DNA of 64,000 nt from an uncultured Spirochaetota bacterium (lineage in GTDB: Bacteria > Spirochaetota > B62-G9 > DRHN01): NCBI GenBank assembly GCA_964521865.1, contig CAZFTJ010000003.1, positions 183,745-247,744 of the forward strand, written 5' to 3'. Below the pieces are notes generated by a model, which saw only the letters and a list, made by a program, of their open reading frames with translations, was not told the DNA's origin and made no database searches. How positions within the stretch are numbered: position 1 is the first letter of the stretch; the number at the start of each line of letters is the position of its first letter. Below are positions 1 to 64,000 of the stretch, piece by piece. The translations under genes and the position numbers were made by a program.

Positions 1-1065
1 GACTTTTTCCAGGGGTTCTTGATGATAGCCTTCACCCTCGCCGCGTTTATCATTATCGCCGAAAGAAGCGGAGGATTCGTTCATGTTCATAAAAAAATTC
101 TTTCCGAAACGCCGGCACTCTTTTCAAGGCCGGGAGTGAACGGCTCGATGGGGTTCGGAATCTGGATCGGCTATATGGTACTATGGTTTTTCGCCGACCC
201 TATGTTCCCCCAGCTTTTTCAGCGTTTTATGGTTGCAAAGGATCGCAAGACCCTGCACACGACCGTAATCTTATACCCCATTATCACCACATTTCTTTTT
301 TTCCTCACCGTGTCGATAGGCGTAATGGGAAGGGCCTCATTTCCGAGCCTTGAAGCAAACATGTCGGATACCATTTTCCCGCTCCTTCTCGGACAGTATA
401 CCAATGTGTTTCTTGGTACACTCCTGTTGACCGGAAGCATTGCAGCTCTCATGTCGACAATGGACTCGCAGCTTTTGACCCTGACCTCGATGATCACCAT
501 CGACTTTCTTAAAATTGAAAAGAATGAAATATTAAAGGAAAAAATCACAATTATCGTGATCGGGGCCGTAAGCTTTTTAATCGCATTGAAGCCGCCGAGC
601 ACCATCCTCGACTTCATAAGCAGATCGACCTTCAACGGTCTGAGTGTGCTTGGTCCCTGCGTATTGGGCGGCCTGTACTGGAAAAAGGCAAACAAGTTCG
701 GTGCAGTTGCCAGCATCTTTACCGGCGAAATCATGGTAATTGCCTATTATTTCGAAAAAATAAATGTGCCGGGACTGCACCCGATCATACCGATTCTCGG
801 TGTTGCAGGTTCTGTTTTTATTATTATAAGTGCGCTAACGAGCGATGAAAACGATAATAAGGATATCGTGTTTTCGATACATAGGAAATCTCTCCTCTTT
901 ATACCGATTTTTATTTTGATTTTTATTCTGGGCAACGACTTTTGGAACTGGGGAAAAACTCCCGTACTTTCGGCCGGTCTGCCTCTGTGGATATGGTACT
1001 TTATCGGACTGGGTGTGCTGCTGTCCGCAGTATACGGGATATTCTTGAGAAGAACAGAATCCTGA
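1..1065 (+). CDS. Membrane transporter, sodium:solute symporter (SSF)-like, C-terminal portion; 5' end lies outside the window
   Basis: Reading frame is open from the window edge (same frame as ORF 19..1065). Several hydrophobic helix-like segments (FLFFLTVSIGVMG, LGTLLLTGSIAALMS, IGAVSFLIAL). Family assignment is by general resemblance only. Confidence 0.5.
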   Translation, partial: DFFQGFLMIAFTLAAFIIIAERSGGFVHVHKKILSETPALFSRPGVNGSMGFGIWIGYMVLWFFADPMFPQLFQRFMVAKDRKTLHTTVILYPIITTFLFFLTVSIGVMGRASFPSLEANMSDTIFPLLLGQYTNVFLGTLLLTGSIAALMSTMDSQLLTLTSMITIDFLKIEKNEILKEKITIIVIGAVSFLIALKPPSTILDFISRSTFNGLSVLGPCVLGGLYWKKANKFGAVASIFTGEIMVIAYYFEKINVPGLHPIIPILGVAGSVFIIISALTSDENDNKDIVFSIHRKSLLFIPIFILIFILGNDFWNWGKTPVLSAGLPLWIWYFIGLGVLLSAVYGIFLRRTES

Positions 1066-1185
1066 TACGCGGCAACGGAATGCAGGAAGCTGCATCTATG
1101 TGAAAAACTGCAACCTTAGTACCGAACCTCGTTTTTTATTCTTTTTCCCTCTCATTCGATGTATCTTAACCCCAGACGTATATAA

Positions 1186-1704
1186 ATGCAAACGATATGG
1201 ATTTTTGAAAGGAAACCGGTTATGGCAGCAGGCAAACACACTCGGAATATACCGAACGTTGGGCGTGCAGGAAAAATCGTGATTTTCACGGTCCTCGTCG
1301 TATGGTCGTGTTTCCTCGTTCTTCTTCTCGACGGATGCGCCAACATTAAATCGACCAAACATTACGAGGAAGGCAAACGCTACGTAAAATCCGAACGGTA
1401 CGATAAAGCGATCGAGGAATTCGAAGCTGCCCTGCGATACAACCCCGATCACAACCAGGCGCTCGAAGCCCTGGGTCTCGTATACGGAAAACTCGGTATG
1501 TATGAAAAGGCCCTTCCATACTTCGAGAAGGCATATTCTCTCAAGCCGGAAGACAGGCTCTACGTAACGAACCTCGCCGTCACCTATGAAAAGGCCGGGC
1601 GTTTTCCGGAGGCGAAAAAGACCTATACGAAGCTCCTTACAATCGATAAGGACAACGCCCTCGCCAAAAGGCATTTCAAAGAGCTCGAAGAAAAGGGATA
1701 CTGA
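1186..1704 (+). CDS. TPR-repeat lipoprotein
   Basis: N-terminal hydrophobic stretch ending in a lipobox-like LLLDGC; TPR-like helical pairs follow (AIEEFEAALRYNPDH, ALEALGLVYGKLGMYEKALPYFEKA). True start may be the internal ATG at 1222. Confidence 0.6.
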   Translation: MQTIWIFERKPVMAAGKHTRNIPNVGRAGKIVIFTVLVVWSCFLVLLLDGCANIKSTKHYEEGKRYVKSERYDKAIEEFEAALRYNPDHNQALEALGLVYGKLGMYEKALPYFEKAYSLKPEDRLYVTNLAVTYEKAGRFPEAKKTYTKLLTIDKDNALAKRHFKELEEKGY

Positions 1705-1706
1705 TA

Positions 1707-2186
1707 ATGACCGTTTCCATCATCGCTGCGATGACGCAAACAGGTGTCATTGGAAAAAACGGGAAACTCCCCTGGCATATCCCTGCGGATCTTCAGTGGT
1801 TCAGGAGACACACACTCCATCATCCGGTCGTTATGGGGAGAAAGACATTTGAATCAATAGGGCGCACCCTTCCGCAGCGTGAAAATATCATCCTCACAAG
1901 GCAAAAAGGGTATAAAGCTGCCGGGGCGATTGTCCTGCATTCGTTTGAAGAGGTCCTTTCGCATGCAGAAGGGATGAGGATAAGCGAGATTTTTATAATC
2001 GGCGGCAGAGAAATCTTTGAAAAGGCAATACCCGTTGCCCACAGGCTCTATCTGACAGTTATCCGGCAGGATTTTGACGGAGATGTTTATTTTCCTTCGT
2101 ATCCGCATGAGCAATTCGAGATTATTTTCAGCGAAGAGCATGAGGGACTAATTCCTCTTACCTTTTTGATACTGACTCGAACATAG
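1707..2186 (+). CDS. folA: Dihydrofolate reductase
   Basis: 159 aa with DHFR-like motifs (IIAAMTQTGVIGKNGKLPWH, VVMGRKTFESIG, IIGGREIF); size typical for bacterial DHFR. Confidence 0.85.
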   Translation: MTVSIIAAMTQTGVIGKNGKLPWHIPADLQWFRRHTLHHPVVMGRKTFESIGRTLPQRENIILTRQKGYKAAGAIVLHSFEEVLSHAEGMRISEIFIIGGREIFEKAIPVAHRLYLTVIRQDFDGDVYFPSYPHEQFEIIFSEEHEGLIPLTFLILTRT

Positions 2187-2344
2187 TCTGCCATTATATA
2201 TAATTTTATCCGTATCCAATACCGGTTCGCTGCACATTAAATTATTCTCAACAGCAGTCTTTTATAATGCCGGTATAAAAGAAAAAGATATCGCTTCGCT
2301 GGACCGGGTTTTTAAATGGATAAAACCATGAGCACGATGTCCCC

Positions 2345-4555
2345 TTATCCTTTAAGAGCAAACCATGTGACTGCCGCTGCAGCAAGAAAACGAAAGCGAA
2401 CAAGCTTGGTGAGACCCGTATCTCTAACGGCAGTACGTAAAAGAGGAGAAATATCGACTCCGTCCTGCACCACGGGTATCCCGGCAAAAAGTTTTTCCGC
2501 AAGTCTGGAAAACCGAGACTGGCCTGTCACCGGAAGGTTTGCGTATAATTCTTCAAGCTGGTTTGCAATGTGCGCCCCGGCCTGGCGGCTTTTCAAAAAA
2601 TCGATTAGATGAGAAATCCCTGTTGTGCTGTTGTCAAGAAAAGAGATATAGATCGGATAAAACCATTTGTCGAATCCGAGAATGCCTGCGATGGAGAGTA
2701 TTATTTCATCCCGCATGTAGGGCTGGTTCTTTTCTTTTAATTTGGCAAGAAGGGTTTGCACCGACGCAGGGTCATGGAAAAGCGCCAGGGCCGAAGCACC
2801 GTGTACAATGAGACTCGGATTCCTTGTTTTTTTGATAATATCTTCAATAACAGGAAGGCTTTTCCTGTCATTCAGATGAGCCAGCGCAACCATGCATTTG
2901 CCGCTTAAAAAATAATCCTTCGAGTAAAGATGCTTTCTGAGTACGGTTTTACCTTCATGAATTTTCCTCTTTCCGATAATATCTGCAGCAAGATATGCAG
3001 TTGTGAAGGAGTGGTTCTTGACCTCAGTTATAAGAGCGCTGACAACCGTTTCATCAACAGGCAGAGTGCTGAGCGCTGCGAGAGCCTCTTTTCTGATTGT
3101 AAACAGCGGCGATTTGAGCTTGTTCAGGATCTCGTCAATAGAGAGCGCCGACCCCGATGAGGCAAGCGCCCTGATCGCACTTTTCTCTTCGGACACGGTG
3201 CGTGACCTGTCCAGCCTGCTCAGCAGGCTGACAGTACGTATTTCCCTTGGAGAGAAGATTATCGCCATGGCATTGCCGATGGGATAGGCGCCCAGGTTTT
3301 CCATCCTTGCAATGAGTATCATGATAAAAACGAATAACAGGGCAATGGACCCGAAGTATATTCTGAAGACGTCGGCATTGCCGATGTTTTGAAAGTGTTG
3401 GAGCCATTCGATTATTACACCCCCTGATAAGGCTCCGATCCCGCTTGCAAGACCTCGAATCAGAAAGAACACAACCCCCAGATTCAGTCTTTCGTCAGCC
3501 CTGATGGCAGCGAAAAAATATGTCTGGCCCGCATTATAAACGCCGAAGTTTCCCATGTTGTGAAAGAAAAACACCAATGAGGCAAATATCCATATGAATC
3601 CGGGTTGTATCGTTTCTGGCGATAGAATGGTGGGGATTACGGCAAGCAGAGTAACGCCTGAAAAGATAAAATAGAATGGTTTCGCACCGAGCCTGTCGAT
3701 CATAAATCCGCTGATAAGCGCCATAAGTACGGCGCCCAGGCTTCCGAAAACGGTGTAGACGAGAATAAAATTATCGGGCTGATTGAATATCATCTTCATA
3801 TACACGATCAGGAAGGGGAAGATCATGAAAGTTGCAAGCGATATAAGGAAGTGAATTATAGTAAATTTCCTGAATGGTGCCCGTGTGAACGCCTGAAAGA
3901 AGCTCGACCATAGATTTTCCGATATGTTTTCGCGTATATTATACGGTTCGGGGATTTTCATGAAGACGAAAGAGGCACATAAGCCGCAGATGATCCCTGT
4001 AATGATGAGGAGCAGGTACCGGTACAGAGGAGCCTGCTTGCCCAGAACGAGGGCCATAACGATGCCGACCGCGAGAGTAGCCGCATGCTGAATTTTCTGA
4101 AGCTGCGAAAGAAGGCCGCCTCGCTGTTTTTCTGTTGTAACCTCGCCGATTACCGGGTTGTAGCCTGTTATTGCAATGCCGCGGAAGACACTGAAGCCGA
4201 GCACGCTGAATATGATCACCGCATACACAGCGGTATAGTGTCCTCTATCGGCAAAGAGAGGTGCGCTGAGCATCGGCAGCATCATCAAATGCCGAATGAT
4301 CCAGAACCTTCCCATCAAACCGACGACGCCGAATTTCTTTACAAGAGACCGACCGATGAGCATGCAGATATAACTTGCATACGTAAAAAATGACAGCAGG
4401 CCGATTAAAAAACTGCCCGCTCCAAGCCGTAGAGAAAAAAGGGCAATTATGTTTCCACTGAGAAGGGTAAAGGCGATGATGTTTAAAAAGGTAAATCGGT
4501 ACAACTTCTTACGTGCATCCGACATCACGCCGGGTGTGAGTTTCGGTTTTTTCAT
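2345..4555 (-). CDS. MFS-type transporter with C-terminal HEAT/armadillo-like repeat domain
   Basis: 736 aa. N-terminal about 430 aa with around 12 hydrophobic helices; C-terminal 300 aa is soluble with repeated helical units (ALAALSTLPVDETVVSALITEV, ALAHLNDRKSLPVIEDIIKK, ASALALFHDPASVQTLLAKL). Confidence 0.65.
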   Translation of the reverse strand: MKKPKLTPGVMSDARKKLYRFTFLNIIAFTLLSGNIIALFSLRLGAGSFLIGLLSFFTYASYICMLIGRSLVKKFGVVGLMGRFWIIRHLMMLPMLSAPLFADRGHYTAVYAVIIFSVLGFSVFRGIAITGYNPVIGEVTTEKQRGGLLSQLQKIQHAATLAVGIVMALVLGKQAPLYRYLLLIITGIICGLCASFVFMKIPEPYNIRENISENLWSSFFQAFTRAPFRKFTIIHFLISLATFMIFPFLIVYMKMIFNQPDNFILVYTVFGSLGAVLMALISGFMIDRLGAKPFYFIFSGVTLLAVIPTILSPETIQPGFIWIFASLVFFFHNMGNFGVYNAGQTYFFAAIRADERLNLGVVFFLIRGLASGIGALSGGVIIEWLQHFQNIGNADVFRIYFGSIALLFVFIMILIARMENLGAYPIGNAMAIIFSPREIRTVSLLSRLDRSRTVSEEKSAIRALASSGSALSIDEILNKLKSPLFTIRKEALAALSTLPVDETVVSALITEVKNHSFTTAYLAADIIGKRKIHEGKTVLRKHLYSKDYFLSGKCMVALAHLNDRKSLPVIEDIIKKTRNPSLIVHGASALALFHDPASVQTLLAKLKEKNQPYMRDEIILSIAGILGFDKWFYPIYISFLDNSTTGISHLIDFLKSRQAGAHIANQLEELYANLPVTGQSRFSRLAEKLFAGIPVVQDGVDISPLLRTAVRDTGLTKLVRFRFLAAAAVTWFALKG

Positions 4556-4670
4556 TTTATTACGGCGTATTCTTTGAAGCTTCGCAACTATGTTCCGGAG
4601 AAATAGTGTTTCTGGTGCCAGCGTAAAGCGCCTGCTCTGCTTTTACCGGCGGGTGTACACATGCCGGCGA

Positions 4671-6227
4671 TCAACCGGGAATTTTATTCAAGGATGTAAT
4701 CCTGATAATACCTTCCACCGCCTCCTGTGTGTAATCGGAGTTCGGGCATTCCCGTAAAAGCATCCTGTAATATTCGAGGGCATCGGCATCCTTCCCCTCT
4801 CTGACGAGAATACGCGCACTGTCGATATACTTTATCGCCTTTGTATTCTCCTCACGTCTCCGCTTTTCCTCCTCGAGGGTAAGCCAAATGGAGTGGAGCT
4901 TGCCGAGTATCATTTCCCGGTCATAGCTGTGTATCCTGAATATAAGCAGGTTTTCATATATATCGAGGGCTTTTTTATATTCGCTCTTTTTCTCATACGA
5001 CTCCGCCTGCCGGACGAGTTGCTCGAGCTTTTCGCTCTGTCTGATTTCGGCGGCAGCCGCATCCCGGGCATTGCTGTTTGCGAACAGGCTCCCGTTAAGC
5101 CCGCTGAGAATCGGTTTTAAATACTCCTCTTTTTCGAGAACGCGAATCCTCGTTTCAGCAAAATTATAGTCTTCATTCAAAAAGGCAAGATTTATTTCCT
5201 CAAATGGCGAGCGTCTTTTTAACAGCTCGAGGCGCCGGTCGTACTCCTGTAACAGAAAAACAAGGCGGCCGACAAGACTCATCGCCCGTTCATTGTCCGT
5301 TGATGACAGTGATTCGATTGCCTTCCAGGCCGAAACAGCAGTCTCATAATCCCCGTGCTCAACAGAGTACAGGAAATTTTCGAGATATCCGGACCGCACT
5401 GTATCGATAAAAAAGGTACCGTTCCAGCCGGGAGCGGTACGGGGCTTCAGAGGCTCAACCGCCCTCTGATACTCGGTCAGGGCGTCGAGGTTGTGCTCAT
5501 ACTCTGCCTTCTGCGCAAGGAGAGACTTCTTTCTTCTGTTGTACAGAGTCAGATATATCTGTATGCGCCGTCTTTTCTCTCCTCTGAACTCCACATCCGA
5601 TTTGATCAGGTCGGCAATGGACCGTAGATTCTTCTCTCTTCCCGTCAGATTGAATATGGACCTGCTCTGTGAAAATATTTTCTCTTTCTTTTCCATCCCC
5701 GCAAGAAAGCTGTTTTTACCTTCTTCAAGGGTTTTCAGCTCATGCTGTACCGATACGAGCAGAGTACGGTTCTTTCTGAGAAGATTGAGTGTCTCTTTAT
5801 GCATATTCTGTTTCGCAGAATAGGAAAGATAGCTCGCTACATACTCAGAATCAGGCACGGAAGAATGGAGAGCAGGCAATGCGCTCAAATCGTCAATATG
5901 GACCATATAGTATATACACAGCACAAAGATCAAAATCGCGCATGAGAAAAAGATATACACCGGAATATGCCTGTTTTTGCCCTGTGCTTTGTTTTCTCTT
6001 TCAAGTGAGTCATCCGGATCTGTATTTCTATCCGAATGCTGCCCGTGCGGCCCGGCACACCCGGCGGATTCCGATGTTCCTTTTTTCACTTTTACCGGAT
6101 TGGACGCGCCTTTTAACGTCCCGGGTCCCGATTTCTCATGATCGGGCTCATCGTTAAACAATCCGGAGTACCAGTCTCCGGGATCAAAGAGCGGCTCTTT
6201 TTCTTTTTTATCCATCTTTCCCTGCAC
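4671..6227 (-). CDS. Hypothetical membrane-anchored protein with coiled-coil/TPR-like C-terminus
   Basis: 518 aa. Charged low-complexity N-terminus, one hydrophobic segment (IPVYIFFSCAILIFVLCIYYMV), then a long helical region. No recognisable catalytic motif. Confidence 0.45.
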   Translation of the reverse strand: MQGKMDKKEKEPLFDPGDWYSGLFNDEPDHEKSGPGTLKGASNPVKVKKGTSESAGCAGPHGQHSDRNTDPDDSLERENKAQGKNRHIPVYIFFSCAILIFVLCIYYMVHIDDLSALPALHSSVPDSEYVASYLSYSAKQNMHKETLNLLRKNRTLLVSVQHELKTLEEGKNSFLAGMEKKEKIFSQSRSIFNLTGREKNLRSIADLIKSDVEFRGEKRRRIQIYLTLYNRRKKSLLAQKAEYEHNLDALTEYQRAVEPLKPRTAPGWNGTFFIDTVRSGYLENFLYSVEHGDYETAVSAWKAIESLSSTDNERAMSLVGRLVFLLQEYDRRLELLKRRSPFEEINLAFLNEDYNFAETRIRVLEKEEYLKPILSGLNGSLFANSNARDAAAAEIRQSEKLEQLVRQAESYEKKSEYKKALDIYENLLIFRIHSYDREMILGKLHSIWLTLEEEKRRREENTKAIKYIDSARILVREGKDADALEYYRMLLRECPNSDYTQEAVEGIIRITSLNKIPG

Positions 6228-6349
6228 ATTCGGGCGCAGCTGTATCGCGCTGTGTTCTCTTAATTTATCGGAACAGACGGCATTCCTATAAGCCTTAAGT
6301 GACTCCCCGTAACCCCGCGCTCGTTACAGAACAGGCGGCAAATTATTTC

Positions 6350-6378
6350 TTGATAAAGGAGATGCCTGTCCGTATATT
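6350..6378 (+). promoter_or_regulatory. Candidate sigma70-type promoter for eno
   Basis: TTGATA (6350-6355), 17-nt spacer, TATATT (6373-6378); about 40 nt upstream of the eno ATG, which is preceded by AGGAGG. Confidence 0.4.
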
Positions 6379-6400
6379 TAACGGGATCGTCAATATTTGA

Positions 6401-7708
<1,308 letters not shown>

Positions 7709-7815
7709 ACAGCGGATTTTTAGAATCCGGAGTTTCGGGAGCACAGTGCGGCAAGTGTGTTATCCGGCGGCCCGGTCTGGTATATGCAGGGAAGACGGTT
7801 CGCAGGCCCGTGCGA

Positions 7816-8874
7816 TCAGCATATACGGGGAAGCTGGTTTCCCACCGGCATGGTAATAATTCTGCTCGTACCGTAGGGTGTTTTCATGGTGAGACGTCCC
7901 GCCCCCTCATGGATCTCACCGATTTTCACGCTGCCTCTTCCCTCTTCAACGCTTCTCATCGCCTCAAGACATATCCGTGCCTTGCTTCCCGGCACAATTA
8001 CGATCATCTTTCCTTCGTTCGCCATCTGCAGCGGATCGAGACCGAGAATATCACAGAGACCCTGCACATCCTCATCGACCGGCAGTGCCTCCTCATCGAG
8101 TGCTATGGCGCATTCTGCACTTTCTGCAAGCTCGCAGAGAACCGCTGCGACTCCTCCCCTCGTCGGGTCGCGCGCACATTTGACCTCCGGCACAGCTTCG
8201 ATCACGGCCTGCATGAGATCGGAGAGAGGAGCACAGTCCGATCGTATGTCCGCCCCAAGTGAAAGATCGTTTCGTACGCTCAATATCGACGCCTCATGGT
8301 TGCCGATCGCCCCGCTTATTATAACTGCATCTCCTTCCGCTATCCGTGACGGTGAAAGCTCGACACCGGGCCGTACAACTCCCACTCCTGCGGTCGATAT
8401 GTATATGCCGTCGCCCCTGCCCTTTTCGACAACCTTCGTATCACCCGTTATGAGAGGGACGGGCACGCTGTCTGCGGTCTTTTTTATCGATACAAGCACC
8501 CTTTCGAGATCCCGGACCGGAAAACCCTCCTCGATGATCAGCCCGACGGACAGGGCGACCGGCAAAGCGCCTACAGCGGCGAGGTCGTTCACTGTTCCGC
8601 ATACGGAGAGCCTGCCGATATCTCCACCCGGAAAAAAGAGCGGAGTCACGACGAAGCTGTCGGTCGTCATAACCATTCTCGGCTGTTCTTCTGCAGTGGA
8701 ACCTCTCGAAATTCTTTCCACGGTCCTTCCGGCCCCTGCCGGGATATCGATACGTGAAGCATCCTCCATCCGATCCAGGGCCGGGTTGTCGAATGTGGAG
8801 ACGATGCCCTCGACGAGGCTTCTTGCCATACGGCCGCCGCCCCCATGTGTAAGCAGAATTCTCTCTACGCTCAT
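7816..8874 (-). CDS. hypE: [NiFe]-hydrogenase maturation protein HypE
   Basis: Ends in the characteristic C-terminal PRIC; AIR-synthase-like fold. Start placed at the ATG (MSVERILLTHGGGG) that follows GGAGGAGG; the longer track ORF begins at a non-ATG codon. Confidence 0.9.
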   Translation of the reverse strand: MSVERILLTHGGGGRMARSLVEGIVSTFDNPALDRMEDASRIDIPAGAGRTVERISRGSTAEEQPRMVMTTDSFVVTPLFFPGGDIGRLSVCGTVNDLAAVGALPVALSVGLIIEEGFPVRDLERVLVSIKKTADSVPVPLITGDTKVVEKGRGDGIYISTAGVGVVRPGVELSPSRIAEGDAVIISGAIGNHEASILSVRNDLSLGADIRSDCAPLSDLMQAVIEAVPEVKCARDPTRGGVAAVLCELAESAECAIALDEEALPVDEDVQGLCDILGLDPLQMANEGKMIVIVPGSKARICLEAMRSVEEGRGSVKIGEIHEGAGRLTMKTPYGTSRIITMPVGNQLPRIC

Positions 8875-9018
8875 ACCCCTCCTCCATTCTCCCGAAATTT
8901 GATGTTTAAATATTCTAATGTGGCTGTGAAAAAAAGAGAGCGGCAGCATGCCTTACGCATGATTTTAGGAGGCTTTTCCCGGATTATGAGGCGAACCCCG
9001 GGGATACGCACTGCCCGT

Positions 9019-10104
9019 TTAATCGCTTCGTCCGTATTTGTAGTATGCGGCACAGGACCCCTCCGAAGAAACCATACACGGCCCGACGGGATTCTCGGAC
9101 GTGCACCTTTTACCGAACAGTGCGCATTCCGGCGGAATTATTACTCCCCTGAGCACATCCGAGCATCTGCACCCCTTCGGATCGGGGCTTTCGACAAGAC
9201 GCAGCCCGAAATGCGCCAGCGCCTCGAGGTGGGTAAACTCTTCACGAAGTCTGAGACCGCTTTTCGGTATTTTCCCGATGCCGCGCCATTCGGCGTCTGT
9301 CGGTTCGAATACCCGATCCATCACATCGAGAGCGCGCACGTTTCCCTTCTCGGAGACCGCCCTTTTGTAGGTATTGGCGACGCCCGCCTCTCCCCTTGAC
9401 ACCCGACGTACGATTTCAAAGACAGCCGTCAGAATATCTACAGGCTCAAACCCGCCGACAACGCACGGCACATGAAACCGGTCGGCAATCGGTCTGTACG
9501 CGTCCCAGCCGATAATAACGCTCACATGACCGGGACATAAAAACCCGTCTATCCGTGTGTCATCACTGAGACACAGCGCCTCGAGCGCCGGTATTACCAG
9601 GCGGTTTGCGGCTATAAAGAACAGATTTTTTATACCTCGCTTTTCAGCTTCCAGAATGGATAGTGCGATCCCGGGAGTAGTAGTCTCAAATCCGACACTG
9701 ACAAACACGAACTCCCTGTCCTTTTCGGACGAAGCCATGTCCAGCAGTTCGTACGTCGAGTAGACGACGCGAACATCGGCACCCTCGGCCTTTATCTGTT
9801 CGAGGCTTCTCCCCGAGCCGGGAACACGCATCATATCTCCGAATGTCGCAACAGCAACATTCGAAAGCGCGGCCAGATCGAGCGCTGCATTTATAATCGA
9901 CGAGGGTGTAACGCAGACCGGACACCCCGGTCCTGAAATAAGCAAAAGCCCGTCCGGAAAAAGACCTCTGAGACCGTAGCGGGCGATCGCCATCGTATGG
10001 GTGCCGCAGACCTCCATGATCCTGACCGTGCCGCCCGGATAGATATCGCGTATCTTGCGCTCCAGCGTCTTTACGAGCTCCCTGTCCCTGTACGGTTCGT
10101 TCAC
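9019..10104 (-). CDS. hypD: [NiFe]-hydrogenase maturation protein HypD
   Basis: 361 aa with the HypD motifs CGTH and GPGCPVC. GTG start overlaps the hypC stop (GTGA), suggesting translational coupling. Confidence 0.92.
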   Translation of the reverse strand: MNEPYRDRELVKTLERKIRDIYPGGTVRIMEVCGTHTMAIARYGLRGLFPDGLLLISGPGCPVCVTPSSIINAALDLAALSNVAVATFGDMMRVPGSGRSLEQIKAEGADVRVVYSTYELLDMASSEKDREFVFVSVGFETTTPGIALSILEAEKRGIKNLFFIAANRLVIPALEALCLSDDTRIDGFLCPGHVSVIIGWDAYRPIADRFHVPCVVGGFEPVDILTAVFEIVRRVSRGEAGVANTYKRAVSEKGNVRALDVMDRVFEPTDAEWRGIGKIPKSGLRLREEFTHLEALAHFGLRLVESPDPKGCRCSDVLRGVIIPPECALFGKRCTSENPVGPCMVSSEGSCAAYYKYGRSD

Positions 10105-10328
10105 CGGCCTTCCTCCGGACGAAGCAGTTCCTCGAGCAGAGCGCGCGTTTCGAGCGCCTCCTGCTCATCGACGATCTGTATGGCGAATCCGGCATGGAGC
10201 AGAACATAATCTCCCACTTTTGCTTCCGGAACCAGATGAAAACCGGTATTGACTTTGATCCCGCTCATATCCACAACACCGGTCAATCCCTCTTTGCGTA
10301 TTATCTTTCCCGTTACTGCAAGACACAT
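10101..10328 (-). CDS. hypC: [NiFe]-hydrogenase maturation chaperone HypC
   Basis: 75 aa beginning MCLA (the conserved Cys2 N-terminus). Overlaps the hypF stop by 1 nt and the hypD start by 4 nt. Confidence 0.88.
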   Translation of the reverse strand: MCLAVTGKIIRKEGLTGVVDMSGIKVNTGFHLVPEAKVGDYVLLHAGFAIQIVDEQEALETRALLEELLRPEEGR

Positions 10329-12634
10329 TATCCCCTACCCCTTCCGCATCGTGCACGAGCGACGATACCCTGTCCGAATGCAATACCGCCGTCGTTCGGC
10401 GGCAGTAATCTGTGAATGAGCACTGAAAACCCGTTTTCCGACAGCATGCGCCGTAATGACTTCAGAACCGTACGGTTCTGAAACACTCCGCCGCTCAGCG
10501 CTACGGTGCCGATGCCTGTTTTTTCCCGAAGGCGCCGGCATACATCGACACCAGATAATATAACAGCGGCATGAAACTTTTGTGATATTAAAATGGGAGA
10601 AAGTTGGGCCCGTATGTCGTCGACGATCCCCCTGATTGCCGGCTCAAAATGTACATTCATCTCCGCATCCATATAATAGGAGTATGCGTCCTCACGTGAT
10701 ACGGGTAGAGATTCAGAAGCCCCTCCGGCCTTTTCAAGAAGCACTGCCCCCTGCGCATCGTATGACGGTCTGGAACAGAGTAAAATCATCGCTGACACCG
10801 CATCAAACAGCCTTCCACAGGACGACGTGGTCGGGCAGTTGACCCCCGAGCGTATCATCTTCTCCAGCAGGAAAAGCCTGCTTTTGTCGTACCTTTCAAT
10901 AAACGGAAAATCCGGGATATTCGATACAGAACCGAAGGCCTGAAGCAGGTACGATACCGCCATGCGGTCGGTTTCAGTAATCGCCTTTTCCCCGCCCGGC
11001 ATGGGAACAGGGAAGTATCGTGCGGCCCTGCTGAAATCCGCCCGCGTTGCAATGAGAAACTCACCGCCCCATATCGTGTTATCCGTACCGAATCCCGTCC
11101 CATCGAGTGCTATACCGATCACGGCAGCATTAACACCTGCCTCGCCGAGCACACCTGCTATATGCGCATGATGGTGCTGAACGCGCTCAAGCGGTATGCC
11201 TCGATCCGAGGCCGCACTCTCCGCAAGACGGGTGCTGATATACTCGGGGTGCATGTCGCAGACGAGTATTTCAGGTTCCACCCGAAGCATGCTCAAAAAA
11301 TCCTGAATACCTGCTAAAAAGGCGTCGACACTCGTGGTGTTGTTGAGATCGCCTATATGGTGGCTGACATAGGCCATCCCCTCCCTGAAAACACAGAAGG
11401 TATTTTTCTCATTCGGGCCGAAAGCAAGCAAAGCCCTGTCAGGCGGGCCTGCCGGTATGGCTTTCGGCACATACCCGCGGGACCTCCGCACCGGCACGGG
11501 AACCTCATCGCTCACGAAAAATACAGAATCGTCGCAGGGGCGCTGTATCTCCCTGTTGTGAACGAGAAAAGCATCCGCAATGCCGTCAAGCTCCTTAAAT
11601 GCCTCTGCATCCCGGTAAACGAGCGGTTCCTCGGATATATTCGCACTCGTCATTATAAGTATTTCAGGCCCTTTCCTCAGAAGAATATGATGCAGGGGTG
11701 TGTAGGGCAGCATAATACCGACGTAGTCCGTATCTGGTGCAATCTCTTCGGGCAGGTTGTTTTTTCTTCCCCTGAGCAGGACTATTGGCCGTTCAAAACC
11801 CCCTAGCAGGGCCTCTTCCCGCTCCCCGACGACGCAGTACTTTTTTACCGTACGCATATCCCGGGCCATCAGCGCAAAGGGTTTGGCGGGCCTTCGCTTC
11901 TTCTTCCGAAGGCGTACCACCCATTCCGATTTTGCAGGTGAAACCGCCATATGGTATCCGCCGAGACCTTTGACCGCAATGATGCGCCCCTGTCTTAACA
12001 TCGAAACTGCAGCGCCTATCGGATCGCCTTCCACAACCGACCCCGCAGCTGTTTTCAGTACAAGGCCCGGTCCGCATACAGGACATGCATTCGGCTGTGC
12101 GTGATACCGACGGTCGAGGGGATTCTCGTATTCGGCCGTACAGTCGTGGCACATCGTGAAATTACTCATCGTCGTATTTTTTCTGTCGTACGGAATAGAC
12201 CGTACGATCGTGAAACGAGGTCCGCAGTCCGTACAGTTGGTAAAGGGGTAGAAATACCTTCTGTTTTTCGGATCGAATATCTCCTCGAGGCAGCTGTCGC
12301 AGGTAGCAATGTCCGGAGAGATCGGAGTAAAACCCCCTCCTTCCACGGCGCTCCCGACTATATTGAGGCTCCTGAATCCGTGCGGTTTTTTATACTCGAT
12401 AGAGCTTTCGTGTATGTGAGCACGTACAGGGGGATTTTTCAAAACGTCTCTGTAGAATTGTTCGATATTTCGTTTTGAACCGTCAAGCTCGATGCACACG
12501 CCTGTTTCTGTGTTTCTGATTATCCCCCTGAGACGGTAGTAACGGGCTTTTCTATACGTAAGCGGCCGAAATCCCACCCCCTGTACGATGCCCTTATACC
12601 AGATAACGGCACCGGTTGTCCCGGTATTTTCCAT
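10328..12634 (-). CDS. hypF: Carbamoyltransferase HypF
   Basis: 768 aa. N-terminal acylphosphatase-like region, two CxxC-x18-CxxC zinc-finger pairs (CDSC...CTDCGPR; CHDC...CPVCGP), then YrdC-like and Kae1-like regions. Confidence 0.92.
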   Translation of the reverse strand: MENTGTTGAVIWYKGIVQGVGFRPLTYRKARYYRLRGIIRNTETGVCIELDGSKRNIEQFYRDVLKNPPVRAHIHESSIEYKKPHGFRSLNIVGSAVEGGGFTPISPDIATCDSCLEEIFDPKNRRYFYPFTNCTDCGPRFTIVRSIPYDRKNTTMSNFTMCHDCTAEYENPLDRRYHAQPNACPVCGPGLVLKTAAGSVVEGDPIGAAVSMLRQGRIIAVKGLGGYHMAVSPAKSEWVVRLRKKKRRPAKPFALMARDMRTVKKYCVVGEREEALLGGFERPIVLLRGRKNNLPEEIAPDTDYVGIMLPYTPLHHILLRKGPEILIMTSANISEEPLVYRDAEAFKELDGIADAFLVHNREIQRPCDDSVFFVSDEVPVPVRRSRGYVPKAIPAGPPDRALLAFGPNEKNTFCVFREGMAYVSHHIGDLNNTTSVDAFLAGIQDFLSMLRVEPEILVCDMHPEYISTRLAESAASDRGIPLERVQHHHAHIAGVLGEAGVNAAVIGIALDGTGFGTDNTIWGGEFLIATRADFSRAARYFPVPMPGGEKAITETDRMAVSYLLQAFGSVSNIPDFPFIERYDKSRLFLLEKMIRSGVNCPTTSSCGRLFDAVSAMILLCSRPSYDAQGAVLLEKAGGASESLPVSREDAYSYYMDAEMNVHFEPAIRGIVDDIRAQLSPILISQKFHAAVILSGVDVCRRLREKTGIGTVALSGGVFQNRTVLKSLRRMLSENGFSVLIHRLLPPNDGGIAFGQGIVARARCGRGRG

Positions 12635-12637
12635 ACG

Positions 12638-13279
12638 TTACAGCCTGTCGATGATCCATCCAAGGAGTTTGTCGAAGCCCTCTCCGGTTGCTGAGGAAAC
12701 CGGGATACTGGCGGATGAAGGGTTGACTTTGTGGAGCCTCTTTTCGAAGTTTTCGAGCCTGAAATCGGTGTTCGACTGCATATCTATTTTATTCACTACA
12801 ACGAGGTCTGCGGTTCTGTACATCGTAGGATATTTCTCCGGCTTATCGTCTCCCTCAGTGATGCTCGCGACGATTATTCTTCCGCTCTCACCAAGATCGA
12901 AGCCCGACGGGCAGACCAGGTTTCCGACATTCTCGATAAACAGCAGCGCAATATTGTCGAGCTCGATCGTATCGAGAGCCGATCTCACCATGGCTGCATC
13001 CAGATGGCACGCCCCGTTTGTATTGATCTGCGCGGACTGCACACCTGTTTTCGAGATTCTCTCGGCGTCATGCGAGGTGGCAAGGTCGCCTTCGATCACG
13101 GCGGCCTTCATCCGGGGGGGCAGCATCGGGACAAGCCGTTCAAGCATTGCGGTCTTTCCTGCACCGGGCGACCCCATGACATTCCAGCATGTGATCTTCC
13201 TGTTATGCAACATATTCCTGATATCCCGCGCAAGAAGATCGTTTGCCTGCAGAATATCGCTCATGACATTTACCTTCAT
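12638..13279 (-). CDS. hypB: Hydrogenase nickel-incorporation GTPase HypB
   Basis: P-loop GSPGAGKT and a GTPase/metal-binding region (ENVGNLVCP). Start placed at the ATG (MKVNVMSD) preceded by AAAGGA; the track ORF extends to a TTG at 13360. No His-rich or CxxCGC N-terminal metal site. Confidence 0.82.
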   Translation of the reverse strand: MKVNVMSDILQANDLLARDIRNMLHNRKITCWNVMGSPGAGKTAMLERLVPMLPPRMKAAVIEGDLATSHDAERISKTGVQSAQINTNGACHLDAAMVRSALDTIELDNIALLFIENVGNLVCPSGFDLGESGRIIVASITEGDDKPEKYPTMYRTADLVVVNKIDMQSNTDFRLENFEKRLHKVNPSSASIPVSSATGEGFDKLLGWIIDRL

Positions 13280-13471
13280 GAATTCATCCTTTCTTGATGT
13301 AATGCCGCCGTCAGGCAGCTTGTTTTCCGCGATACATAAGCGGTGGTTATGTCTGCTCAACTGGATTTATTATACGGCTCGAAGAGACGCATAACAAATC
13401 AGGTGTTTACACCGGCGGTGTTATAATGAATACGACCATTGAAATATCCGGCGAACCGCGGATTGATCCCG

Positions 13472-13714
13472 TCAGTCGCCTTCGAACGAGAGAACCTGAA
13501 GCTCAGACCCCCCGGACTCCTCTATGCTGATGTGAGCCCCCTCGGAAATCGTGTCTTTGGAGAGCACATCGAATGCAAAGAGAAGCGCATCGGCTAACAC
13601 ACCGGAGTACTTTCCGATTTTCAGGTTGATTTTCGAAATCTTCTGCATGCCCTCCTCTTCAGCCCGCCGGTGTATCATCTTCAGCAGCTCTTCCGTAATT
13701 GAAAGCTCATGCAT
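13472..13714 (-). CDS. hypA: HypA-like nickel metallochaperone, short form lacking the zinc-finger region
   Basis: Starts MHELSI (HypA N-terminal Ni-site motif) and stays colinear with HypA for about 80 aa, then stops (…LQVLSFEGD). Contains no cysteine at all and no CxxC pairs. A GTG at 13738 is an alternative start. Confidence 0.6.
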   Translation of the reverse strand: MHELSITEELLKMIHRRAEEEGMQKISKINLKIGKYSGVLADALLFAFDVLSKDTISEGAHISIEESGGSELQVLSFEGD

Positions 13715-13800
13715 GAACTGTGCCCGTGGCTGCCCCACATGAAGGGTTTCCTGCCCCCCGCAACATGCGTTTATCGTTCTGAGGGCGAGGATTATCTTTT

Positions 13801-13821
13801 AAGTAACTTCAAAAGTTACTT
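13801..13821. promoter_or_regulatory. Perfect 9-3-9 palindrome AAGTAACTT-caa-AAGTTACTT in the hyp/hox divergent region
   Basis: Seen directly; lies about 90 bp upstream of the hypA ATG. Candidate operator for a dimeric regulator. Confidence 0.4.
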
Positions 13822-14483
13822 TGTGATATTCGGTCCCCGGGGACGTAGACCACTTCTAACTAATATCTACCAATTTTCCCTTGTTTTCAATATTTTATTA
13901 ATGCCGCCGGCTCGCGTACCTGGAGGTATCGACAAATCAAGTAGAGCGGATACAATCCCCGCGTGCATGCCGCTCGACAGCGGCATTGCCTGCCCTGAAT
14001 ATCTTCCCCGATGATTATCAACTTCCTAAAGGAAAATATGACTTGACATTTTCATAAAAGAACAATACTAATAAAAGGGTTTCGTATCTTTAAAAAAAAT
14101 AGTTAATTTTTTAACATAGTTCTGGCGCTATTTCGGCCGATGAAGCGACTGCTGTATATCACCCGCCGCTTTTTTCCGCGGCACTGAATTTAACAGCGGC
14201 GGGGGTTGAGGTCAAGTAAAACCAAGCCGGCAAATTCCTCATAGAAGAATAGGGCCGATACGTCGCTGTTGAGACCAGAATGTCAAACTGCTGAATGAGC
14301 ATACACCGGGGCGTATCAGCGGGATGCACCCATCCAATCAAAAAAAGTGAGCGCCATTCAATTAATGCGGGAGGTAATAATAGAGAACATGCTATATACG
14401 CAGTATAGGCGTAATTTCCCCGCTGCAAAATATTGTAAGATTCACCAATACATGTGACTGATTATTCAATCGGAGGTACAGTA

Positions 14484-16277
14484 ATGGCAAATGATCAAAG
14501 CAAAGCCGTCAAGGAAATAGTCGAGGAGTACTGCAGCGACCGTGGACACTTGATGGACATTGCACGAAAAGTGCAAAACCGATTCGGATACATATCCGAA
14601 GAAAACATGGAGCACATTGCGAGGGCGTTGGGTATTCATCTCGTTGAAGTGCGTGACATGGTCAGTTTTTATACCTTCTTTTCACGAGAACCGGCGGGTA
14701 AGAATGTAATCCGTCTCTGTAATGCCGTTGTTGAGAAAATGCACGGAGCAGACCTTGTCGCCGATGCCTTTGAAAAGGAAGTGGGCGTTCCGTTCGGCAG
14801 TACGAGCACGGACGGGTCGATTTCACTCGAGTACACGTCATGTATCGGAATGAGCGATCAGCCTCCGTCCGCCCTGATCAACGGCATCCCCGTTACGAAA
14901 ATCTGCCCGGAAGATGTACCGGGCATCGTCAAAGAGCTCAAAAGCGGTACGAAGTACAGTCCTGAAAAAGCGGAAACGGTTCTTGCCGCCACCCTGCTCG
15001 AGAGCAATCTCAATAAGACGGGTCAGGTGGTTTTTTCACCACAGGAACCGGGGAACGGGATCAGGGCTGCGCTGAACATGCCGCCGGAGGATGTCATCAA
15101 CAGTATCAACGAATCTCGACTGCGTGGGCGCGGCGGTGCAGGCTTTCCCACAGGAATGAAGTGGAATTTCTGCAGAAAATCGAAAGGTGAAAATCACTAC
15201 GTGATCTGCAATGCGGATGAAGGAGAACCCGGTACCTTCAAGGACAGAGTCATCCTGACCGAGGCAGCGGACCTTGTTTTTGAAGGCATGACCATTGCAG
15301 GATATGCTGTTGGGGCATCGCAGGGCTTCATGTACCTGAGAGGAGAATTTCAGTACCTTCTCAGCTCCCTGGAGCAGGTGCTCAGCCGGCGAAGGCACAT
15401 CGGCCTCCTCGGAAAAAACATTGCCGGGAAGCAGGGATTCGACTTCGATATACGGATCCAGGTCGGTGCAGGAGCCTATATATGCGGAGAAGAATCCGCA
15501 CTCATCGAATCGCTCGAAGGAAAACGGGGCGCTCCGCGCGATAGACCGCCGTTCCCGGTGACCCGCGGGTACATGAACCAGCCGAGCTCCGTCAACAATG
15601 TCGAAACATTCTGCTGTTCAGCCCGTATCATGGAAAAGGGCGCAGAGTGGTTTTCCAGGCTCGGCACCAAAGATTCGACCGGTACAAAATGCCTGAGCGT
15701 ATCCGGCGACTGTGCGCACCCCGGGGTGTACGAGGTCGAATATGGAATTACGATCGACAATCTGCTGGATCTTGTGGGCGCGAAAGAAGCCCAGGCTGTG
15801 CAGGTGGGCGGACCGTCCGGAAGGTGCGTCGCACCGAAAGATTTCGGGCGAAGCATCAGCTTTGAAGACCTTCCTACCGGCGGCTCCGTGATCGTTTTCG
15901 GCAAGGAGCGGGACCTTCTCGAGATCGTCAGACAATTCACCGAATTCTTTGTAGAGGAGTCATGCGGCTGGTGCGCACCGTGCAGGGTTGGAACGACTCT
16001 CCTTTTACAGAAGCTTGAAAGGGTGATTGAGGGTAAAGGTTCACGGCTGGACCTCGAGGAGCTCGAGAGTCTCGGCAATACGGTGGAGAAGATGAGCCGC
16101 TGCGGTCTCGGCCAGACTGCTGCAAACCCCATTCTGACGACATTGAAGAATTTTCATTCGCTGTACACGGCAAAAGCAACATCCGGTGAGTTTATTCCAC
16201 CGTTCGACTATGAAAAAGCGCTTGCGGCGGGAATCCAGATTGCAGGGAGAGAACCTGTGGTGGAAGAGGAGGAATGA
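14484..16277 (+). CDS. hoxF: NAD(P)-linked hydrogenase diaphorase subunit HoxF (NuoE-like plus NuoF-like domains)
   Basis: FMN/NADH-binding NuoF-type motifs (GRGGAGFPTGMKW, CNADEGEPGTFKDR) and a 4Fe-4S motif (ESCGWCAPCR); about 150-aa NuoE-like N-terminus. Start at ATG 14484 preceded by GGAGG; the track ORF starts 30 nt earlier. Confidence 0.85.
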   Translation: MANDQSKAVKEIVEEYCSDRGHLMDIARKVQNRFGYISEENMEHIARALGIHLVEVRDMVSFYTFFSREPAGKNVIRLCNAVVEKMHGADLVADAFEKEVGVPFGSTSTDGSISLEYTSCIGMSDQPPSALINGIPVTKICPEDVPGIVKELKSGTKYSPEKAETVLAATLLESNLNKTGQVVFSPQEPGNGIRAALNMPPEDVINSINESRLRGRGGAGFPTGMKWNFCRKSKGENHYVICNADEGEPGTFKDRVILTEAADLVFEGMTIAGYAVGASQGFMYLRGEFQYLLSSLEQVLSRRRHIGLLGKNIAGKQGFDFDIRIQVGAGAYICGEESALIESLEGKRGAPRDRPPFPVTRGYMNQPSSVNNVETFCCSARIMEKGAEWFSRLGTKDSTGTKCLSVSGDCAHPGVYEVEYGITIDNLLDLVGAKEAQAVQVGGPSGRCVAPKDFGRSISFEDLPTGGSVIVFGKERDLLEIVRQFTEFFVEESCGWCAPCRVGTTLLLQKLERVIEGKGSRLDLEELESLGNTVEKMSRCGLGQTAANPILTTLKNFHSLYTAKATSGEFIPPFDYEKALAAGIQIAGREPVVEEEE

Positions 16278-16987
16278 TGAAAGAACAAAAGATCACAATA
16301 ATCATCGACGGTAAAGAAATCGAGGCGGTTTTCGGCCAGTCTATCATGCAGGCGGCCGATGCAGCGGGAATCTATATCCCGCGCCTCTGCTATCACAAAG
16401 ACCTGATTCCGGCCGGACACTGTCGGGTATGCACGGTAAAAGTCAATGGAAAACCGACAAATGCCTGTTCAATGCCTGCTGCAGACGGCATGGTCATTGA
16501 AAATGAAACTCCCGAATTGAACGAGGAGCGTCGGCATATAATAGAGATGCTCTTTGTGGAAGGGAATCACTTCTGCCCGTTCTGCGAAAAGAGCGGAGAC
16601 TGCGAACTGCAGGCGCTTGCGTATCGATTGGGCATGCTCACCCCGAGATACACGTATCAGTACAAGCATGTCGAAGTCGATGCAACACATCCGGATGTCT
16701 ACATCGATCGTGAGCGCTGTGTTCTCTGCGGCAGATGCGTGCGGGCATCGCGTGATATCGACGGGAAGGACGTGTTCGGATTTGTCGGACGCGGTATAAA
16801 CAAGCGAATTGCCGTGAATTCAAAGGGTGACCGATTATCCGATACAGAGCTTGCGGCAGCCGACAAAGCGGCTTCAATCTGCCCGACCGGCTGTATCGTC
16901 ATCAAACGTGTCGGCTATGCCAAGCCGTTCGGCACACGGTTGTATGACACGCAACCCATCGGCTCGGATATTCAGAAGACTCCGTAA
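16274..16987 (+). CDS. hoxU: Hydrogenase diaphorase iron-sulfur subunit HoxU (NuoG N-terminal-like)
   Basis: 237 aa with a 2Fe-2S ferredoxin-type N-terminus (CYHKDL...GHCRVC...C) and 4Fe-4S cysteine clusters (CPFCEKSGDC; CVLCGRC). Start overlaps the hoxF stop. Confidence 0.85.
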   Translation: MMKEQKITIIIDGKEIEAVFGQSIMQAADAAGIYIPRLCYHKDLIPAGHCRVCTVKVNGKPTNACSMPAADGMVIENETPELNEERRHIIEMLFVEGNHFCPFCEKSGDCELQALAYRLGMLTPRYTYQYKHVEVDATHPDVYIDRERCVLCGRCVRASRDIDGKDVFGFVGRGINKRIAVNSKGDRLSDTELAAADKAASICPTGCIVIKRVGYAKPFGTRLYDTQPIGSDIQKTP

Positions 16988-17013
16988 AAAATCTTAATTC
17001 TGAGGAAGGAAAA

Positions 17014-17553
17014 ATGGCCAAACCAAAAGTAGCGACAACACATATGACGGGGTGCTTTGGCTGTCACATGTCTCTCCTCGATATCGATGAAAAGATACTC
17101 GATCTGATTGAGCTTGTGGATTTCGACAAATCACCCATAGACGATATAAAGCAGTTTACGGGCACTGTTGATATCGGCCTGATCGAGGGAGGATGCTCCA
17201 CTCAGGAAAATGTTGAAGTGCTTCGTTCTTTTCGCAAGCACTGCAAAATTCTTATAGCAGTCGGAGAATGCGCCAATACCGGAGGTGTTCCACACCTGCG
17301 CAACATGATTCCCCTCAAAGAGTGCATGGAGGAAGCGTATCTCAACGGTCCGTCCGTCGTCGACGGCGTCATACCGAACGATCCCGATATTCCGCTCATT
17401 CTGGACAAGGTCTATCCCGTCCACGAAGTGGTAAAGATCGACTACTGGCTGCCGGGCTGTCCTCCCAGAGCGGAAACTTTCTGGGCCGCATTAACGGCTC
17501 TGCTTAAAGGCGAAGAACCGAAGCTGCCGTACGAGCTCATCAAATACGATTAA
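17014..17553 (+). CDS. hoxY: [NiFe]-hydrogenase small subunit HoxY
   Basis: 179 aa with the proximal-cluster cysteine pattern (GCFGC...GEC...GCPP); position between hoxU and hoxH. Confidence 0.85.
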   Translation: MAKPKVATTHMTGCFGCHMSLLDIDEKILDLIELVDFDKSPIDDIKQFTGTVDIGLIEGGCSTQENVEVLRSFRKHCKILIAVGECANTGGVPHLRNMIPLKECMEEAYLNGPSVVDGVIPNDPDIPLILDKVYPVHEVVKIDYWLPGCPPRAETFWAALTALLKGEEPKLPYELIKYD

Positions 17554-17573
17554 TTTCATGGAGGCGTTTAAAT

Positions 17574-19016
17574 ATGGCTTCTGAGACAAAAGCACGAAAG
17601 ATCGTCATCAATCCGGTGACACGGATTGAAGGACATGCCAAGGTAACAATAAGGCTTGATGAAAACGGGAAAGTCGACAGGGCGAGGATGCATATTGTGG
17701 AGTTTCGCGGTTTTGAACGCTTTGTGCGCGGTCGTCTTTATTGGGAAGCACCGGTCATCGTACAGCGTCTGTGCGGGATATGTCCGGTCAGCCACCTGCT
17801 CTGCGCATCGAAGGCAATGGATGTCATCGTCGGAGCGGATAGACTGACACCGACCGCTGAGAAGATGAGGAGGCTTTTGCACATGGGGCAGGTGTACCAG
17901 TCCCATTCACTGCATTTCTTCCACCTCAGCGCACCCGATCTGCTCCTCGGGTACGATGCAGACCCTGTAATCAGGAACGTCATCGGACTTGCAAAGAAGA
18001 ACACAGATCTCGCCGTGCAGGCGGTTATGATGCGGAAGTACGGCCAGGAAGTGATCAAAGCAACCGCAGGCAAGAAGATACACGGCAACGGATCGATTCC
18101 CGGCGGCATGAATAAGAACCTGTCGATCGAAGAACGGGATGCCCTGCTCGAGGATGTCGACCGGATGATCGACTGGGCACAGGGTGGTCTTGATCTATAC
18201 AAGAAACTTTACCGCGACGACACCGCTCGTCTGAGCAAGCTCGGCTCATTTGAGTCGAATTTTGTCAGTATCGTCCGGGAGGATGGAGCGCTCGACATGT
18301 ATGACGGCAAGCTCAGGGCGAAAGATCCTGACGGCAACCTGATTTTCGATATGGTCGAGCCGAAAGACTATTTAAAGTACATACGGGAAGGGGTGAGAAA
18401 CTGGAGCTACATGAAATTCCCGTTCATTTACTCGCTCGGTCAGGAGAAGGGCTGGTACCGCGTCGGTCCGCTCGCACGGCTGAACAACTGCGATTTCATC
18501 ACGACCCCGAAGGCCGAGAAGGAGCGTCGGGAGTTTATGGAGCTCGGAGGCGGCAGGCCTGTCCATTCAACCATGGCCTATCACTGGGCACGGCTGATTG
18601 AAACCCTGTATGCGGCTGAAAGAATAAAGGAGCTTCTGAACGATCCGGACCTGCAGGGAGATGATCTCGTCGTGAGCGGCGAAAGGAGAAACGAGGGAAT
18701 AGCCATCATCGAGGCGCCGAGGGGCACCCTGTTCCATCACTATCGGGTGGATGACACGGATCAGATCACCATGGCGAATCTCATCGTTTCGACCACGAGC
18801 AACAATCAGCCGATGAATGAGGCGGTGCGCGTCGTTGCAGAGGATCATATTGCCGGTAGAGAGGTTACGGAACCGCTGTTGAACCTCGTTGAGGTTGCGA
18901 TACGGGCCTATGACCCCTGCCTGAGCTGTGCCACCCATGCAATCGGTCGGATGCCTCTTATCGTGACCCTGGAAGACGAAGGCGGCGCCGTGATCGATAG
19001 AAAAGTGCGGGATTGA
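17574..19016 (+). CDS. hoxH: [NiFe]-hydrogenase large subunit HoxH
   Basis: N-terminal RLCGICPVSH (RxCGxCxxxH) and C-terminal DPCLSCATHA (DPCxxCxxH) Ni-Fe ligand motifs; a 25-residue tail follows the His, as expected for a protease-processed precursor. Confidence 0.92.
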   Translation: MASETKARKIVINPVTRIEGHAKVTIRLDENGKVDRARMHIVEFRGFERFVRGRLYWEAPVIVQRLCGICPVSHLLCASKAMDVIVGADRLTPTAEKMRRLLHMGQVYQSHSLHFFHLSAPDLLLGYDADPVIRNVIGLAKKNTDLAVQAVMMRKYGQEVIKATAGKKIHGNGSIPGGMNKNLSIEERDALLEDVDRMIDWAQGGLDLYKKLYRDDTARLSKLGSFESNFVSIVREDGALDMYDGKLRAKDPDGNLIFDMVEPKDYLKYIREGVRNWSYMKFPFIYSLGQEKGWYRVGPLARLNNCDFITTPKAEKERREFMELGGGRPVHSTMAYHWARLIETLYAAERIKELLNDPDLQGDDLVVSGERRNEGIAIIEAPRGTLFHHYRVDDTDQITMANLIVSTTSNNQPMNEAVRVVAEDHIAGREVTEPLLNLVEVAIRAYDPCLSCATHAIGRMPLIVTLEDEGGAVIDRKVRD

Positions 19017-19020
19017 CCGG

Positions 19021-19863
19021 GTGGACTGTAAATCTGTGCTGATATACGGATACGGGAACCCGGGACGTCAGGACGACGGCCTGGGCCCGGCGATGGTAGA
19101 GCAGATAGAGCGTCTCGGCTTCGGCTTTGTGGAGACGGATGCGAACTATCAGCTGAGTATTGAGGATGCCGCTGAAATGGCGGCGCACGACTTTGTCGTT
19201 CTCATAGATACGACGGTTCAGGATGTCGACTGTTTTTCAATCCGTAAGGTGCTGCCTGCTTCCGCTATCACCTTCACCAGTCATCTTGTCGACCCTGAAT
19301 CCATCGTGGCCCTGTGCGATGATGCATTCGGCAGGGTGCCCGATGTATGGATTATTGGCATCAGGGGATACGAGTTCGAGTTCACAGAGGGCTTTACCGA
19401 AAGGGCACAGAAGAACTACCGGAAGGCGTTTGTTTTTATAACTCAACTATTACGTATATATGGGGAAAGAATTATGGCGACCACGAAAAACGAGGAAAAA
19501 ACAGTATTAATTATTGATGACGATGCCGATATCAGGGCCTCGATACGGATAGTGTTGGAGGCTGCCGGTTTTTCAGTCGGAGAGGCGGGGGACGGAGAAG
19601 AGGGCTTGAAAGTCGCCCAGAAGGTCAATCCGGAGGCAGTCATTGTCGATCTGATGATGGAAACGGTCGATGCGGGCAGCAGGGTATCGGCAAAGCTGAA
19701 AGAATCTGGGTTCAAGGGACCGATCTACCTGCTCAGCGCTGCCGGGGATACGGTCCGCTACAACATCGATGCCAAGGACCTCGGCCTCGACGGTATTTTC
19801 CAGAAGCCGATCAACCACGAGGTCCTCATCAGCACGCTGAAGACGAAGCTCAATATCAAATAA
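19021..19863 (+). CDS. hoxW: Hydrogenase maturation endopeptidase HoxW continuing in frame into a CheY-like receiver (REC) domain
   Basis: Residues 1-150 carry protease motifs (GYGNPGRQDDGLG; conserved Asp in VVLIDT; His in TSHLVD). With no stop codon, the frame continues into a complete REC domain from ATG 19474 (LIIDDDADIR, VIVDLMME, LLSA, FQKP). GGGGAAAGA lies just upstream of 19474, so independent initiation of the REC part is also possible. Confidence 0.7.
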   Translation: MDCKSVLIYGYGNPGRQDDGLGPAMVEQIERLGFGFVETDANYQLSIEDAAEMAAHDFVVLIDTTVQDVDCFSIRKVLPASAITFTSHLVDPESIVALCDDAFGRVPDVWIIGIRGYEFEFTEGFTERAQKNYRKAFVFITQLLRIYGERIMATTKNEEKTVLIIDDDADIRASIRIVLEAAGFSVGEAGDGEEGLKVAQKVNPEAVIVDLMMETVDAGSRVSAKLKESGFKGPIYLLSAAGDTVRYNIDAKDLGLDGIFQKPINHEVLISTLKTKLNIK

Positions 19864-20208
19864 TCCCGCCGCTTTGGGAAACCGGGGCTTTGAAAAAACA
19901 GGCAATCGATTTGACTCTGTGTATATCGTGGGCCCGGCTCCTTTTTTCACATCGGGTATGAAGGCCGGGTTCGGGTAATCGGTACGGACGTGTGGCGAAG
20001 GTTTTTCGAGCCCCGCAGCTCTTCCCATATCCCGCATCACTATTACGAAACAAAAGCAGAACCTGAAAACTTTCAATCGCAAATTTGTTTTTTCACGTAA
20101 AATCGTATGTCGATGCAACAATAAACCCAAATCATAAATTTATTTTCTTGTATTTATTTACCAGGTGCGTACAATTATGAGTAATCACTCTTTTCAAGGA
20201 GGTGTACC

Positions 20209-21945
20209 ATGAAGTTCAAAACATTCATCGTCATTTTTATCGCACTGGCAATGATTTTTTCAGTGCAGGCCGTCTTTGCCGGCGGCAAGAAGAAAGAGGA
20301 GGCTGCTCCCGCAGCAGCTCCTGCCGAGGAAAAGGCCGCACCGGCCGAAAAGGAGAAGGCTCCTGAAAAAAAGGAGGCTCCCGTACCAGCGCAGGTACTG
20401 GTATTCGGCAGCAGCGGCGATGCAGCCCGGTTGGATCCTGGAGATGTGACGGACGGAGAGTCCATCCAGAGAATGGACAACATTTTTGAAGGCCTGGTTG
20501 AATACAAGGAAGGCTCCACAGAAATACAACCGGCCCTGGCTACTTCATGGGAAACGTCTGCAGACGGCAAAGAAATTACCTTTCACCTGAGGAAGGGAGT
20601 AAAGTTCCACGACGGGACCGATTTCAATGCAGATGCCGTTGTATTCTCCTTTGCCAGACAGTACGATCCGCACCATCCCTACCATCAGTACGGAGAATGG
20701 GCATACTGGGGATATATGTTCTATGATGTGGACAGAATGGAGAAGATCGACGATTATACGGTAAAACTGGTGCTTAAGAATGTCAATGCTTCGATAATGA
20801 CAAGCCTCGCAATGTTCACAACGGCTATTGTAAGCCCGACCAATGCCGAGAAATACAAGGGCGATGCCTTCAAGCATCCCTGCGGGACAGGCCCCTTCAA
20901 ATTCGTCGAATGGGTAAAGGATGACCACATCACCCTCGAGGCGAACGACAACTATTGGCGGAAAAGGCCCAAACTCGACAAGTTGATCTTCAAGGTTATC
21001 CCCGATCCTTCCGCCAGGCTTCTGGCGCTGGAGGTCGGCGAAGTCCAGGGCATAGAATATCCGAATCCTGCCGATTTCGAACGAATAAAATCCAATAAAA
21101 ATCTCAAACTGCTTACAGCTCCGGGAATGAATATCGGATACATGGCCATGAATGCCGGGTACGGATATAACGACGCCAATGAAAACGGCATACGCGATGC
21201 GGATGAACCGCTTGTCAAGACTCCCGGATATTATGAGCCCCTTACCAAGAAAAAGGTGAGACAGGCTATCAACTACGCTATTGATAAAAAGTCAATCGTG
21301 GATAATATCTACATGGGAACCGCAATAGTGGCAAAGAACGGAATGCCGCCGTTTATGCTTGGATACAACAATGATATCAAGGATTATCCCTACGACCCCC
21401 AAAAGGCAAAACAGCTTCTTGCGGAAGCCGGGTATCCGAACGGATTTGAAGTTACCCTGTACGTCATGCCGGTATCACGACCCTATATGTTCGACCCACC
21501 GAAGATCGGAGAAGCGATTCAGAGTTATCTTGCTGCCGTCGGCATCAAGGTGAAATTCTACCAGGTGGACTGGGGGACCTATCTGCAGGAAACTGAGGCC
21601 GGAAAGCATCAGATGTGTCTTCTCGGATGGACAGGCGACAACGGCGACCCCGATAATTTTATGAACGTCCTGTACGGCGCAAACGCCTGTTCGATAGGGA
21701 AAGCCGGCAACTACGGCTTCTATACCGACGAAAAAACCCAGGAGCTTCTTACCGCGGCGCTGCAGACCTACGATGTGAAGAAAAGGGCAGAGTACTATAA
21801 GGAAGCGCAGGTACGAATACATGAAAGTGCGAACTGGGTATATATCGCTCATTCCAATCAGAATGTGGTGTTCAGGTCGAATGTGCAGGGATATGTGCTG
21901 CATCCCACATCGAGAAAGTTCTTCTACCCTGTGTGGATAAAGTAA
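20209..21945 (+). CDS. ABC transporter substrate-binding protein, Opp/Dpp/Nik family (cluster 5)
   Basis: 578 aa; signal peptide (MKFKTFIVIFIALAMIFSVQAVFA), a 45-aa Ala/Pro/Glu/Lys-rich linker, then the large bilobed binding-protein architecture. Followed by two permeases and two ATPases. Substrate (nickel vs peptide) cannot be read from sequence alone. Confidence 0.85.
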   Translation: MKFKTFIVIFIALAMIFSVQAVFAGGKKKEEAAPAAAPAEEKAAPAEKEKAPEKKEAPVPAQVLVFGSSGDAARLDPGDVTDGESIQRMDNIFEGLVEYKEGSTEIQPALATSWETSADGKEITFHLRKGVKFHDGTDFNADAVVFSFARQYDPHHPYHQYGEWAYWGYMFYDVDRMEKIDDYTVKLVLKNVNASIMTSLAMFTTAIVSPTNAEKYKGDAFKHPCGTGPFKFVEWVKDDHITLEANDNYWRKRPKLDKLIFKVIPDPSARLLALEVGEVQGIEYPNPADFERIKSNKNLKLLTAPGMNIGYMAMNAGYGYNDANENGIRDADEPLVKTPGYYEPLTKKKVRQAINYAIDKKSIVDNIYMGTAIVAKNGMPPFMLGYNNDIKDYPYDPQKAKQLLAEAGYPNGFEVTLYVMPVSRPYMFDPPKIGEAIQSYLAAVGIKVKFYQVDWGTYLQETEAGKHQMCLLGWTGDNGDPDNFMNVLYGANACSIGKAGNYGFYTDEKTQELLTAALQTYDVKKRAEYYKEAQVRIHESANWVYIAHSNQNVVFRSNVQGYVLHPTSRKFFYPVWIK

Positions 21946-21972
21946 GATAACCGTACTGTGCATAATCTATTC

Positions 21973-22003
21973 GCCGGCAAAGGGGACGCTGTCCTTTTGC
22001 CGG
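21973..22003 (+). terminator. Imperfect stem-loop between the binding-protein and permease genes (possible intra-operon attenuator)
   Basis: GCCGGCAAAGGGGAC-gct-GTCCTTTTGCCGG, about 12 bp stem with one bulge. No T-run directly after it, but a T8 run lies at about 22055. Confidence 0.3.
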
Positions 22004-22128
22004 TGAAATTATGAATGAGAGGCCTCATCCGAAGATAAAAAATGTGTCCGGGAGGGCACTTTTTTTTATTAAAAGTATTGATGAGAGACAGCTTTAAAAA
22101 ATGGACTGAATAAGACTGGTGTCGATAC

Positions 22129-23133
22129 ATGAAATGGTATATTACAAAGCGCCTGCTCATGCTTGTGCCCGTACTGCTGGGAGTTTCAATTCTTTCATTT
22201 TCCCTGATTCAACTCGCACCTGGAGACCCTGCAATAACGATGGCGGGCGAGCACGCATCACCACAAACAATCAATGCAATAAGAGAAAAATACGGACTGG
22301 ATAAACCGATTACAACCCAGTACTGGATCTGGCTGAAAAAAGTCCTGCACGGCGATATGGGACGCTCCATCGTTTCCAACGAATACGTTATGAAAGAAAT
22401 ACTTCATAGATTTCCCAATACCGTTGAGCTTACCTTCTGTGCAATGGCGATCGCCATACTTGTCGGTTCTTTGGCCGGAATCGTCTCAGCTTCCAGGCAG
22501 TACTCTGTTCTCGATTATTCAACAATGGGAGTCGCTCTCTTCGGGGTCTCAATGCCCGTTTTCTGGCTTGGAATTATGCTCATGATGATTTTCGGCGTGT
22601 TTCTACGGTGGCTCCCCATAGGCGGTCGCATCGATTCGCTTATTCCCTTCAAACGAATCACCGGTTTCTATCTGCTTGACAGCATCATTACATGGAACGG
22701 CCCTGCTTTTATAAGTACTATCCGATATTTAATCCTGCCCTCCGTCGCTCTCGGCACCATCCCCATGGCGACGATCGCCAGAGTGACCAGGTCGAGTATG
22801 CTGGAGGTATTGAGGCAGGATTTCATACGTACCGAGCGTGCAAAAGGATTATCCGAACGTCTGGTCATCTATAAACACGCGGCGAGAAATGCATTGCTTC
22901 CCGTCATTACGGTTATCGGATTGAATTTCGGTTTGCTTCTTGCCGGTGCTATTCTCACAGAAACAGTCTTCTCCTGGCCCGGAATAGGAAGATACGTGAT
23001 AAACGCAGTACGCATGCGTGATTATCCCGCTGTGCAGGGGTGCGTACTGTTCTTTGCTTTTATGTTCGTCATCGTTAATCTGATTACGGACATACTCTAT
23101 GTATTCATCGATCCGAGAATTAAATACAGGTAG
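22129..23133 (+). CDS. ABC transporter permease (DppB/NikB-like)
   Basis: 334 aa, six hydrophobic helices, permease signature region (IARVTRSSMLEVLRQDFIRTERAKGL). Confidence 0.88.
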   Translation: MKWYITKRLLMLVPVLLGVSILSFSLIQLAPGDPAITMAGEHASPQTINAIREKYGLDKPITTQYWIWLKKVLHGDMGRSIVSNEYVMKEILHRFPNTVELTFCAMAIAILVGSLAGIVSASRQYSVLDYSTMGVALFGVSMPVFWLGIMLMMIFGVFLRWLPIGGRIDSLIPFKRITGFYLLDSIITWNGPAFISTIRYLILPSVALGTIPMATIARVTRSSMLEVLRQDFIRTERAKGLSERLVIYKHAARNALLPVITVIGLNFGLLLAGAILTETVFSWPGIGRYVINAVRMRDYPAVQGCVLFFAFMFVIVNLITDILYVFIDPRIKYR

Positions 23134-23143
23134 ACCCAACGCC

Positions 23144-24025
23144 ATGGAAAAAAAGAAAGAAACCAGAACAGCAGAAGTAATTAGACGGCTGAGATACAAC
23201 AAGTCGGCGACGTTCGGTCTGGTCATCCTCATTATTCTGATCATGTGTGCTATCTTCGCAAACGTAATTGCTCCCAATAACCCGATCCCCTCACCGCCGG
23301 ATCTAGCCAATAAGTTAAAGCCCGGGTTCTGGAGCGCACAGGGCCTGAAGGGCAAACCGCTCGGAACCGATGCCCTCGGACGGTGCGTTCTCAGCAGAAT
23401 AATCTACGGAACCAGGGTCAGCTTGAGCGCCGGTTTTGTTGCCGTCGGAATCGCCATGATCCTCGGCATTACCTTTGGAACAATTGCGGGTTATTTCGGA
23501 GGATGGGTCGATGCAACGATAATGAGACTGGTGGATATTATGTTTGCATTCCCCGCGCTGCTTCTGGCAATCGTAATTGTCACCATTATAGGCCAGGGTC
23601 TGAGCAAAGCGATGATCGCCATCGGCATTGTGTACACCCCGCAGATGGCGCGAATTATCAGAAGCTCGGTACTCTATATCAAGGAAATGGAGTACATAGA
23701 AGTGCAGACAGCGCTGGGATCGCGAAGCCTGCGGATTATTTTTCGTCATGTTCTGCCGAACAGCGTTGCTCCGGTAATCGTATACGGAACCCTGATGCTG
23801 GCGACCGCAATTCTTGACTGTGCGGCTCTGGGTTTTTTAGGCCTGGGAGCCCAGCCTCCCACACCCGAATGGGGTGCGATGCTCTCAAAAAGCTACTCCT
23901 ATATAGTGAGCGGTGCATGGTGGGCGGCAACTTTTCCCGGAATCGCCATCCTCCTTTCAGTGCTCGGACTCAACCTGCTGGGAGACGGTTTGCGGGATAT
24001 TCTTGACCCGAGATTGAAAACATAG
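23144..24025 (+). CDS. ABC transporter permease (DppC/NikC-like)
   Basis: Hydrophobic multi-pass protein with a conserved permease loop ([17 protein letters not shown]). Start placed at ATG 23144 (MEKKKE) just after the upstream stop. Confidence 0.86.
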
Positions 24026-24033
24026 AACAGATC

Positions 24034-24996
24034 ATGAAAGAGCTACTGAACGTAAAAAACCTGAACACCTCCTTCTTTACACATGAGGGAACGGCAAAAG
24101 CTGTGGACAGGGTCAGTTTCACCATCAAACAGGGAGAAACGCTTGGACTTGTCGGAGAATCCGGATGCGGAAAAAGCGTTACCGCTCTCTCAATAATGAG
24201 GCTGGTTCAGCATCCTCCCGGTAAGATTCTGGGAGGAGAAATTATTTTTAAGGGGAAGAACCTCCTGGATCTGTCGGAGAAAGAAATGAGAAAGGTACGG
24301 GGAAAAAAAATTTCCATGATTTTCCAGGAGCCCATGACGTCGCTGGACCCCGTATTCACCATCGGTCATGAAATAATGGAATCCATCAGACTGCATCAGG
24401 GATTAAATAAGGCGCAGGCAAAAAAAGAGGCAATAAAAACTCTTTCAATTGTCGGGATACCGGATGCAGAAAAAAGGATAAACTGCTACCCGCATGAGCT
24501 TTCCGGCGGAATGCGGCAGAGAGCGATGATCGCAATGGCACTGGCGTGCAACCCGGCACTGCTCATTGCCGATGAACCCACAACTGCGCTTGATGTCACC
24601 ATTCAGGCGCAGATCCTGAGATTGATCAATGAAATGAAGGATAGGTTCAACGCTTCGGTACTGCTGATAACACATGATCTGGGGGTGATTGCCCAAATGT
24701 GTGATGATGTTGCAGTGATGTATGCGGGGAATATTGTTGAGTATACCGATGTGGACACGCTGTTCGGCAATCCGCTGCATCCCTACACCATGGGACTTAA
24801 TAAATCCATACCAAGGCTCGATGTAAATACGAAACGGCTCGAAACAATAAAAGGCCTGGTGCCGAATCTCCTTGCCATACCCTCAGGATGCTCGTTTCAT
24901 CCAAGGTGCAATTTCTGCTTTGAAAAATGTGTTACCGAACCTCCCGAATTAAAGAAGATCGATTCCAATCATCTTGTAAAATGCTATTTGTATTAA
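24034..24996 (+). CDS. ABC transporter ATP-binding protein (DppD/NikD-like)
   Basis: Walker A GESGCGKS, signature LSGGMRQR, Walker [14 protein letters not shown]-loop ITHD; C-terminal oligopeptide-type extension. Confidence 0.9.
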
Positions 24997-25009
24997 GGGG
25001 ACCGTCGGA

Positions 25010-25972
25010 TTGGAAAAATTGATTGAAGTAAAAAATCTGAAAAAATGGTTTTGGACGGGGAAAAAAGGACCGATGGGAAAAGAGGCTGTGAGGGCCGTCG
25101 ATGACGTCAGCTTCTCTATAGAAAGACGGGAAGTTCTCGGGCTCGTCGGCGAATCGGGCTGCGGGAAGACAACGTGCGGGAAAGTAATCCTGAAAATATT
25201 GGAACCGACCGACGGCAGCATTTTTTTTAACGGAAGAGAAATAACTCATTTGAAAAAAAGGGAGATGATGCCGATCAGGCGCAGGATGATGGTCATTTAT
25301 CAAGACCCCTTTGGCTCTCTCGATCCGAGAATGACGATCAAATCGACAATAGCCGAGCCAATGGCAGTACATAATTGTGTGCCGAAAAAAAAGCGGGAAG
25401 AAAAGGTAATAGAAATTATGGAAAAGGTCGGGCTCACACCCGATCAGAGGTTTCGATATCCCCATGAGTTCAGCGGGGGCCAGAGACAGCGAATCGGAAT
25501 TGCACGGGCTCTGGCAATAAACCCGGATTTTATTGTTGCAGATGAATCGGTCTCGGCCCTGGACGTTTCTATTCAGGCTCAGATCATAAATTTATTGCAC
25601 GATCTGCAGGAGGAATTCGGGATAACCCTTCTCTTTATAGCACACGATTTGAGTGTCATAAAACACATAAGCGACCGCATTGCTGTTATGTACCTGGGCA
25701 CGATCGTTGAAAAGGCTTCCAAAAAAGTCATCTTTGACGACCCGAAACACCCGTATACCAGAGCGCTCCTTTCGGCAATACCCGTCCCCAACCCGAGGCT
25801 CAAAAAAAAGGGTGAAATTTTAACGGGCGATGTTCCAAGCCCGGTCAACCCCCCTTCGGGATGCAGGTTTCATCCGAGATGCCCGTACAAGATGGATATA
25901 TGCGACAAAAAAGTACCGGAGTTGAAGGAAATAACTCCGAATCAGTTTGTGGCGTGTTTCCTGTATGCCTGA
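25010..25972 (+). CDS. ABC transporter ATP-binding protein (DppF/NikE-like)
   Basis: Walker [10 protein letters not shown], signature FSGGQRQR, Walker [13 protein letters not shown]-loop IAHD. Confidence 0.9.
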
Positions 25973-25993
25973 ACCAGGACCGGTAGCCCGCAT

Positions 25994-26548
25994 TTAAGGT
26001 TTGACAAGCATTGGGACGGCTAATTCCTCGGCCTTGTCTTTCCCGAAAAGAAGCTCCACCAGCGTGAGCGCGAATTCGATCGCCGTTCCCGGCCCGCGGC
26101 TCGTCACACAGTTTCCGTCGATAACGACCCGCGAATCGACCTCCTCCCTGTTCTCAAGGACATTACTGAAATCCGGATGACCCGTTGCCCTGCGTCCCTT
26201 CAAAAGCCCGTGGTGCCGGAGCACGACCACCGGAGCCGCGCAAATCGCCGCGAACAGCCTGCCCTCGTCCGCCTGGCGCTTCAATAGAATTAAAAGCTCT
26301 TTTGAATCTCTCAGATGCTCTGCTCCGGGCATCCCGCCCGGGAGGGCGATGCAGTCGTAGATTTCGCCCGTGCAGTCCGTTATACGAGCATCGGCAAAAA
26401 TCTTTACACCGCGCGATGCCGTGATCAGGAGGTCGCCCACCGATGCAACGGTGACCTCAGCCCCCGCCCTGCGAAGCACATCGATAATGCATACGGCCTC
26501 TATTTCCTCGCTGCCGTCTGCGATCGGCACGAGAATCTTTTTAGACAT
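25994..26548 (-). CDS. DJ-1/PfpI (ThiJ) family protein
   Basis: 184 aa; class-I glutamine-amidotransferase-like fold with the nucleophile-elbow cysteine in AAICAAP. Confidence 0.8.
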   Translation of the reverse strand: MSKKILVPIADGSEEIEAVCIIDVLRRAGAEVTVASVGDLLITASRGVKIFADARITDCTGEIYDCIALPGGMPGAEHLRDSKELLILLKRQADEGRLFAAICAAPVVVLRHHGLLKGRRATGHPDFSNVLENREEVDSRVVIDGNCVTSRGPGTAIEFALTLVELLFGKDKAEELAVPMLVKP

Positions 26549-26789
26549 CTGTTTCTCCTCCGACGATTATATTTTCAGGTAACGCGTTATTTTCTATGCA
26601 ATTACATTTTAAGCCTTTCGTGATGGAGTATCTTTCAGTACAAAGACAGTACGGCACAAACCTCCAGTGTGTGAGCACCCGTGCGGCACAGTTGCAATCA
26701 AAGAGGAACGAACGTACGGATTCGGCGACTCCGAGCTCTACAAAGCATGTGTCCACACCCCGAGACTCCGCAATGACGGACCGCATATA

Positions 26790-27851
26790 TTAACCCAATA
26801 CCGTCTCCTCAATTTCTTTCAGCTGGTCGCTGTACAGCAGGGCGATGTTGGCCCCGTAATCCGCGACGAGGCGGAGTATATTCCTCGGGCTTCCAGGTTC
26901 ATCATACCCGTTTATCCTGTCGCCTGCATCGCCGAGACCGGGTAAAATGTATGCGAGTCTGTTCAGCACAGGGTCCATCCAGATTGTATATACATGAACG
27001 TTCTCGACAGCCCGGATTATACGAAGCGCACCCTTCAACACCGAAATGACGTTGAAAAAATTGATCGAGCGCGGCTTTATACCCTGATCGAGAAGGTACT
27101 TGACGATAGTCACCAGGCTTCCACCCGTCGCATTCATGGGATCGGCGAAAAAAAGGTCTTTTCCGTCGAGCGCTGCAGTATCGAAGTACGATCGCTCCAG
27201 GTTGAGAATATACTCCATATTATGCTCCTCCTTCGAGTCGTCTCGCGCTATCTTGAAGAGTGCGAAGGGTGTAAGGTAGTTATGGGACGAATATTCCTGA
27301 ATTTCTTTCGACATGATCATCGAAGGAAGAAGCGCTCCCCTGAGCATAACGCACATTACACTCTGTTCAACACGGCTATCGATATCCGGAATTTTATGGA
27401 CCGCATAGTTTGCAACCGGCACTTCGACGGGAGTCTTCACCACGATATAGTTTTTTTTCTTGTGCTTCACGTTCCCGAATGCAAAGTTGAACAAGAGCTC
27501 GTATGCGCGTTGAATATAGTAGATGAATTCGGGGCGTTCGGTTTTCTCATCGCGAAGCTTTGCAATAAGGCGCGAAGCCTCACCGTGTATGGATTCATGC
27601 GTCTCAAATGAGTACACGTGTATACGATCCTCTCTGCTGATTATCTCCTGCATCATATCTCCCATTCTGTTATACAGATCGATGAGCTCGGTGATCGACT
27701 TCTCTCTCCTCTGCAGCACCCGCACGTTGGAGAGAACCTGAAAAACGGAGATCGCCTGCTCATACATCCCGTTGACCTGTTCTATATTTCCCCTGTCCTG
27801 CTCGGTGAGGTATCCGTCCAGATCTTTTGCTTTGAGAATCACATGGTCCAT
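26790..27851 (-). CDS. Uracil phosphoribosyltransferase-like protein with an N-terminal extension of about 100 aa
   Basis: C-terminal two-thirds is colinear with UPRT (PRPP-binding loop FFADPMNATGGSL; uracil-binding ILPGLGDAGDR). The N-terminal 100 aa has no recognisable domain. Confidence 0.65.
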   Translation of the reverse strand: MDHVILKAKDLDGYLTEQDRGNIEQVNGMYEQAISVFQVLSNVRVLQRREKSITELIDLYNRMGDMMQEIISREDRIHVYSFETHESIHGEASRLIAKLRDEKTERPEFIYYIQRAYELLFNFAFGNVKHKKKNYIVVKTPVEVPVANYAVHKIPDIDSRVEQSVMCVMLRGALLPSMIMSKEIQEYSSHNYLTPFALFKIARDDSKEEHNMEYILNLERSYFDTAALDGKDLFFADPMNATGGSLVTIVKYLLDQGIKPRSINFFNVISVLKGALRIIRAVENVHVYTIWMDPVLNRLAYILPGLGDAGDRINGYDEPGSPRNILRLVADYGANIALLYSDQLKEIEETVLG

Positions 27852-28066
27852 GTTTTTCTCCTCGTGTTTTCCAGATTGTACAGGAGAAACGAAGCACGGT
27901 CAATACGAAAGTACACATCCGCGGAAGACGGTATTGCATGCACATACGGAACACCGGATTTCAATAAAACAATGTCAATTGTACTTGCATAATTCATATA
28001 TTTGGTATACGGTGATACATCATAAGAGGTTGTACATTTAATTAATCCATGAGAGGAGGCTGGTAC

Positions 28067-29263
28067 ATGAATATCAAACAAAAGTCACTGATGTGCGCTG
28101 TTGTTGCAGTGCTCTTTGTCGCTGGTCTGTTTGCGGCGCCTGGAACGGCCCAGGCGAAGCTTAAAGGCAGTGTTGCCGTTGTGCTCGATGTCGGCGGACG
28201 CGGGGATTTGTCCTTTAACGACATGGGGTTCAAAGGCACAGACAAGGCGGCTGAGGATTTCGGCTTGAAGATGGTGGAGATTCAGAGCGCCTCGGCAGCC
28301 GATTATCTTCCCAATGTTCGAAATGCGGCCAGGTCGGGCAGATTCGATCTTGTCATTGCGGTCGGGTTTCTGCTGACCGACGCGGTCTCAACGGTTGCGA
28401 AGGAGTTTCCAGATCAGAAGTTTATGATAATCGATTCGGTGGTCGATTCACCGAATGTAATGTCCATCGTCTTCAAGGAAAACGAAGGCTCCGCCCTCGT
28501 CGGAGCGCTCGCAGCAATGACCGCGGCCCATTACGGCTACCCCTATGTCGGGTGTGTGCTCGGTATTGAAATTCCGGTACTGTACCATTTCGAAGCCGGT
28601 TTCAGGTACGGCATCGACTGGGGTAACAAGAGGTACGCACAGGTCAAGGGAAAAAATCCGAATATAGGGCTTCTGTACACCTATACGGGCACTTTTGACG
28701 ATATCGCAAAGGGAAAAGAGGCATCCAAGGCGATGCTCGCCCAGGGAGCCGGACTTATTTACAATGTAGCCGGACCGCTTGGCATAGGCGACCTGCAGGC
28801 CGTTACCGAAGCGATAGAGGCGAAGGGAAAAGAGGCGGGCCCGCCTTTTATGATCGGTGTGGATGCGAATCAGGACTGGATGGGAGACGGCCACCGGGTT
28901 CTTGCCAGCATGCTGAAGCGGGTCGACAACGGCTGCTACAGTGCTGTCAAGGCAGTTGTCGACGGCACTTTCAAAGGAGGGCTCGTTGTCATGGGCCTCG
29001 ATTCAAAAGGTGTTGCCATGAGCAAGTATGAAGACCTCGACACATTCATGGAGTTCGGTATTGAGTCGAAAAAGATCACCGAACAGGACAAGGGAAGAAT
29101 AACTTCCAACTGGAAGCGTATGCGAAACGATCTTCCGGAATTCATCTGGCGGGCGGTTGACGATCTGGAAAAGCAGATTATTTCCGGGCAGGTCAGCGTT
29201 CCGACGGCGAACACGCTCGAGGAGATGAAATCCGTCAGAACGAAGTATCCGCTAAAACGATAA
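28067..29263 (+). CDS. BMP-family (PnrA-like) nucleoside-binding ABC transporter lipoprotein or periplasmic binding protein
   Basis: Signal peptide, then a Bmp-type core (GSVAVVLDVGGRGDLSFNDMGFKG, DLVIAVGF, KFMIIDS). Start at ATG 28067 preceded by GGAGG. Confidence 0.8.
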   Translation: MNIKQKSLMCAVVAVLFVAGLFAAPGTAQAKLKGSVAVVLDVGGRGDLSFNDMGFKGTDKAAEDFGLKMVEIQSASAADYLPNVRNAARSGRFDLVIAVGFLLTDAVSTVAKEFPDQKFMIIDSVVDSPNVMSIVFKENEGSALVGALAAMTAAHYGYPYVGCVLGIEIPVLYHFEAGFRYGIDWGNKRYAQVKGKNPNIGLLYTYTGTFDDIAKGKEASKAMLAQGAGLIYNVAGPLGIGDLQAVTEAIEAKGKEAGPPFMIGVDANQDWMGDGHRVLASMLKRVDNGCYSAVKAVVDGTFKGGLVVMGLDSKGVAMSKYEDLDTFMEFGIESKKITEQDKGRITSNWKRMRNDLPEFIWRAVDDLEKQIISGQVSVPTANTLEEMKSVRTKYPLKR

Positions 29264-29277
29264 ACTCCGGAAACTAC

Positions 29278-29308
29278 GGGGGCAGCAATGCTGCCCCCTT
29301 TCCCTGTT
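29278..29308 (+). terminator. Rho-independent terminator/attenuator between the binding-protein gene and the permease genes
   Basis: Perfect 9-bp stem GGGGGCAGC-aat-GCTGCCCCC followed by TTTCCCTGTT, 15 nt after the stop codon. Confidence 0.55.
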
Positions 29309-29451
29309 CACCAAAACGTCCTGTGTAGAATCGGCCTCCCCACACCTCAAAGGAATAAATTGGACGTGAAAATCCTGCACCTCATCATGCAGGATACACA
29401 GCGCATAGAAGTATGAGGGGAAAATATAGGGCAAAGGACAAATAACCTCGA

Positions 29452-30519
29452 ATGAAGGATTGGAAGAGGGCTGCGCTCGAACGGACCGAAGAGCTGAGAA
29501 AATCGATCACTGCGGGAGTTATCGGTTTCTGCGTGGGCGCTCTCATCATACTGGCATACGGGTACAATCCCCTGAGCGCATATACTGCCCTTCTCAGCGG
29601 CGCCTTCGGCGACCTGTACGGGTTTTCGGAGTCCATCGCAAACGCCACTCCACTGATACTCACCGCCCTCACTTTTGCAGTTGGATTCAGAGGCGGCATG
29701 TTCAATATCGGGGCCGAAGGCCAGCTGTACCTGGGGGCGCTTGCTGCCGTTTCCGTAACCCTGCTGCGACTGCCGCCTGCAGTTGCCTTTGTGTCGAGTA
29801 TTTTTGCAGCAGCTCTTGCCGGTGTAATCTGGAGTATGCCTGTTGCGGTTTTGAAGGCGACCAGAGGGGTCCACGAAGTTATATCCACAATAATGCTCAA
29901 CTGGGTTGCCCATTTTTTTTCCTTCTACCTTATCTCCACAGTACTTGTCGACCCCCAGAGAGCCGAGAAAACCGTCAGCATTGCCGAAGGCGCACGTTTC
30001 GCCCTGCTCGTGCCGGGAACCAGTCTCAGCTTCGGCATCTTGGTCTCACTTGCTGCGGCAGCTCTTGTATGGCTGCTTCTCTGGCGGACGGTCATCGGCT
30101 TTGATATACGGGCTATGGGCTACAATCAGAATGCCGCCAGGTATGCGGGTATCGAAAAATGGAGGGTGATACTTTCAGTATTCGTGATGGGTGGAATAAC
30201 AGCCGGACTCGGAGGAGCTGTGCATGTGATGGGCCGTCCACCTACCTACGCGGTGTACAGCGGCATACCGGCAATTAGAAATCTCGGTTTCGACGGTCTC
30301 GCTGTAGCAATGATCGGAAGAAACCATCCGGCAGGCATCATCTTTGCCGCAATTTTTTTCGGCGGTTTGCTGGCCGGAGGGAGGATGATGCAGCTCTTCG
30401 CCCAGGTACCGCTCGAGATGGTTCGCGTACTGGAAGGAGTCGTCGTGCTCTTTCTCGCAATACCCGAGCTGTCACGAATATTCTCTTTTTTTAAAAGACT
30501 CAAAGCCCAAATCCCCTAA
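29452..30519 (+). CDS. ABC transporter permease (nucleoside/simple-sugar type)
   Basis: 355 aa, 8-10 hydrophobic helices; second gene of the Bmp-type cassette. Confidence 0.8.
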   Translation: MKDWKRAALERTEELRKSITAGVIGFCVGALIILAYGYNPLSAYTALLSGAFGDLYGFSESIANATPLILTALTFAVGFRGGMFNIGAEGQLYLGALAAVSVTLLRLPPAVAFVSSIFAAALAGVIWSMPVAVLKATRGVHEVISTIMLNWVAHFFSFYLISTVLVDPQRAEKTVSIAEGARFALLVPGTSLSFGILVSLAAAALVWLLLWRTVIGFDIRAMGYNQNAARYAGIEKWRVILSVFVMGGITAGLGGAVHVMGRPPTYAVYSGIPAIRNLGFDGLAVAMIGRNHPAGIIFAAIFFGGLLAGGRMMQLFAQVPLEMVRVLEGVVVLFLAIPELSRIFSFFKRLKAQIP

Positions 30520-30528
30520 GACGGATAC

Positions 30529-31443
30529 ATGGAGGAATGGATGAGCCCGGCCTCCCTTTTCATCGGAATATTCACGGGGTCGCTTTATGCAATGGTCCCG
30601 ATCACCCTCACTGCCACGGGAGAAACCGTCGGTGAATCGGCCGGATTATTCAATATCGGGCTCGAAGGCATAATCCTTCTCAGCGCTATGACGGGTGCTC
30701 TCGGCGCAGAGGCGTGGGGCGCTTTCATGGGCCTGGTAACCGGTCTTGCGACCGGATTCGCCATGGGCCTCATCTTCGGGCTGATCAACACCTACTTCAA
30801 AGGCGTACAGCTTATTACGGGAGTCGGAATCAATCTCGCCGCCATCGGCATGGTATCTTTCTGGCTCATACACCTCGGTGTTCCCGGGCACCATGCGGTA
30901 CCCAAGGAAAGTCAACTGGTTGCAATTTCCACCGGAATCGGCAACATAAGTCCCATGATTCTTGTGACCATTGCACTGCCGGTTATCGTCTGGATCCTGC
31001 TCTTCAGGACGAAACTCGGCCTGAAAATCAGGGCGGTGGGGGAGAATCCGCAGGCAGCGGATGTTGCGGGCATCAATGTGCACCTGCTCAGACTTTTTTC
31101 TACGGCTTCAGGGGCATCCCTCGCCGGACTTGCAGGCGCCTATATCAGCGTGGCGTGGATGGGCTCCGTAACAAAGGGAATTTCAGCCGGCAGAGGCTTT
31201 ATTGCGCTCGCAACCGTTGTTTTCAGCGGATTGAACCCGCTCCTGGTTCTTTTAGGCGGCTTTATTTTCGGATTTTTCGATAATCTTGCGGTGTGGATAT
31301 CCACTATGCCCGCGGTTCAGAGCGTTGTTCCATGGCAGCTCGTTTCCATGGCCCCCTATATAGTGACACTGCTCATTGTGGCCGGTGTCATCGGCAGGGT
31401 CAGGTTTCCCGCTGCAATGGGAGCTCCGTATATGCGTGAATGA
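30529..31443 (+). CDS. ABC transporter permease (nucleoside/simple-sugar type)
   Basis: 304 aa hydrophobic multi-pass protein; paired with the preceding permease. Confidence 0.8.
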   Translation: MEEWMSPASLFIGIFTGSLYAMVPITLTATGETVGESAGLFNIGLEGIILLSAMTGALGAEAWGAFMGLVTGLATGFAMGLIFGLINTYFKGVQLITGVGINLAAIGMVSFWLIHLGVPGHHAVPKESQLVAISTGIGNISPMILVTIALPVIVWILLFRTKLGLKIRAVGENPQAADVAGINVHLLRLFSTASGASLAGLAGAYISVAWMGSVTKGISAGRGFIALATVVFSGLNPLLVLLGGFIFGFFDNLAVWISTMPAVQSVVPWQLVSMAPYIVTLLIVAGVIGRVRFPAAMGAPYMRE

Positions 31444-31466
31444 GGTCGAAAAGGAGTGCCGGGTTT

Positions 31467-32999
31467 ATGGGTGATGACGCCATGCGTGACGATACCGATG
31501 TCATTTTACGGGGAGAGGGAATCTGCAAGGGATTTCCAGGTGTATGGGAGCATCTCATTCTCGATCACATCGACATCGATGTGCGGGTAGGTGAAATACA
31601 TACGCTGCTCGGAGAAAACGGAGCCGGAAAAACCGTTATCGCAAACTGCCTCTCCGGATTTTATAGCCTCACCGAGGGGCAGATATACGTAAAAGGGCAA
31701 CCGGTTCATCTGAAGTCTCCGAAAGACGGCCTCAAGCACCGCATAGGGATGGTACATCAGGAACTGGCTCTTGTCAAACCCTTTACCGTGGCCCAGAACA
31801 TTGCGATCGGCCTGCCGGGGTACGATCTCTCCTTCCCCCTCCGTGATGTGGAAAGCAGGGTTCGTGAATTGTCGAAGAGATTCAATCTGCGTATCGATCC
31901 AACAGCGCGGATCGAGGACCTTTCCGCCGGAGAACAGCAGCGAGCCGAAATCATCAAGGTCCTGTACCATGATCCGGAGATTCTCATTCTCGATGAGCCG
32001 ACATCGCTTATATCCGTGGATGCCCGGAACCTGTTTGAAGTACTCCGCAATATGGCGAAAATGGGATACGGCATACTGTTTATAACCCATAAGATCGAGG
32101 AAGCCCTCGAGATGGGCGACCGGGTTACCGTGCTCCGCCTCGGAAAGCTCATGGGAACCAGGGAATCTTCACGGACAGACAAAGAGGAGCTGGTAAGGCT
32201 CATGTTCGGAGAACACGAGCCGGCACAGCTCGAGCGAAAACCGGTGCGTTCGAAAAAGGTGGTGTTTGAAGTTCAGAACCTCGAAGCAGCCGGAATGGAT
32301 GAAGAGCCTGCGCTCCGTGGTGTGTCTTTTTCCATCGCAGAAGGGGAAATTTTCGGTATTGCGGGAGTTTCGGGAAACGGCCAGAGTGAGCTCGCCGAGG
32401 TGTTGACAGGGCTGCGAAGAGCTACAGGCGGGAGGATGTTGATCGATGGAAAAGATTTTACGAACAGCTCGCCGGGAAAAATAATCGAGGCCGGGATCGC
32501 TCATATTCCCGAAAAGAGACGTGAGGTCGGCGTGATTGAAGCAATGACCGTCGCAGAGAACGTCGTCTTGAAGGATGTCAGGATCCCACCGTTTTCGAAA
32601 CGCTCGTTTCTCAATGTTCCCTGTATTACAAACCATACGGAGGAAATCGTCGAGAGCTTCGGCGCCATTGTGTCGGACCTTTGGAAAACTCCGACCAGAA
32701 TCCTATCAGGAGGAAACATACAGCGTCTCATACTGGGGAGGGAAACCTGGCGCAAACCCCGCTTCATCGTCGCCGCATACCCGACGCAGGGACTCGACGC
32801 AAAGGCGATCGAGCACACCTGGGAACTGTTTATGGAGCTGAGAAAAACGGGCACATCCTTCCTGCTGATTTCCGAAGATCTCGATGAGATAATGGCGCTG
32901 AGCGACCGCATCGCAGTTATGTCGCAGGGAAACATTATCAAAATACTCGACCACGCGAAAAGAGAAGAGATCGGCATGCTGATAGCCATAGGCCATTGA
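31467..32999 (+). CDS. ABC transporter ATP-binding protein with duplicated ATPase domains
   Basis: First domain: Walker A GENGAGKT, signature LSAGEQQR, Walker B LILDEPTS. Second domain is degenerate (GVSGNGQSEL; LSGGNIQR). Start at ATG 31467 preceded by AAAAGGAG. Confidence 0.82.
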   Translation: MGDDAMRDDTDVILRGEGICKGFPGVWEHLILDHIDIDVRVGEIHTLLGENGAGKTVIANCLSGFYSLTEGQIYVKGQPVHLKSPKDGLKHRIGMVHQELALVKPFTVAQNIAIGLPGYDLSFPLRDVESRVRELSKRFNLRIDPTARIEDLSAGEQQRAEIIKVLYHDPEILILDEPTSLISVDARNLFEVLRNMAKMGYGILFITHKIEEALEMGDRVTVLRLGKLMGTRESSRTDKEELVRLMFGEHEPAQLERKPVRSKKVVFEVQNLEAAGMDEEPALRGVSFSIAEGEIFGIAGVSGNGQSELAEVLTGLRRATGGRMLIDGKDFTNSSPGKIIEAGIAHIPEKRREVGVIEAMTVAENVVLKDVRIPPFSKRSFLNVPCITNHTEEIVESFGAIVSDLWKTPTRILSGGNIQRLILGRETWRKPRFIVAAYPTQGLDAKAIEHTWELFMELRKTGTSFLLISEDLDEIMALSDRIAVMSQGNIIKILDHAKREEIGMLIAIGH

Positions 33000-33012
33000 T
33001 AGCACCGAGCAG

Positions 33013-35490
33013 TTATTCCCGCGCCGTTTGAAAAGGCCACATCTTGAGCCCGCCTTCAAGTATTCGAATATTCGTGAACCCCTGTGCCTTGAGAATAAGC
33101 GACGCCTGATAGGACCTGCTTCCAGTCTCGTCGATCAGTATAATACCACGGTCGCGGGGTATCTCATCTATTCTTCTCCTCAGGCTTTCGAGGGGAATGA
33201 GCTCGACTCCCGGAATTCGCTCCTCCTCGAATTCACGCGGAAGCCGCACGTCGATACAGGTGCAGGTCTTTTTTGCCTCTATAACTTCCCGTGCATCCAT
33301 TGCCATGATTCCCTCAAACACACCGTCGAGCTTATTCTGCATGACATGTGCTGCGACAATAATACTGTCGATGGCCCTGGAGTATGAAGGCGCATACCCG
33401 AGATCGAGAGATGCAATATCGTCTATTATACCGTCATTGGCGATAACGGTCGACGCAACGTCAATCCTCTTGGCCACATCACCTTTGCCGACTATCTGAA
33501 CCCCGAGCAGCTTCCTCGTTTTTTTATCACCAATCATCTTGACGTGTATCATCTGCGATTCAGGGATAAACTCATCCCTGTCGAAATCGGGAACATATAC
33601 CGTCACCGGATGGAATCCCGCTTTACTGGCCTCTTGCTCGTTCAACCCCGTCTTCGCGATATGGAATTCAAAAACCCTGATAATGATTGTACCGGTAACG
33701 GCGGGGAAAATCGCTTTCTTTCCCGCCGCATTCGTACCGGCCACCCTCCCCTGCTTGTTTGCAATCGAACCGAGAGGAATATAACAGGGTTTTTTAGATA
33801 CTGCATGAACCACCTCACAGCAGTCACCGGCTGCATAGATGGATGCATCGCTTGTCTGCAACCGCTCGTTAACGGCAATCGCACCCGTGGAGCCGATTTT
33901 CAGCCCGGCCTTTTTCGCAAGCGTAACACTCGGTACAAATCCTGTTGCAATAATAACGAGATCAGCCGGAAGGCGGAACCCGTCAAGCTGGACCGATTCA
34001 ACACCTTCTGTTCCAATAAATTCCTGGACTTCGGTATTCGTTATAATTCGTACACCGTTGAGCTCCAGATGGTTGCGCACGAGGGCTCCCATTTCACGGT
34101 CGAGAAAGGGCAGAATCTCATGATCTTTCTCAACAATTGTTACACGCGCTCCGGATGCGGTCAGCGCTTCTGCGGTTTCAATGCCAATATTACCGCCTCC
34201 AAGCACAACGATATCCTTTGCAAGATTGTTGGTAAGGAAACGTTTTATTCTTTCGGAATCGGTTACACCGTGCAGCACGAAGATATTCTGCAATCCAATA
34301 CCCCTGATATCGGGAAGAGACGGTCTGCTTCCAGTCGAGATAATAAGAATGTCGTAGGGTTCGGTAAAGACCCGTTCTGTGAGAATATCGCGGTAGTGTA
34401 TTACCTTCTCTTCCCTGTCTATCTTTATCACTTCAGAGAGGTTCTTTATCTCTATACCCTTCACACTCCTGAAAAACTCCGTCGCATTCTCAAATCCAGA
34501 GTAGAACCCGAACAGCTCACGCTGCTGCTTCAGCTTTCCGGCGATATAGTACGGAAGTGCACATCCCGCATATGCAAGAAAATGGTCCTTTTCAAAAACG
34601 GTGATCTTTGCCTCCGGGTCGAGCCTCCGCGCACGTGAAGCCGCTTTCGGCCCCGCGGCGACGCCGCCTATGACAACGATTCGCTTTTTAAACCGTTTTT
34701 TCGATTCATCGACCTTTTCCGTTTCTGCAACACGAACCAGCGGAAGCGTAAAGATGAACGCAGTTCCTTCGTTCAGCCTGCTCTCAACCCGTATCGAGCC
34801 GCCGCATATCTCTATGATCTTTTTAACGATTGTAAGGCCGAACCCGGTCCCTTTTTTGTCGAAGAGACGTGCATTTTCGGCTCTAAAAAATTCTTCGAAA
34901 ATTTTATCGCTCACTTCAGCGGGTATGCCGATACCGTTGTCTTCAACGCGTGTAACGATTTCACCCGTATCTTCGCTGTACTGTACAGTAAGTATGACGT
35001 GACCTTCGCGGGATGTATACTTTAGGGCATTCTCAAGGAGATTGTACACGGTATGTTTCAGTCCGACTCTGTTCCCCAGAACGATCAGGAGCTTGTTGGG
35101 AATATCACTGACAAAATGAATGCTCTTTTCCCTGATTTTTTCTCTCAACTCGTCCACCGCTTCGATACAAATTTCGGAAAAATCCACCTCCAGGAGCTCG
35201 ACCTCGCCGCTTCGAAAGCGTTCGAGCTCCAGGATGTCCATGATAAGATCCTGCAGGTCCCTGCTCCCTCTCTTTATCGACTCCACAACACGAAGCTGTT
35301 TGTTGTTCAGCTTTCCTGCATACTCGCCGAGCAGGGTTTCTACACTGAAAATTATGGTCGCAATGGGAGATTTCAACTGATGAGCGCTGATCCTGAGATA
35401 CTCCCTGCGGTCCCGAAGAAGCCGTTCGACCTCCTCCCTGTACCGCTGGACCTGCTTTTCAAGATCGTTTATTTTTTCTTCAGCAGACAT
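33013..35490 (-). CDS. Histidine kinase core (HisKA + HATPase_c) fused to a CoA-disulfide-reductase/NADH-oxidase-like flavoprotein and a C-terminal rhodanese-like domain
   Basis: 825 aa. Residues 1-245: coiled coil, H-box (SAHQLKSPIATI), N/G boxes (NLLENALKYT, DNGIGIP, GTGFGL). Residues 250-700: FAD/NAD Rossmann motifs (IVVIGGVAAGPKAASRARR; VVLGGGNIGIETAEAL) with the redox cysteine in AGCALPYY. Residues 730-825: rhodanese fold whose catalytic-Cys position reads Asp (ILIDETGSRS). No transmembrane segment. Confidence 0.75.
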   Translation of the reverse strand: MSAEEKINDLEKQVQRYREEVERLLRDRREYLRISAHQLKSPIATIIFSVETLLGEYAGKLNNKQLRVVESIKRGSRDLQDLIMDILELERFRSGEVELLEVDFSEICIEAVDELREKIREKSIHFVSDIPNKLLIVLGNRVGLKHTVYNLLENALKYTSREGHVILTVQYSEDTGEIVTRVEDNGIGIPAEVSDKIFEEFFRAENARLFDKKGTGFGLTIVKKIIEICGGSIRVESRLNEGTAFIFTLPLVRVAETEKVDESKKRFKKRIVVIGGVAAGPKAASRARRLDPEAKITVFEKDHFLAYAGCALPYYIAGKLKQQRELFGFYSGFENATEFFRSVKGIEIKNLSEVIKIDREEKVIHYRDILTERVFTEPYDILIISTGSRPSLPDIRGIGLQNIFVLHGVTDSERIKRFLTNNLAKDIVVLGGGNIGIETAEALTASGARVTIVEKDHEILPFLDREMGALVRNHLELNGVRIITNTEVQEFIGTEGVESVQLDGFRLPADLVIIATGFVPSVTLAKKAGLKIGSTGAIAVNERLQTSDASIYAAGDCCEVVHAVSKKPCYIPLGSIANKQGRVAGTNAAGKKAIFPAVTGTIIIRVFEFHIAKTGLNEQEASKAGFHPVTVYVPDFDRDEFIPESQMIHVKMIGDKKTRKLLGVQIVGKGDVAKRIDVASTVIANDGIIDDIASLDLGYAPSYSRAIDSIIVAAHVMQNKLDGVFEGIMAMDAREVIEAKKTCTCIDVRLPREFEEERIPGVELIPLESLRRRIDEIPRDRGIILIDETGSRSYQASLILKAQGFTNIRILEGGLKMWPFQTARE

Positions 35491-35558
35491 AACTTTTTTT
35501 CCCTGTTTTGATTATGGATTTGATAATTTCGCAGCGGCAATAGTGCGAAAAACTTGTG

Positions 35559-35580
35559 CATTCATTGGCCGCAGGTCGGC
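35559..35580. repeat. Copy of the short recurring motif CATTCA-N2-3-GGCCGCAGGTCG (nikR to kinase spacer)
   Basis: CATTCAttGGCCGCAGGTCGgc; compare 62383-62403 and 63935-63951. Confidence 0.3.
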
Positions 35581-35602
35581 TGAATTCACCATTTCACACA
35601 TA

Positions 35603-36013
35603 TCAGTCGAGGTCGAACGAAAAAAAGGAGGGAAGCGCCATGTGCACTCCCTTCTGCCCGCCTATTCTGTTCGTCAGGTCCCGCAATACCTTCTCTTCCC
35701 CCCGCACCACTATAACTTCCATGCAGTAATCATGCGTTATATGAACATGATTGGCAAAGTGTATAGACTGCTGATAGTGATGCTGAATTTCCGTGAGAGC
35801 CTCTGAAAGATTGTGCATATGATGATTATAAATTATGGTAATCGAGCCCATTACCTGCCCCGTTTTTTCGCTCTTTTCAAGAGATAGCTTTTCCCTTATG
35901 AGATCCCGAATAGCCTCACTGCGGTTGTGAAAACCGTGCGCAGCAATGAAGTCATCAAAGGATGAAAGCAGGTTTTTTTCCATGGATACACCAAACCGAA
36001 TAAGCTCAGACAT
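35603..36013 (-). CDS. nikR: Nickel-responsive transcriptional regulator NikR
   Basis: 136 aa. N-terminal ribbon-helix-helix (FHNRSEAIRDLIRE) and C-terminal metal-binding domain with the NikR His/Cys pattern (HHMH...HVHITHDYC). Confidence 0.82.
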   Translation of the reverse strand: MSELIRFGVSMEKNLLSSFDDFIAAHGFHNRSEAIRDLIREKLSLEKSEKTGQVMGSITIIYNHHMHNLSEALTEIQHHYQQSIHFANHVHITHDYCMEVIVVRGEEKVLRDLTNRIGGQKGVHMALPSFFSFDLD

Positions 36014-36044
36014 AAGACCGCTCCGCTGGTACTATGCTGTTGCA

Positions 36045-36100
36045 GCAATTGAATCGGCAGACGCCGGGCAGCTGCCGTACTCTCAATAATATTCAATTGC
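36045..36100. promoter_or_regulatory. Nested inverted repeat upstream of nikR: GCAATTGAAT-N36-ATTCAATTGC with central palindrome GGCAGCTGCC
   Basis: Outer 10-bp arms are perfect reverse complements (36045-36054 and 36091-36100); a 10-bp perfect palindrome sits at 36067-36076. Lies 32-87 nt upstream of the nikR start, in the divergent region shared with the 36336 gene. Confidence 0.4.
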
Positions 36101-36335
36101 CCGTTTTTGGCAAGACAAGATTGTGCAGACGGCTAAGATTTTATATTGAAGATTCGACACTGCCGGAACCGATAAAGATACTGGTGCAGTACTGTCCTGC
36201 GGGAGTACAACTCACTCACTATAGGGACTCCCGTACATGTTAGGTACTCTGTAAATCAACATTAAAATTTTGATATTTTCCGCCTTCTGATGTATAATAA
36301 TTACTGGTTTTATATATTAAAACAAGATAAAAATT

Positions 36336-38678
36336 ATGAAGTTATTTTTTGCCCTTATTTTAGCTTTTATTGTTATTTCGATAATTATCATGACAGGCTG
36401 TGGAAACAGGGAAGATCTTCTTGAAAGCGCCAGAGTAACTCAGTCTGAAATTCCGGTTGTACTTACCGCCGACCCTTCCACTGACTGCCCCTGTGTGCCA
36501 GCCAACCCGGTCGTGGGCGTACGATTCTCAAAATCCATGGATACTGCCTCCGTTGAAAACGCGTTCTCATTGACGGTTTCCGGAGAGGCGTACATTTCTG
36601 GCGGCAGTTTCGAATGGCTTGATGAAAACAGAATGTTTATATACTACCCCGCATCGGGAAGTATTCCCCCTGGATCTCTGATAACCGCCCGAATTGAAGT
36701 TTCAGCCCAGTCAATAGACGGCATTCATCTATCGACTCCCTTTGAATGGTCCTTTACAACCGGATATAATTTTTACTCCGGCACGCCACTGGTACTGAGC
36801 ATGCTGCCGCAGTCTTTTCAGGTTGTATTGCCGTCCGATTTCAAAATCGTCATCGAGTTTAATCGTCTCATGCTGCATACAACTGTTGAATCCTCCTTTC
36901 TCCTTGTTTCGGACAGTCCGGACGAAGGGTCCTGGTCCTCCGATAACGGCAGTTTCGCGTGGGAAAATACCGCTTCCGGTGAAAAGGTTACCTTTATTCC
37001 GGAACAGCTGCCGGGGAATAATCACGGGTATGCCGTGTATCTCAACAACCGCGGGATAGTATGCCGCGACCTGGCCGGCAACGCACTTTCCAACTTTGAA
37101 TGTACGTTTTACACCGCGGATACGGCGATATACGTTTCGTATAGCGGTGGAGACGATGCAAACGAGGGTTTTCATAGAACCGTCCCGGTGCAGACCATAG
37201 GCAAGTCGTGGGAGAAGGCTAAAAGTTACGGATTTTCTCTGATCAAGGTTGAAGGCTCAGGAGGACCTGGCCCTGATTACACCGGATCATTCAGCGTCCC
37301 GAGCGGCGTGTCTATCGAGGGCGGCTGGAATCAGAGTTTTGACGAAAAAAACAGATACACCTATTCTACCACCATCAATTCAGGTTCTTCACAGCATACA
37401 TTTATTTTATCGGGCGTTTCAGGATGTACTCTCGATAGCCTCAGTATCTGGGGAGGAGAGAGCACCGGAACAGAAGATACCGCCGTTTTTATCGAAAACA
37501 GCTCCAATATCTCAGTACAATACTCCAACATTCTGGGACCCAATCAAACCACCGCCACCCAGGGCTACGGAATCAAGATCGAAAACTCTTCGAACGTTAT
37601 CCTTGACAGTAACGATGGTATATCCGGCGGGAGCACTCCATACAATGCGGGTGTATATGTGCTCGGCAGCTCCAAGAACGTTACAATTAAAAACAACATG
37701 GATATCATGGGCATCCAAGGTGGGGCGACCGGAATATCATACGGCATATTGCTGGGAACCGGAACAGGCCCCATTACCATCGAAAACAACAGCCTAATAT
37801 CAGGAGGCTCTACATCGAACAAACCGACTTACGGAATATATATCGATTCCGGTGCCGATGTTGAAATAGCGGACAACGACTATATATCTGGCGGAACGAC
37901 CTCCAACAGCGATACGTACGGCTTGTTCGTCAACAGCGGTGCTGATGTAAGAATATTCAGAAACCATATAATAGGAGGCACATCCACTCCGGCAGCTTCA
38001 AACATGGATTATGGATTATATGTTAAACAGGCAAATGAATGCATAGTATTCAACAACTTTATACGCGGATCGACAGATTCTTCAGACCTGAACAACGAAT
38101 GCTACGGCGTGTATGCAAACGACACTGATATCGTATTGATAAATAATACCATCGGAAGCGGAGGCAGTCCATCGGGAATGACAAGTTCATATACCGTTTG
38201 TGTTTCCGATAACCCTTGGAATATCAACCCCTATATAGTGAACAATATTTTTCTCGAAGGTACGAACAATTTCAACGACGGACTACGTCTCATATATGGT
38301 ACACCGCCGATTGCTTGTCGAATATTAAACAACTCATTCAGAAATGATAATATTGATCGTTACATCGACGGAAGCGGATTCAACGACACCTCAATCTCTG
38401 CTGTAAATTCTGAAATAAACATCTCCCCTACTCCCTCATCCAATGAAGAGTTCTCCTCATCTGATATTTCTTTCGTCGATGAGTCGACGACAGATTTTCA
38501 TGTGAGCGGAATCTCCGCAGATACATCTTCAATTAAAGATAACGGCTATAAAACCCTCTCAACGCTACCGCTTTTTACAAGCAATCCGTCGCTGCTCGAC
38601 GAGCTTCTCATCGACATAGACGGAAACACGAGAAACCCCGCAACAATCGACCGCGGTGCTCATGAGTTCAATCCATGA
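36336..38678 (+). CDS. Lipoprotein with Ig-like domain and parallel beta-helix repeats
   Basis: 780 aa; signal peptide with lipobox IMTGC; repeated Ser/Asn/Gly-rich 22-25-aa units typical of right-handed beta-helix coils (NSSNISVQYSNI, NSSNVILDSNDGISGG, SSKNVTIKNN). Confidence 0.6.
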   Translation: MKLFFALILAFIVISIIIMTGCGNREDLLESARVTQSEIPVVLTADPSTDCPCVPANPVVGVRFSKSMDTASVENAFSLTVSGEAYISGGSFEWLDENRMFIYYPASGSIPPGSLITARIEVSAQSIDGIHLSTPFEWSFTTGYNFYSGTPLVLSMLPQSFQVVLPSDFKIVIEFNRLMLHTTVESSFLLVSDSPDEGSWSSDNGSFAWENTASGEKVTFIPEQLPGNNHGYAVYLNNRGIVCRDLAGNALSNFECTFYTADTAIYVSYSGGDDANEGFHRTVPVQTIGKSWEKAKSYGFSLIKVEGSGGPGPDYTGSFSVPSGVSIEGGWNQSFDEKNRYTYSTTINSGSSQHTFILSGVSGCTLDSLSIWGGESTGTEDTAVFIENSSNISVQYSNILGPNQTTATQGYGIKIENSSNVILDSNDGISGGSTPYNAGVYVLGSSKNVTIKNNMDIMGIQGGATGISYGILLGTGTGPITIENNSLISGGSTSNKPTYGIYIDSGADVEIADNDYISGGTTSNSDTYGLFVNSGADVRIFRNHIIGGTSTPAASNMDYGLYVKQANECIVFNNFIRGSTDSSDLNNECYGVYANDTDIVLINNTIGSGGSPSGMTSSYTVCVSDNPWNINPYIVNNIFLEGTNNFNDGLRLIYGTPPIACRILNNSFRNDNIDRYIDGSGFNDTSISAVNSEINISPTPSSNEEFSSSDISFVDESTTDFHVSGISADTSSIKDNGYKTLSTLPLFTSNPSLLDELLIDIDGNTRNPATIDRGAHEFNP

Positions 38679-38735
38679 CGGTGCAAAAGGCCGGTAGAAG
38701 CAATCGGAAACAGACGCACCGGACGGCTGGTAATT

Positions 38736-39269
38736 ATGAAAGAAATCGAGATTAAATTCCCGGTCAAAGGCTTTACGATATACAGGAAAAGGCTGAACGA
38801 TCAAAACGCCGTAAAAAAGGCCTCGTTTTTGGAAGACAACATCGTCTTTGACGATGAAACAGGTACATTGAAACGCGGAGGAAAGCTCCTTCGCCTCAGG
38901 AAAAGCGACCGTGTAACGCTCACCTTTAAGAACCCTGTGGAAAGATCTCGCTTCAAGGTAATGGACGAGCATGAAGTGGTGGTTTCCGACTTCGATGAAG
39001 CCGTCGCCATCCTCAATGCGCTCGGTTTTCACCGGGTTTTCCGCTACCAGAAAAAAAGGGATATATTCGAAACAGGCGGTGTGTACGTCCTTCTCGATGA
39101 AACGCCGATCGGCAATTTCATCGAAATCGAAGGCGAGAGGGAGCGCATCGCCGATACCGCACGCCTTCTCGGTTTGTCCATGGACGACGGCCTATCGGAC
39201 AATTACAGAGAGCTTTATCAAAGGCACTGTAAAAAAGAGGGGATCGAGCCTTCGGATATGATCTTTTAA
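38736..39269 (+). CDS. CYTH-domain protein (class IV adenylate cyclase / triphosphate tunnel metalloenzyme family)
   Basis: 177 aa; N-terminal EIEIKF signature and alternating acidic/basic beta-strand pattern of the CYTH fold. Confidence 0.7.
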   Translation: MKEIEIKFPVKGFTIYRKRLNDQNAVKKASFLEDNIVFDDETGTLKRGGKLLRLRKSDRVTLTFKNPVERSRFKVMDEHEVVVSDFDEAVAILNALGFHRVFRYQKKRDIFETGGVYVLLDETPIGNFIEIEGERERIADTARLLGLSMDDGLSDNYRELYQRHCKKEGIEPSDMIF

Positions 39270-39424
39270 TACCTTCCGATATTTTGCCGGATAAAACGAT
39301 TATTCTTGAATAAAGTAGAAATTTGCAGGTTGTATGCTGCTGTTTTAAAATGTTGTATCTTCAGGCGACGACGAAATCCCGAGACACCGAGACGCGATAG
39401 CCGGTCTGGCAGGGGAAATGAGTT

Positions 39425-39862
39425 TCAACTGAGACGCAGGAAATTCAAAACGCGGTCACGCGGTGCTGCACCGATAAGCCGGTCCACCTCTTTTCCATCC
39501 CTGAACAGGATGAGGGTCGGAATACCCTGAACGCCGTGTCGTGCGGCAAGATCCGGGTTGTCATCGGAGTTGACCTTCGCGATTTTTATTCTTCCCGCGT
39601 AATTTCCGGCGATCTCGTTAAGCAGCGGTCCCATCATACTGCACGGCCCGCACCATGGTGCCCAGAAATCAACGGCGGTGGGAATTGTCTCTTCGAGCAC
39701 CTCCCGTGCCAAATCCTGTTCCGATGTTATATCGACAGTCCGATCTGGAACAACGAGCTGAGCTTTACATTTACCGCAGCGCAGTATTGAAGACAGGAGG
39801 TCCAGCTGAACCCTGTTTTTCGCCCCGCAGCTTCTGCATTTTAAAAGAATTGTATTGCTCAT
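39425..39862 (-). CDS. trxC: Thioredoxin 2-type protein with N-terminal zinc-ribbon
   Basis: 145 aa; N-terminal CRSC...CGKC (two CxxC), then a thioredoxin fold with active site WAPWCGPC. Confidence 0.85.
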   Translation of the reverse strand: MSNTILLKCRSCGAKNRVQLDLLSSILRCGKCKAQLVVPDRTVDITSEQDLAREVLEETIPTAVDFWAPWCGPCSMMGPLLNEIAGNYAGRIKIAKVNSDDNPDLAARHGVQGIPTLILFRDGKEVDRLIGAAPRDRVLNFLRLS

Positions 39863-40118
39863 CTTTTTCCGTTCTCAAAACGACTCTCTGCTGAACATAA
39901 GGTATTATTAAAAAAATAAAACGAAAAGTACAAACTGAAGCGGCAAAACGCCGGTATGATACCCATCAGAATGCGGACAAATGAGATTTAATGCCGTTCA
40001 CCAGCGGCTTTATCCGGATGCAAATCGTCCGGATAACGTCCTGTTTCAGCCGTCCCGGATATAAATTGACATGAATAGTTGCGGGTTATATATTTGGTAA
40101 AAACTTCGGTATGTATAT

Positions 40119-42425
40119 ATGCTCAAAAAGTTTGCGCGTTTCGTCGTCCGATTGAGAGTACCCGTCATCATTTCCGTTATCGCGCTCACCGCTTTGCTTG
40201 GATTTTTTGCCACCAGAGTAAAGATGTCGTCAAATCTCATGGACCTCGCTCCGGAGAAAAGTCCCGAGCTTATCGCCCTGAAACAAAACCTACAGAAATT
40301 CGGTTCTTCAAGATTTGTCATGATAAGCGTAAAGTCGGATGACGCTTATTCGCTTTCCACTCTCACGAAGATAAAAAAAATATCGGATGAGATTGAAAAA
40401 CTTCCGGAAGTAGAAGAGGTCCTCAATCCCCTCAATGCCACGGTTTTTAAGTATCTATTCGGAATGCTCGTGGTCAAAAAGAGCTTTCCCGGGGGCCAGA
40501 TTCCCGAATCCAGAGAAAAAATACAGAAGCTCAAGCAGGAAATGCTTTCGGAGCCGATATTGAAAAATGTCGTGGTATCTGAAAACGGCGAATCTCTCGC
40601 TATCTATATCAAACTCAAAGACGATAAGGACCCGCAGTATTTCAGGGACGAGCTCATGAAAATTATCAATAAGTACAGCGGCCCTGAAAAATTTTATATG
40701 GCCGGAAGTCCGGTAATCGAAAGCTGGGTCAAAGACTATATGAAAAGAGATTTTGTCCGCCTCGCACTGCCGATTGTGCTTCTTGTCGTCGTTGTACTCT
40801 TTATCAACTTCAAATCGCTGCGGGGCGTCGTGCTTCCGATTTCCATCATGCTCGGCAGCATTATCTGGACCCTCGGCCTCATGGGAATATTCGGTAAATC
40901 GATTACCATGGTGGGGGTCATGCTGCCCACCCTCATCCTCGTCATATCGAGCTCATACAGTATTCATTTTCTCAACCAGTATTACAAGGATATCTTCGCT
41001 GATCAGCATAAGATACGTAATGTGGAAAGGGCAATTCTCCACATTGGGAAAACCATCTTTCTCGCCGCTCTTACCACTATTGCCGGTTTTGCGGCCCTTA
41101 CGATCAACAGGATAAAGCCGATGATGGACCTCGGCGTCTTTGTTCTTATCGGAGTCTTTATCGCCATGCTGCTGAGCCTCACCTTTCTTCCCGGCGTCCT
41201 GTGCATAGTAAAAAAACCGAGGGCAGTGACATACGCATCGAGTGAGGGAAGCGCCATGAACCGCTTTTTCTGCAGGCTCGGTGAAGTGGTTATACTGCGG
41301 TGGAAGATCATCCTTGTCATTGCCATCATGATTGGCATATGGTCTGCGCTGGGGATTCACAACATTAAAATCGACACGAGCTGGAAGCGGTATTTTAAAA
41401 AAAATTCACAAATCCTCGTGAGCCAGGGCTTCATCAAGTCCAATTTCGGCAGTGTTTCAACGATAAACGTCAGTCTGACCACGGACGAAGGTTCTAACAT
41501 AGATTTCAGAAACCTCAAAACCCTGCGGTACGCCGACAAAATAGAGCAGTGGATACGGAACCGACATCTCCTGGGGCCGACAAATTCGCTCGTTGGATAC
41601 ATAAAACGGGCGAACCAGCTTTTACACGATAACAATCCCGATGAATACCGGCTTCCCGACAATGATGCAGAGATGCTGAAGATCCTTCTCATGTTCAAGA
41701 TGTCTAAATTCACAAAAAGTCTCGGCAATGTGATTACTCCCGATTTCAAGAATGCGAATATTGTAGTCAGAACCTCCGCCGCAAACGAAAAGGAGGTGAC
41801 CATTCCCGATTTAAAGCGATTTGAAAAAAACTTCAGGGAGTTTATTAAAGAAAACCCTTTTGAGGGCATAACTGTTACTCTTTCCGGCGTCGACCTTATC
41901 TATGTATCGCTTATAGATTATCTCGTCCGGTCCCAGCTTACGAGTATTGCCATAAGCGTCGTCATCGTTTTTTTTATCATCGCATACACATTCAGGTCCT
42001 TTGTTTTCGGCCTCTTCGGGCTCATCCCGATTATCTTCGGCCTTCTTCTCAACTTCGGAGCAATGAGCTACTTCAACGTGCCGATGGATTTTATTACTTC
42101 GATGATCGCGAGTATCGCGGTGGGGCTCGGTGTCGACAACAGTATCCACTACCTGATACGATTTTCCAAGACAAAGCACACACTGCCGCTCAACGAGCGG
42201 ATCAAACGCGCCCTGGTCAATTCCGGCATTCCCATATTTTTTACCTCATTCACACTGGTAGCTGGGTTCTGCGTTTTACTCTTCTCGAGCTTCAAGCCGA
42301 TTCTGTACTTCGGCCTTTTGATTTCGGTTACCATGCTCGGCTGCCTTATCGGCGTTATTTTCATCCTGCCCGCTTTTATATACTTTATCAAACCGAAGGC
42401 GATAATAAAGGGGAGGATAAGCTAG
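40119..42425 (+). CDS. MMPL/RND-superfamily exporter
   Basis: 768 aa with two repeated halves, each a soluble loop followed by 5-6 hydrophobic helices; duplicated RND-type motif (GVDNSIHYL in the second half). Confidence 0.75.
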   Translation: MLKKFARFVVRLRVPVIISVIALTALLGFFATRVKMSSNLMDLAPEKSPELIALKQNLQKFGSSRFVMISVKSDDAYSLSTLTKIKKISDEIEKLPEVEEVLNPLNATVFKYLFGMLVVKKSFPGGQIPESREKIQKLKQEMLSEPILKNVVVSENGESLAIYIKLKDDKDPQYFRDELMKIINKYSGPEKFYMAGSPVIESWVKDYMKRDFVRLALPIVLLVVVVLFINFKSLRGVVLPISIMLGSIIWTLGLMGIFGKSITMVGVMLPTLILVISSSYSIHFLNQYYKDIFADQHKIRNVERAILHIGKTIFLAALTTIAGFAALTINRIKPMMDLGVFVLIGVFIAMLLSLTFLPGVLCIVKKPRAVTYASSEGSAMNRFFCRLGEVVILRWKIILVIAIMIGIWSALGIHNIKIDTSWKRYFKKNSQILVSQGFIKSNFGSVSTINVSLTTDEGSNIDFRNLKTLRYADKIEQWIRNRHLLGPTNSLVGYIKRANQLLHDNNPDEYRLPDNDAEMLKILLMFKMSKFTKSLGNVITPDFKNANIVVRTSAANEKEVTIPDLKRFEKNFREFIKENPFEGITVTLSGVDLIYVSLIDYLVRSQLTSIAISVVIVFFIIAYTFRSFVFGLFGLIPIIFGLLLNFGAMSYFNVPMDFITSMIASIAVGLGVDNSIHYLIRFSKTKHTLPLNERIKRALVNSGIPIFFTSFTLVAGFCVLLFSSFKPILYFGLLISVTMLGCLIGVIFILPAFIYFIKPKAIIKGRIS

Positions 42426-42426
42426 A

Positions 42427-43119
42427 CTACTTGCGGCTCTCTTTGTTGACAACATCGAGGTGGTGTCTGATTTCTTCGTTATGGGGCGCATATTTGAGGG
42501 CCTTTTTCAGATAACTTCTTGCCTGTGAGAGCGCACCAAGTTTATAGTGCACCCACCCGAGACTGTCCAGGTATGCCGGGTTTTCCCTGTCGAGTGAAAC
42601 GGCTTTTTTGCATTCTTTCAGCGCCTCATTGAGATTCAGGTTCGATTCCGCGAAGATGTACCCGAGCGAGTTATGGGCGTTTGCATTAGAAGGATCGATC
42701 TCAATCGCCCGGTACAGGTTCATAACCGCCTCTTTGAATTTACCGATCCGATCGAGAATATAGCCGATAGCAGCATACGCGGGGGCGCTTTCGATCCCGC
42801 TTTTCACGATATCCTTGAACTGCGACAGCGCGGAGTCATAGTCCTCGAGTATTGTATAGATGTATCCGAGTATCATCTGGGTCTGGACCTTATGGATGTA
42901 TGCGAGTTCTGAATTGATTACCTTTTGCAGGTAATCGATCGCCGCATCGTAGCGTTTGAGACGTGCGTAAGTAATGCCGAGAAAGTAATGTATCTCCGGA
43001 TTGTCCTTATCCAGTGCAAAGGCATCTAGAAAGTGCTGCAGCGCCTGGTCGTGATCGGAGACTTTTAAATCCGCCCTGCCTGCTGTAATAAGCTGTTCGA
43101 TATTTCCAGACTTTTTCAT
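42427..43119 (-). CDS. TPR-repeat protein
   Basis: 230 aa made of consecutive 34-aa TPR-like units (AIDYLQKVI, AYAAIGYILDRIGKFKEAVMNLYRAIEIDP, AHNSLGYIFAE). Confidence 0.65.
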   Translation of the reverse strand: MKKSGNIEQLITAGRADLKVSDHDQALQHFLDAFALDKDNPEIHYFLGITYARLKRYDAAIDYLQKVINSELAYIHKVQTQMILGYIYTILEDYDSALSQFKDIVKSGIESAPAYAAIGYILDRIGKFKEAVMNLYRAIEIDPSNANAHNSLGYIFAESNLNLNEALKECKKAVSLDRENPAYLDSLGWVHYKLGALSQARSYLKKALKYAPHNEEIRHHLDVVNKESRK

Positions 43120-43221
43120 TGTCAGATGGTGAAAGCCGCCTGTTTAATAGAATAAATATCGTCCCACAGCCCGAGTATGTCAGTCATTCCCCGCCACTCG
43201 TTACCGGATTGCAGTTTCCAC

Positions 43222-43986
43222 CTATTCCATGAGAGTAGTAATATTCCACCTCTTCAGCTTTTCCACAACATCAACCGCCGTTATATCCATGCGAAGCGGT
43301 GTTATCGACACGCTGTTGTCATGAACGGCCCGCACATCGGTACCGAGTTCATCGATTTCATGAACGAGCGAGCCTTCGATCCAGTAATACTTGTTCTTTT
43401 TCGGGTCTTCACGCTCAACGAGCGCATCGTCATAATCTCGCCGTCCCATGCGGGTTATCTCTATGCCCTTGACGTCCTCTATCTTAATGTTCGGAACATT
43501 CAGGTTTAAGATAATATTCCTGTCCAGGTTGCGCTCCACGATTCTGCCGAGCAGTTTCTTTGCGAAATGGGCAGCTGTTTTATAGTGCACCATTCGTCCG
43601 CTGTTGTCAATGGAAACTGCAATACCGGGGATATTGTGCGTGGTTGCCTGAAATGCCGCCGATACGGTGCCCGAATAAAACACATCTGTTCCCAAATTCA
43701 ACCCGTTGTTGATTCCGGTTACCACCATATCGATCCTCTGCTTAATAATGCCCAATAGAGCGAGATGCACGGCGTCAACAGGCGTTCCATCGATTGCATA
43801 AACCCTCCCCTCCTCGATTACCTTCACCCGTAACGGGTCGTGCAGTGACATGGAATGACCGGCAGCGCTTCTCTCTCTGTCCGGAGCCACCACAAATACT
43901 CGATAGTCCGGCTCCAGATGTTCCTTGAGCGCCCATATGCCTCTGCTGTTTATGCCGTCGTCATTTGATATGAGAACATTCTTCAT
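43222..43986 (-). CDS. surE: 5'/3'-nucleotidase SurE
   Basis: Start at the internal ATG (MKNVLISNDDGINSRGI); SurE motifs NDDGI and APDRERSAAGHS. Confidence 0.85.
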   Translation of the reverse strand: MKNVLISNDDGINSRGIWALKEHLEPDYRVFVVAPDRERSAAGHSMSLHDPLRVKVIEEGRVYAIDGTPVDAVHLALLGIIKQRIDMVVTGINNGLNLGTDVFYSGTVSAAFQATTHNIPGIAVSIDNSGRMVHYKTAAHFAKKLLGRIVERNLDRNIILNLNVPNIKIEDVKGIEITRMGRRDYDDALVEREDPKKNKYYWIEGSLVHEIDELGTDVRAVHDNSVSITPLRMDITAVDVVEKLKRWNITTLME

Positions 43987-44216
43987 AAAAAAACACCTCC
44001 GGTTATTCTTACATCGTTCCCGGTACCGAATGACTGTTCCAGTGGTCCCGGCATCCATTTTTTCTGGTAAAAGGTAAAAGACAAAGCTCTAAAGAAAAGG
44101 GCAAGAAAATTAAAAAAAATTAATTTCCTTTTAATGGAGATTTAATCCTGATGCTTTATATATAAGTACATTGAGCCTAAAGCTCAAATAAAAAATTTTT
44201 TCCAGGAGGTGTTGTT

Positions 44217-44723
44217 ATGACACTTAAAAAAAGATTCAAGATTGTTGCCGTGTCGATACTGGCGGGAAGTTTCGTTTTACTGAGTGTTGCAGGGTTGCAG
44301 GCTCAGGGCAGCAGGACAAAACAGACAGATACAAGCAACAAAGGATCGATTTATGCGGGCGAACACGAAAAAGGCACAGCGCAGGGAGATGCCGAGCTTG
44401 CCGGGCAGGCCAGGATAACCGCAGCTGATGCTGTAAAGGCAGCTTCAAATGCCTATCCCGGGTATACGACAGATAGGGTTGAAATCGAGAATGAGAATGG
44501 TTACCTTATCTACTCCGTAAAAATGCTCGATAAATCCGGAAAGGTTTTACATGTAAAGGTAGATGCGGGCGATGCAAAGATTTTAGCGGAAGATAAGTCT
44601 GCCGATAATGACGGCGAAACCAACGACTCAAGGAGAGAAAGTGAAAAGAACGGAAATGAGCATGAGAATGGACATGATACGGACAATAAACAAAACGAAC
44701 AGCAGGGGGAACACGAAGGATAA
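44217..44723 (+). CDS. Secreted PepSY-domain protein with acidic low-complexity tail
   Basis: Signal peptide, PepSY-like core (ITAADAVKAASNAYPGYTTDRVEIENENGYLIYSVKMLDKSGKVLHVKVDAGDAKIL), then an Asp/Glu/Asn/His-rich tail. Confidence 0.6.
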   Translation: MTLKKRFKIVAVSILAGSFVLLSVAGLQAQGSRTKQTDTSNKGSIYAGEHEKGTAQGDAELAGQARITAADAVKAASNAYPGYTTDRVEIENENGYLIYSVKMLDKSGKVLHVKVDAGDAKILAEDKSADNDGETNDSRRESEKNGNEHENGHDTDNKQNEQQGEHEG

Positions 44724-44754
44724 TTTGAAAGAATAAAAACCCCATGCTTTGTAA

Positions 44755-44790
44755 GCTTCCGCCCTGTTAAAAGGGCAGAAGCTTTTTTTT
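44755..44790 (+). terminator. Rho-independent terminator after the PepSY gene
   Basis: GCTTCCGCCCT-gttaaa-AGGGCAGAAGC (10 of 11 bp paired) followed by T8. Confidence 0.65.
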
Positions 44791-44999
44791 GATTTTTTTG
44801 CAGCCCAGAAAATAAAAGAATCGACCGTTTATGTCGTTTCATGAAAGTTGCTTCCTGATACTCGATTGACCTGACGTCCCTGCCTCGATAAACAATTCAA
44901 TACAAGATTAAAAAATTTTAATTTTTAACTCATCCCTGTTTAATGTTCTGTTCGTATATATGTCGAGAGGAAAAAGAAATTTATCAAGGGGGTGCAATC

Positions 45000-45629
45000 A
45001 TGAAGGGAATGCGATTGGTAGTAGTCGTTACTGTAATTTTGGTCGGTGCAGTCTTTACCGGATGCAGTAAAAAAAATACGTCTGCCGAAAACAGGGCCTC
45101 TTCCTCACAAAACATGCACGCAGATACTCAACGTGCAGAAAAACCGGTTGCTCCGGAAAAAAATCCGCCCGGAGATATTCCCGATAACCAGGCATTTGTT
45201 ACATATATTTCCGCTGCAGGCGGTTATGAGCTCGAGGTCCCTGAAGGCTGGGCGCGGAAAACAAACGGTATGAATGTCGTTTTCACAGAAAAATTGGATG
45301 GACTTTCCACCGTCCTTACAAATTCATCGCAAACACCCGGTGTAGAGAGTATTCGCGCCGATCAAGCTGAAAAACTGAAAAAAACAGGAAGGGCTGTAAC
45401 AATTAAGAAAATTAAGGATGTAAAACTTGCAAGCGGACCCGCTGTGCTCATGGTGTATGAATCCAACTCCGAGCCGGATCCTGTTACCGCTAAACAGATG
45501 CGTCTCGAAAATGATACATTTTTCTTTTTTAAAAAGGGCAGGATTGCCGAGCTCAGATTATGGGCGCCTCTCGGTGCCGATAATGTCGACCAGTGGAAGC
45601 GAATCTCAAATAGTTTCAGATGGAGGTAA
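45000..45629 (+). CDS. Lipoprotein of unknown function, first gene of the ABC cassette
   Basis: Start at ATG 45000 preceded by AAGGGGG; signal peptide with lipobox VFTGC; no recognisable catalytic motif. Confidence 0.55.
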   Translation: MKGMRLVVVVTVILVGAVFTGCSKKNTSAENRASSSQNMHADTQRAEKPVAPEKNPPGDIPDNQAFVTYISAAGGYELEVPEGWARKTNGMNVVFTEKLDGLSTVLTNSSQTPGVESIRADQAEKLKKTGRAVTIKKIKDVKLASGPAVLMVYESNSEPDPVTAKQMRLENDTFFFFKKGRIAELRLWAPLGADNVDQWKRISNSFRWR

Positions 45630-45630
45630 T

Positions 45631-46296
45631 ATGAGAGTACTGGAGGGATTCGACATATACCGTTTTTATCATGTAGAAGAGGAAGAAACGCTCGCCTTGC
45701 GAGGAGTGAGTATTCATGTCGATTCGGGAGAAATTGTTGCGGTGCAGGGCCCTTCCGGCAGCGGCAAATCCACACTCCTGGCATGCCTCGCAGGGCTCGA
45801 CGAGCCCGACGGCGGATGTGTAATGCTTTTGGGTAAACGGATCACAAGGCGTGCGGAGGTGGAACGCGCAAAAATACGCGCCCGGATGCTCGGCATAATG
45901 CTCCAGTCTGGAAATCTCCTTGATCATCTTTCTGTCGAGGACAATATAAGGCTCCAAATGCATATTGCGGAAAAGATCAATAAAAAACGGCTGGGAGAAT
46001 TAATTGAAATGACAGGATTAATACACCGCGGGCACGCGTATCCCTCACAAATCTCAGGAGGGGAAGCTGCGCGTGCCGGTCTTGCCGTTGCAATTGCCGC
46101 AGAGCCGATACTGCTGCTTGCAGACGAGCCGACCAGTGAAGTTGACGCCGAAACCGAGCGGCGTATTTTACAACTGCTTGACTGCTATAGAAAAAATGGG
46201 GGGGCGGTACTTGTTGTTACGCACAGCGATGCAGTGGCGCAATTTGCCGACCGTACCATCCATTTGTTTGATGGGAGGATTTTGGAAAATGTCTAA
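45631..46296 (+). CDS. ABC transporter ATP-binding protein with degenerate signature motif
   Basis: Walker A GPSGSGKST, Walker B LLLADEPTSEVD, H-loop VTHS; signature reads ISGGEAARAGLAVA rather than LSGGQQQR. Confidence 0.8.
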   Translation: MRVLEGFDIYRFYHVEEEETLALRGVSIHVDSGEIVAVQGPSGSGKSTLLACLAGLDEPDGGCVMLLGKRITRRAEVERAKIRARMLGIMLQSGNLLDHLSVEDNIRLQMHIAEKINKKRLGELIEMTGLIHRGHAYPSQISGGEAARAGLAVAIAAEPILLLADEPTSEVDAETERRILQLLDCYRKNGGAVLVVTHSDAVAQFADRTIHLFDGRILENV

Positions 46297-46951
46297 TACA
46301 TATGTCAATATGCAGGATATCTGGAGAATTTATGTACGGGGAAAGACTATTATTACTGCACTTGATTCGATCTATTGTAAAGTGCATACCGGTGATCGAA
46401 TTGCAGTGGTCGGACCATCGGGAAGCGGCAAATCAACGCTGCTGCATATCATGGGCGGGCTTGATACACCGACAAAAGGAACTATCGCCTGGCCCGCCTT
46501 CGGCAGGAAAGAGCACCTCCGCCCTGAAGAAGTCGGCTTTGTATTTCAATCAGTCAGCCTCTTCCCCTCGCTCACCATACTGGAAAACATCGAGCTCCCG
46601 CTTCTGCTCAGATATATAAAACCGTTGGAGGCGCTGGATTCCGCCATGACGGCTCTTAAATACATGGAGCTTGAGCCGATTGCGTATAAATTACCGGAGG
46701 AAGTTTCCGGAGGTCAAGCCCAACGTGTTGCAGTCGCCCGTGCACTGGCATCCAACCCGCGACTAATTCTTGCAGATGAACCGACCGGACAGCTCGATCA
46801 TCCCACTGCGGAGCATCTTTTTGATTTACTTCTTAAATCCCTGGAATCATCGGAAATGGCGCTGGTCGTCGCAACTCACGATTCTTTGATAGCGAGGCGG
46901 ATGGATAAAATCTGGCACATGAAGCACGGCAGGATGGAGGTGTTAAAATGA
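46289..46951 (+). CDS. ABC transporter ATP-binding protein with canonical motifs
   Basis: Walker A GPSGSGKST, signature VSGGQAQRVAVARA, Walker B LILADEPTGQLD, H-loop ATHD. ATG overlaps the upstream stop. Confidence 0.82.
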   Translation: MSNTYVNMQDIWRIYVRGKTIITALDSIYCKVHTGDRIAVVGPSGSGKSTLLHIMGGLDTPTKGTIAWPAFGRKEHLRPEEVGFVFQSVSLFPSLTILENIELPLLLRYIKPLEALDSAMTALKYMELEPIAYKLPEEVSGGQAQRVAVARALASNPRLILADEPTGQLDHPTAEHLFDLLLKSLESSEMALVVATHDSLIARRMDKIWHMKHGRMEVLK

Positions 46952-49602
46952 TTTTCCTGTTCCGATGGATCAAAGGGATATTTATCTCTCGTTCGGGCAG
47001 CCTCCTCGGAGCAATAGCCGGAACAGCTCTCACCATGACTTTTCTCGCATCCCTCGGAATATTTCTTGCTGCGAGCTCTGCAACATTGACTAAACGGGCG
47101 GTATCGGACGTTCCGGTGGACTGGCAGATACTGCTCACGTCCAGCGCGAAAGAGCATAAAATCACAGAAGCAATCGGGAAAACGACCAAATACACAGCAC
47201 TGGAAAAAGTCGGCTATGCAAATGTGAGCGGATTTTCGGCAGCAACAGGGGGAACGGTTCAGACTACCGGACCTGGAAAGGTACTTGGAATCGGCCCGGG
47301 TTACCTGGACAGTTTTCCAAGGGAAATACGCTCGCTTACGGGTTTGAAACAGGGGGTGCTTGTTTTTCAGCAAACCGCAGCAAACCTGCATGTGAAAGAG
47401 GGGAATATCGTTACCGTAATGAGAACAGGATTAGCGCCGGTTCAGGTAAAGGTTGAGGGTATAGTCGATCTTCCTTACGCGGATTCATTATTTCAGGCAG
47501 TAGGAGTCCCACCGGGCATGGCTCCAAAAGCACCCCCGGATAACGTACTTTTAATGCCGGAAAGCAGGTGGCACGCCATTTTCGATCCCCAGGCCCGGAT
47601 ACGACCCGATACGGTACATGTACAATATCACATCCGTCTTGCGCATAACCTGCCTGCCGATCCGACGTCAGCATATACGTATGTAAAACAACTGGCCAAT
47701 AACCTGGAAGCTCGAATTGCAGGCAGTGGAATCGTGGGAAACAACATCGCCGCACGCCTGCTGGCAGTGCGTGCAGATGCGCTTTACGCCCGGGTACTCT
47801 TCCTCTTCCTGGGCCTGCCGGGCGCAATTCTCGCAATTCTGTTAACAGTATCCATTACAGCCTCCGGAAAGAACCACAGGCTTCAGGAACAGGTCCTGCT
47901 CAGAACCAGGGGAGCCTCAATCGGACAGATCCTGAAGTTTGAATCTTTGGAAGCTTTTATAACAGGGATATGCGGTGTGATTGTGGGAACGGCCCTCGTC
48001 TATTTAACCGAAAAGTTCCTTGCACCGGGTGCCATGATGAACAGATCGGCCATATTCTGGATTTCAGGTTCAGGCGCAGCAGGTCTTATCCTCGCCGTAA
48101 CCGGTGTAATGTACCCTGCATGGAAGCACGCCCGTTTGTTTACGGTATCGTCGTCAAGATCCCTTGTAAGGACTTCTGGAAGGTCTCTATGGCAGAAACT
48201 CTATCTTGATTTTATTTTAATCGCTTCTTCATTACTCATATACTGGAGAATCAGTAGTCTGGGGTACCAGGTAGTGCTGGCTCCTGAAGGCGTACCCCAG
48301 GCAACTGTACACTACGATGCCTTTATTGCGCCTTTTTGCCTGTGGGTTGGCGGTGTTTTATTTACCGTTCGTTTCTGGGAAAACGGCCTTAACCGGCGCC
48401 GTATTATTTCAAAACTTTTACACCCGGTTGCAGGGAACCTGTCGGGGGTTGTTGCCGCATCTCTCGGCCGCCAGCGTACGAGCCTTACACGCGGTGTTAT
48501 TTTAGTCGCCCTTGCGATATCCTTTGCCGTCTCCACGGCAATCTTTAATACGACCTACAATGCTCAGTCGGTGGTGGACGCACAGCTTACCAACGGTTCC
48601 GATGTAACGATACGGGGTTTGACAACAGCACCGCCTGATAAAATAATATCTCAGTTGAATAATCTCGAGGGAGTCTCTGCAGTACAGCCGATGATGCACA
48701 GATTTGCCTATGTTGGGAACGATCTGCAGGATATCTACGGTATCGACCCAAAACATATCGGAAAGGCAACAAGTATATCAAACGCCTATTTTGCAAACGG
48801 CAATGCAAAAGAGGCGCTTTCCCTGCTCGTTCAACAACCGGATGGGGTTCTGGTTTCAGAGGAGACAAGGCGTGATTTCCAGCTTCATAAAGGAGATCGT
48901 TTAAATCTCCGACTGCAATTTGCAAACGATCATCAGTACCATATTGTACCTTTCAGGTATGTGGGAGTAGTGCGTGAGTTTCCCACCGCACCGACCGACT
49001 CCTTCCTTGTCGCAAATTCCAGTTATATTGCACAGAAAACAAAGATCAATGCAAAAGAAATAGTTTTAATAAAGGCAAGCGGCAATCCGACAAACCTTGG
49101 AGAGAAAGTAAAAAAGATTGTTGCTCCGCTTCCGGGTGCGAGAGTTACGGACATCGGCTCTACACAAAAAGTGATAAGTTCAAGTCTGACTTCAATAAAT
49201 CTACAAAGGCTCACCCGGTTGGAACTTGTTTTTGCAGTGTTGCTGGTAATGGGTGCAACCGGCTTGATACTTGGCCTCGGATTGAATGAGCGAAGGCGTA
49301 ATTTTGCAATTCTTGATGCACTCGGAGCGAAACGCAGTCAACTCGGTGCATTCATCTGGAGTGAAGGTATCCTGATGCTCATCGGGGGAATAATAATCGG
49401 CATGCTGCTTGGGTTTGGCATTGCTCATATACTTGTAAAGGTATTGAAAGGCGTTTTCGATCCCCCGCCGGAGCACCTCGTGATCCCGTGGGTGTACCTC
49501 GGATTGCTCGTCGCTGCTTCCGTTTCTTCTACAATTATTGCCGTGTTGGGAATGAAGTTCATTTCCCATCGACCGTTGACGGAAGAGCTCAGGAAATTGT
49601 AG
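46948..49602 (+). CDS. Large FtsX/MacB-type ABC permease
   Basis: 884 aa; two modules, each a large extracytoplasmic domain followed by a helical bundle with FtsX-type C-terminal helices. Start overlaps the preceding ATPase stop. Confidence 0.78.
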   Translation: MIFLFRWIKGIFISRSGSLLGAIAGTALTMTFLASLGIFLAASSATLTKRAVSDVPVDWQILLTSSAKEHKITEAIGKTTKYTALEKVGYANVSGFSAATGGTVQTTGPGKVLGIGPGYLDSFPREIRSLTGLKQGVLVFQQTAANLHVKEGNIVTVMRTGLAPVQVKVEGIVDLPYADSLFQAVGVPPGMAPKAPPDNVLLMPESRWHAIFDPQARIRPDTVHVQYHIRLAHNLPADPTSAYTYVKQLANNLEARIAGSGIVGNNIAARLLAVRADALYARVLFLFLGLPGAILAILLTVSITASGKNHRLQEQVLLRTRGASIGQILKFESLEAFITGICGVIVGTALVYLTEKFLAPGAMMNRSAIFWISGSGAAGLILAVTGVMYPAWKHARLFTVSSSRSLVRTSGRSLWQKLYLDFILIASSLLIYWRISSLGYQVVLAPEGVPQATVHYDAFIAPFCLWVGGVLFTVRFWENGLNRRRIISKLLHPVAGNLSGVVAASLGRQRTSLTRGVILVALAISFAVSTAIFNTTYNAQSVVDAQLTNGSDVTIRGLTTAPPDKIISQLNNLEGVSAVQPMMHRFAYVGNDLQDIYGIDPKHIGKATSISNAYFANGNAKEALSLLVQQPDGVLVSEETRRDFQLHKGDRLNLRLQFANDHQYHIVPFRYVGVVREFPTAPTDSFLVANSSYIAQKTKINAKEIVLIKASGNPTNLGEKVKKIVAPLPGARVTDIGSTQKVISSSLTSINLQRLTRLELVFAVLLVMGATGLILGLGLNERRRNFAILDALGAKRSQLGAFIWSEGILMLIGGIIIGMLLGFGIAHILVKVLKGVFDPPPEHLVIPWVYLGLLVAASVSSTIIAVLGMKFISHRPLTEELRKL

Positions 49603-52009
49603 ATGTATTGCGCCCAGGAAAACTGAAGTAGGCCGCCGAGTATAAACCCGCTGCAATTAAATAAATCATAGTAAAACCAAGCTGCATGGAAAGAATACTT
49701 GTTACAACGGTTGCAAAAACAGATACCGAACCGTTGATGGATAACGCCCACGGGAGAAATTTTTCCCTACGGTTGGAAATTATCTGCAATCCAAGTGGAA
49801 AAGGGAAGCCCATAAAAAACCCAAGAGGGGCGAGAGCAATAAGTGCAATAACAATGCGAATAATTACCGGAAACCCAATGAGCGTTCCAAAAAGAGGAGT
49901 AAATAAAAACACATTTAGCAAAAGTGATCCGATAACTCCGGATACTCCCACCGTAATTCCTCGTAACGGTCTATCCGTATATCTGCTCGAAAATTGCGAG
50001 CCGAGCCCGGAAAAAACAAGCAGTGCGGAAATTACAAATGCCACGCTGTAGAGTGGATTTGCAAGGAATAGGGTCAACTTCTGAATAACGGCAATCTCAA
50101 TAAACATAAAACCCATCCCCAAAACGGAAAAGTAAATGATTACCCGGCATTTTCCCTTTTCCTTCGAAAATCTCCTGTGGGAAAAAAGCAATGGAAACGA
50201 AATAATCAGAAAGCTAAAGATTATCCCCTGGAACAAAGTGGCCCAGAGGAGGAGGTAGCCCCATTCGGAATACGGTATAGTATCCATTCCGCCGTTCAAG
50301 CCAAAAAGGTTTAAAGAAGTCGAAAAACGTAGAAACTGGTTGAAATACGGTTTATTGTCGCTGGGTGGATTTATATTAAAAAAATAGGAATTGAGGAATG
50401 ACTTTTCCGAGTTTCCAAGATACGCCTCGGCAAGTTTATAGTATAATTCATTATTGATCTGATTATTAATATTGGTATCCTGAGATTTAATGCCTGGAAA
50501 GTATGAAAAATCGGCACTGAGATCACCAACCTTTTTTTTTGTTAACTCAATATCATGGTCGGCAAAAATACCGTTTTTTATCATTACCGAACCCCAATCG
50601 AGTCCGCGGATAAAAATCATCCTTCTTGAAAAATCGCCCGGATGCATCTTTTTTAAATATGAGAAAGATAACGATTCAAGCTTTAATAATGTACGGGGAG
50701 GAGATTTCATATTCATGGAAATGTACAGGATACCGTCTTTTTTTAACCTTGAAATGTATTCGGAGATAGCCTCGGTGGTAAATAGATAGTTTTCTCCGTG
50801 CCCCGTTCCTGATGAAAACGAAATACCGGATGAGACCATTGCAGGAATAAGAATAAGATCGTATTTTCCCTTTTCTCGCTTACAAAAAGACCGCCCGTTA
50901 CTTATCCGAATGCTGAGATTATTCTCATTCCAAAGCCCTGCTGTATATTGTTTAAAGTTTTTATGTATCAAAGAAACAAGCGGCTTGTTCGGCTCTACCG
51001 CGGTAATTCTACGGGCGCCAAGCCTTTCGGCAAACAGGATGGGGTTACCGCCATCTACTCCAAGAATCAATACTTCAGGTTTTTTTTTAATTGAGAAAGG
51101 TAAAGAAAACGGAAGATAGTTTATATATTCGGCATCCTTGTCCTTGAAATTTCTTAAAATGCCCGACGCAGATATTCCATCAATAAAAACACCGTCCTCA
51201 TTGGGTACATCTACTTTATAACTTGAAAGAGAAAGCCCCGGGGCAAAATGAAATTGTTCACTTCTCACTATCTGAATATACCCCAGAGGTGAAGAAACCG
51301 TTTTTATTATCCTGGAATCGGGCGCTTTCAGGGCGTATGAAATATCTTTATATTGAGAAATCTTCAGGCTTATACCAAGAAAATAAGGGACCAAAGCTGC
51401 AACTAATACGATACCAGCAAAAATAGTCTGTCTCATCCATTTATATTTTTTAATCTGAAAAAGCAAAGCCAGTGCACCAAAAAAAATTACAGGAAGCATC
51501 AAATACTGGGGGCTGAGAAAAAACATGATAATAAGGATGGAAATTGCTCCGATTCCGGAACCAAACATATTAAAAAAATAAAGCGTTCCGATTCTTTTCT
51601 TCATCTTTAAGAATGCAAGATTGATAAAAAGAGAGCCGGCAAAAAAGGGCATAAAGTAAATGGCATAGTAGAGACCGAGATAAATTAGCTGTTTTTTATC
51701 CTGATGCAGGCTTTGCGGAACAAAGGGGACCTGCTCACCCAAAATAAAGACATACGCTGAAATAACTATAAAAGCAGAGGCCGACCAGAAGAGCCACTCA
51801 TCCAGGACAGGCTCTATATTGTCCTTATATATCGTAAGTACTGTTGCGGAAAGTCCATAACCGAGAATTGCTATGCTTATAATCATTGCTGCGAAACCGG
51901 AGCTGTTAATAACACTCATAAATCGGATGCTTCCCATTTCCACGGCAAGTGTTGCGATAGATATAAAAAAAACAGAAACGAGGTATCTTTTTGCCATTTT
52001 TATGAACAC
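49589..52009 (-). CDS. Membrane-bound spermidine-synthase-like (aminopropyltransferase-fold) protein
   Basis: 806 aa; many hydrophobic helices at both ends; central soluble region colinear with the spermidine-synthase fold (VLILGVDGGNPILFAERLGARRITAVEPNKPLV; KYDLILI; LKKDGILY). Confidence 0.6.
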   Translation of the reverse strand: MFIKMAKRYLVSVFFISIATLAVEMGSIRFMSVINSSGFAAMIISIAILGYGLSATVLTIYKDNIEPVLDEWLFWSASAFIVISAYVFILGEQVPFVPQSLHQDKKQLIYLGLYYAIYFMPFFAGSLFINLAFLKMKKRIGTLYFFNMFGSGIGAISILIIMFFLSPQYLMLPVIFFGALALLFQIKKYKWMRQTIFAGIVLVAALVPYFLGISLKISQYKDISYALKAPDSRIIKTVSSPLGYIQIVRSEQFHFAPGLSLSSYKVDVPNEDGVFIDGISASGILRNFKDKDAEYINYLPFSLPFSIKKKPEVLILGVDGGNPILFAERLGARRITAVEPNKPLVSLIHKNFKQYTAGLWNENNLSIRISNGRSFCKREKGKYDLILIPAMVSSGISFSSGTGHGENYLFTTEAISEYISRLKKDGILYISMNMKSPPRTLLKLESLSFSYLKKMHPGDFSRRMIFIRGLDWGSVMIKNGIFADHDIELTKKKVGDLSADFSYFPGIKSQDTNINNQINNELYYKLAEAYLGNSEKSFLNSYFFNINPPSDNKPYFNQFLRFSTSLNLFGLNGGMDTIPYSEWGYLLLWATLFQGIIFSFLIISFPLLFSHRRFSKEKGKCRVIIYFSVLGMGFMFIEIAVIQKLTLFLANPLYSVAFVISALLVFSGLGSQFSSRYTDRPLRGITVGVSGVIGSLLLNVFLFTPLFGTLIGFPVIIRIVIALIALAPLGFFMGFPFPLGLQIISNRREKFLPWALSINGSVSVFATVVTSILSMQLGFTMIYLIAAGLYSAAYFSFPGRNTSTIS

Positions 52010-52012
52010 TTC

Positions 52013-52783
52013 TTACGATTTATTATACTTTTCAAGCATCTTGCCGGTGAAGGGGACAAATTTACAGGACCTCAATCGCTGTGTTGTAATTTTACCATCT
52101 TCTTTCTTGTTTATTAACAGCAAGGTCTGCCTGTCAAAGGGATTGCCCACCGGGATAACGATAATACCTCCCGGTTTTAACTGGCGAAGAAGATACACGG
52201 GAACATGGTCGGCAGCACAGGTTACGATAATCTTATCGTATGGAGCATATGAGTCCCAGCCGTAATAACCGTCCCCCGTTTTTCCTTTAATGTTTGAATA
52301 TCCAAGCTCTTTCCATCTTCTGGCGGCCTGTTCTGCAAGCTGTGGAACAATCTCAATGCTATACACCTTTGATGTAATCTGAGATAAAATCGAAGCCTGG
52401 TATCCTGAACCTGAACCGATCTCAAGCACAGAGTCCCCCGGTTTAAGTTCCAGCAGATTTGTCATGTATGCTACAAACCACATATTGGTAATTGTCTGTC
52501 CATATCCAATGGGAAGCGGATACTCTTTATACGTATCATTGCGCTTGCTTTTGGGAACAAAAAATTCACGTGGAACCGCAAGAACCGCTTTAAGAACACT
52601 CTCACTAAAATTAGTGGTTTCGCTGTAATGCGCCACTCTTTCCTTTCGCTGCTTCAGATAGTATTCAGGTGATACATAACTGTACCCCGATAACGGAACG
52701 ACCATACAATAAACGATAACAATTATTGCTAAGCACCTTAATGCCTTCATACCATCCTCCGGTTTACTCAATTTTATCATCAA
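52013..52783 (-). CDS. pcm: Protein-L-isoaspartate O-methyltransferase, with N-terminal signal/anchor
   Basis: SAM-binding motif VLEIGSGSGYQ plus the post-I and motif II/III regions of PIMT (KVYSIEIVPQLAEQA; GGIIVIPVG). Hydrophobic N-terminus suggests export; the start may be M1 or M12. Confidence 0.8.
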   Translation of the reverse strand: MMIKLSKPEDGMKALRCLAIIVIVYCMVVPLSGYSYVSPEYYLKQRKERVAHYSETTNFSESVLKAVLAVPREFFVPKSKRNDTYKEYPLPIGYGQTITNMWFVAYMTNLLELKPGDSVLEIGSGSGYQASILSQITSKVYSIEIVPQLAEQAARRWKELGYSNIKGKTGDGYYGWDSYAPYDKIIVTCAADHVPVYLLRQLKPGGIIVIPVGNPFDRQTLLLINKKEDGKITTQRLRSCKFVPFTGKMLEKYNKS

Positions 52784-52855
52784 TCATTCCAACCTTCTAA
52801 GATACTATTTGCTTTGACATTAAGAAAATAAGGATTAAAAATTAATTGGAGATTA

Positions 52856-52890
52856 AAGGAAGATTAAAACTCTTTAATTTTAATGGGGAG
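52856..52890. repeat. Palindrome-containing 33-nt element, copy 1 (overlaps the 3' end of the histidine kinase gene)
   Basis: AAGGAAGATTAAAACTCTTTAATTTTAATGGGG; about 30 of 33 identical to 56461-56493, with weaker similarity extending to 52811. Contains inverted 7-mers ATTAAAA/TTTTAAT. Confidence 0.6.
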
Positions 52891-54222
52891 AAGAACGGTA
52901 AAAATACTCCCTTTCCCAGGTGTACTTTGGACTTCAACACAGCCCTTATGCGCATCAACTATCCATTTTACGATGGAAAGGCCCAGTCCTGTCCCATCCC
53001 CGCTCCTCGCATCGTCTATCCTGTAGAACCTGTCGAAAATATGATCGAGATGCTCGAGCGGTATTCCTGCACCGCTGTCTTCCACCGTTATTTTCGCACA
53101 CTCGCCTTCTCTATGGAGCCCCACAGTAACCAGTCCATGCTCGCTGTTATACTTTATTCCATTGTCAATCAGATTAATGAACAGCCGTGTAATAAGTGTC
53201 TGATCGACTCGCATTTTAATACTCCTATCACCCTGAAAAACAAGTCTTACTCCGTTTTTCTCCGCTATGCTTCTCATTTCATCAACGACCTCTTCGGCGA
53301 TGATCCCGATATCTATATCTTCTATTTCCATTCTATACTTGTTTTCGTCCCCTCTTGTCAGGTTTAACAACTGAGCTACCATCACACCCATTTTCCTGCT
53401 CTCCTTCAGAATAATCTGCAAAGCTTCTCTGTATTCACTTACCGTTCTATTTCCTGCAAGCGCCTCTTCCGACTGAGCGGAAATAACTGCTATCGGAGTC
53501 CTCAGCTCATGAGATGCATCCGAGGTAAACTGCCTCTCCCTCTTAAATGAGGATTCCAATTTTTCAAGCATATCATCGAAAACTTTCACGAGCCTCCCCA
53601 CCTCGTCTTTAACCTCCGGCAGGTTGAGCCTCTGTGTTAAATCGCCACGCCCAATTGCCTCCGCAGTTCTCGTTATATGATCTATCGGAGCCAACGATTT
53701 TTTTGCGAGAAACAACGCTCCTACAACAGCAATAACTATGCCGGCAGGTACGGCGAACAGTATCATCATTTTCAGAATATCAAGCGTCTCTTTGACAGGA
53801 TTGAGTGAGCGAACCGCACGTACCCATGCAACTATTCTGTTTTCTTCATACACTGCCTGATCGTATACAAGAAAGTTCTCTTCATGTATTTCAAAATTTC
53901 TTATCTTGTTGAACTCCGGAGTAAGCTTGGAAATCTGTGGATAGGGCCTGCTTCCTGCAACTATCCTGTTTTTTACATCATACAGAGTAACGGATGTTCC
54001 GGTGGTTTTAAATTCCTGAAGCTCACTGTTGGTGATATTCCCATTTTCAACCTCTACTGACGATACAACCTGCGCAGCGTGTGCCTTTATAAGCTCTTTC
54101 GTCCCCTGATACATGATCTTTGACATCGAAACATAGATAAATGCACTGAAACCCCCGAGCAGCAGCAGAAGCATTGAGGTGAACCATAGAGTGATCTTTG
54201 CACTGATCGTTAATCTTCTCAC
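52864..54222 (-). CDS. Sensor histidine kinase (two transmembrane segments, HAMP, HisKA, HATPase_c)
   Basis: 452 aa; H-box SHELRTPIAVI, N box LIDNGIKYN, G boxes DSGAGIP and GTGLGLSIV; periplasmic loop between two hydrophobic segments. Confidence 0.88.
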   Translation of the reverse strand: MRRLTISAKITLWFTSMLLLLLGGFSAFIYVSMSKIMYQGTKELIKAHAAQVVSSVEVENGNITNSELQEFKTTGTSVTLYDVKNRIVAGSRPYPQISKLTPEFNKIRNFEIHEENFLVYDQAVYEENRIVAWVRAVRSLNPVKETLDILKMMILFAVPAGIVIAVVGALFLAKKSLAPIDHITRTAEAIGRGDLTQRLNLPEVKDEVGRLVKVFDDMLEKLESSFKRERQFTSDASHELRTPIAVISAQSEEALAGNRTVSEYREALQIILKESRKMGVMVAQLLNLTRGDENKYRMEIEDIDIGIIAEEVVDEMRSIAEKNGVRLVFQGDRSIKMRVDQTLITRLFINLIDNGIKYNSEHGLVTVGLHREGECAKITVEDSGAGIPLEHLDHIFDRFYRIDDARSGDGTGLGLSIVKWIVDAHKGCVEVQSTPGKGSIFTVLLPIKIKEF

Positions 54223-54896
54223 TACTTCTCCTTAAGAATATACCCGCTTCCTCTCAGAGTATGGATCAATTTTGTTTTAAAACCGTCATCGATCTTGCGC
54301 CTTAAATACCGTATGTATACCTCCACGACATTGGAGTTATAGTCAAAGTCGTAATTCCAGACATGTTCTATGATCTGAGACCTTGTCAGGAGTATTCCCT
54401 TGTTTCGCAAGAAATATTCGAGCATGGCGTATTCCTTTGCCGTCAGCTCAATAATTTTTTCACCTCTTTTGGCAATATGCGTTGTCGTATCAAGGGTTAG
54501 ATCCCCAACTCTTAATACCACTTCTCTTTCTTCCCCGCGCCTTCTCAACAGTGCCCTCACTCTTGCTAAAAGCTCGTCGAAAGAAAAAGGTTTGGTCAGA
54601 TAATCATCGGCGCCCATGTCAAGCCCCCTCACCCTGTCTTCAATCGCATCTTTTGCCGTTAAAATCAAAACTGGCGTCGGTTTTTTTCTTATCCTTAATT
54701 TTTGCAGCACCGTAAAACCGTCAATAACAGGAAGCATTAAATCAAGAATTATACAATCGTAATTCACAACTTCAGCGAAATCCAGCCCTTCCTGCCCGTC
54801 CTTAGCCGTATCAACAATATACCCCGCCTCCTTCAATCGCCTGGCTATTGTTTTGAGCAGGGAGGGCTCATCCTCCACAACCAGCATCCTCATCAT
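54222..54896 (-). CDS. OmpR-family response regulator
   Basis: 224 aa; receiver (MLVVEDEP...ILDLMLP...LTAKD) plus winged-helix output domain (VYIRYLRRKID...LRGSGY). Confidence 0.9.
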   Translation of the reverse strand: MMRMLVVEDEPSLLKTIARRLKEAGYIVDTAKDGQEGLDFAEVVNYDCIILDLMLPVIDGFTVLQKLRIRKKPTPVLILTAKDAIEDRVRGLDMGADDYLTKPFSFDELLARVRALLRRRGEEREVVLRVGDLTLDTTTHIAKRGEKIIELTAKEYAMLEYFLRNKGILLTRSQIIEHVWNYDFDYNSNVVEVYIRYLRRKIDDGFKTKLIHTLRGSGYILKEK

Positions 54897-54901
54897 TGGC
54901 C

Positions 54902-54974
54902 CCTTCCTTCATACCTACCCCGGTCATTTCCTGCACACCGATCCTTATTCCGTCAGGATTGGCGACGTTCCTGA
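54902..54974. repeat. Duplicated fragment of the glyA 3' region, immediately upstream of the response-regulator start
   Basis: About 72 nt at around 93% identity to 56722-56793 inside glyA; the fragment translates as NVANPDGIRIGVQEMTGVGMKE and ends at the regulator ATG. Confidence 0.7.
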
Positions 54975-54987
54975 ATAGATTTTTTTA

Positions 54988-55551
54988 TCAATCAATTATA
55001 GGGATTTTTAGCCCGATAGTCGAGGAAATGCCGCTAACATTAAGGTCTTCTATTGACGGTGGAATTAAAAACTTATATTTAATATCCAGGATGAATGATA
55101 ACCTGTTTTTCAAGGGAAACTCAAGGCCTGTATTAATAATGTACCCATACGTGGCTGAATAATACGGTCTTTCAAACCATGGATTCTTGTCGAATTTGAA
55201 AATTACACCGAAACCCGCACCAAAAAAAGGTCTGATCCTGGTATCCGGTTCTGTATTTGTGTATAAAGCAATCAGATTCATTGGAACTATAAGAAGCGTA
55301 TGCCTTTTTCCGTTGTATTTCACCGATGTAAATGTTGCACCTGAAGAAATATTAAAAGATAAGTGTGTCCTTTTATAAACATCGGTTGCAATAATTGCTG
55401 ATGGCGCGATTTTATAAAACTCTTTTGAAACTTCATCTGTAAAATCATAAATACCGAATTGTAGCACTAAATTGTCAGCCAATAACGGTAACGGCGAAAA
55501 AATAATTAAAAGAACAAAGAGCTTATAAATCGAAATCTTCGATAACTTCAT
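54988..55551 (-). CDS. Putative outer-membrane beta-barrel protein
   Basis: Signal peptide (KLFVLLIIFSPLPLLA), then alternating hydrophobic/aromatic strands; ends IPIID without a typical terminal aromatic residue. Start at ATG 55551. Confidence 0.45.
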   Translation of the reverse strand: MKLSKISIYKLFVLLIIFSPLPLLADNLVLQFGIYDFTDEVSKEFYKIAPSAIIATDVYKRTHLSFNISSGATFTSVKYNGKRHTLLIVPMNLIALYTNTEPDTRIRPFFGAGFGVIFKFDKNPWFERPYYSATYGYIINTGLEFPLKNRLSFILDIKYKFLIPPSIEDLNVSGISSTIGLKIPIID

Positions 55552-56365
55552 TAAAAATTCCAATCGTTTTAATATTTATTCTGTTCGTTTTTTCATAAAT
55601 AGAAACTTTAAGGAAATGATAAAAATCTTCACCATATCCATAATCCAAAGGCGCGCCCGCACCTCCAGTAGTGATATACGTAACATTATCCTTTACAAAT
55701 TTATTATATGAATGTTCGTGCGAAACAATAACGGCTTTTATTTTATCGTACAAAGTGAAAAGATGATGGACCTCGTCTGCATTTTTCATATTTGTGCCTT
55801 TATATACGCCTTGAGGATAAAGGGGGTGGTGAATAAAGATAAAAACATTTTTGATGTCAGGTTTAGAAGCTGCGGAATCCAATTGATTCTTTAACCAATT
55901 GAATTGTTTTAGACCAATGCTATTTTCTTCATTACGAATATAGGAATCAAGAATTATAAAATATGAATGTGAATAACCAAATGAAAAATAAAACGTATCC
56001 CTTGATATACCGGTTTGTTCTTTAAAAATTTCTTCTGATTTTTTATCATTCCCTTCATGATTTCCCCTTGCTATATAAAGCGGCATTTTATCTGTGAGGG
56101 GTTTAGAATAATGCCAGAAATCCGCCCATTCGACCTCATTGCCACTTTTTTTCATAATATCGCCATTGCATATAGCAAATTTAGGAGTAGGCTCAATGGT
56201 TCTCATATATTCTACAAGCTTACCGTATACTCCAAATCCCTGTCTCAAATCACCGAACACAACAAACGACCAATCCTCATCAGAAGGCTCAATTTGTACT
56301 ACAGAACAGGACGGAATAAGTATTATGATTGCTATAAATACTTTTTTTAAAATTTTTAAGACCAT
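55523..56365 (-). CDS. Calcineurin-like metallophosphoesterase, probable lipoprotein
   Basis: Metallophosphatase motifs GDLRQ, GDIM, GNHE and IHHP...HEH; N-terminal signal with LIPSC lipobox. Confidence 0.75.
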   Translation of the reverse strand: MVLKILKKVFIAIIILIPSCSVVQIEPSDEDWSFVVFGDLRQGFGVYGKLVEYMRTIEPTPKFAICNGDIMKKSGNEVEWADFWHYSKPLTDKMPLYIARGNHEGNDKKSEEIFKEQTGISRDTFYFSFGYSHSYFIILDSYIRNEENSIGLKQFNWLKNQLDSAASKPDIKNVFIFIHHPLYPQGVYKGTNMKNADEVHHLFTLYDKIKAVIVSHEHSYNKFVKDNVTYITTGGAGAPLDYGYGEDFYHFLKVSIYEKTNRINIKTIGIFNEVIEDFDL

Positions 56366-56460
56366 ACCGACCCGGCACTGTACATATAATCGAGGTATTT
56401 GTTTTAAGACATATACACATTATTTAAGGTAGCTTAAGGCTTGAACATTAAAGGAAAATT

Positions 56461-56496
56461 AAGGGAAGATTAAAACTTTTTAATTTTAACGGGTGG
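56461..56496. repeat. Palindrome-containing 33-nt element, copy 2 (upstream of the metallophosphoesterase gene)
   Basis: AAGGGAAGATTAAAACTTTTTAATTTTAACGGG; similarity to copy 1 extends to about 56439. No kinase gene is attached here. Confidence 0.6.
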
Positions 56497-56566
56497 CGCC
56501 TTTTATTTTTTTCTGCAAATGAGATTTTTCCAAACACGTCGATAAACAGATGCCCGGTTTTCGCGT

Positions 56567-57841
56567 TTACAGCCTGTTCGGCGATTCGAGCTCTGATAGA
56601 AGCTCGTCAAATGAATACTTCACCGTTTCGAAGTTTTCACGGAATTTATTGACCCTTTCCCTCACTTCCTTACCCTTCTGAATGCAGAAGGCAATGAAGT
56701 CGGCAATCTGCTCCATTTCTTCCTCCTTCATACCTACCCTGGTCATCTCCTGCACCCCGATTCTTATTCCGTCAGGATTGGCGACGTTCCTGAGCGGCTC
56801 ATGGGGAAGTATATTCATATTCAGGATAATATCGTTCTCCTTTAGAAGGTTCGCCACCATTTTCCCGCCTCCGTACTCTTTGACATCGGCCGCAATCTGA
56901 TGGGACTCGGTAAACCCGAACTCCTCGGCAACCACATTGAATTTTTTATGTTTCATCGCCCTTCCGAGTGCTTTCGCATTTTTAACTACCTGATTACTGT
57001 ACTCCTTCCCGAAACTGATGATCTCCTGGGTCGCGACTGCAAGTCCGACCAGGGTATCGAGGTGATGATTGCTCGATGAGCCCGGGAAGGCACCTTTGTC
57101 GACTTTCTGCCACTCCGTGCTGCCCATATTGCTCAGTATTATCCCCCGCTGGGTTCCGAAATAGGTCTTGTGAGTGCTGCCGGTAACGATGAATGCACCC
57201 TCGCCGATGGGATCCTGAAACATGCCGCCGGCAATAAGACCGAGCACATGGGCCGCGTCGTATACCATTTTTATTCGATATTCGGAACAGATGTCTCTGA
57301 GCTCCCTGAGGGGCTCGGGAAAGAGAAAGAGGCTCTTGCCGAAGATGAGCATCCGTGGCCTGCACACATGAATGAGCTCTTTCGTGCGTTCGATATCGAT
57401 ATGAAACCCATCTCTCGAAAGTGGAAAATCAATGACATTCTTTGTAAATTTACCGACCGATCCGGCAAGATGGTGGCTGATATGCCCGCCGCCCGGAGTT
57501 GAGTTAACCATAACGATATCGCCGTTTGCAATAAAACTGGAAAATACCGCTTCATTTGCGTTGGTTCCGCTTATCGGGCGGACATCTGCATGTGAGCATC
57601 GGAAAAGCGTCTTAATATCGTTTCTGAGATCGCTTTCGATTTTGTCGATGAACTCCGTACCCTGATAGTACCGTTCGCCCGGATGTCCCTCCGCATATCG
57701 GTGCGCAAAATCCGACCCTGCAAGCTGCCGGACGGTTTGAGACATAATGTTCTCGCTCGCAATGAGATTCACCGTCCTTCTTCTCCATTCATTCTGCTTC
57801 CTGACACTCTCATAGAGATTTCTCACATATTTCTCAAGCAT
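56567..57841 (-). CDS. glyA: Serine hydroxymethyltransferase
   Basis: SHMT motifs (NLIASENIMS; PLP-lysine region VTGSTHKTYFGTQRG). Start at ATG 57841 preceded by AAAGGAG; the track ORF begins 45 nt earlier. Confidence 0.8.
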   Translation of the reverse strand: MLEKYVRNLYESVRKQNEWRRRTVNLIASENIMSQTVRQLAGSDFAHRYAEGHPGERYYQGTEFIDKIESDLRNDIKTLFRCSHADVRPISGTNANEAVFSSFIANGDIVMVNSTPGGGHISHHLAGSVGKFTKNVIDFPLSRDGFHIDIERTKELIHVCRPRMLIFGKSLFLFPEPLRELRDICSEYRIKMVYDAAHVLGLIAGGMFQDPIGEGAFIVTGSTHKTYFGTQRGIILSNMGSTEWQKVDKGAFPGSSSNHHLDTLVGLAVATQEIISFGKEYSNQVVKNAKALGRAMKHKKFNVVAEEFGFTESHQIAADVKEYGGGKMVANLLKENDIILNMNILPHEPLRNVANPDGIRIGVQEMTRVGMKEEEMEQIADFIAFCIQKGKEVRERVNKFRENFETVKYSFDELLSELESPNRL

Positions 57842-57870
57842 GTTCTTTCCCCAGCTCCTTTCCGAAGAAG

Positions 57871-57906
57871 GGTATAATAAAAACACCCCCGCGAAGCAGA
57901 GGTGTT
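57871..57906 (-). terminator. Stem-loop plus U-run directly upstream of the glyA ribosome-binding site (terminator of the upstream gene, or an attenuator)
   Basis: Minus-strand reading: ACACCTCTGC-ttc-GCGGGGGTGT followed by TTTTTATTAT; sits 30-60 nt upstream of the glyA ATG. Confidence 0.4.
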
Positions 57907-58062
57907 AGAAAAGTACTACATTTATCCCCGTTTGAAAACTCCTCGTTTGTATAACCCTGTTTTGTTCAATAGAGATTTCACGCGAACGGGAGCCGTATGA
58001 CCTGCGCCTGTAAACCGTATCGCTTTGACCGCCCTATAGCCGTAATTTTGCCCTGCCTCAGG

Positions 58063-58965
58063 TCATTCGACCGAGGCACCCATCGAAGCTTTGGGCGGCG
58101 TTACGTCTGTGAAGAAACTCAGCTCCTGAGGATCTGATTCGTTTCCGAGGTTGTCGACCGCTTTCACCCTGAGGACATGGCGTCCCGGCTTCTGTACCAT
58201 GAAGGGGCTCGTATACGCAACGTACTCACTGCCGTCAAGGGAAACAAGAATATCCCGCACGCCGGACATGCCGTCGTTTGCACTGAGTGAATACTCGTTT
58301 GACCTGTTCGTGTAATTAATTCCGTCAACCACAACAAATTGGTCCTCTGGTGTAATGCGCACTACCGGAGGGGTGCTGTCAACATATCCTTCCACCGTGA
58401 ATTCGGCCGTTTTGTTTCCGACATTATCGACTGTATATGCGGTTGCGCTGTGGCGGCCTTCCTGAGTTATGACCATCGGTTCGGTATATGCGATATACCC
58501 GCTGTCGTCAAGGGATACGTAAATCGAATCGACGCCCGAGAGATTGTCCTCTGCCCAGAGCACAATCGCGCTTTTTGTCGATATGTATATTTTACCGTTG
58601 TTGACAAAGAGCGGACCGTCTACCGAGGCAATACCGTCGGGCGGAGTCCCGTCGACGATGACCGAATAAATCTGTTCACTGCTTATATTGTCCGTTTTAT
58701 CTATCGCCCTGTACACGATAATGTGTCTGCCCTCTGTCGAGAAACTGATCGGGCCGTTGTACACCTGAAGAGCGGATCCGTCCACACTGTACTGAATTTC
58801 CTTCAAACTCGATTCATTGTCATTTGCGGACAAAACAAAGCTCGCTGTCATGGGGACATAATCGATAATTCCGTCGTTATAGATCCTCATTTCCTGTCCG
58901 CTCAGAATCTGCAGGGAGCATACACCGAATATGAGAATAAATGATGTGACAAGCCATTTTTTCAT
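58063..58965 (-). CDS. Secreted protein with three tandem Ig-like repeats of about 75 aa
   Basis: Signal peptide (MKKWLVTSFILIFGVCSL); three internal repeats sharing the pattern SxxDxxSGV..I.VSLDxSxY.AYT.P......GRH. Confidence 0.55.
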   Translation of the reverse strand: MKKWLVTSFILIFGVCSLQILSGQEMRIYNDGIIDYVPMTASFVLSANDNESSLKEIQYSVDGSALQVYNGPISFSTEGRHIIVYRAIDKTDNISSEQIYSVIVDGTPPDGIASVDGPLFVNNGKIYISTKSAIVLWAEDNLSGVDSIYVSLDDSGYIAYTEPMVITQEGRHSATAYTVDNVGNKTAEFTVEGYVDSTPPVVRITPEDQFVVVDGINYTNRSNEYSLSANDGMSGVRDILVSLDGSEYVAYTSPFMVQKPGRHVLRVKAVDNLGNESDPQELSFFTDVTPPKASMGASVE

Positions 58966-59343
58966 TGCGAACCCCTCCTCGATTTTTTCTATGGTTTTGT
59001 CAATTAAACTCCGGTTATTCGGACGCTTCGCATCCGGATAGTACCAACGGTTAGCGGATATAACCCTCCTTGCATATCCTGGAGGACTTGCCGCTTGACG
59101 GCGGCATTATTTATACCAGAATTCTATGCTCAAGGACATCTATTACAATGTCCTGCAGTTGTATTCTGCAGGTAAAAAACCTGCGGCATGGGCCGGATAG
59201 CACCATGTAGAATTGAAAGTTCGCTTGCATACAGTGTACTTGAAGAACAGCAATTGTCAATGAAAATTGGATGCGAGGTCCCATCGATTATGAAAACGAG
59301 CAATCGAATCAGAGGGGAGCAGCGCCTGATGTTCGCAAACATC

Positions 59344-59372
59344 TTGTCAAAGAGCCTGGTGTTTGTTACTAT
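59344..59372 (+). promoter_or_regulatory. Candidate sigma70-type promoter for leuC
   Basis: TTGTCA (59344-59349), 17-nt spacer, TACTAT (59367-59372); about 40 nt upstream of the leuC ATG. Confidence 0.35.
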
Positions 59373-59414
59373 AGTTTTACCATACCGACCCACCCGAATC
59401 TGGAGGATGCTTCA

Positions 59415-60689
59415 ATGACGGTTACCGAGAAAATACTCGCTGTTCATGCCGGCCTCGAAGAGGTGAAACCGGGCCAGCTTGTGGAGGCTCGATGCGACAT
59501 GATGCTGGCAAACGATATCACGGCTCCGATTGCTATACAGCAGTTTTACAAGCTCGGCATCGACCGGGTCTATGACAGCGAGCGTATAGCTCTTGTACCC
59601 GATCATTTCACTCCGAACAGGGATATAAAATCTGCGCAGCAGGCACTGTACGTGCGGGAATTCGCCCGAAAGATGAATCTTTTAAATTACTTTGAAGTCG
59701 GCGAGATGGGTATCGAGCACGCCCTTTTGCCTGAAAAAGGGCTTGTTCTACCAGGCGATCTCGTTATCGGCGCTGATTCACATACATGTACCTACGGGGC
59801 GCTCGGCGCCTTTTCAACAGGCGTTGGGAGCACCGACCTTGCATGTGGAATGGCAACGGGCAGAGCATGGTTCAAAGTTCCCGAATCGCTGAAGTTTATC
59901 GTAAGAGGCAGACTCAGAAAATGGGTGAGCGGCAAGGATCTGATTTTGCGTATAATCGGCGATGTCGGTGTCGACGGGGCTCGATACATGGCAATGGAGT
60001 ATACCGGTGACGGGATAAAAAACCTGTCCATGGACAGCCGTTTCACCATTGCCAATATGGCGATAGAGGCCGGTGCGAAAAACGGGATATTCCCGGTTGA
60101 TGAGCTCACGCTCAGCTATGTCGAAAAGAGCATGAAAGAGGGAAGGAGAAAAGACTCCTATACGATATACAGCAGCGACCCCGATGCCCAATATAAACAG
60201 GTTTATGAATATACACTCGACGATCTCCAACCCCAGGTCGCATTCCCGCATCTTCCCGAAAACACAAAAAACATCTCGGAGGTCGGTGATATCCCTGTCG
60301 ACCAGGTCGTGATCGGGTCGTGTACGAACGGACGGCTGGAAGATCTAGAAATTGCTGCGAAAATACTCGGCGGGAAAAAGGTACATAAAGGTGTGCGGAC
60401 GCTGGTCTTTCCCGCAACCCAGAAAATCTACCTCGAAGCGCTGAAGAAGGGGTATATCGAAGTACTCGTCGAAGCCGGTGCCGCCGTATCGACCCCCACG
60501 TGCGGGCCGTGTCTCGGAGGGCACATGGGAATACTCGCACAGGGAGAGCGGGCAATATCGACGACGAACCGCAATTTCGTCGGCCGAATGGGACACACGA
60601 AAAGCGAGGTGTACCTTGCATCGCCGGCAGTTGCCGCTGCATCTGCCGTTGCGGGCAGGATAATATCTCCCGCAGAAGTTGCGGGCTAG
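59415..60689 (+). CDS. leuC: 3-isopropylmalate dehydratase large subunit (short archaeal/LeuC2-type)
   Basis: Start at ATG 59415 ([13 protein letters not shown]) preceded by GGAGG; aconitase-family cluster-ligand region (GSCTNGR...CGPCLG); followed by leuD and leuB. Confidence 0.88.
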
Positions 60690-60699
60690 GGAGACGTAT

Positions 60700-61218
60700 A
60701 TGGCAGGGAAAAAACCATTTGTGTTGAGGGGAAGAGCACTTACCTTAGGCGACAACATCGATACCGATGTCATAATTCCCGCGCGGTATCTGGATACTCT
60801 CGATCCCGATGAGCTCGCCTCCCACTGTATGGAAGACACCGACATCGGGTTTGCAAAGAGAGTAAAAAGCGGCGATATTCTGGTCGCTGGAGAAAACTTC
60901 GGCTGCGGTTCCTCCCGGGAGCATGCTCCTATTGCCATCAAAGCGAGCGGTATATCCTGCGTCATCGCCGCCTCTTTTGCCAGAATATTTTATAGAAATG
61001 CAATCAACATCGGTCTGCCGATCATGGAATCAAAAGAAGCGCCGGCCGGTATCAAAGACGGAGACGTTGTGGAGGCGGACCTTGAGAATGGAAAAATAGT
61101 TGACACTACAACCGGGAAGACGTACACATCCGAACCCTTTCCCCTGTTCATGCAGAACATAATCAACGCCGGAGGCCTCATTCAGAGCGTAAAAAGGAAG
61201 CTCGCAAAGGATACGTGA
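60700..61218 (+). CDS. leuD: 3-isopropylmalate dehydratase small subunit
   Basis: About 170 aa aconitase swivel domain ([28 protein letters not shown]). Start at ATG 60700. Confidence 0.87.
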
Positions 61219-61245
61219 AGTATAACTTCGGGAGGAAAAAGATTT

Positions 61246-62298
61246 ATGTACAGAATTGCTGTAATACCGGGTGATGGGACAGGTCCGGAAGTTGTGCGCG
61301 AGGGATTGAAGGTCCTCGAAAAAATCGGAAAGCTGTTTTCGATCGACTTCAATATCAGGGTGTTTGATTTCGGCGGAGAACGGTACCTGAAAACCGGACA
61401 CGTGCTCGACGATGAAGATGTTACTGAGCTTCGTGAATTTGATGCAATATATCTCGGTGCGATCGGGCATCAGGATGTAAAACCGGGAATACTAGAAAAG
61501 GGGATACTCCTGAAGCTGCGGTTCGACCTCGATCAATACATCAATCTGCGCCCCGTAAAGCTCTATCCAAATGTCGAAACCCCGCTTGCCGACAAGAAGC
61601 CCGAAGATATAGATTTTGTCGTCGTGCGGGAGAATACAGAAGGCCTGTACGCCGGTATCGGGGGATTTCTGAAAAAGGGCACAAAGGACGAAGTTGCCAT
61701 TCAGGAGATGATAAATACCAGAAAGGGCGTCGAACGGTGTGTGCGCTTCGCCTTTGAGTATACGAGAAAGAGAAACAGGGAAAAGAAACTGACGCTCTGC
61801 GCCAAAACGAACGTGCTCACCTATGCGCACGACCTCTGGGACAGGGTGTTTCGCGAGGTCGCAGAGGAATACCCGGATATACAGTCCGACTACGCGCATG
61901 TGGATGCAATTACCATGTGGATGGTAAAGAATCCGGAATGGTTCGACGTCATCGTCACCACGAACATGTTCGGCGACATCATCACCGACCTCGGCGCAAT
62001 GATTCAGGGCGGAATGGGAATTGCAGCGGGTGGGAACATCAATCCCGGGGGAGTCTCCATGTTCGAACCCATAGGCGGCTCGGCGCCCAAGTATACCGGA
62101 AAAAATATGATAAACCCCGTTGCCGCCATATCGGCTGTTCAGATGATGCTGGAGCTTTTCGGCGAACAGAAGGCGGCAGCCGCCCTGGAAACCGCGCTTG
62201 TTGCCATACTGGGAAGGATGAAAAGCATGGCGGCGGGAAAGATGGGATACACCACGTCTGAAATCGGCGATCTCATTACCGAAGGAATTATAAAATAG
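61246..62298 (+). CDS. leuB: 3-isopropylmalate dehydrogenase (isocitrate/isopropylmalate dehydrogenase family)
   Basis: 350 aa; N-terminal [13 protein letters not shown] and the metal/substrate region [12 protein letters not shown]; context with leuC and leuD. Confidence 0.85.
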
Positions 62299-62382
62299 GC
62301 ATGTCGATTTTCAATCGTAAAAGATTCAAACAAATAGGGCTCGCGGAAGGGCGATCGTCCGCTGCAGCCGCACGACGAGCCC

Positions 62383-62403
62383 CATTCAGCCGGCCGCAGG
62401 TCG
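62383..62403. repeat. Copy of the short recurring motif CATTCAgccGGCCGCAGGTCG (leuB downstream region)
   Basis: 17-nt exact match to 63935-63951; related to 35559-35580. Confidence 0.35.
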
Positions 62404-62409
62404 AAAGAA

Positions 62410-62436
62410 CCGGCTTTCTCCGGCATGGAAAGCCGG
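62410..62436 (+). other. Perfect 9-bp stem-loop CCGGCTTTC-tccggcatg-GAAAGCCGG without a following U-run
   Basis: Seen directly, between leuB and the next small gene. Confidence 0.35.
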
Positions 62437-62479
62437 TATTCCAATGGGTAAAACCATAGGCAGAGGAAGGAGAAAAACC

Positions 62480-62770
62480 ATGAAAGATATACTTCAAGGC
62501 CTTTATCGTGCCGGTAAGGGGCTGATAACACTCAAAAGGGAGGATGTCGAGAAAATCTTCAATGAGCTGAAGAAGCGGGGAGAACTGAGTGAGGAGGACA
62601 AGGAAGATTTCATCGAGAAAACACTCGAACGGCTCGAAGACACCGGCAAGAAGGTATCGGAAAAGATAAAAAAGACGCTGACGCCCGGTATGGAAAAGCT
62701 TGACCGGCTCAATGGAAAGATAGACCAGCTTATCAAAGAGGTCGAGCTTCTCAAAAAAAAGAAGCAGTAA
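62480..62770 (+). CDS. Small coiled-coil protein, phasin-like
   Basis: 96 aa from ATG 62480 (preceded by GGAAGGAG); amphipathic helical sequence with a pattern reminiscent of PHA-granule phasin-family proteins (GLYRAGKGLITLKREDVEKIFNELKKRGELS). Weak assignment. Confidence 0.4.
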   Translation: MKDILQGLYRAGKGLITLKREDVEKIFNELKKRGELSEEDKEDFIEKTLERLEDTGKKVSEKIKKTLTPGMEKLDRLNGKIDQLIKEVELLKKKKQ

Positions 62771-62850
62771 TCGGTTGGTATGAACCGGTCATCACTTATT
62801 GTCAACGATAGTCGAGCATCGGAAAAAAAGCGGCAGTAATCGGAATGCGC

Positions 62851-63819
62851 TCAATCCACCCGTTCCTGCCAGAGGATTTCTCTCTCCAGCCCGAGGCGTT
62901 TGAATGTTACCCTCTGATAGAAGATGGCAGCTGCCATCATACCGTTTGTGTACAGGATCAGTACCGGAAAAATAATCCCCAGCCTGCCCGCAAAGCCGCA
63001 CACAACAAAGATTGTGAGGTGAATGGTGTCGCCGATCATCGACCACAGCTTCACGGAAAATCGCATTTCCCTGTAGTAAAGCTCACGCGTCGCGTTATCG
63101 ATCCTGTCCGGATCCGGAAAGAGATTGTAGAAATTTCCCACCGATGACGGATAGCCGATCGAAACCACCACATTCTCAAGACGGTAAAAAAGATAGTAAA
63201 GGGCCGCAGGCAGCCTCTTCAGCCGGCCTATGTTTTCATCATCCAACTTCAGTCGTTTTCGCATCTGTTCGAGCGTCTCCACCCTGTCTACATACCCCGG
63301 TTTGGCGATGTTGATGAAAACATTCTTGAAATGATCGTACAGAATGATATGAAGGTACATCGAAAGCTGGGAAATCACCGCAAGGACAAAGGGAAAATAG
63401 CTTCCGGTATCCCTTAAAAGCGCAAATGCGACGCCGTAGAATATGGAAAAGTGCGTAGCCGTATCGGCCAGGGCGTCGAGTGTCTTGCCGAAGGGAGAGC
63501 TCTTTCCGGATATCCGGGCAAGCTGACCGTCTGCGCAGTCGAATACTATCATGAGCTCGAGTAAAACCGCGCCGTACAGCATGAACGGAAATCTGCCCCT
63601 GGAAAAAAAGTATCCGGCGACAACGCCGAACACCATCGAGAAAAGTGTCACGAAGTTCGGACTTCTGTTGGTTACGTGAAAAAATTTCGCAACCACAAAC
63701 GCTGCTGGCCTGTTGAGGAACTGATTGATAGGTTCCTCCGTCTCCTGCGGTTTGAGCGTCGATTTATACTCAGTAAAAAGATTCCGTAAGAACCGGCCCT
63801 CTTTTTTAATTGCAATCAA
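62851..63819 (-). CDS. CDP-alcohol phosphatidyltransferase family protein
   Basis: Contains the family motif D-x2-DG-x2-AR-x8-G-x3-D-x3-D (FDCADGQLARISGKSSPFGKTLDALADT) within a multi-pass membrane protein. Confidence 0.72.
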   Translation of the reverse strand: MIAIKKEGRFLRNLFTEYKSTLKPQETEEPINQFLNRPAAFVVAKFFHVTNRSPNFVTLFSMVFGVVAGYFFSRGRFPFMLYGAVLLELMIVFDCADGQLARISGKSSPFGKTLDALADTATHFSIFYGVAFALLRDTGSYFPFVLAVISQLSMYLHIILYDHFKNVFINIAKPGYVDRVETLEQMRKRLKLDDENIGRLKRLPAALYYLFYRLENVVVSIGYPSSVGNFYNLFPDPDRIDNATRELYYREMRFSVKLWSMIGDTIHLTIFVVCGFAGRLGIIFPVLILYTNGMMAAAIFYQRVTFKRLGLEREILWQERVD

Positions 63820-63934
63820 CCCTTTTCATACCAAAATACCAATGAATAATGGGACCCGCGAAACATCGAGCAAAAGACGCCCGTTGTAACGGCAAATCCC
63901 GCCGTCTTTAATCAGACACACAGGTCATACGCCT

Positions 63935-63951
63935 CATTCAGCCGGCCGCAG
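63935..63951. repeat. Copy of the short recurring motif CATTCAgccGGCCGCAG (upstream of the phosphatidyltransferase gene)
   Basis: 17-nt exact match to 62383-62399. Confidence 0.35.
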
Positions 63952-64000
63952 ACCGGCCGAATTACCTTATTAAAAGCTGTTTTGTCCGTTACAATATATA

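Follow-up and report, generated by a model that had tools for sequence, protein, structure and literature searches.

The window (the whole 64,000-nucleotide stretch of DNA analysed here, from an uncultured Spirochaetota bacterium) carries a gene for an 825-residue protein that joins a histidine kinase-like transmitter to a flavoprotein and a rhodanese-like domain (Table 1). Five Pfam matches, all of which exceed the curated cut-offs, cover the protein: HisKA at residues 28-95 (E 2.8e-10), HATPase_c at 140-252 (6.1e-28), Pyr_redox_2 at 270-560, Pyr_redox_dim at 606-707 (2.3e-13) and Rhodanese at 738-818 (2.5e-13). An AlphaFold (AF2) model with pLDDT 85.5 agrees with this arrangement, as proposed in an earlier note on this DNA. 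The AF2 monomer models (pTM 0.65 and 0.55) are confident within domains but unreliable in inter-domain geometry, and we read no mechanistic contact from them. The same note had described the transmitter as devoid of a transmembrane or classical sensor domain at its N-terminus, and this holds. Residues 1-270 include no hydrophobic segment (maximum KD-19 = 1.13), Pfam detects no PAS domain, and the DHp helix begins at residue 3 of the model with nothing N-terminal to it.

Table 1. Features of the fusion gene and of the nickel and hydrogenase genes, in window positions (aa, residues of the encoded protein)
Feature	Positions	Strand	Basis
Transmitter::flavoprotein::rhodanese fusion gene	33013..35490	-	ORF, 825 aa; Pfam domains; >110 full-length homologues; AF2 model
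DHp/HisKA helical hairpin, aa 1-95	35206..35490	-	HisKA 28-95; model helices 3-54, 63-93
His37 codon	35380-35382	-	
Gln38 codon (H+1, non-canonical)	35377-35379	-	
CA (HATPase_c) ATP-binding domain, aa 100-256	34723..35193	-	Pfam; conservation (N154 second N-box Asn, G1, G2 invariant); model
Short flexible linker, CA to flavoprotein, aa 257-269	34684..34722	-	pLDDT <50 at residues 258-266
CoADR/Npsr-type FAD/NADH flavoprotein, aa 270-720	33331..34683	-	Pyr_redox_2, Pyr_redox_dim; 6pfz match
Cys310 codon (redox Cys)	34561-34563	-	
Glu454 codon (NADH-type acidic residue)	34129-34131	-	
Rhodanese-like domain, aa 730-820	33031..33303	-	Pfam Rhodanese; aligned with 6pfz and 3icr
Asp787 codon (catalytic-Cys position of rhodanese)	33130-33132	-	
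nikR	35603..36013	-	NikR models above cut-off; 112 nt upstream of fusion gene, same strand
hypE, hypD, hypC, hypF, hypB, hypA ([NiFe]-hydrogenase maturation)	7816..13798	-	phmmer against L001 hyp genes, E 1e-21 to 1e-289
hoxEF (fused), hoxU, hoxY, hoxH (NAD-linked group-3-type [NiFe] hydrogenase operon)	14454..19016	+	Pfam, NCBIfam
HoxW-REC: HoxW-type endopeptidase (aa 7-142) fused to receiver (aa 162-273)	19021..19863	+	TIGR00072; Response_reg

More than 110 full-length relatives of the fusion protein occur in Spirochaetota, Planctomycetota, Lentisphaerota and Verrucomicrobiota, and a common junction and length (about 800-845 aa) are seen in more than 110 clusters, which represent several phyla and numerous independent assemblies. 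Base composition is uniform along the gene, and the possibility raised in the earlier note of a chimeric assembly artefact is excluded by this evenness together with the recurrence of the architecture. Among the reference-genome matches listed, the best is 59% identical and all are metagenome-assembled genomes (MAGs), whose hosts come from anoxic sediments and bioreactors. Neither this fusion nor the HoxW-REC fusion is described in the literature found by our searches, and the family is widespread, conserved and unstudied.

The nikR gene, placed by the earlier note just ahead of the fusion gene, is confirmed by a NF003381 score of 131 bits against a cut-off of 105. A promoter and terminator scan of the gap between the two genes gave no convincing terminator, and the sole promoter-like site (35540-35511) is weak; nikR and the fusion gene may be co-transcribed. 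On the other side, the neighbour is a convergent ABC ATPase gene that ends at 32999.

The wider hydrogenase and nickel context (hyp, hoxEFUYH, hoxW-REC and nikR) was missed in the earlier note. The hyp genes are divergent from the hox operon, which ends 4 nt ahead of hoxW-REC, and the HoxH C-terminus reads DPCLSCATH followed by a 25-residue extension that needs cleavage. The product of 19021-19863 is a hydrogenase maturation endopeptidase by its TIGR00072 score (50.2 bits, cut-off 47.45), its metal ligands and the adjoining large-subunit gene with its extension. Residues 7-142 resemble HoxW, HybD and HycI, with invariant metal-ligand positions and a gene directly after that for HoxH, but those endopeptidases consist of a single domain of about 150-160 aa, whereas HoxW-REC has an added C-terminal receiver (Response_reg, 4.3e-19). 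In the HoxW-REC family alignment, D18/D19/D63/H88 (metal ligands Asp/Asp/His) and D210/S239/K262 are invariant. This form is present in more than 120 clusters, and a metagenome scan with HoxW-REC gave at least 17 true HoxW/REC loci, mostly short.

Two other features of the window were considered and set aside. The ABC transporter encoded after hoxW-REC belongs to the Dpp/Opp/Nik family but could not be assigned to NikABCDE, each of its NCBIfam scores falling under the respective cut-off. An OmpR-type regulator (54222-54896) is rejected as a partner of the fusion protein, being paired with its own HAMP kinase (52864-54222). A search for a NikR-operator-like motif common to four intergenic regions (ahead of nikR, nikR to fusion gene, hyp to hox, hoxW-REC to ABC transporter) returned only chance 9-mers.

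Flavoprotein and rhodanese-like domain

The best solved relative of the fusion protein is the NAD-dependent persulfide reductase of Archaeoglobus fulgidus (6pfz), which matches residues 270-818 with E 1.8e-130. Over a length that includes the rhodanese domain, the AF2 model superposes on this structure with a target TM of 0.95, an rmsd of 1.9 A and 42% identity, and fold matches to the CoADR/Nox/Npx class reach TM 0.92-0.95. The earlier note's assignment to the CoADR/NADH-oxidase/persulfide-reductase type is therefore sound, and its proviso that the central region might not be an FAD-dependent disulfide reductase falls away, as domain and structure analysis place it in that type. Cys310, within AGCALPYY, occupies the position of the redox Cys in the 6pfz and 3icr alignments. 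This residue and both GxGxxG Rossmann motifs, for FAD and NAD(P)H, are invariant in 110 members, and E454, the NADH-type acidic residue, is invariant or nearly so. With a redox Cys, both Rossmann motifs and a dimerisation domain, the flavoprotein belongs to the single-Cys class. It scores under the cut-offs of the CoA-disulfide reductase equivalogs (TIGR03385, 423.6 bits against 578.8; NF007123, 372.9 against 458) and also matches NADH oxidases and peroxidases. From these residues, the flavoenzyme is predicted to be catalytically intact in its FAD and redox Cys310, and it would probably have bound CoA. The closest enzyme, AfNpsr, is strictly NADH-specific and has substantial NADH oxidase activity (PMC7969121).

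The C-terminal 555 residues of the fusion are alike in fold and domain order to Npsr and CoADR-RHD enzymes (A. fulgidus 6pfz; Shewanella 3ntd; Bacillus anthracis 3icr; Enterococcus faecalis CoAPR 8a56), with which they have in common the redox Cys, the FAD and NAD Rossmann motifs, the NADH-type acidic residue and the C-terminal rhodanese. However, those enzymes are stand-alone proteins (about 550-570 aa) in which the rhodanese Cys is essential, whereas the fusion has an N-terminal HisKA/HATPase module and Asp in place of that Cys. The two also differ in context, since the fusion is found with hydrogenase and nickel genes and the stand-alone enzymes with sulfur or Fe-S genes.

The Asp that the earlier note had read at the rhodanese catalytic position is Asp787, within ILIDETGSRS, and it does align with the catalytic Cys of 6pfz and 3icr. 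In Npsr, this Cys is the initial sulfur acceptor (PMC7969121). Across the family the position is occupied by C, S, D or G, and the Cys is replaced (S, D or G) in 54/152 fusions (36%) and retained in the other 64%, compared with retention in 44/44 stand-alone CoADR-RHD proteins. Parsimony places about 16 losses, every one within fusions, while the redox Cys is retained in 198/198 sequences. The Asp characterises a single sub-lineage and not the family as a whole, and we take it as a sign of relaxed constraint, not of design. In this lineage, the rhodanese domain can be read from its sequence as a non-catalytic structural remnant. An NJ tree of the flavoprotein region intermingles fusions and stand-alone proteins in its PVC part (13 state changes), such that a single gain of the kinase module is undecidable on this tree.

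Transmitter module

The kinase core of the fusion protein matches HK853 with E 2e-30; His37 aligns with HK853 His260, and Gln38 stands opposite HK853 Glu261. Like HisKA sensor kinases of the HK853, EnvZ and WalK type, the fusion combines a DHp hairpin that bears the phospho-acceptor His with a CA domain that has the N, G1 and G2 boxes. Unlike them, it is without an N-terminal sensor or transmembrane region, carries its sensor-like module C-terminal to the CA domain and has Gln rather than Glu or Asp at H+1. His37 is invariant in the 110 full-length family members, as are the CA-domain boxes (N154, D184/G186/G188, G214/G216/G218). The H+1 residue is Gln in 110/110, so the acidic Glu/Asp general base is absent throughout. 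When the ORFs of the loci are compared, the residue is Q in 47/47 fusions versus E/D in 19/19 other HisKA kinases of the same loci, and within these sequences the family-specific H-box change is strictly tied to the fusion. The first N-box Asn150 is kept here and in 73/73 spirochaete-clade members but lost (Ala) in 33/37 PVC-clade members. The kinase core named in the earlier note is thus present in its HisKA and HATPase_c domains but is non-canonical in its invariant Gln.

An acidic H+1 residue is the strictly conserved general base in HisKA autophosphorylation (PMC8292422), and this residue is required, kinase activity being lost when it is altered (PMC8292422, PMC7005713). For example, Agp1 D529H is dead, and DrBphP, which is without an acidic H+1, works as a phosphatase (PMC8292422). 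Given an invariant Gln in place of the general base, the transmitter of the fusion is most likely mainly a nucleotide-dependent phosphatase and at best a slow kinase, although Gln might yet permit slow autophosphorylation. The conserved ATP-binding boxes fit either a kinase or an ATP-dependent phosphatase. DrBphP, a light-activated phosphatase from Deinococcus that keeps a nucleotide-binding CA domain as the fusion does, sets a precedent for the kind of activity predicted here, a phosphatase that is gated by a signal and whose kinase activity is low or absent. However, it has His at H+1, Glu at H+4 and an N-terminal phytochrome input, whereas the fusion has Gln, mostly Ser and a C-terminal flavoenzyme.

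Gene neighbourhoods and candidate receiver

The gene context of the fusion was taken from L004, a relative whose protein is 89% identical, and from the window itself. Immediately upstream nikR genes are found in L001, L004 and L170, and nikR lies in the same cluster in L026; the nikR-fusion linkage is conserved among spirochaete relatives. Within 10 kb, 16/42 fusion loci versus 1/45 stand-alone loci contain hydrogenase, Ni or Mrp-type genes (Fisher 1.8e-5, a statistic that ignores shared ancestry), and in the other 26 of the 42 no hydrogenase-related gene was seen within that distance. Neighbours of the fusion are NAD(P)-linked enzymes, and a Rex gene flanks it in L019, L026, L070 and L102. 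Stand-alone CoADR-RHD genes instead neighbour MBL-fold, NifX-like, Mrp/NBP35 and peroxiredoxin genes. An association with NAD(P)-linked [NiFe]-hydrogenase, hyp, nikR and Rex genes marks the fusion family and is not shared by the stand-alone genes. The set comprising hyp, hoxEFUYH, hoxW-REC and nikR is present in the window and conserved across phyla.

The earlier note considered the kinase an orphan. In the window no receiver gene adjoins the fusion gene, but a small REC gene abuts the fusion in ten related loci, and HoxW-REC is encoded 13 kb away, so that the label applies to the immediate surroundings alone. In L168 (55% identity), the fusion is convergent on a 280-residue HoxW-REC, 136 nt apart, at the end of hoxEFUYH. 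A nikR-hoxEFUYH-hoxW-REC cluster converges on the fusion in L026 (Victivallales), where NicO and Rex are also encoded, and hoxEFUYH-hoxW-REC lies 58 nt from it in L102. In L155, L006, L170, L015, L022, L058 and L070, the REC gene is 2-175 nt away. The receivers that accompany fusions are either without output domains or fused to HoxW. Several fusion loci are without a nearby REC (L003, L169).

Two REC types accompany fusions. The REC domain in the window scores 88-209 bits against type-1 RECs near fusions (L168, L102, L026 and L155, with that of L017 6 kb away), compared with a generic REC background of 45-60. HoxW-REC, on the strand opposite to the fusion gene, is the only receiver of this subfamily in the window, and from these relationships it is the most likely candidate for the phospho-partner of the fusion protein in this genome. 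L170, whose nikR-type context is like that of the window, adjoins a type-2 REC; none is visible within the 64-kb window, and one may exist elsewhere in the genome.

Proposed circuit and alternatives

We propose that the fusion protein is a soluble transmitter with a C-terminally fused, NADH-dependent CoADR/Npsr-type flavoenzyme as its input, acting on a hydrogenase-associated receiver (probability roughly 0.55). The best reading of the flavoenzyme is as the input domain. NADH, the putative signal, would reduce its flavin and Cys310 centre, and a disulfide, a persulfide, O2 or another oxidant would re-oxidise it. Depending on its redox or ligand state, the dimeric flavoenzyme might then restrict or free the CA domain through a tether of about 12 residues, and the change in CA would alter the phosphorylation state of a dedicated receiver domain, here most likely the one on the HoxH-specific endopeptidase. 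The output would be exerted post-translationally, on hydrogenase maturation or activity and not on transcription, and nikR, if co-transcribed, would couple expression of the sensor to nickel status. The family thereby probably tunes hydrogenase maturation to the redox state of the cell. To our knowledge, there is no established signalling mechanism for a sensor located C-terminal to the CA domain via a flexible linker, and the monomer model cannot show one, which counts against the sensor reading. Also against the proposal are the 13 kb and the opposite strand that separate HoxW-REC from the fusion gene in the window, the type-2 REC of L170, and the fusion loci in which hydrogenase-related genes or a nearby REC are missing. 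Observed are the architecture, the conserved residues, the gene neighbourhoods and the kinship among REC subfamilies, whereas the signal, the direction of regulation, the partner in this genome and the effect on HoxW are inferred.

A more specific version can be offered only tentatively. In it, the protein would be an NADH/thiol-redox-gated phosphatase (or slow kinase) for the HoxW-fused or adjacent receiver, and phospho-signalling would switch the final proteolytic step of [NiFe]-hydrogenase maturation, with nickel entering via NikR. It is somewhat doubtful that the protein is instead a classical sensor kinase, in which flavin/Cys reduction (or oxidation) drives His37 autophosphorylation and the receiver is phosphorylated, with Gln38 tolerated. 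The invariance of His37, N154, G1 and G2, the resemblance of the core to HK853 and the retention of the first N-box Asn throughout the spirochaete clade speak for a kinase, and most fusion loci are without a second kinase beside REC. However, every member is without the general base that the other HisKA kinases of the same loci keep, the cited H+1 alterations abolish kinase activity, most PVC-clade members have lost the first N-box Asn, and the L070 operon (rex / GAF-kinase / REC / fusion) encodes a separate canonical kinase.

Other alternatives concern the signal. The Thermococcales response to S0 (SurR, NSR/CoADR, Mbh/Mbs) suggests by analogy a sensor of sulfane sulfur (persulfide, polysulfide or S0), in which the Npsr-like module would report reactive sulfur and toggle H2 metabolism versus sulfur reduction. 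Relatives that adjoin group-3b-like sulfhydrogenase-type operons, HydB/HydG-like genes and Mrp/Mbh-like modules are consistent with this idea, as are the rhodanese Cys still present in most of the family and the fact that the closest characterised enzymes are persulfide/polysulfide reductases (PMC7969121). We nevertheless consider it unlikely, since the sulfur-accepting Cys is replaced in over a third of fusions (the present one among them) and in no stand-alone form, the hydrogenase in the window, L026, L102 and L168 is of the NAD-linked Hox type, and Rex is co-localised in four loci. Nox/Npx-like chemistry at Cys310 (sulfenic acid, NADH oxidase turnover) could also report O2 or peroxide and halt the maturation of an O2-sensitive hydrogenase. 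The matches to NADH oxidases and peroxidases, the oxidase activity of AfNpsr and the anoxic habitats of the listed hosts, where O2 is a stress, point in this direction, but the top matches are Npsr/CoADR-RHD, not Nox, and a rhodanese domain needless for O2 sensing is kept family-wide, making this option quite improbable. Finally, a working flavoenzyme might merely be tethered to an unrelated signalling module, or be part of a chimera, with no hydrogenase coupling. Its catalytic motifs are all intact, and the majority of fusion loci have no hydrogenase genes nearby, yet we hold this to be highly improbable. The recurrent junction essentially refutes the chimera, the H-box change and the relaxed rhodanese site are restricted to fusions, and in several phyla the fusion is repeatedly co-localised with REC, hox, hyp and nikR.

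In anaerobes, the matching of hydrogenase capacity to NADH supply is known mainly via transcriptional systems (Rex, HoxJ/HoxA and FHL regulators). In the HoxBC-HoxJ-HoxA and HupUV-HupT-HupR systems, H2 is sensed by a separate group-2b regulatory hydrogenase in complex with a PAS kinase, and the signal ends at an NtrC-type transcription factor. The circuit proposed here would likewise rely on a dedicated two-component system that is encoded with hydrogenase and hyp genes and adjusts hydrogenase production, with a redox enzyme as the sensing element, but it would sense through a fused flavoenzyme, and its receivers are without a DNA-binding domain, one of them residing on a maturation protease. 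The fusion is not of the HoxJ/HupT type, and the neighbouring hydrogenase has a HoxEFU diaphorase module. With Rex, a repressor that senses NADH/NAD+, the likely common signal is pyridine-nucleotide redox poise over fermentative and hydrogenase genes; however, Rex is a DNA-binding Rossmann protein without flavin, Cys chemistry or phospho-signalling.

If the proposal is true, a whole CoADR/Npsr-class enzyme has been recruited as a signalling input, giving a clear case of an enzyme turned sensor whose evolutionary trace is still visible in the rhodanese Cys decaying in fused forms only. A receiver on a hydrogenase-specific endopeptidase would likewise place the control of metalloenzyme maturation at a new level. 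The hosts belong to uncultured Spirochaetota and to the PVC superphylum (which includes Planctomycetota and Verrucomicrobiota), groups that drive the turnover of H2 in sediments and digesters. As a soluble HisKA module that naturally has Gln at H+1, the transmitter is suited to the study of kinase/phosphatase balance, and the family could seed NADH-responsive synthetic circuits. Its proteins are currently annotated merely as 'FAD-dependent oxidoreductase' or 'response regulator'.

Architecture and distribution of the fusion protein

The open reading frame claimed in the earlier note proved exact (825 aa; see table), and the proposed order of kinase, flavoprotein and rhodanese domains is borne out by five Pfam domains, all of which exceed their gathering scores. 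The C-terminal 555 residues align over their full length with solved CoADR-RHD and NADH-dependent persulfide reductase (Npsr) enzymes, with the best match being the A. fulgidus NAD-dependent persulfide reductase (AfNpsr; 6pfz, E 1.8e-130) and B. anthracis CoADR-RHD also matching this part (3icr, E 2.6e-99). Both residues that had been singled out fall where they were placed: Cys310 (AGCALPYY) aligns with the redox Cys, and Asp787 (ILIDETGSRS) with the rhodanese catalytic Cys, of 6pfz and 3icr. An AlphaFold2 model built from an alignment of 31 homologues is confident (pLDDT 85.5). Its DHp hairpin (helices 3-54 and 63-93) is followed by a CA domain (100-256), which a disordered linker (258-266) separates from the flavoprotein and, beyond it, the rhodanese domain. 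Foldseek superposes this model on 6pfz with a target TM of 0.95, an rmsd of 1.9 A and 42% identity. By Pfam annotation, solved-structure alignment and Foldseek, the central region is a CoADR/Npsr-type flavoprotein; the fusion scores below the CoADR equivalog cut-off. As had been proposed, transmembrane and classical sensor domains are lacking, with no hydrophobic segment and no domain detected before the DHp hairpin. The upstream gene, separated by the claimed 112-nt gap, exceeds the NCBIfam cut-off for NikR. Within the final 50 nt of the nikR coding region, a terminator-like hairpin with a T-run might reduce read-through to the fusion gene, although it scores no better than expected from shuffled sequence.

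A search of 5.8 billion proteins yielded over 110 clusters whose members (795-844 aa) carry the same domain set, and this recurrence rules out a chimeric assembly artefact. Relatives are 54-90% identical within Spirochaetota; for Planctomycetota, Phycisphaerae and Sedimentisphaerales the figure is about 40-44%. Among the matches listed in a one-genome-per-species scan, the fusion also occurs in Verrucomicrobiota, Victivallales/Lentisphaerota, Myxococcota and others, and every host is a MAG. Source databases name these proteins merely ‘FAD-dependent oxidoreductase’ or similar, a full-text literature search found no publication on the fusion, and no description of an Npsr-type input or a HoxW-REC output was found in the literature searched. 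The fusion is a genuine and conserved form of two-component sensor, as yet undescribed. The observation in the earlier note is borne out in full and its redox-sensor interpretation in part: it missed the hydrogenase context, and the catalytic core is more unusual than was recognized.

Coordinates and gene order of the features discussed
Feature	Position	Strand	Source	Remarks
HisKA	aa 28-95		fusion protein	Pfam
HATPase_c	aa 140-252		fusion protein	Pfam
Pyr_redox_2	aa 270-560		fusion protein	Pfam
Pyr_redox_dim	aa 606-707		fusion protein	Pfam
Rhodanese	aa 738-818		fusion protein	Pfam
Two ORFs beside enolase	2345-4555; 4671-6227	-	window	736 and 518 aa
hypE-D-C-F-B-A	7.8-13.8 kb	-	window	
Hox-type operon	14454-19016		window	fused hoxE-F, hoxU, hoxY, hoxH; divergent from hyp
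HoxE-HoxF fusion	14454-16277	+	window	607 aa
HoxW-REC	19021-19863	+	window	280 aa; starts 4 nt past hoxH
ABC transporter	20209-25972	+	window	five genes, directly after hoxW-REC
Fusion gene	33013..35490	-	window	
GDC-motif Cys (codon 557)	33820-33822		window	
nikR	35603..36013		window	
Hairpin and T-run	35631-35651	-	window	
Big_5 protein	36336-38678	+	window	780 aa; between nikR and CYTH
HAMP kinase	52864-54222		window	
CYTH, nikR, fusion, hypABFCDE			L001	63% identity
nikR, fusion, convergent REC, hypABFCDE			L170	60% identity; nikR-fusion gap 26 nt; REC at 2 nt
Mrp/Mbh-like genes, fusion, convergent REC, group-3b-like hydrogenase, hypFCD			L006	60% identity
Mrp/Mbh-like genes, fusion, convergent 280-aa HoxW-REC, hoxH-Y-U-EF, hypABFC			L168	55% identity
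nikR-hoxEF-U-Y-H-hoxW-REC convergent on fusion; NicO, Rex			L026	Victivallales
hoxEFUYH-hoxW-REC at 58 nt from fusion; Rex on opposite side			L102	metagenome
[FeFe]-hydrogenase H-cluster domain fused to HisKA-HATPase_c, then REC	15042-17506	+	L102	676 aa
rex, GAF-kinase, REC, fusion	8545-13414	+	L070	Sedimentisphaerales; tight operon
fusion amid hypD, hypE, hypA, hypB			L030	Verrucomicrobiota

A non-canonical transmitter and an altered rhodanese domain

Across 110 full-length fusions, His37, the second N-box Asn (N154), the G1 and G2 boxes, both Rossmann motifs and Cys310 are invariant, as is a further Cys (110/110), which belongs to the GDC motif that binds FAD and is also found in 6pfz. Glu454 is the acidic position by which Rossmann folds specify NADH. 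It does not vary in the 31-sequence alignment and is replaced once, by Asp, in the wider set (Glu in 109/110), in agreement with AfNpsr, an enzyme strictly specific for NADH (PMC7969121).

The claimed histidine kinase core is present in so far as HisKA and HATPase_c are found and the phospho-acceptor His37 never varies, but the residue directly after it (H+1) makes the module non-canonical. Gln38 aligns opposite Glu261 of HK853, and Gln occupies this position in 110/110 family members and in all 47 fusion ORFs of the loci that were fetched, whereas all 19 other HisKA kinases of those loci carry Glu or Asp, among them the kinase whose non-fused module is most closely related (L106, THELKAP). 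HisKA kinases strictly keep an acidic H+1, which acts as general base in autophosphorylation, and the D529H variant of Agp1 is inactive (PMC8292422, PMC7005713). The fusion thus lacks a residue that serves as a criterion for HisKA autokinases. The nearest precedent for its transmitter is DrBphP, which naturally lacks the acidic residue and is a light-gated, ATP-dependent phosphatase; the first N-box Asn is also less conserved in proteins of that kind (PMC8292422). In the fusion family this position (Asn150 in the window protein) is Ala in 33 of the 37 members of the clade of Planctomycetota, Verrucomicrobiota and relatives and remains Asn in the spirochaete clade, and the fourth residue after His37 is mostly Ser. 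Because Gln replaces the general base, these sequences suggest that the transmitter may be phosphatase-biased or a slow kinase; a classical kinase is one of the main rivals to the mechanism proposed below.

At the rhodanese catalytic position, the 110 fusions carry Cys (69), Ser (24), Asp (15) or Gly (2), with Asp confined to the sub-lineage of the window protein. When locus-derived sequences and the protein set were pooled, this Cys was present in 44/44 stand-alone CoADR-RHD enzymes and replaced in 54/152 fusions, whereas the redox Cys was retained in all members of both groups (198/198). A rough NJ tree places about 16 changes of the rhodanese Cys, every one of them within fusions. Asp787, which was correctly flagged, is therefore a lineage-specific symptom of relaxed constraint rather than a designed feature. 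Such fusion-restricted loss is the pattern that would be expected if an enzyme had been recruited as a sensor, in which the NADH/FAD/Cys core should still be required and sulfur relay through the rhodanese Cys might be dispensable. In Npsr this Cys is the ‘initial sulfur-accepting site’ (PMC7969121), and the kinase fusion of the window differs from Npsr in lacking this catalytic residue, an Npsr criterion.

Hydrogenase gene context and a candidate partner

Of 42 fusion loci, 16 have hydrogenase, nickel or Mrp-type genes within 10 kb, as does 1 of 45 stand-alone CoADR-RHD loci (Fisher 1.8e-5); for hydrogenase, hyp or nikR genes alone the counts are 10/42 and 0/45, and neither comparison is corrected for shared ancestry. 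The association was found in at least four phyla. Stand-alone enzymes are instead neighboured by MBL-fold, NifX-like, DUF134, Mrp/NBP35 and peroxiredoxin genes.

In the window, HoxH ends in DPCLSCATH plus a 25-residue extension, which implies that a maturation endopeptidase is needed. The hox operon ends with a gene for a HoxW-type endopeptidase (residues 7-142; TIGR00072, 50.2 bits vs a cut-off of 47.45) with a C-terminal receiver domain (Response_reg, 162-273). This HoxW-REC protein belongs to a large unstudied family that comprises at least 120 clusters of full-length members (53-100% identity), some from Hydrogenedentota and Nitrospiraceae. In this family the metal-binding residues of the protease (D18/D19, D63, H88) and the active site of the receiver (D166-168, D210, S239, K262) are invariant, and the receiver signature is unusually conserved (DLMME.VD.G ... 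GD.VRYN.D ... GIFQKP). HoxW and REC are separate adjacent genes in L026 and apparently so in L094 and L096-L103, where the domains occupy separate overlapping ORFs, so the HoxW-REC of the window is a fusion of two neighbouring genes.

The kinase gene had been called an orphan. Its downstream neighbour is indeed a convergent ABC ATPase and no receiver gene adjoins it, but receivers abut the fusion gene in relatives and a candidate exists in the window. The receiver of HoxW-REC matches those abutting fusion genes in L168, L102, L026 and L155 at 209, 117, 103 and 88 bits, and the L017 receiver, encoded 6 kb from the fusion where a hydrogenase operon ends, at 104 bits; generic receivers score 45-60 bits and the OmpR-type regulator of the window 49. 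Only these two receiver domains occur in the 64-kb window, and the OmpR-type regulator has a HAMP kinase as its partner. Given these scores and the pairing of the other receiver, HoxW-REC is the best candidate partner in the window. A second receiver class (type 2, DVMM...), which abuts fusions in L006, L015, L022, L058, L070 and L170, is a possible alternative if encoded elsewhere in the genome. Type-1 receivers, the class of HoxW-REC, are not confined to fusions, since one lies beside a canonical kinase in L103.

Several other features of these loci were observed. In one spirochaete context type (L006, L007, L009, L010, L168 and L169), an eight-gene Mrp/Mbh-like module directly precedes the fusion gene. 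In the loci with a sufficiently long flank (L006, L007, L168, L169), a HydB-like Fer4_22 gene lies upstream on the opposite strand, adjoined by a HydG-like gene in L007, L168 and L169, with NuoB/H/I-like genes added in L168 and L169; together these suggest a group-4-hydrogenase-related respiratory complex. The Spirochaetes HyVt-370 MAG carries two paralogous fusion genes (L008 and L010, 59% and 56% identical to the window protein), so paralogues that have different partners may underlie the nikR-type and Mrp-type contexts. The fused HoxE-like (2Fe-2S thioredoxin-like) and HoxF-like (Nuo51 FMN, NADH_4Fe-4S) modules of the window recur in L026, L155 and L168. The Dpp/Opp/Nik-family transporter resembles NikABCDE but falls below every NCBIfam cut-off, with nickel or peptide as candidate substrate. 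The Big_5 Ig-like protein has a signal-peptide-like N-terminus, and its L004 orthologue gives weak or faint beta-helix/NosD-type Pfam hits; because L004 (an 89% relative) has the gene and L001 and L170 lack it, it appears to have been inserted into a conserved Trx-CYTH-nikR-fusion block. The two ORFs beside enolase match nothing in NCBIfam at E 1e-10.

Proposed mechanism and its rivals

The observations to be explained are a soluble protein whose flavoenzyme keeps its NADH/FAD/Cys core intact, about 12 flexible residues between it and the CA domain, Gln at H+1, a conserved gene neighbourhood of NAD(P)-linked hydrogenases, hyp, nikR, Rex and small receivers, and, in the window, a receiver of the same subfamily joined to the HoxH endopeptidase. 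We propose that the flavoenzyme serves as a redox input to the transmitter; the most novel form of this reading, in which a flavoenzyme-gated phosphatase would exert phospho-control on hydrogenase maturation, has a probability of about 0.3. The redox or ligand state of the flavoenzyme would mirror NADH supply relative to oxidant and would gate access of the CA domain or the receiver to DHp, thereby setting receiver phosphorylation. Because of Gln38, the main activity would probably be dephosphorylation, with the receiver phosphorylated by another kinase (as in L070) or by acetyl phosphate. Its phospho-state could then modulate HoxW or the hydrogenase such that the capacity of an NADH-linked H2 valve fits the redox load, while NikR would tie expression to nickel.

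Two further main rivals concern the signal. A sensor of sulfane sulfur would suit the ancestry of the enzyme and the group-3b/Mbh-like neighbours, but the rhodanese Cys has been lost repeatedly, which weakens the case for it. A sensor of O2 would accord with the NADH oxidase activity that AfNpsr shows. In its signal the fusion is probably comparable to Rex, and it would work much as HoxBC-HoxJ-HoxA does, a dedicated hydrogenase-regulating two-component system; it belongs to neither.

The L070 set of Rex, GAF histidine kinase, single-domain receiver and Gln-type fusion resembles a kinase, receiver and dedicated phosphatase under NADH control. The L102 contig, which also holds hoxEFUYH-hoxW-REC, two Rex genes and a flavoprotein fusion, encodes an [FeFe]-hydrogenase domain joined to its own transmitter, indicating that the fusion of redox enzymes to transmitters is a recurring design in hydrogenase clusters.

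Follow-up and report, generated by a model that had tools for sequence, protein, structure and literature searches.

A phased TTAAT box at operon heads of a Spirochaetota island: predicted operator of an OmpR-family regulator beside a relocated metallophosphoesterase-porin cassette

The island and its genes

The locus described here lies in a 64-kb stretch of DNA from an uncultured Spirochaetota bacterium, which was analysed at its full length and is referred to as the window; all coordinates are those of this window. Between glyA and surE it carries a 12.6-kb island (43987..56566) that is absent from two relatives, L003 and L004, where surE directly follows glyA in the order glyA-surE-TPR-MMPL (surE of the window lies at 43986). 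The left anchor of the island is glyA (56567..57886, minus strand), which encodes serine hydroxymethyltransferase. On the same strand there are genes for a metallophosphoesterase (MPE, 55523-56365), a candidate OmpW-like outer-membrane protein (hereafter the porin, 54988-55563), an OmpR-family response regulator (54222-54896) and a HAMP/HisKA sensor kinase (52864-54222), the latter two assigned by profile search, as well as pcm (52013..52783, likely ATG at 52750), which encodes protein-L-isoaspartate O-methyltransferase and precedes p806 (49589-52009).

MPE and its OmpW-like neighbour constitute a conserved overlapping pair that is found in unrelated contexts in L029, L031 and L032. In the window, the pair forms a cassette (54975..56380, minus strand) that begins 15 nt before the MPE ATG, ends 13 nt past the listed end of the porin ORF (54988) and differs in position between relatives. 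The best-scoring families of the two-component proteins are TIGR01387 for the regulator (267.6 bits) and TIGR01386 for the kinase (261.5 bits; both NCBIfam). The heavy-metal subfamily CztR/CztS is closest, yet both scores fall below the curated cut-offs (279.2 and 292.55, respectively) and membership was rejected.

A duplicated segment at the kinase and MPE genes

A repeat search of the window returned two copies of a segment, termed R, on the minus strand: R_A at the end of the kinase gene (52829..52887) and R_B upstream of MPE (56435..56493). Over 59 nt, they align ungapped at 83% identity (49/59), with 33 of the first 36 but 16 of the last 23 nt of the transcribed strand matching. The core 26-mer GGAAGATTAAAACTNTTTAATTTTAA (25 specified bases) is exact at 52858-52883 and 56464-56489 and, even with up to three mismatches allowed, has only these two sites in 64 kb (shuffles, 0.00). 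The first-pass annotation had thus correctly recognised a duplicate of the kinase tail, given that local alignment of the glyA-MPE spacer with this region scores 68, as compared to 17.6 +/- 2.8 after shuffling. Its extent was overstated, however, since the repeat includes the last 24 rather than 27 nt of the kinase gene (P-I-K-I-K-E-F-stop, 52864-52887, i.e. the final eight codon positions) and 35 rather than about 50 nt of the downstream spacer.

R_A precedes the pcm ATG (52750) by ~91 nt. Both R and a second repeat pair described below, a copy of a glyA segment, are also present in an independently assembled relative that is represented by a MAG from a genome collection (L002) and a JGI metagenome contig (L019), which excludes an assembly artefact.

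Phased TTAAT units at the heads of operons

Each copy of R contains three TTAAT units spaced exactly 11 bp apart, at 52841-52867 in R_A, where they are preceded by ATTAAAATTAAA, and at 56447-56473 in R_B, i.e. 81 nt upstream of the MPE ATG (56365) and 73 nt past the glyA stop. A third such box (44120..44146, plus strand) lies 71 nt upstream of a PepSY gene (44217) and heads the PepSY-p228-ABC-ABC-FtsX operon. These are the only three matches to TTAAT-N6-TTAAT-N6-TTAAT in 64 kb when up to one mismatch is allowed (0.00 expected), and all are oriented with their own downstream operons, 71-91 nt upstream of the operon starts. Likewise, the six matches to the double unit all fall within the three triple sites (0.17 expected). 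Shuffling the six AT-rich segments (1.5 kb) alone yielded no triples and a mean of 0.08 doubles in 2000 shuffles. In these counts, R_A and R_B cannot be treated as two independent occurrences. A fourth, degenerate box (GATTAAAAAATTTTAAT...TTTAATG; 44907..44945, plus strand) is found upstream of p228, after a terminator-like hairpin of PepSY.

L002 and L015 keep all 15 TTAAT positions in their R_A orthologues, where 11 of the other 44 positions vary (Fisher's exact test, one-sided p = 0.027). L033 retains two of the three units of the PepSY box along with the TATATA downstream of it; the box ahead of p228 is likewise conserved there at the orthologous position, and L015 has a full triple at this site. 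The palindrome ATTAAAA-N8-TTTTAAT, which had been ascribed to the shared core, is exact in R_A (52863-52884) but has one mismatch in R_B, and it is broken in the L002 and L015 orthologues of R_A, whose three TTAAT units are invariant.

In view of the AT-richness of the region and a 7-bp inverted repeat in the core, R could in principle be a chance low-complexity match, a palindromic terminator or an element of the REP type. We consider this extremely improbable, as shuffles of the whole window and of its AT-rich parts give practically no expected matches, and the orthologues of R_A retain the direct repeats rather than the palindrome. Neither copy has a terminator-like site, Rfam gave no matches for R, the stem would be AT-only, and copies of R, with two core 26-mers in 64 kb, occur only at the heads of island operons. 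Chance and terminator/REP origins are effectively refuted by the shuffles together with orthologue conservation. By comparison, the box has the hallmarks of operators of the OmpR/PhoB family, namely direct repeats one helical turn apart, an above-chance frequency and confinement to promoter-proximal intergenic sequence. The sequence downstream of R_A and of R_B yielded no strong sigma-70 -35/-10 pair.

The box beside related regulator/kinase pairs

Five other contigs (L017, L018, L024, L027 and L028) carry kinases 57-64% identical to that of the window. In all of them, the double unit occurs in the spacer upstream of the regulator gene or between PepSY and the regulator gene and nowhere else, except for one additional site in L017, and the inverted ATTAAAA again lies upstream of the units. 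The box adjoins the orthologous regulator/kinase pair in L015 as well. L003 and L004, both without this system at the fetched locus, have no and one double unit, respectively. Across genomes, the box therefore co-occurs with its cognate regulator. The additional site of L017 is located directly 3' of the kinase stop.

Phased units at operon heads and the same box beside orthologous pairs in five distant contigs suggest that the box is most likely the operator of the island's regulator, as judged from motif statistics and co-occurrence. The earlier proposal that the shared core may be a cis-regulatory site is thereby strongly supported.

Position of the MPE-porin cassette among relatives

Three island-bearing lineages were found (the window, L002 and L015). 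L015 has the order glyA, regulator, kinase, pcm and p802, followed on the other strand by FtsX-ABC-ABC-p209 and then by porin and MPE, so that the cassette is inverted and at the far end of the island. Blocks of homology between L015 and the window end at window positions 56566, 54906, 54975 and 56380.

Two of these ends, 54906 and 54975, delimit X', a non-coding 70-nt duplicate of a stretch within glyA (54905..54974, minus strand), which was also detected by the repeat search and which consequently fills the gap between the cassette and the regulator gene's ribosome-binding site exactly. X' differs from its source X (56724..56793, minus strand) at 4 of 70 positions (94% identity). The glyA fragment reported by the first-pass annotation is hence a genuine duplicate, albeit not of the glyA tail, because its source lies inside the gene and ends 157 nt before the stop. 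X' matches the X segments of the window and L002 at 64-66 of 70 positions but that of L015 at only 51 (73%), which marks it as young, in fact much younger than the deepest split among the island-bearing lineages; L015, L003 and L004 have no second copy of the segment. At the joint of X' and the regulator gene, there is possible GAAGG(A) microhomology.

A block rearrangement, as the first-pass annotation had claimed, has taken place: the MPE-porin cassette differs in position among relatives, with the glyA fragment as the scar of a junction. The proposed form of this rearrangement was an exchange of two blocks, starting from an ancestral order glyA/regulator/kinase/MPE/porin/pcm, in which duplicative transposition and loss of redundant copies left R_B and X' as stubs. 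Several features fit this scenario: both duplicates exist, in direct orientation, segments bounded by X and R occur twice (around the glyA tail and around regulator-kinase), and R_B resembles the R_A of the window (49/59) more than the orthologous copies in L002 and L015 (42-43/59). Yet it is the cassette that differs in position, whereas the three lineages are collinear at the kinase-R_A-pcm junction, across their deepest split, and X' is far younger than that. The synteny comparison also revealed no island-bearing lineage with the kinase next to MPE, the MPE-porin pair of L015 being at the other end of the island. Ancestral adjacency of glyA and the regulator is plausible, since L015 has it. 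Moreover, while the ends of X' coincide with those of the moved block, R_B lies 54 nt from the block edge (56380) and its homology starts at the edge of the box motif. An exchange of blocks would require one duplication and at least two deletions, and X' would additionally have to lose the glyA tail. Taken together, we regard it as very unlikely. The duplicates have diverged unequally (6% for X'/X; 10/59, or 17%, for R_B/R_A, distributed as 3/36 and 7/23), so that the two copies may not stem from one event.

Exchange between lineages

A tract of the window covering the 3' part of glyA, R_B and MPE (55540..57590) is ~99% identical to L002, as compared to 80-88% in the backbone, and records a recent exchange by recombination. 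Identity is ~95% in the porin gene (55540-54989), and L002 is window-like from the 3' part of glyA through MPE and porin (95-99%; X', 64/70). On both sides of this segment, the L002 genes compared are closer to L015; the backbone tree is (window,(L002,L015)). R_B has the same sequence in the window and L002, but this is uninformative about conservation, as it sits in a tract that is ~99% identical throughout.

The exchange bears on whether the window-like order (glyA, R_B, MPE, porin, regulator, kinase) could be ancestral and that of L015 derived through IS- or repeat-associated loss, with X' inserted or gene-converted later. L015 is heavily rearranged, which makes an older window-like order conceivable: a DUF4372 (IS4-like) remnant and repeat E2 border its cassette, the partner repeat E1 lies in the glyA-regulator spacer, and PepSY is reduced to its 3' end. 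The window and L002 share the order and span the root of the tree, and the 99% tract begins and ends within genes, a pattern expected if alleles were replaced between collinear loci. However, the L002 segment was imported from a window-like donor and is therefore not an independent witness of gene order. In L015, a TTAAT box of its own precedes the regulator gene by ~165-185 nt and cannot be aligned with R_B; beyond the box units, the glyA-regulator spacer of L015 has no above-chance similarity to the glyA-MPE spacer of the window. Since the L015 breakpoint and the insertion point of X' would also have to coincide, we judge this polarity somewhat unlikely.

Origin of R_B and the favoured reading

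R_B might also be the original autoregulatory operator of the regulator gene, resembling R_A through binding constraints only, in which case R was never duplicated and X' is the sole scar. All orthologous modules have a box upstream of the regulator gene, at roughly 30-60 nt from the ATG in L017, L024, L027 and L028 (measured on the sequences), and R_B would be ~75 nt from the regulator ATG if the cassette and X' were removed. The box of L027 (GGTTAAAATTAAA...TTTTAATCTT) matches the R_B core no less closely than R_A does. Binding constraints do not readily account for the non-motif states shared by R_A and R_B (CCC, the TTCC spacer and CCTTA), for an alignment score ~18 standard deviations above shuffles or for the much lower similarity of R_A to the PepSY site of the same genome (71% over 31 nt), so that this origin of R_B appears unlikely. 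As R_B is the paralogue closest to the R_A of the window, it may be a lineage-specific duplicate of R_A or a native regulator-upstream operator partly converted by R_A; we lean slightly towards the duplicate.

Our favoured reading, with a probability of about 0.6, is that R is an operator-type site of the island's OmpR-family regulator, that the cassette moved in a separate event and that the resulting arrangement then recombined between lineages. The operator would place its TTAAT units on one face of the helix by their 11-bp phase, with the inverted ATTAAAA ahead of them. Four such sites would head the transcription units of the island: PepSY, p228-ABC-ABC-FtsX (the degenerate site), MPE-porin with probably the regulator and kinase genes behind them (R_B), and pcm-p806 (R_A). 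The phosphorylated regulator would control all four units, its own genes included. The cassette would have moved to its present site in the window between glyA and the regulator gene, leaving X' as a scar at its right-hand junction, formed on a glyA allele of the window type once the window lineage had separated from the other two, before homologous recombination passed the arrangement between lineages. The repeats, the motif statistics, the co-occurrence with orthologous regulator/kinase pairs, the block boundaries, the relative ages and the recombination tract are observed directly, whereas we infer regulator binding, promoter activity and both the direction and the mechanism of the cassette move.

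A more speculative and rather doubtful version holds that one template-switching event put MPE-porin between an autoregulated promoter and the regulator gene, copying patches from both sides of the target: 70 nt of glyA, whose present-day copy is 1.8 kb upstream, and the operator at the kinase stop, ~2 kb downstream of the insertion point. If true, a foreign two-gene cassette would have been wired into a regulon in one step, and the result would have spread to a sister lineage through glyA-anchored recombination. As a side aspect, the end codons of the kinase would serve at once as the operator of the following operon, which the distant relative L017 shows as well.

Relation to known operators and junctions

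A close parallel is the sequence bound by SaeR in Staphylococcus aureus, GTTAAN6GTTAA (PMC5083920). Both sites are 5-nt direct repeats with a TTAA core and 11-bp spacing, and SaeR, which belongs to the OmpR family, binds ahead of the genes of its regulon, its own operon among them. Here, in contrast, the unit is TTAAT, offset by one base and lacking a conserved G at its start, the units usually number three and have the inverted ATTAAAA upstream, and the host is an uncultured Spirochaetota bacterium. Assignment to the SaeR regulon was rejected, given the missing G, TIGR01387 as the best family of the regulator and the lack of a SaeR model among the best 25 families listed.

The Pho box bound by PhoB consists of two 7-bp direct repeats, of the sequence CTGTCAT, with 4 bp between them. 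The box described here shares this 7+4 = 11-bp architecture (TTTAATC-TTCC-TTTAATC) and lies roughly where a -35 element would be, but its sequence is unrelated to CTGTCAT, it has three units and one of its sites overlies the stop codon of the upstream kinase gene. The CusR/CopR heavy-metal systems (TIGR01386, TIGR01387) provide the best-scoring, if below-cut-off, families for the kinase and regulator. The classical CusR box is an inverted repeat, as opposed to the direct repeats found here, and the neighbouring genes are PepSY, a MacB-type ABC/FtsX transporter, MPE-OmpW and pcm instead of cusCFBA or cop genes.

As for the cassette junction, filler or templated insertions are known at illegitimate-recombination and template-switch joints and from homology-facilitated illegitimate recombination. 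X' resembles such insertions in lying exactly at the junction of an inserted block, 1.8 kb from its source, with the possible microhomology at its joint with the regulator gene and a long homologous anchor of one flank in glyA. For the three genomes compared, this is a candidate mechanism.

Implications

The rearrangement story initially told for this locus is replaced by a regulatory one. For an uncharacterised PepSY-associated two-component family, present in the Spirochaetota clade studied here and in five other contigs with kinases 57-64% identical, an operator of the form (ATTAAAA)-[TTAAT-N6] with two or three units can be predicted, along with a regulon of PepSY, a MacB-type ABC transporter, MPE plus the OmpW-like protein, and pcm plus p806. 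In addition, the place of a two-gene cassette behind such an operator is documented with exact breakpoints, in an arrangement exchanged between lineages ~15% apart in sequence. These findings are unsurprising in kind and reflect ordinary biology, but should be useful for annotating these genomes. They also call for caution, because short duplicated intergenic segments beside regulators are often operators rather than scars.

A phased TTAAT box shared by two operons

From glyA through the gene for an 806-aa protein, every gene of interest lies on the minus strand: glyA (56567-57886, serine hydroxymethyltransferase), a metallophosphoesterase gene (MPE, 55523-56365), a porin gene (54988-55563) encoding a candidate OmpW-like protein, an OmpR-family response regulator (54222-54896), a HAMP/HisKA kinase (52864-54222), pcm (52013-52783, likely ATG at 52750) and p806 (49589-52009). 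The 191-aa porin product has no Pfam hit; proteins encoded next to its homologues hit OmpW weakly. The regulator and the kinase both score just under the cut-offs of the heavy-metal CztR/CztS families.

The first-pass annotation had claimed that the end of the kinase gene recurs upstream of MPE, and a repeat search bears this out: R_A, the copy at the kinase end (52829-52887), aligns to R_B, the copy upstream of MPE (56435-56493), over 59 ungapped nucleotides at 83% identity. Aligned locally, the two regions reach a score of 68, compared with 17.6 ± 2.8 for shuffled sequences, and a 26-mer core with 25 specified bases matches exactly at both copies and nowhere else in the window, even with up to three mismatches allowed (shuffles, 0.00). 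R_A does span the end of the kinase open reading frame and the adjoining spacer, but with 24 nt (PIKIKEF plus stop) and 35 nt, respectively, rather than the claimed 27 and about 50 nt.

The likeness between the copies is patchy (33/36 positions, then 16/23), and both are made of TTAAT units in an 11-bp phase. On the transcribed strand, R_A reads ATTAAAATTAAAGAG-TTTTAATC-TTCC-TTTAATC-TCCAA-TTAAT and R_B reads GTTAAAATTAAAAAG-TTTTAATC-TTCC-CTTAATT-TTCC-TTTAATG. The kinase stop codon TAA sits within the first TTAAT unit of R_A (52863-52867), so that the final kinase codons also serve as part of the box. Neither copy showed a terminator-like site or a convincing promoter in a promoter and terminator scan, and an Rfam search of 43500-58200 at permissive thresholds returned no match.

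With at most one mismatch, TTAAT-N6-TTAAT-N6-TTAAT occurs at exactly three sites in the 64 kb (shuffles, 0.00), namely R_A, R_B and a plus-strand site, 44120-44146, which precedes the PepSY gene by 71 nt. The double unit occurs six times (0.17 expected), always within these three triples, and shuffling the six AT-rich segments alone (1.5 kb) yielded no triple in 2000 shuffles. A degenerate fourth box (44907-44945) precedes the p228-ABC-ABC-FtsX genes; its counterpart in L033, a Logan contig from the L002 lineage, is conserved, and that in L015, a JGI contig, is a full triple (L002 and L015 being relatives that carry the same gene island). Every box is oriented towards its downstream operon.

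The box accompanies related regulator/kinase pairs

A kinase homologue search followed by context look-ups provided five loci with kinases 57-64% identical to that of the window; in three of them (L017, L024 and L027) the neighbouring genes are unrelated, and these served for the motif test alone. Across all five, the double unit occurs only adjoining the regulator/kinase pair: in the divergent PepSY-regulator spacer of L018, L024 and L028, and as triples upstream of the regulator gene in L027 and L017. In L017 (kinase 58% identical), a further box lies immediately past the kinase stop codon, the position of R_A. L003 and L004, relatives that have no such two-component system at this locus, contain zero and one double unit, respectively.

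Compared across the window, L002 and L015, the R_A orthologues agree at all 15 TTAAT positions but differ at 11 of the 44 others (p = 0.027). The palindrome seen in the first reading is disrupted in the orthologues of L002 and L015; it is explained by an inverted ATTAAAA ahead of the direct repeats, which also recurs in the homologue loci.

In format, the repeats of the window match known direct-repeat sites of OmpR-family regulators. The Pho box is one such site. A further example, the SaeR site, has the sequence GTTAAN6GTTAA (PMC5083920). Taken by its sequence and placement, R is most likely an operator of the neighbouring regulator, and the earlier suggestion of a shared cis-regulatory core thereby gains support from the phased TTAAT units and their co-occurrence with this regulator family. 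A literature search on PepSY-linked two-component systems found nothing relevant.

A 12.6-kb island and its order in relatives

Among relatives retrieved with a glyA query, L003 and L004 have glyA genes about 80% identical to that of the window and share the order Big-domain protein, glyA, surE, TPR, MMPL, in which surE comes immediately after glyA. As surE, TPR and MMPL occupy 43986-40119 in the window, 43987-56566 is delimited as a 12.6-kb island. One strand carries MPE, porin, regulator, kinase, pcm and p806, and the other, converging on it, PepSY, p228, two ABC ATPases and a MacB-type FtsX permease. The ends of p806 and the convergent FtsX gene overlap by 14 nt; p806 adjoins pcm in all three island-bearing lineages, has no Pfam hit and gives a weak aminopropyltransferase family match (E = 2e-6). 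The island order is a circular permutation of that in L018, where PepSY is divergent from regulator-kinase, followed by FtsX-ABC-ABC.

Beyond its own clade, the best glyA matches listed in a pattern-based genome-collection scan came from Paceibacterota, Thermoplasmata and Heimdallarchaeota MAGs (43-46% identity), with other bacterial MAGs among the matches listed at 31-34%. A serine hydroxymethyltransferase of this type is unusual in a Spirochaetota genome. An exact-protein look-up gave no record for glyA, probably because a different start codon had been called, and for MPE returned a 1.8-kb contig and nothing else.

A metagenome scan with MPE yielded two relevant loci only: L019, from the same organism as L002, and L020, on the same contig as L015. 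L002 has the gene order of the window and both repeat pairs. L015, with a kinase 82% identical, instead reads glyA, a 585-nt spacer, regulator, kinase, pcm and p802; then, on the other strand, FtsX, ABC, ABC and p209, followed by the 3′ end of PepSY alone; and finally porin and MPE in the opposite orientation. The BLAST blocks that L015 shares with the window terminate at 56566 (the glyA stop codon), 54906 (the regulator ribosome-binding site), 54975 and 56380, which identifies 54975-56380, the MPE-porin cassette, as the block differing in position. R_B lies within a 185-nt spacer that has no counterpart in L015, and alignment of the window glyA-MPE spacer with the L015 glyA-regulator spacer scores at chance level. 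Elsewhere, the overlapping arrangement of MPE and its OmpW-like neighbour is conserved in unrelated contexts.

Ages of the junctions and polarity of the rearrangement

The backbone tree derived from gene-by-gene identities is (window,(L002,L015)): L002 and L015 share 91-94% in most backbone genes (89% in the kinase), and the window shares 80-91%, mostly 80-88%, with either. All three lineages are collinear across the kinase-R_A-pcm junction, which is therefore older than their split. The tract 55540-57590, comprising the 3′ part of glyA, the spacer, R_B and MPE, is about 99% identical between the window and L002, and the porin gene (54989-55540) about 95%, before identity drops to backbone level within the first ~20 nt of the regulator gene. 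Against L015, to which the rest of L002 is sister, this segment of L002 reaches only 85-91% identity. It therefore points to lateral exchange by recombination, and L002, having imported a window-like segment, is no independent witness of gene order. For the same reason, conservation of R_B in L002 was rejected as a sign of selection, the whole surrounding 2 kb being about 99% identical. R_B matches R_A of the window at 49/59 positions and those of L002 and L015 at 42-43/59, a pattern suggestive of duplication or gene conversion inside the window lineage.

The second repeat pair comprises X, a segment inside glyA (56724-56793) ending 157 nt before its stop codon, and X′, a non-coding copy (54905-54974) that matches it over 70 nt at 94% and ends 8 nt ahead of the regulator ATG. 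X′ exactly spans the gap between the 54975-56380 block and the regulator block. It matches the glyA segment of the window and L002 at 64-66/70 positions and that of L015 at 51/70 (the X′ of L002 itself, 64/70), and L015, L003 and L004 contain no second copy; X′ thus postdates the split, its template having been a window-type allele. Where X′ meets the regulator block, a possible GAAGG(A) microhomology hints at illegitimate joining. L033 begins within X′ (its positions 1-75), so short-read assemblies evidently break at this 70-nt repeat. Just upstream of X′, a promoter-like TCGACT-17-TATAAT (54995-55023, minus strand; 10/12 matches) covers the porin gene end and the first bases beyond, and its TATAAT is conserved in L015; it could give regulator and kinase their own transcript, with X′ as leader.

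The order glyA/regulator/kinase/MPE/porin/pcm, proposed earlier as ancestral with two blocks subsequently swapped, conflicts with the old shared kinase-R_A-pcm junction and the young X′, and no relative shows the kinase beside MPE. What stands of that proposal is that the MPE-porin cassette changed position; an ancestral kinase-MPE adjacency and a two-block swap are not supported. An ancestral glyA-regulator adjacency is plausible. Two nested inversions, Campbell-type circle integration and tandem duplication with the cassette at the join point were each set aside as the mechanism behind X′ and R_B, as each needs at least three events and only three genomes are at hand.

L015 is itself rearranged, so that the window-like order could be ancestral and X′ a later event, a reading we consider rather unlikely. 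In its favour, a frameshifted N-terminal remnant of a DUF4372 (IS4-family) transposase lies upstream of the L015 MPE (L020 1-340, E = 5.7e-21), and the first 99 nt of that contig end exactly copy its own ABC2/FtsX junction (4221-4319), a sign of either an assembly branch or an unresolved duplication. In addition, a ~160-nt direct repeat, E1/E2, occupies the glyA-regulator spacer (L015 8757-8930) and a site beside the relocated cassette (L015 19437-19600). Against it, the regulator gene of L015 is preceded by a TTAAT box of its own, which does not align to R_B. E1/E2, absent from the window, begins with GGTTTTATCCATTAAAA and ends in a hairpin, TAGGCAAGTG...CACTTGCCTA, with a T-run after it. Possible identities are a miniature mobile element and a small RNA gene.

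A possible association with phosphoesterases

In L028 (kinase 57% identical), a 320-aa metallophosphoesterase adjoins PepSY, divergent from regulator-kinase (53-1722). There may thus be a recurrent functional tie between this two-component family and phosphoesterases.

Follow-up and report, generated by a model that had tools for sequence, protein, structure and literature searches.

Tandem duplications whose join points are stabilised by later deletions are known from amplification and remodelling at lac in Salmonella and E. coli and from IS-mediated amplifications, and foreign or IS DNA at such join points is common. Two other kinds of rearrangement are close to the one described here. SPDIR copies short patches from ectopic genomic sites nearby into a new location with little or no homology at the junctions, and its products are microindels that replace a short stretch. 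Homologous recombination between species leaves tracts in which a heterologous insertion can be carried between crossovers in conserved flanks. Gene-fragment remnants (pseudogene relics) are short, decaying, non-translated pieces of genes in spacers. Amplification mediated by IS1 has been reported (PMC11253626).

The locus studied here shares traits with each of these. It lies in a 64-kb stretch of DNA (64,000 nt, called the window throughout and meaning that whole stretch) from an uncultured Spirochaetota bacterium. All the genes involved and both copies of the repeat A/A' are on the minus strand, where the order is glyA[A]-73 nt-B-70 nt-PE-OMP-13 nt-A'-RR-HK[B']-pcm. The features are as follows.

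56567..57841, minus strand: glyA, encoding SHMT, full length and intact (Pfam SHMT, 3.4e-69)
56724..56793, minus strand: A, the source segment within intact glyA
56435..56493, minus strand: B, a copy of the HK 3' end and the sequence downstream of it, 73 nt past the glyA stop and about 70 nt before the PE start
55523..56365, minus strand: PE, a calcineurin-like metallophosphoesterase gene
54988..55563, minus strand: OMP-like ORF of 191 aa, no Pfam match
54988..56365, minus strand: the PE-OMP two-gene cassette, found at a different site in the L003/L018 lineage
54905..54974, minus strand: A', a non-coding 70-nt copy of glyA codons ~349-373 that makes up most of the 91-nt OMP-RR spacer
OMP/A' junction: AAAAATCTATTCAGGAACGTC
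54897..54906, minus strand: native RR leader with Shine-Dalgarno sequence (SD), GAAGGGGCCA (GAAGGAGCCA in L003), overlapping the end of A' by 2 nt (GA)
A'/leader junction: GGTATGAAGGAAGGGGCCAATG
54222..54896, minus strand: RR, an OmpR-type response regulator
52864..54222, minus strand: HK, a HAMP/HisKA/HATPase sensor kinase
52829..52887, minus strand: B', the source of B, comprising the last 8 HK codons (PIKIKEF*) and 35 nt of the HK-pcm spacer
52783->52013, minus strand: pcm
52009->49589, minus strand: membrane protein of 806 aa

A' (54905-54974) aligns with A (56724-56793) without gaps over 70 nt, 66 of which are identical (94.3%). The blastn E value of the pair is 1e-26 against the whole 64-kb window, which holds only these two copies, and identity drops on either side of the limits given. 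The repeat had been noticed in a reading made from the letters alone (the sequence-only reading), which put it at about 93% over some 72 nt (56722-56793 in glyA); pairwise alignment bears this out with slightly narrower limits, and the aligned identity of 94.3% is well clear of the floor of 80% over 70 nt that this reading had set itself. The similarity is thus beyond chance, and one of the two copies (A) sits in a full-length SHMT gene. From the OMP stop (TGA TAA) to the start of A' there are 13 nt, and 8 nt separate its end from the RR ATG (54896). The copy had also been said to translate on into the RR start; in fact its glyA frame reads ...RNVANPDGIRIGVQEMTGVGMKEGANDEDAGCGG*, not ...KEGGQ, and is not the frame of the RR ATG, and the OMP stops TGA TAA stand upstream of it. 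Three of the four differences between A' and glyA in the window are synonymous in the glyA frame, a pattern that is no evidence of coding constraint because it is not reproduced in the A' copy of the L002 lineage, in which the majority of the differences alter the amino acid. Over the repeat, the A copies of the window and L002 are identical and the A' copies differ at 6/70 sites, a comparison confounded by the position of A in a 99% identity tier and of A' in a ~95% tier (see below). Relative to A, the two A' copies have 2 derived changes in common, with 2 (window) and 4 (L002) private changes. As to the SHMT itself (56567-57886), Spirochaetota relatives are 80-99% identical, and the next-best genome matches (~43-46%) are in MAGs of Paceibacterota, Thermoplasmata and Heimdallarchaeota, which makes it an SHMT of archaeal-like type.

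Relatives of the locus were collected by a genome scan with the SHMT protein, which gave four uncultured Spirochaetota MAGs, and by a metagenome scan with the OMP protein together with HK and OMP homologue look-ups, which gave further loci. The comparison is based on four reference loci that represent three lineages, with further metagenome assemblies of the L002 lineage; L003 and L017/L018 belong to one lineage, their HK being identical. In L004 and L005, where glyA is ~80% identical, surE follows glyA directly and is itself followed by genes colinear with window positions 43987->36000. Because glyA and surE adjoin there, window positions ~44100-56560, which hold PepSY, a lipoprotein-ABC-ABC-FtsX operon, the membrane protein, pcm, HK, RR, OMP and PE, are taken as a 12.5-kb block inserted between these two genes. 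A locus with a distant HK relative (60%), L024, keeps PepSY, RR-HK and FtsX-ABC-ABC together, and this layout suggests that the two-component/ABC module is a conserved core and PE-OMP an addition.

The close relative L003/L018 has the unrearranged order: glyA, a 597-nt unrelated non-coding spacer and RR-HK-pcm, with PE-OMP, A' and B all missing at this place. The sequence-only reading had foreseen such an order, with glyA upstream of the regulator and kinase, and this prediction is borne out apart from the 597-nt spacer. A' therefore stands at a synteny breakpoint and is absent from the close relative that lacks the break. Local alignment detected neither a degenerate A' before RR nor a remnant of B after glyA in L003, the scores falling within those of shuffled sequences (p 0.45 and 0.26); on the same scores, short MAFFT matches in L003 (CCTGGCGGGATA; CCATTAAAATTA) were rejected as remnants of the patches. 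The window layout with A' and B is found in the spanning loci of L002 (= L016), ten JGI assemblies (L027-L036) and Logan contigs L020-L022. JGI samples 3300031364 and 3300031255 are among those with the L002 lineage. Another Logan contig, L001, is from the window's own lineage; its ends lie within A and within A', and it bears out the OMP-to-A' junction, which brings the independent assemblies with this junction to eleven.

The L003/L017/L018 lineage has PE-OMP (~90-91% nucleotide identity) directly before the lipoprotein-ABC operon, at the block's far end. In L017/L018 the relocated cassette stands in place of PepSY, and all that is left of this gene is its last codons and its terminator. The right boundary of the cassette is alike in the window and L017, 13 nt past the OMP stop (TGATAA.AAA.TCTAT); past this boundary comes A' in the window and unrelated sequence in L017. 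On the left side the resemblance between the two is convincing only for ~20 nt before the PE ATG (p 0.18 for the whole 69-nt stretch). Since the right boundary is common to two contexts, PE-OMP appears to have moved as a discrete unit at least twice and not to have lain ancestrally between glyA and RR. Two other ancestral positions were considered and rejected. If the far-end site of L018 were ancestral, the intact PepSY at that place in the window and the L002 lineage, of which L017 has only a 3' remnant, would be hard to explain; an ancestral cassette between HK and pcm, followed by a larger duplication, would need three deletions, one of them restoring the exact HK-pcm junction of the relatives.

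Some further sequence elements were seen around these loci. In L017 (1-258 and 4221-4323), an ABC/permease gene junction recurs at 99% in the contig's first 103 nt, and after this 103-nt duplication, immediately upstream of the relocated PE-OMP, lies the N-terminal remnant of an IS4-like transposase. A dispersed non-coding element of ~165 nt is present in L003 (3452-3614, just after the glyA stop), L017 (1999-2160, inverted), the window (59107-59231) and L002 (3284-3336); its copies are 68-80% identical, have internal hairpins and gave no Rfam match, and it may be a MITE-like repeat or an unknown small RNA. A set of 5.8 billion proteins contains just three clusters of homologues of the OMP-like ORF, at 92%, 87% and 57% identity. 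When the window and L002 are compared, the ORF's amino-acid identity (92%) is slightly below its nucleotide identity (94.6%), which suggests relaxed or diversifying selection.

A scan for repeats yielded a second pair, B/B', of 59 nt with 83% identity (E ~1e-10, two copies only). The sequence of B' at the HK end is conserved in L002 and L003. The direct repeats are interleaved (A 56793 .. B 56493 .. cassette .. A' 54974 .. B' 52887), and the novel join is the one between B and A'. No template was found in the window or any locus examined for the 69-nt gap between B and PE or for the 73 nt that follow the glyA stop. B/B' (83%) is more diverged than A/A' (94%), as would be expected with both copies of B free to drift and A held by its coding role; it is also possible that B has a separate, earlier origin and that there were two separate events.

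The sequence-only reading had assigned to the copy the role of supplying the ribosome-binding site of the two-component operon. Comparison with L003 contradicts this: without any copy, L003 has GAAGGAGCCA in the 10 nt before its RR ATG, homologous to GAAGGGGCCA at 54906-54897 in the window. Homology between the window and L003 by blastn begins at 54906 and the glyA homology ends at 54905, so the native SD has been retained; the glyA piece adds a second GAAGG five bases further upstream. What the RR-HK operon did lose is its native 5' region, of ~600 nt as judged by its length in the sister lineage, which has been replaced up to the operon's own SD. The description of the site as a recombination scar with a functional consequence is thus right about the scar and wrong about the consequence, which is this loss of upstream sequence; B/B', the PE-OMP cassette and the transfer of 2.7 kb between lineages (below) had escaped that reading as well. 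The terminator scan, whose hits overall were no commoner than in shuffled sequence, detected no terminator-like site between OMP and RR in the window, and in L017 a clear hairpin and T-run follow the same OMP gene. As RR-HK begins 91 nt behind OMP with no detectable terminator between them, it is probably co-transcribed with the PE-OMP cassette.

The three lineages were then compared gene by gene. The background tree is ((L002, L018), window), with nucleotide identities of 0.89-0.95 between L002 and L018 and of 0.79-0.88 between the window and either of them. Exceptions are the 3' 1 kb of glyA and PE, at 0.99 between the window and L002 and 0.85-0.92 to L018, and OMP, at 0.95 between the window and L002. 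At three-way informative sites L002 turns window-like at 57590-57545 (in glyA) and turns back at 54888-54879 (RR codons 3-6). These site patterns and crossovers indicate that L002 imported by homologous recombination, from a window-like donor, the equivalent of the following segment.

54879..57590, minus strand (L002 10253-12960): tract of ~2.7 kb, 94-99% identical between lineages that are otherwise 80-88% identical

The tract contains the 3' part of glyA, B, PE, OMP, A' and the first few RR codons. Window-L002 identity within it falls into two tiers, 99% up to ~55540 and then ~94-95% to the RR start, which points to more than one import (two overlapping ones) or to a mosaic donor. As in other recombination tracts between species, a heterologous insertion was carried with crossovers in conserved flanks, here glyA and RR; unlike in the usual tracts, the right crossover is only 8-17 nt into RR and so unusually near the heterology, and there are two identity tiers. 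The patches themselves have the affinities of the donor side. A' matches the window-type glyA allele at 94% and the L003-type allele at ~80% (the latter comparison by eye), and B carries bases specific to the B' of the window and not to that of L002 or L003. From these affinities A' and B would have originated in the window lineage once it had separated from the other two, and would have been handed on together. We infer this direction of change from allele similarity and parsimony; none of the loci examined represents a pre-insertion genome of the window lineage, and conceivably the ancestral place of the cassette was between glyA and RR, from which it was displaced in L003/L018.

Taking the repeats, the synteny, the allele affinities and the crossover points together, we consider it likely that A' is a non-functional scar of a rearrangement in the window lineage that placed PE-OMP between glyA and RR-HK, and that the block reached L002 later. 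The order of events that we propose is the following. In the window's own lineage the PE-OMP cassette would have been inserted into the spacer between glyA and RR-HK, flanked by two short patches copied from nearby DNA: on the glyA side B, copied from the 3' end of HK ~2 kb downstream, and on the RR side A', copied from inside glyA ~0.3 kb upstream. This may have come about by either of two routes. One would be a ~3-kb tandem duplication from the 3' part of glyA to the end of HK (A to B') with the cassette at the join point, after which each copy lost by deletion what was redundant in it, copy 1 its RR-HK and copy 2 its glyA tail and spacer; these deletions would also stabilise the join against collapse. 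The other would be one insertion by template switching in several steps, with B and A' as templated filler from within 2 kb. By either route, homologous recombination would later have carried the rearranged block into L002, a second lineage at species level.

The two routes are not separated by the data; the patch sizes of 59 and 70 nt, small and similar, mildly favour template switching. In line with remodelled tandem duplications, the arrangement A..B..A'..B' is what would remain if the segment from A to B' had been duplicated and each copy had lost its redundant part. It differs from them in that only remnants of 70 nt and 59 nt are left, and no intermediate with full duplicate copies was found among 4 genome loci and >12 metagenome loci, in which the window lineage is thinly sampled. 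It differs from IS-linked joins too: there is no IS at the join in the window, and the IS4-like remnant adjoins the cassette in the L017/L018 context. The resemblance to SPDIR lies in short patches that were copied from ectopic nearby sites to a new location with little or no junction homology; SPDIR products, however, are not placed on either side of a 1.4-kb cassette, the present case would take four switches in succession, and a microhomology of 0-2 nt is a weak signature. At the A'/leader junction the overlap is 2 nt (GA), beside a GAAGGAG heptamer that is present in both parents and was not used in register; overall the junctions examined, those of A', have 0-2 nt of microhomology, with none between the cassette and A'. 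Microhomology as slight as this indicates no particular mechanism, and the missing intermediates speak for neither route. Finally, A' resembles gene-fragment remnants as a short, decaying, non-translated piece of a housekeeping gene in a spacer, but its parent glyA is intact 1.8 kb away on the same strand, and A' marks the boundary of a cassette and not the death of a gene.

A reading of the locus as functional rewiring is the strongest competitor of the scar explanation, though an unlikely one in our judgement. It starts from a near-palindromic motif, AAGATTAAAA-N3-TTTAATTTT, located at the following positions (no strand assigned).

56466..56487: motif in B, 101 nt upstream of the PE ATG
52860-52881: motif in B', ~77-100 nt upstream of pcm
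44904-44925: motif 75-95 nt upstream of the ATG of the lipoprotein-ABC-FtsX operon
L017 2253-2273, L018 19322-19342 and L020 10065-10085: motif in relatives

This motif could be an operator of the adjacent two-component system, a candidate proposed from sequence. The copy of the operator or promoter in B would then put the PE-OMP cassette, and by read-through RR-HK, under the system's own control, and A' would be a terminator-free linker. Three exact sites in 64 kb against 0 expected are in favour of it, with the reservation that these very sites supplied the search pattern, which leaves only the third site and its conservation across lineages as independent. That site (44904-44925) is conserved in all three lineages within flanks that are only ~76% identical. 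L024 keeps RR-HK beside the same ABC-FtsX module, the usual layout for a regulator that controls a neighbouring transporter, and the lack of a terminator between OMP and RR fits read-through. On the other hand, the motif is AT-rich and of low complexity, its operator role is putative, and A' makes no evident contribution, having no structure and no internal promoter-like site and differing at 6 of 70 nt between the window and L002. More specifically, and with still lower probability, one template-switching event may have brought the cassette in, copied the operator (B) in front of it and removed the promoter region of RR-HK and any terminator before it, giving a self-regulated five-gene unit that spread across species. 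If this is true, templated filler DNA would have rewired regulation in a bacterium, in a natural case that can be dated.

We regard it as very improbable that A' itself acts as a cis-regulatory leader or uORF controlling RR translation, or shares a trans-acting regulator with the glyA mRNA. A candidate uORF of 19 codons (ATG ACC GGG ... TGA) overlaps the RR start, is open in both the window and L002 and ends inside the RR coding region. Its SD is poor, however, and RR coding in any case constrains its 3' part. A promoter-like site, TCGACT-17-TATAAT at 55023->54995, would make A' the 5' UTR of RR. This best site of the region is in OMP coding sequence, the same hexamers occur in L017 where no RR follows, and the 14 promoter-like hits in the region are not above the 10.6 expected from shuffles. 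An Rfam search (E<=1) of 52500-58200 and of L003 and L017 gave no relevant match. The folding energy of the leader RNA is that of shuffled sequence in both lineages (MFE z +0.28 in the window and -0.25 in L002), and the glyA source segment is likewise indistinguishable from shuffles. A' is also absent from the sister lineage, whose RR-HK is otherwise orthologous. Nor does the repeat show the traits of a mobile element (MITE, IS end or REP), with two copies only in 64 kb, one of them in-frame glyA coding sequence, and no inverted-repeat partner reported. The tests gave no positive evidence for a function of A', and its neutrality is assumed from that lack.

A chimeric assembly or binning join at the short repeat might be suspected in a metagenome-assembled genome, the more so as Logan contigs break exactly inside A and A', which have a 31-nt exact stretch in common, but A and A' differ at 4/70 positions, independent assemblies from 10 JGI samples, a GTDB MAG and a Logan run all contain the OMP-A'-RR junction, and the L002 copy of A' has private substitutions of its own, so that an artefact is ruled out as far as the data allow and has a negligible probability.

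The feature is a rearrangement scar of a known, ordinary kind in an unusually well-documented instance. A' alone is a small, presumably neutral scar, and its value is that of a worked example; for its partner patch B there is a modest chance of a regulatory meaning. Several things can be reconstructed at this locus: a cassette insertion with two patches copied from the neighbourhood, in which the native upstream region was lost and the SD kept; the transfer of the rearranged block to a different species, for which the crossovers can be placed to within ~10-45 nt; and, for the two-component/ABC-transporter island, a motif present at three promoter-proximal sites that is a candidate operator. 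There is a warning for annotation too, as the SHMT match that tblastn gives before the regulator is a relic rather than a gene. For these uncultured Spirochaetota, the findings suggest that the RR-HK operon is probably transcribed from further upstream.
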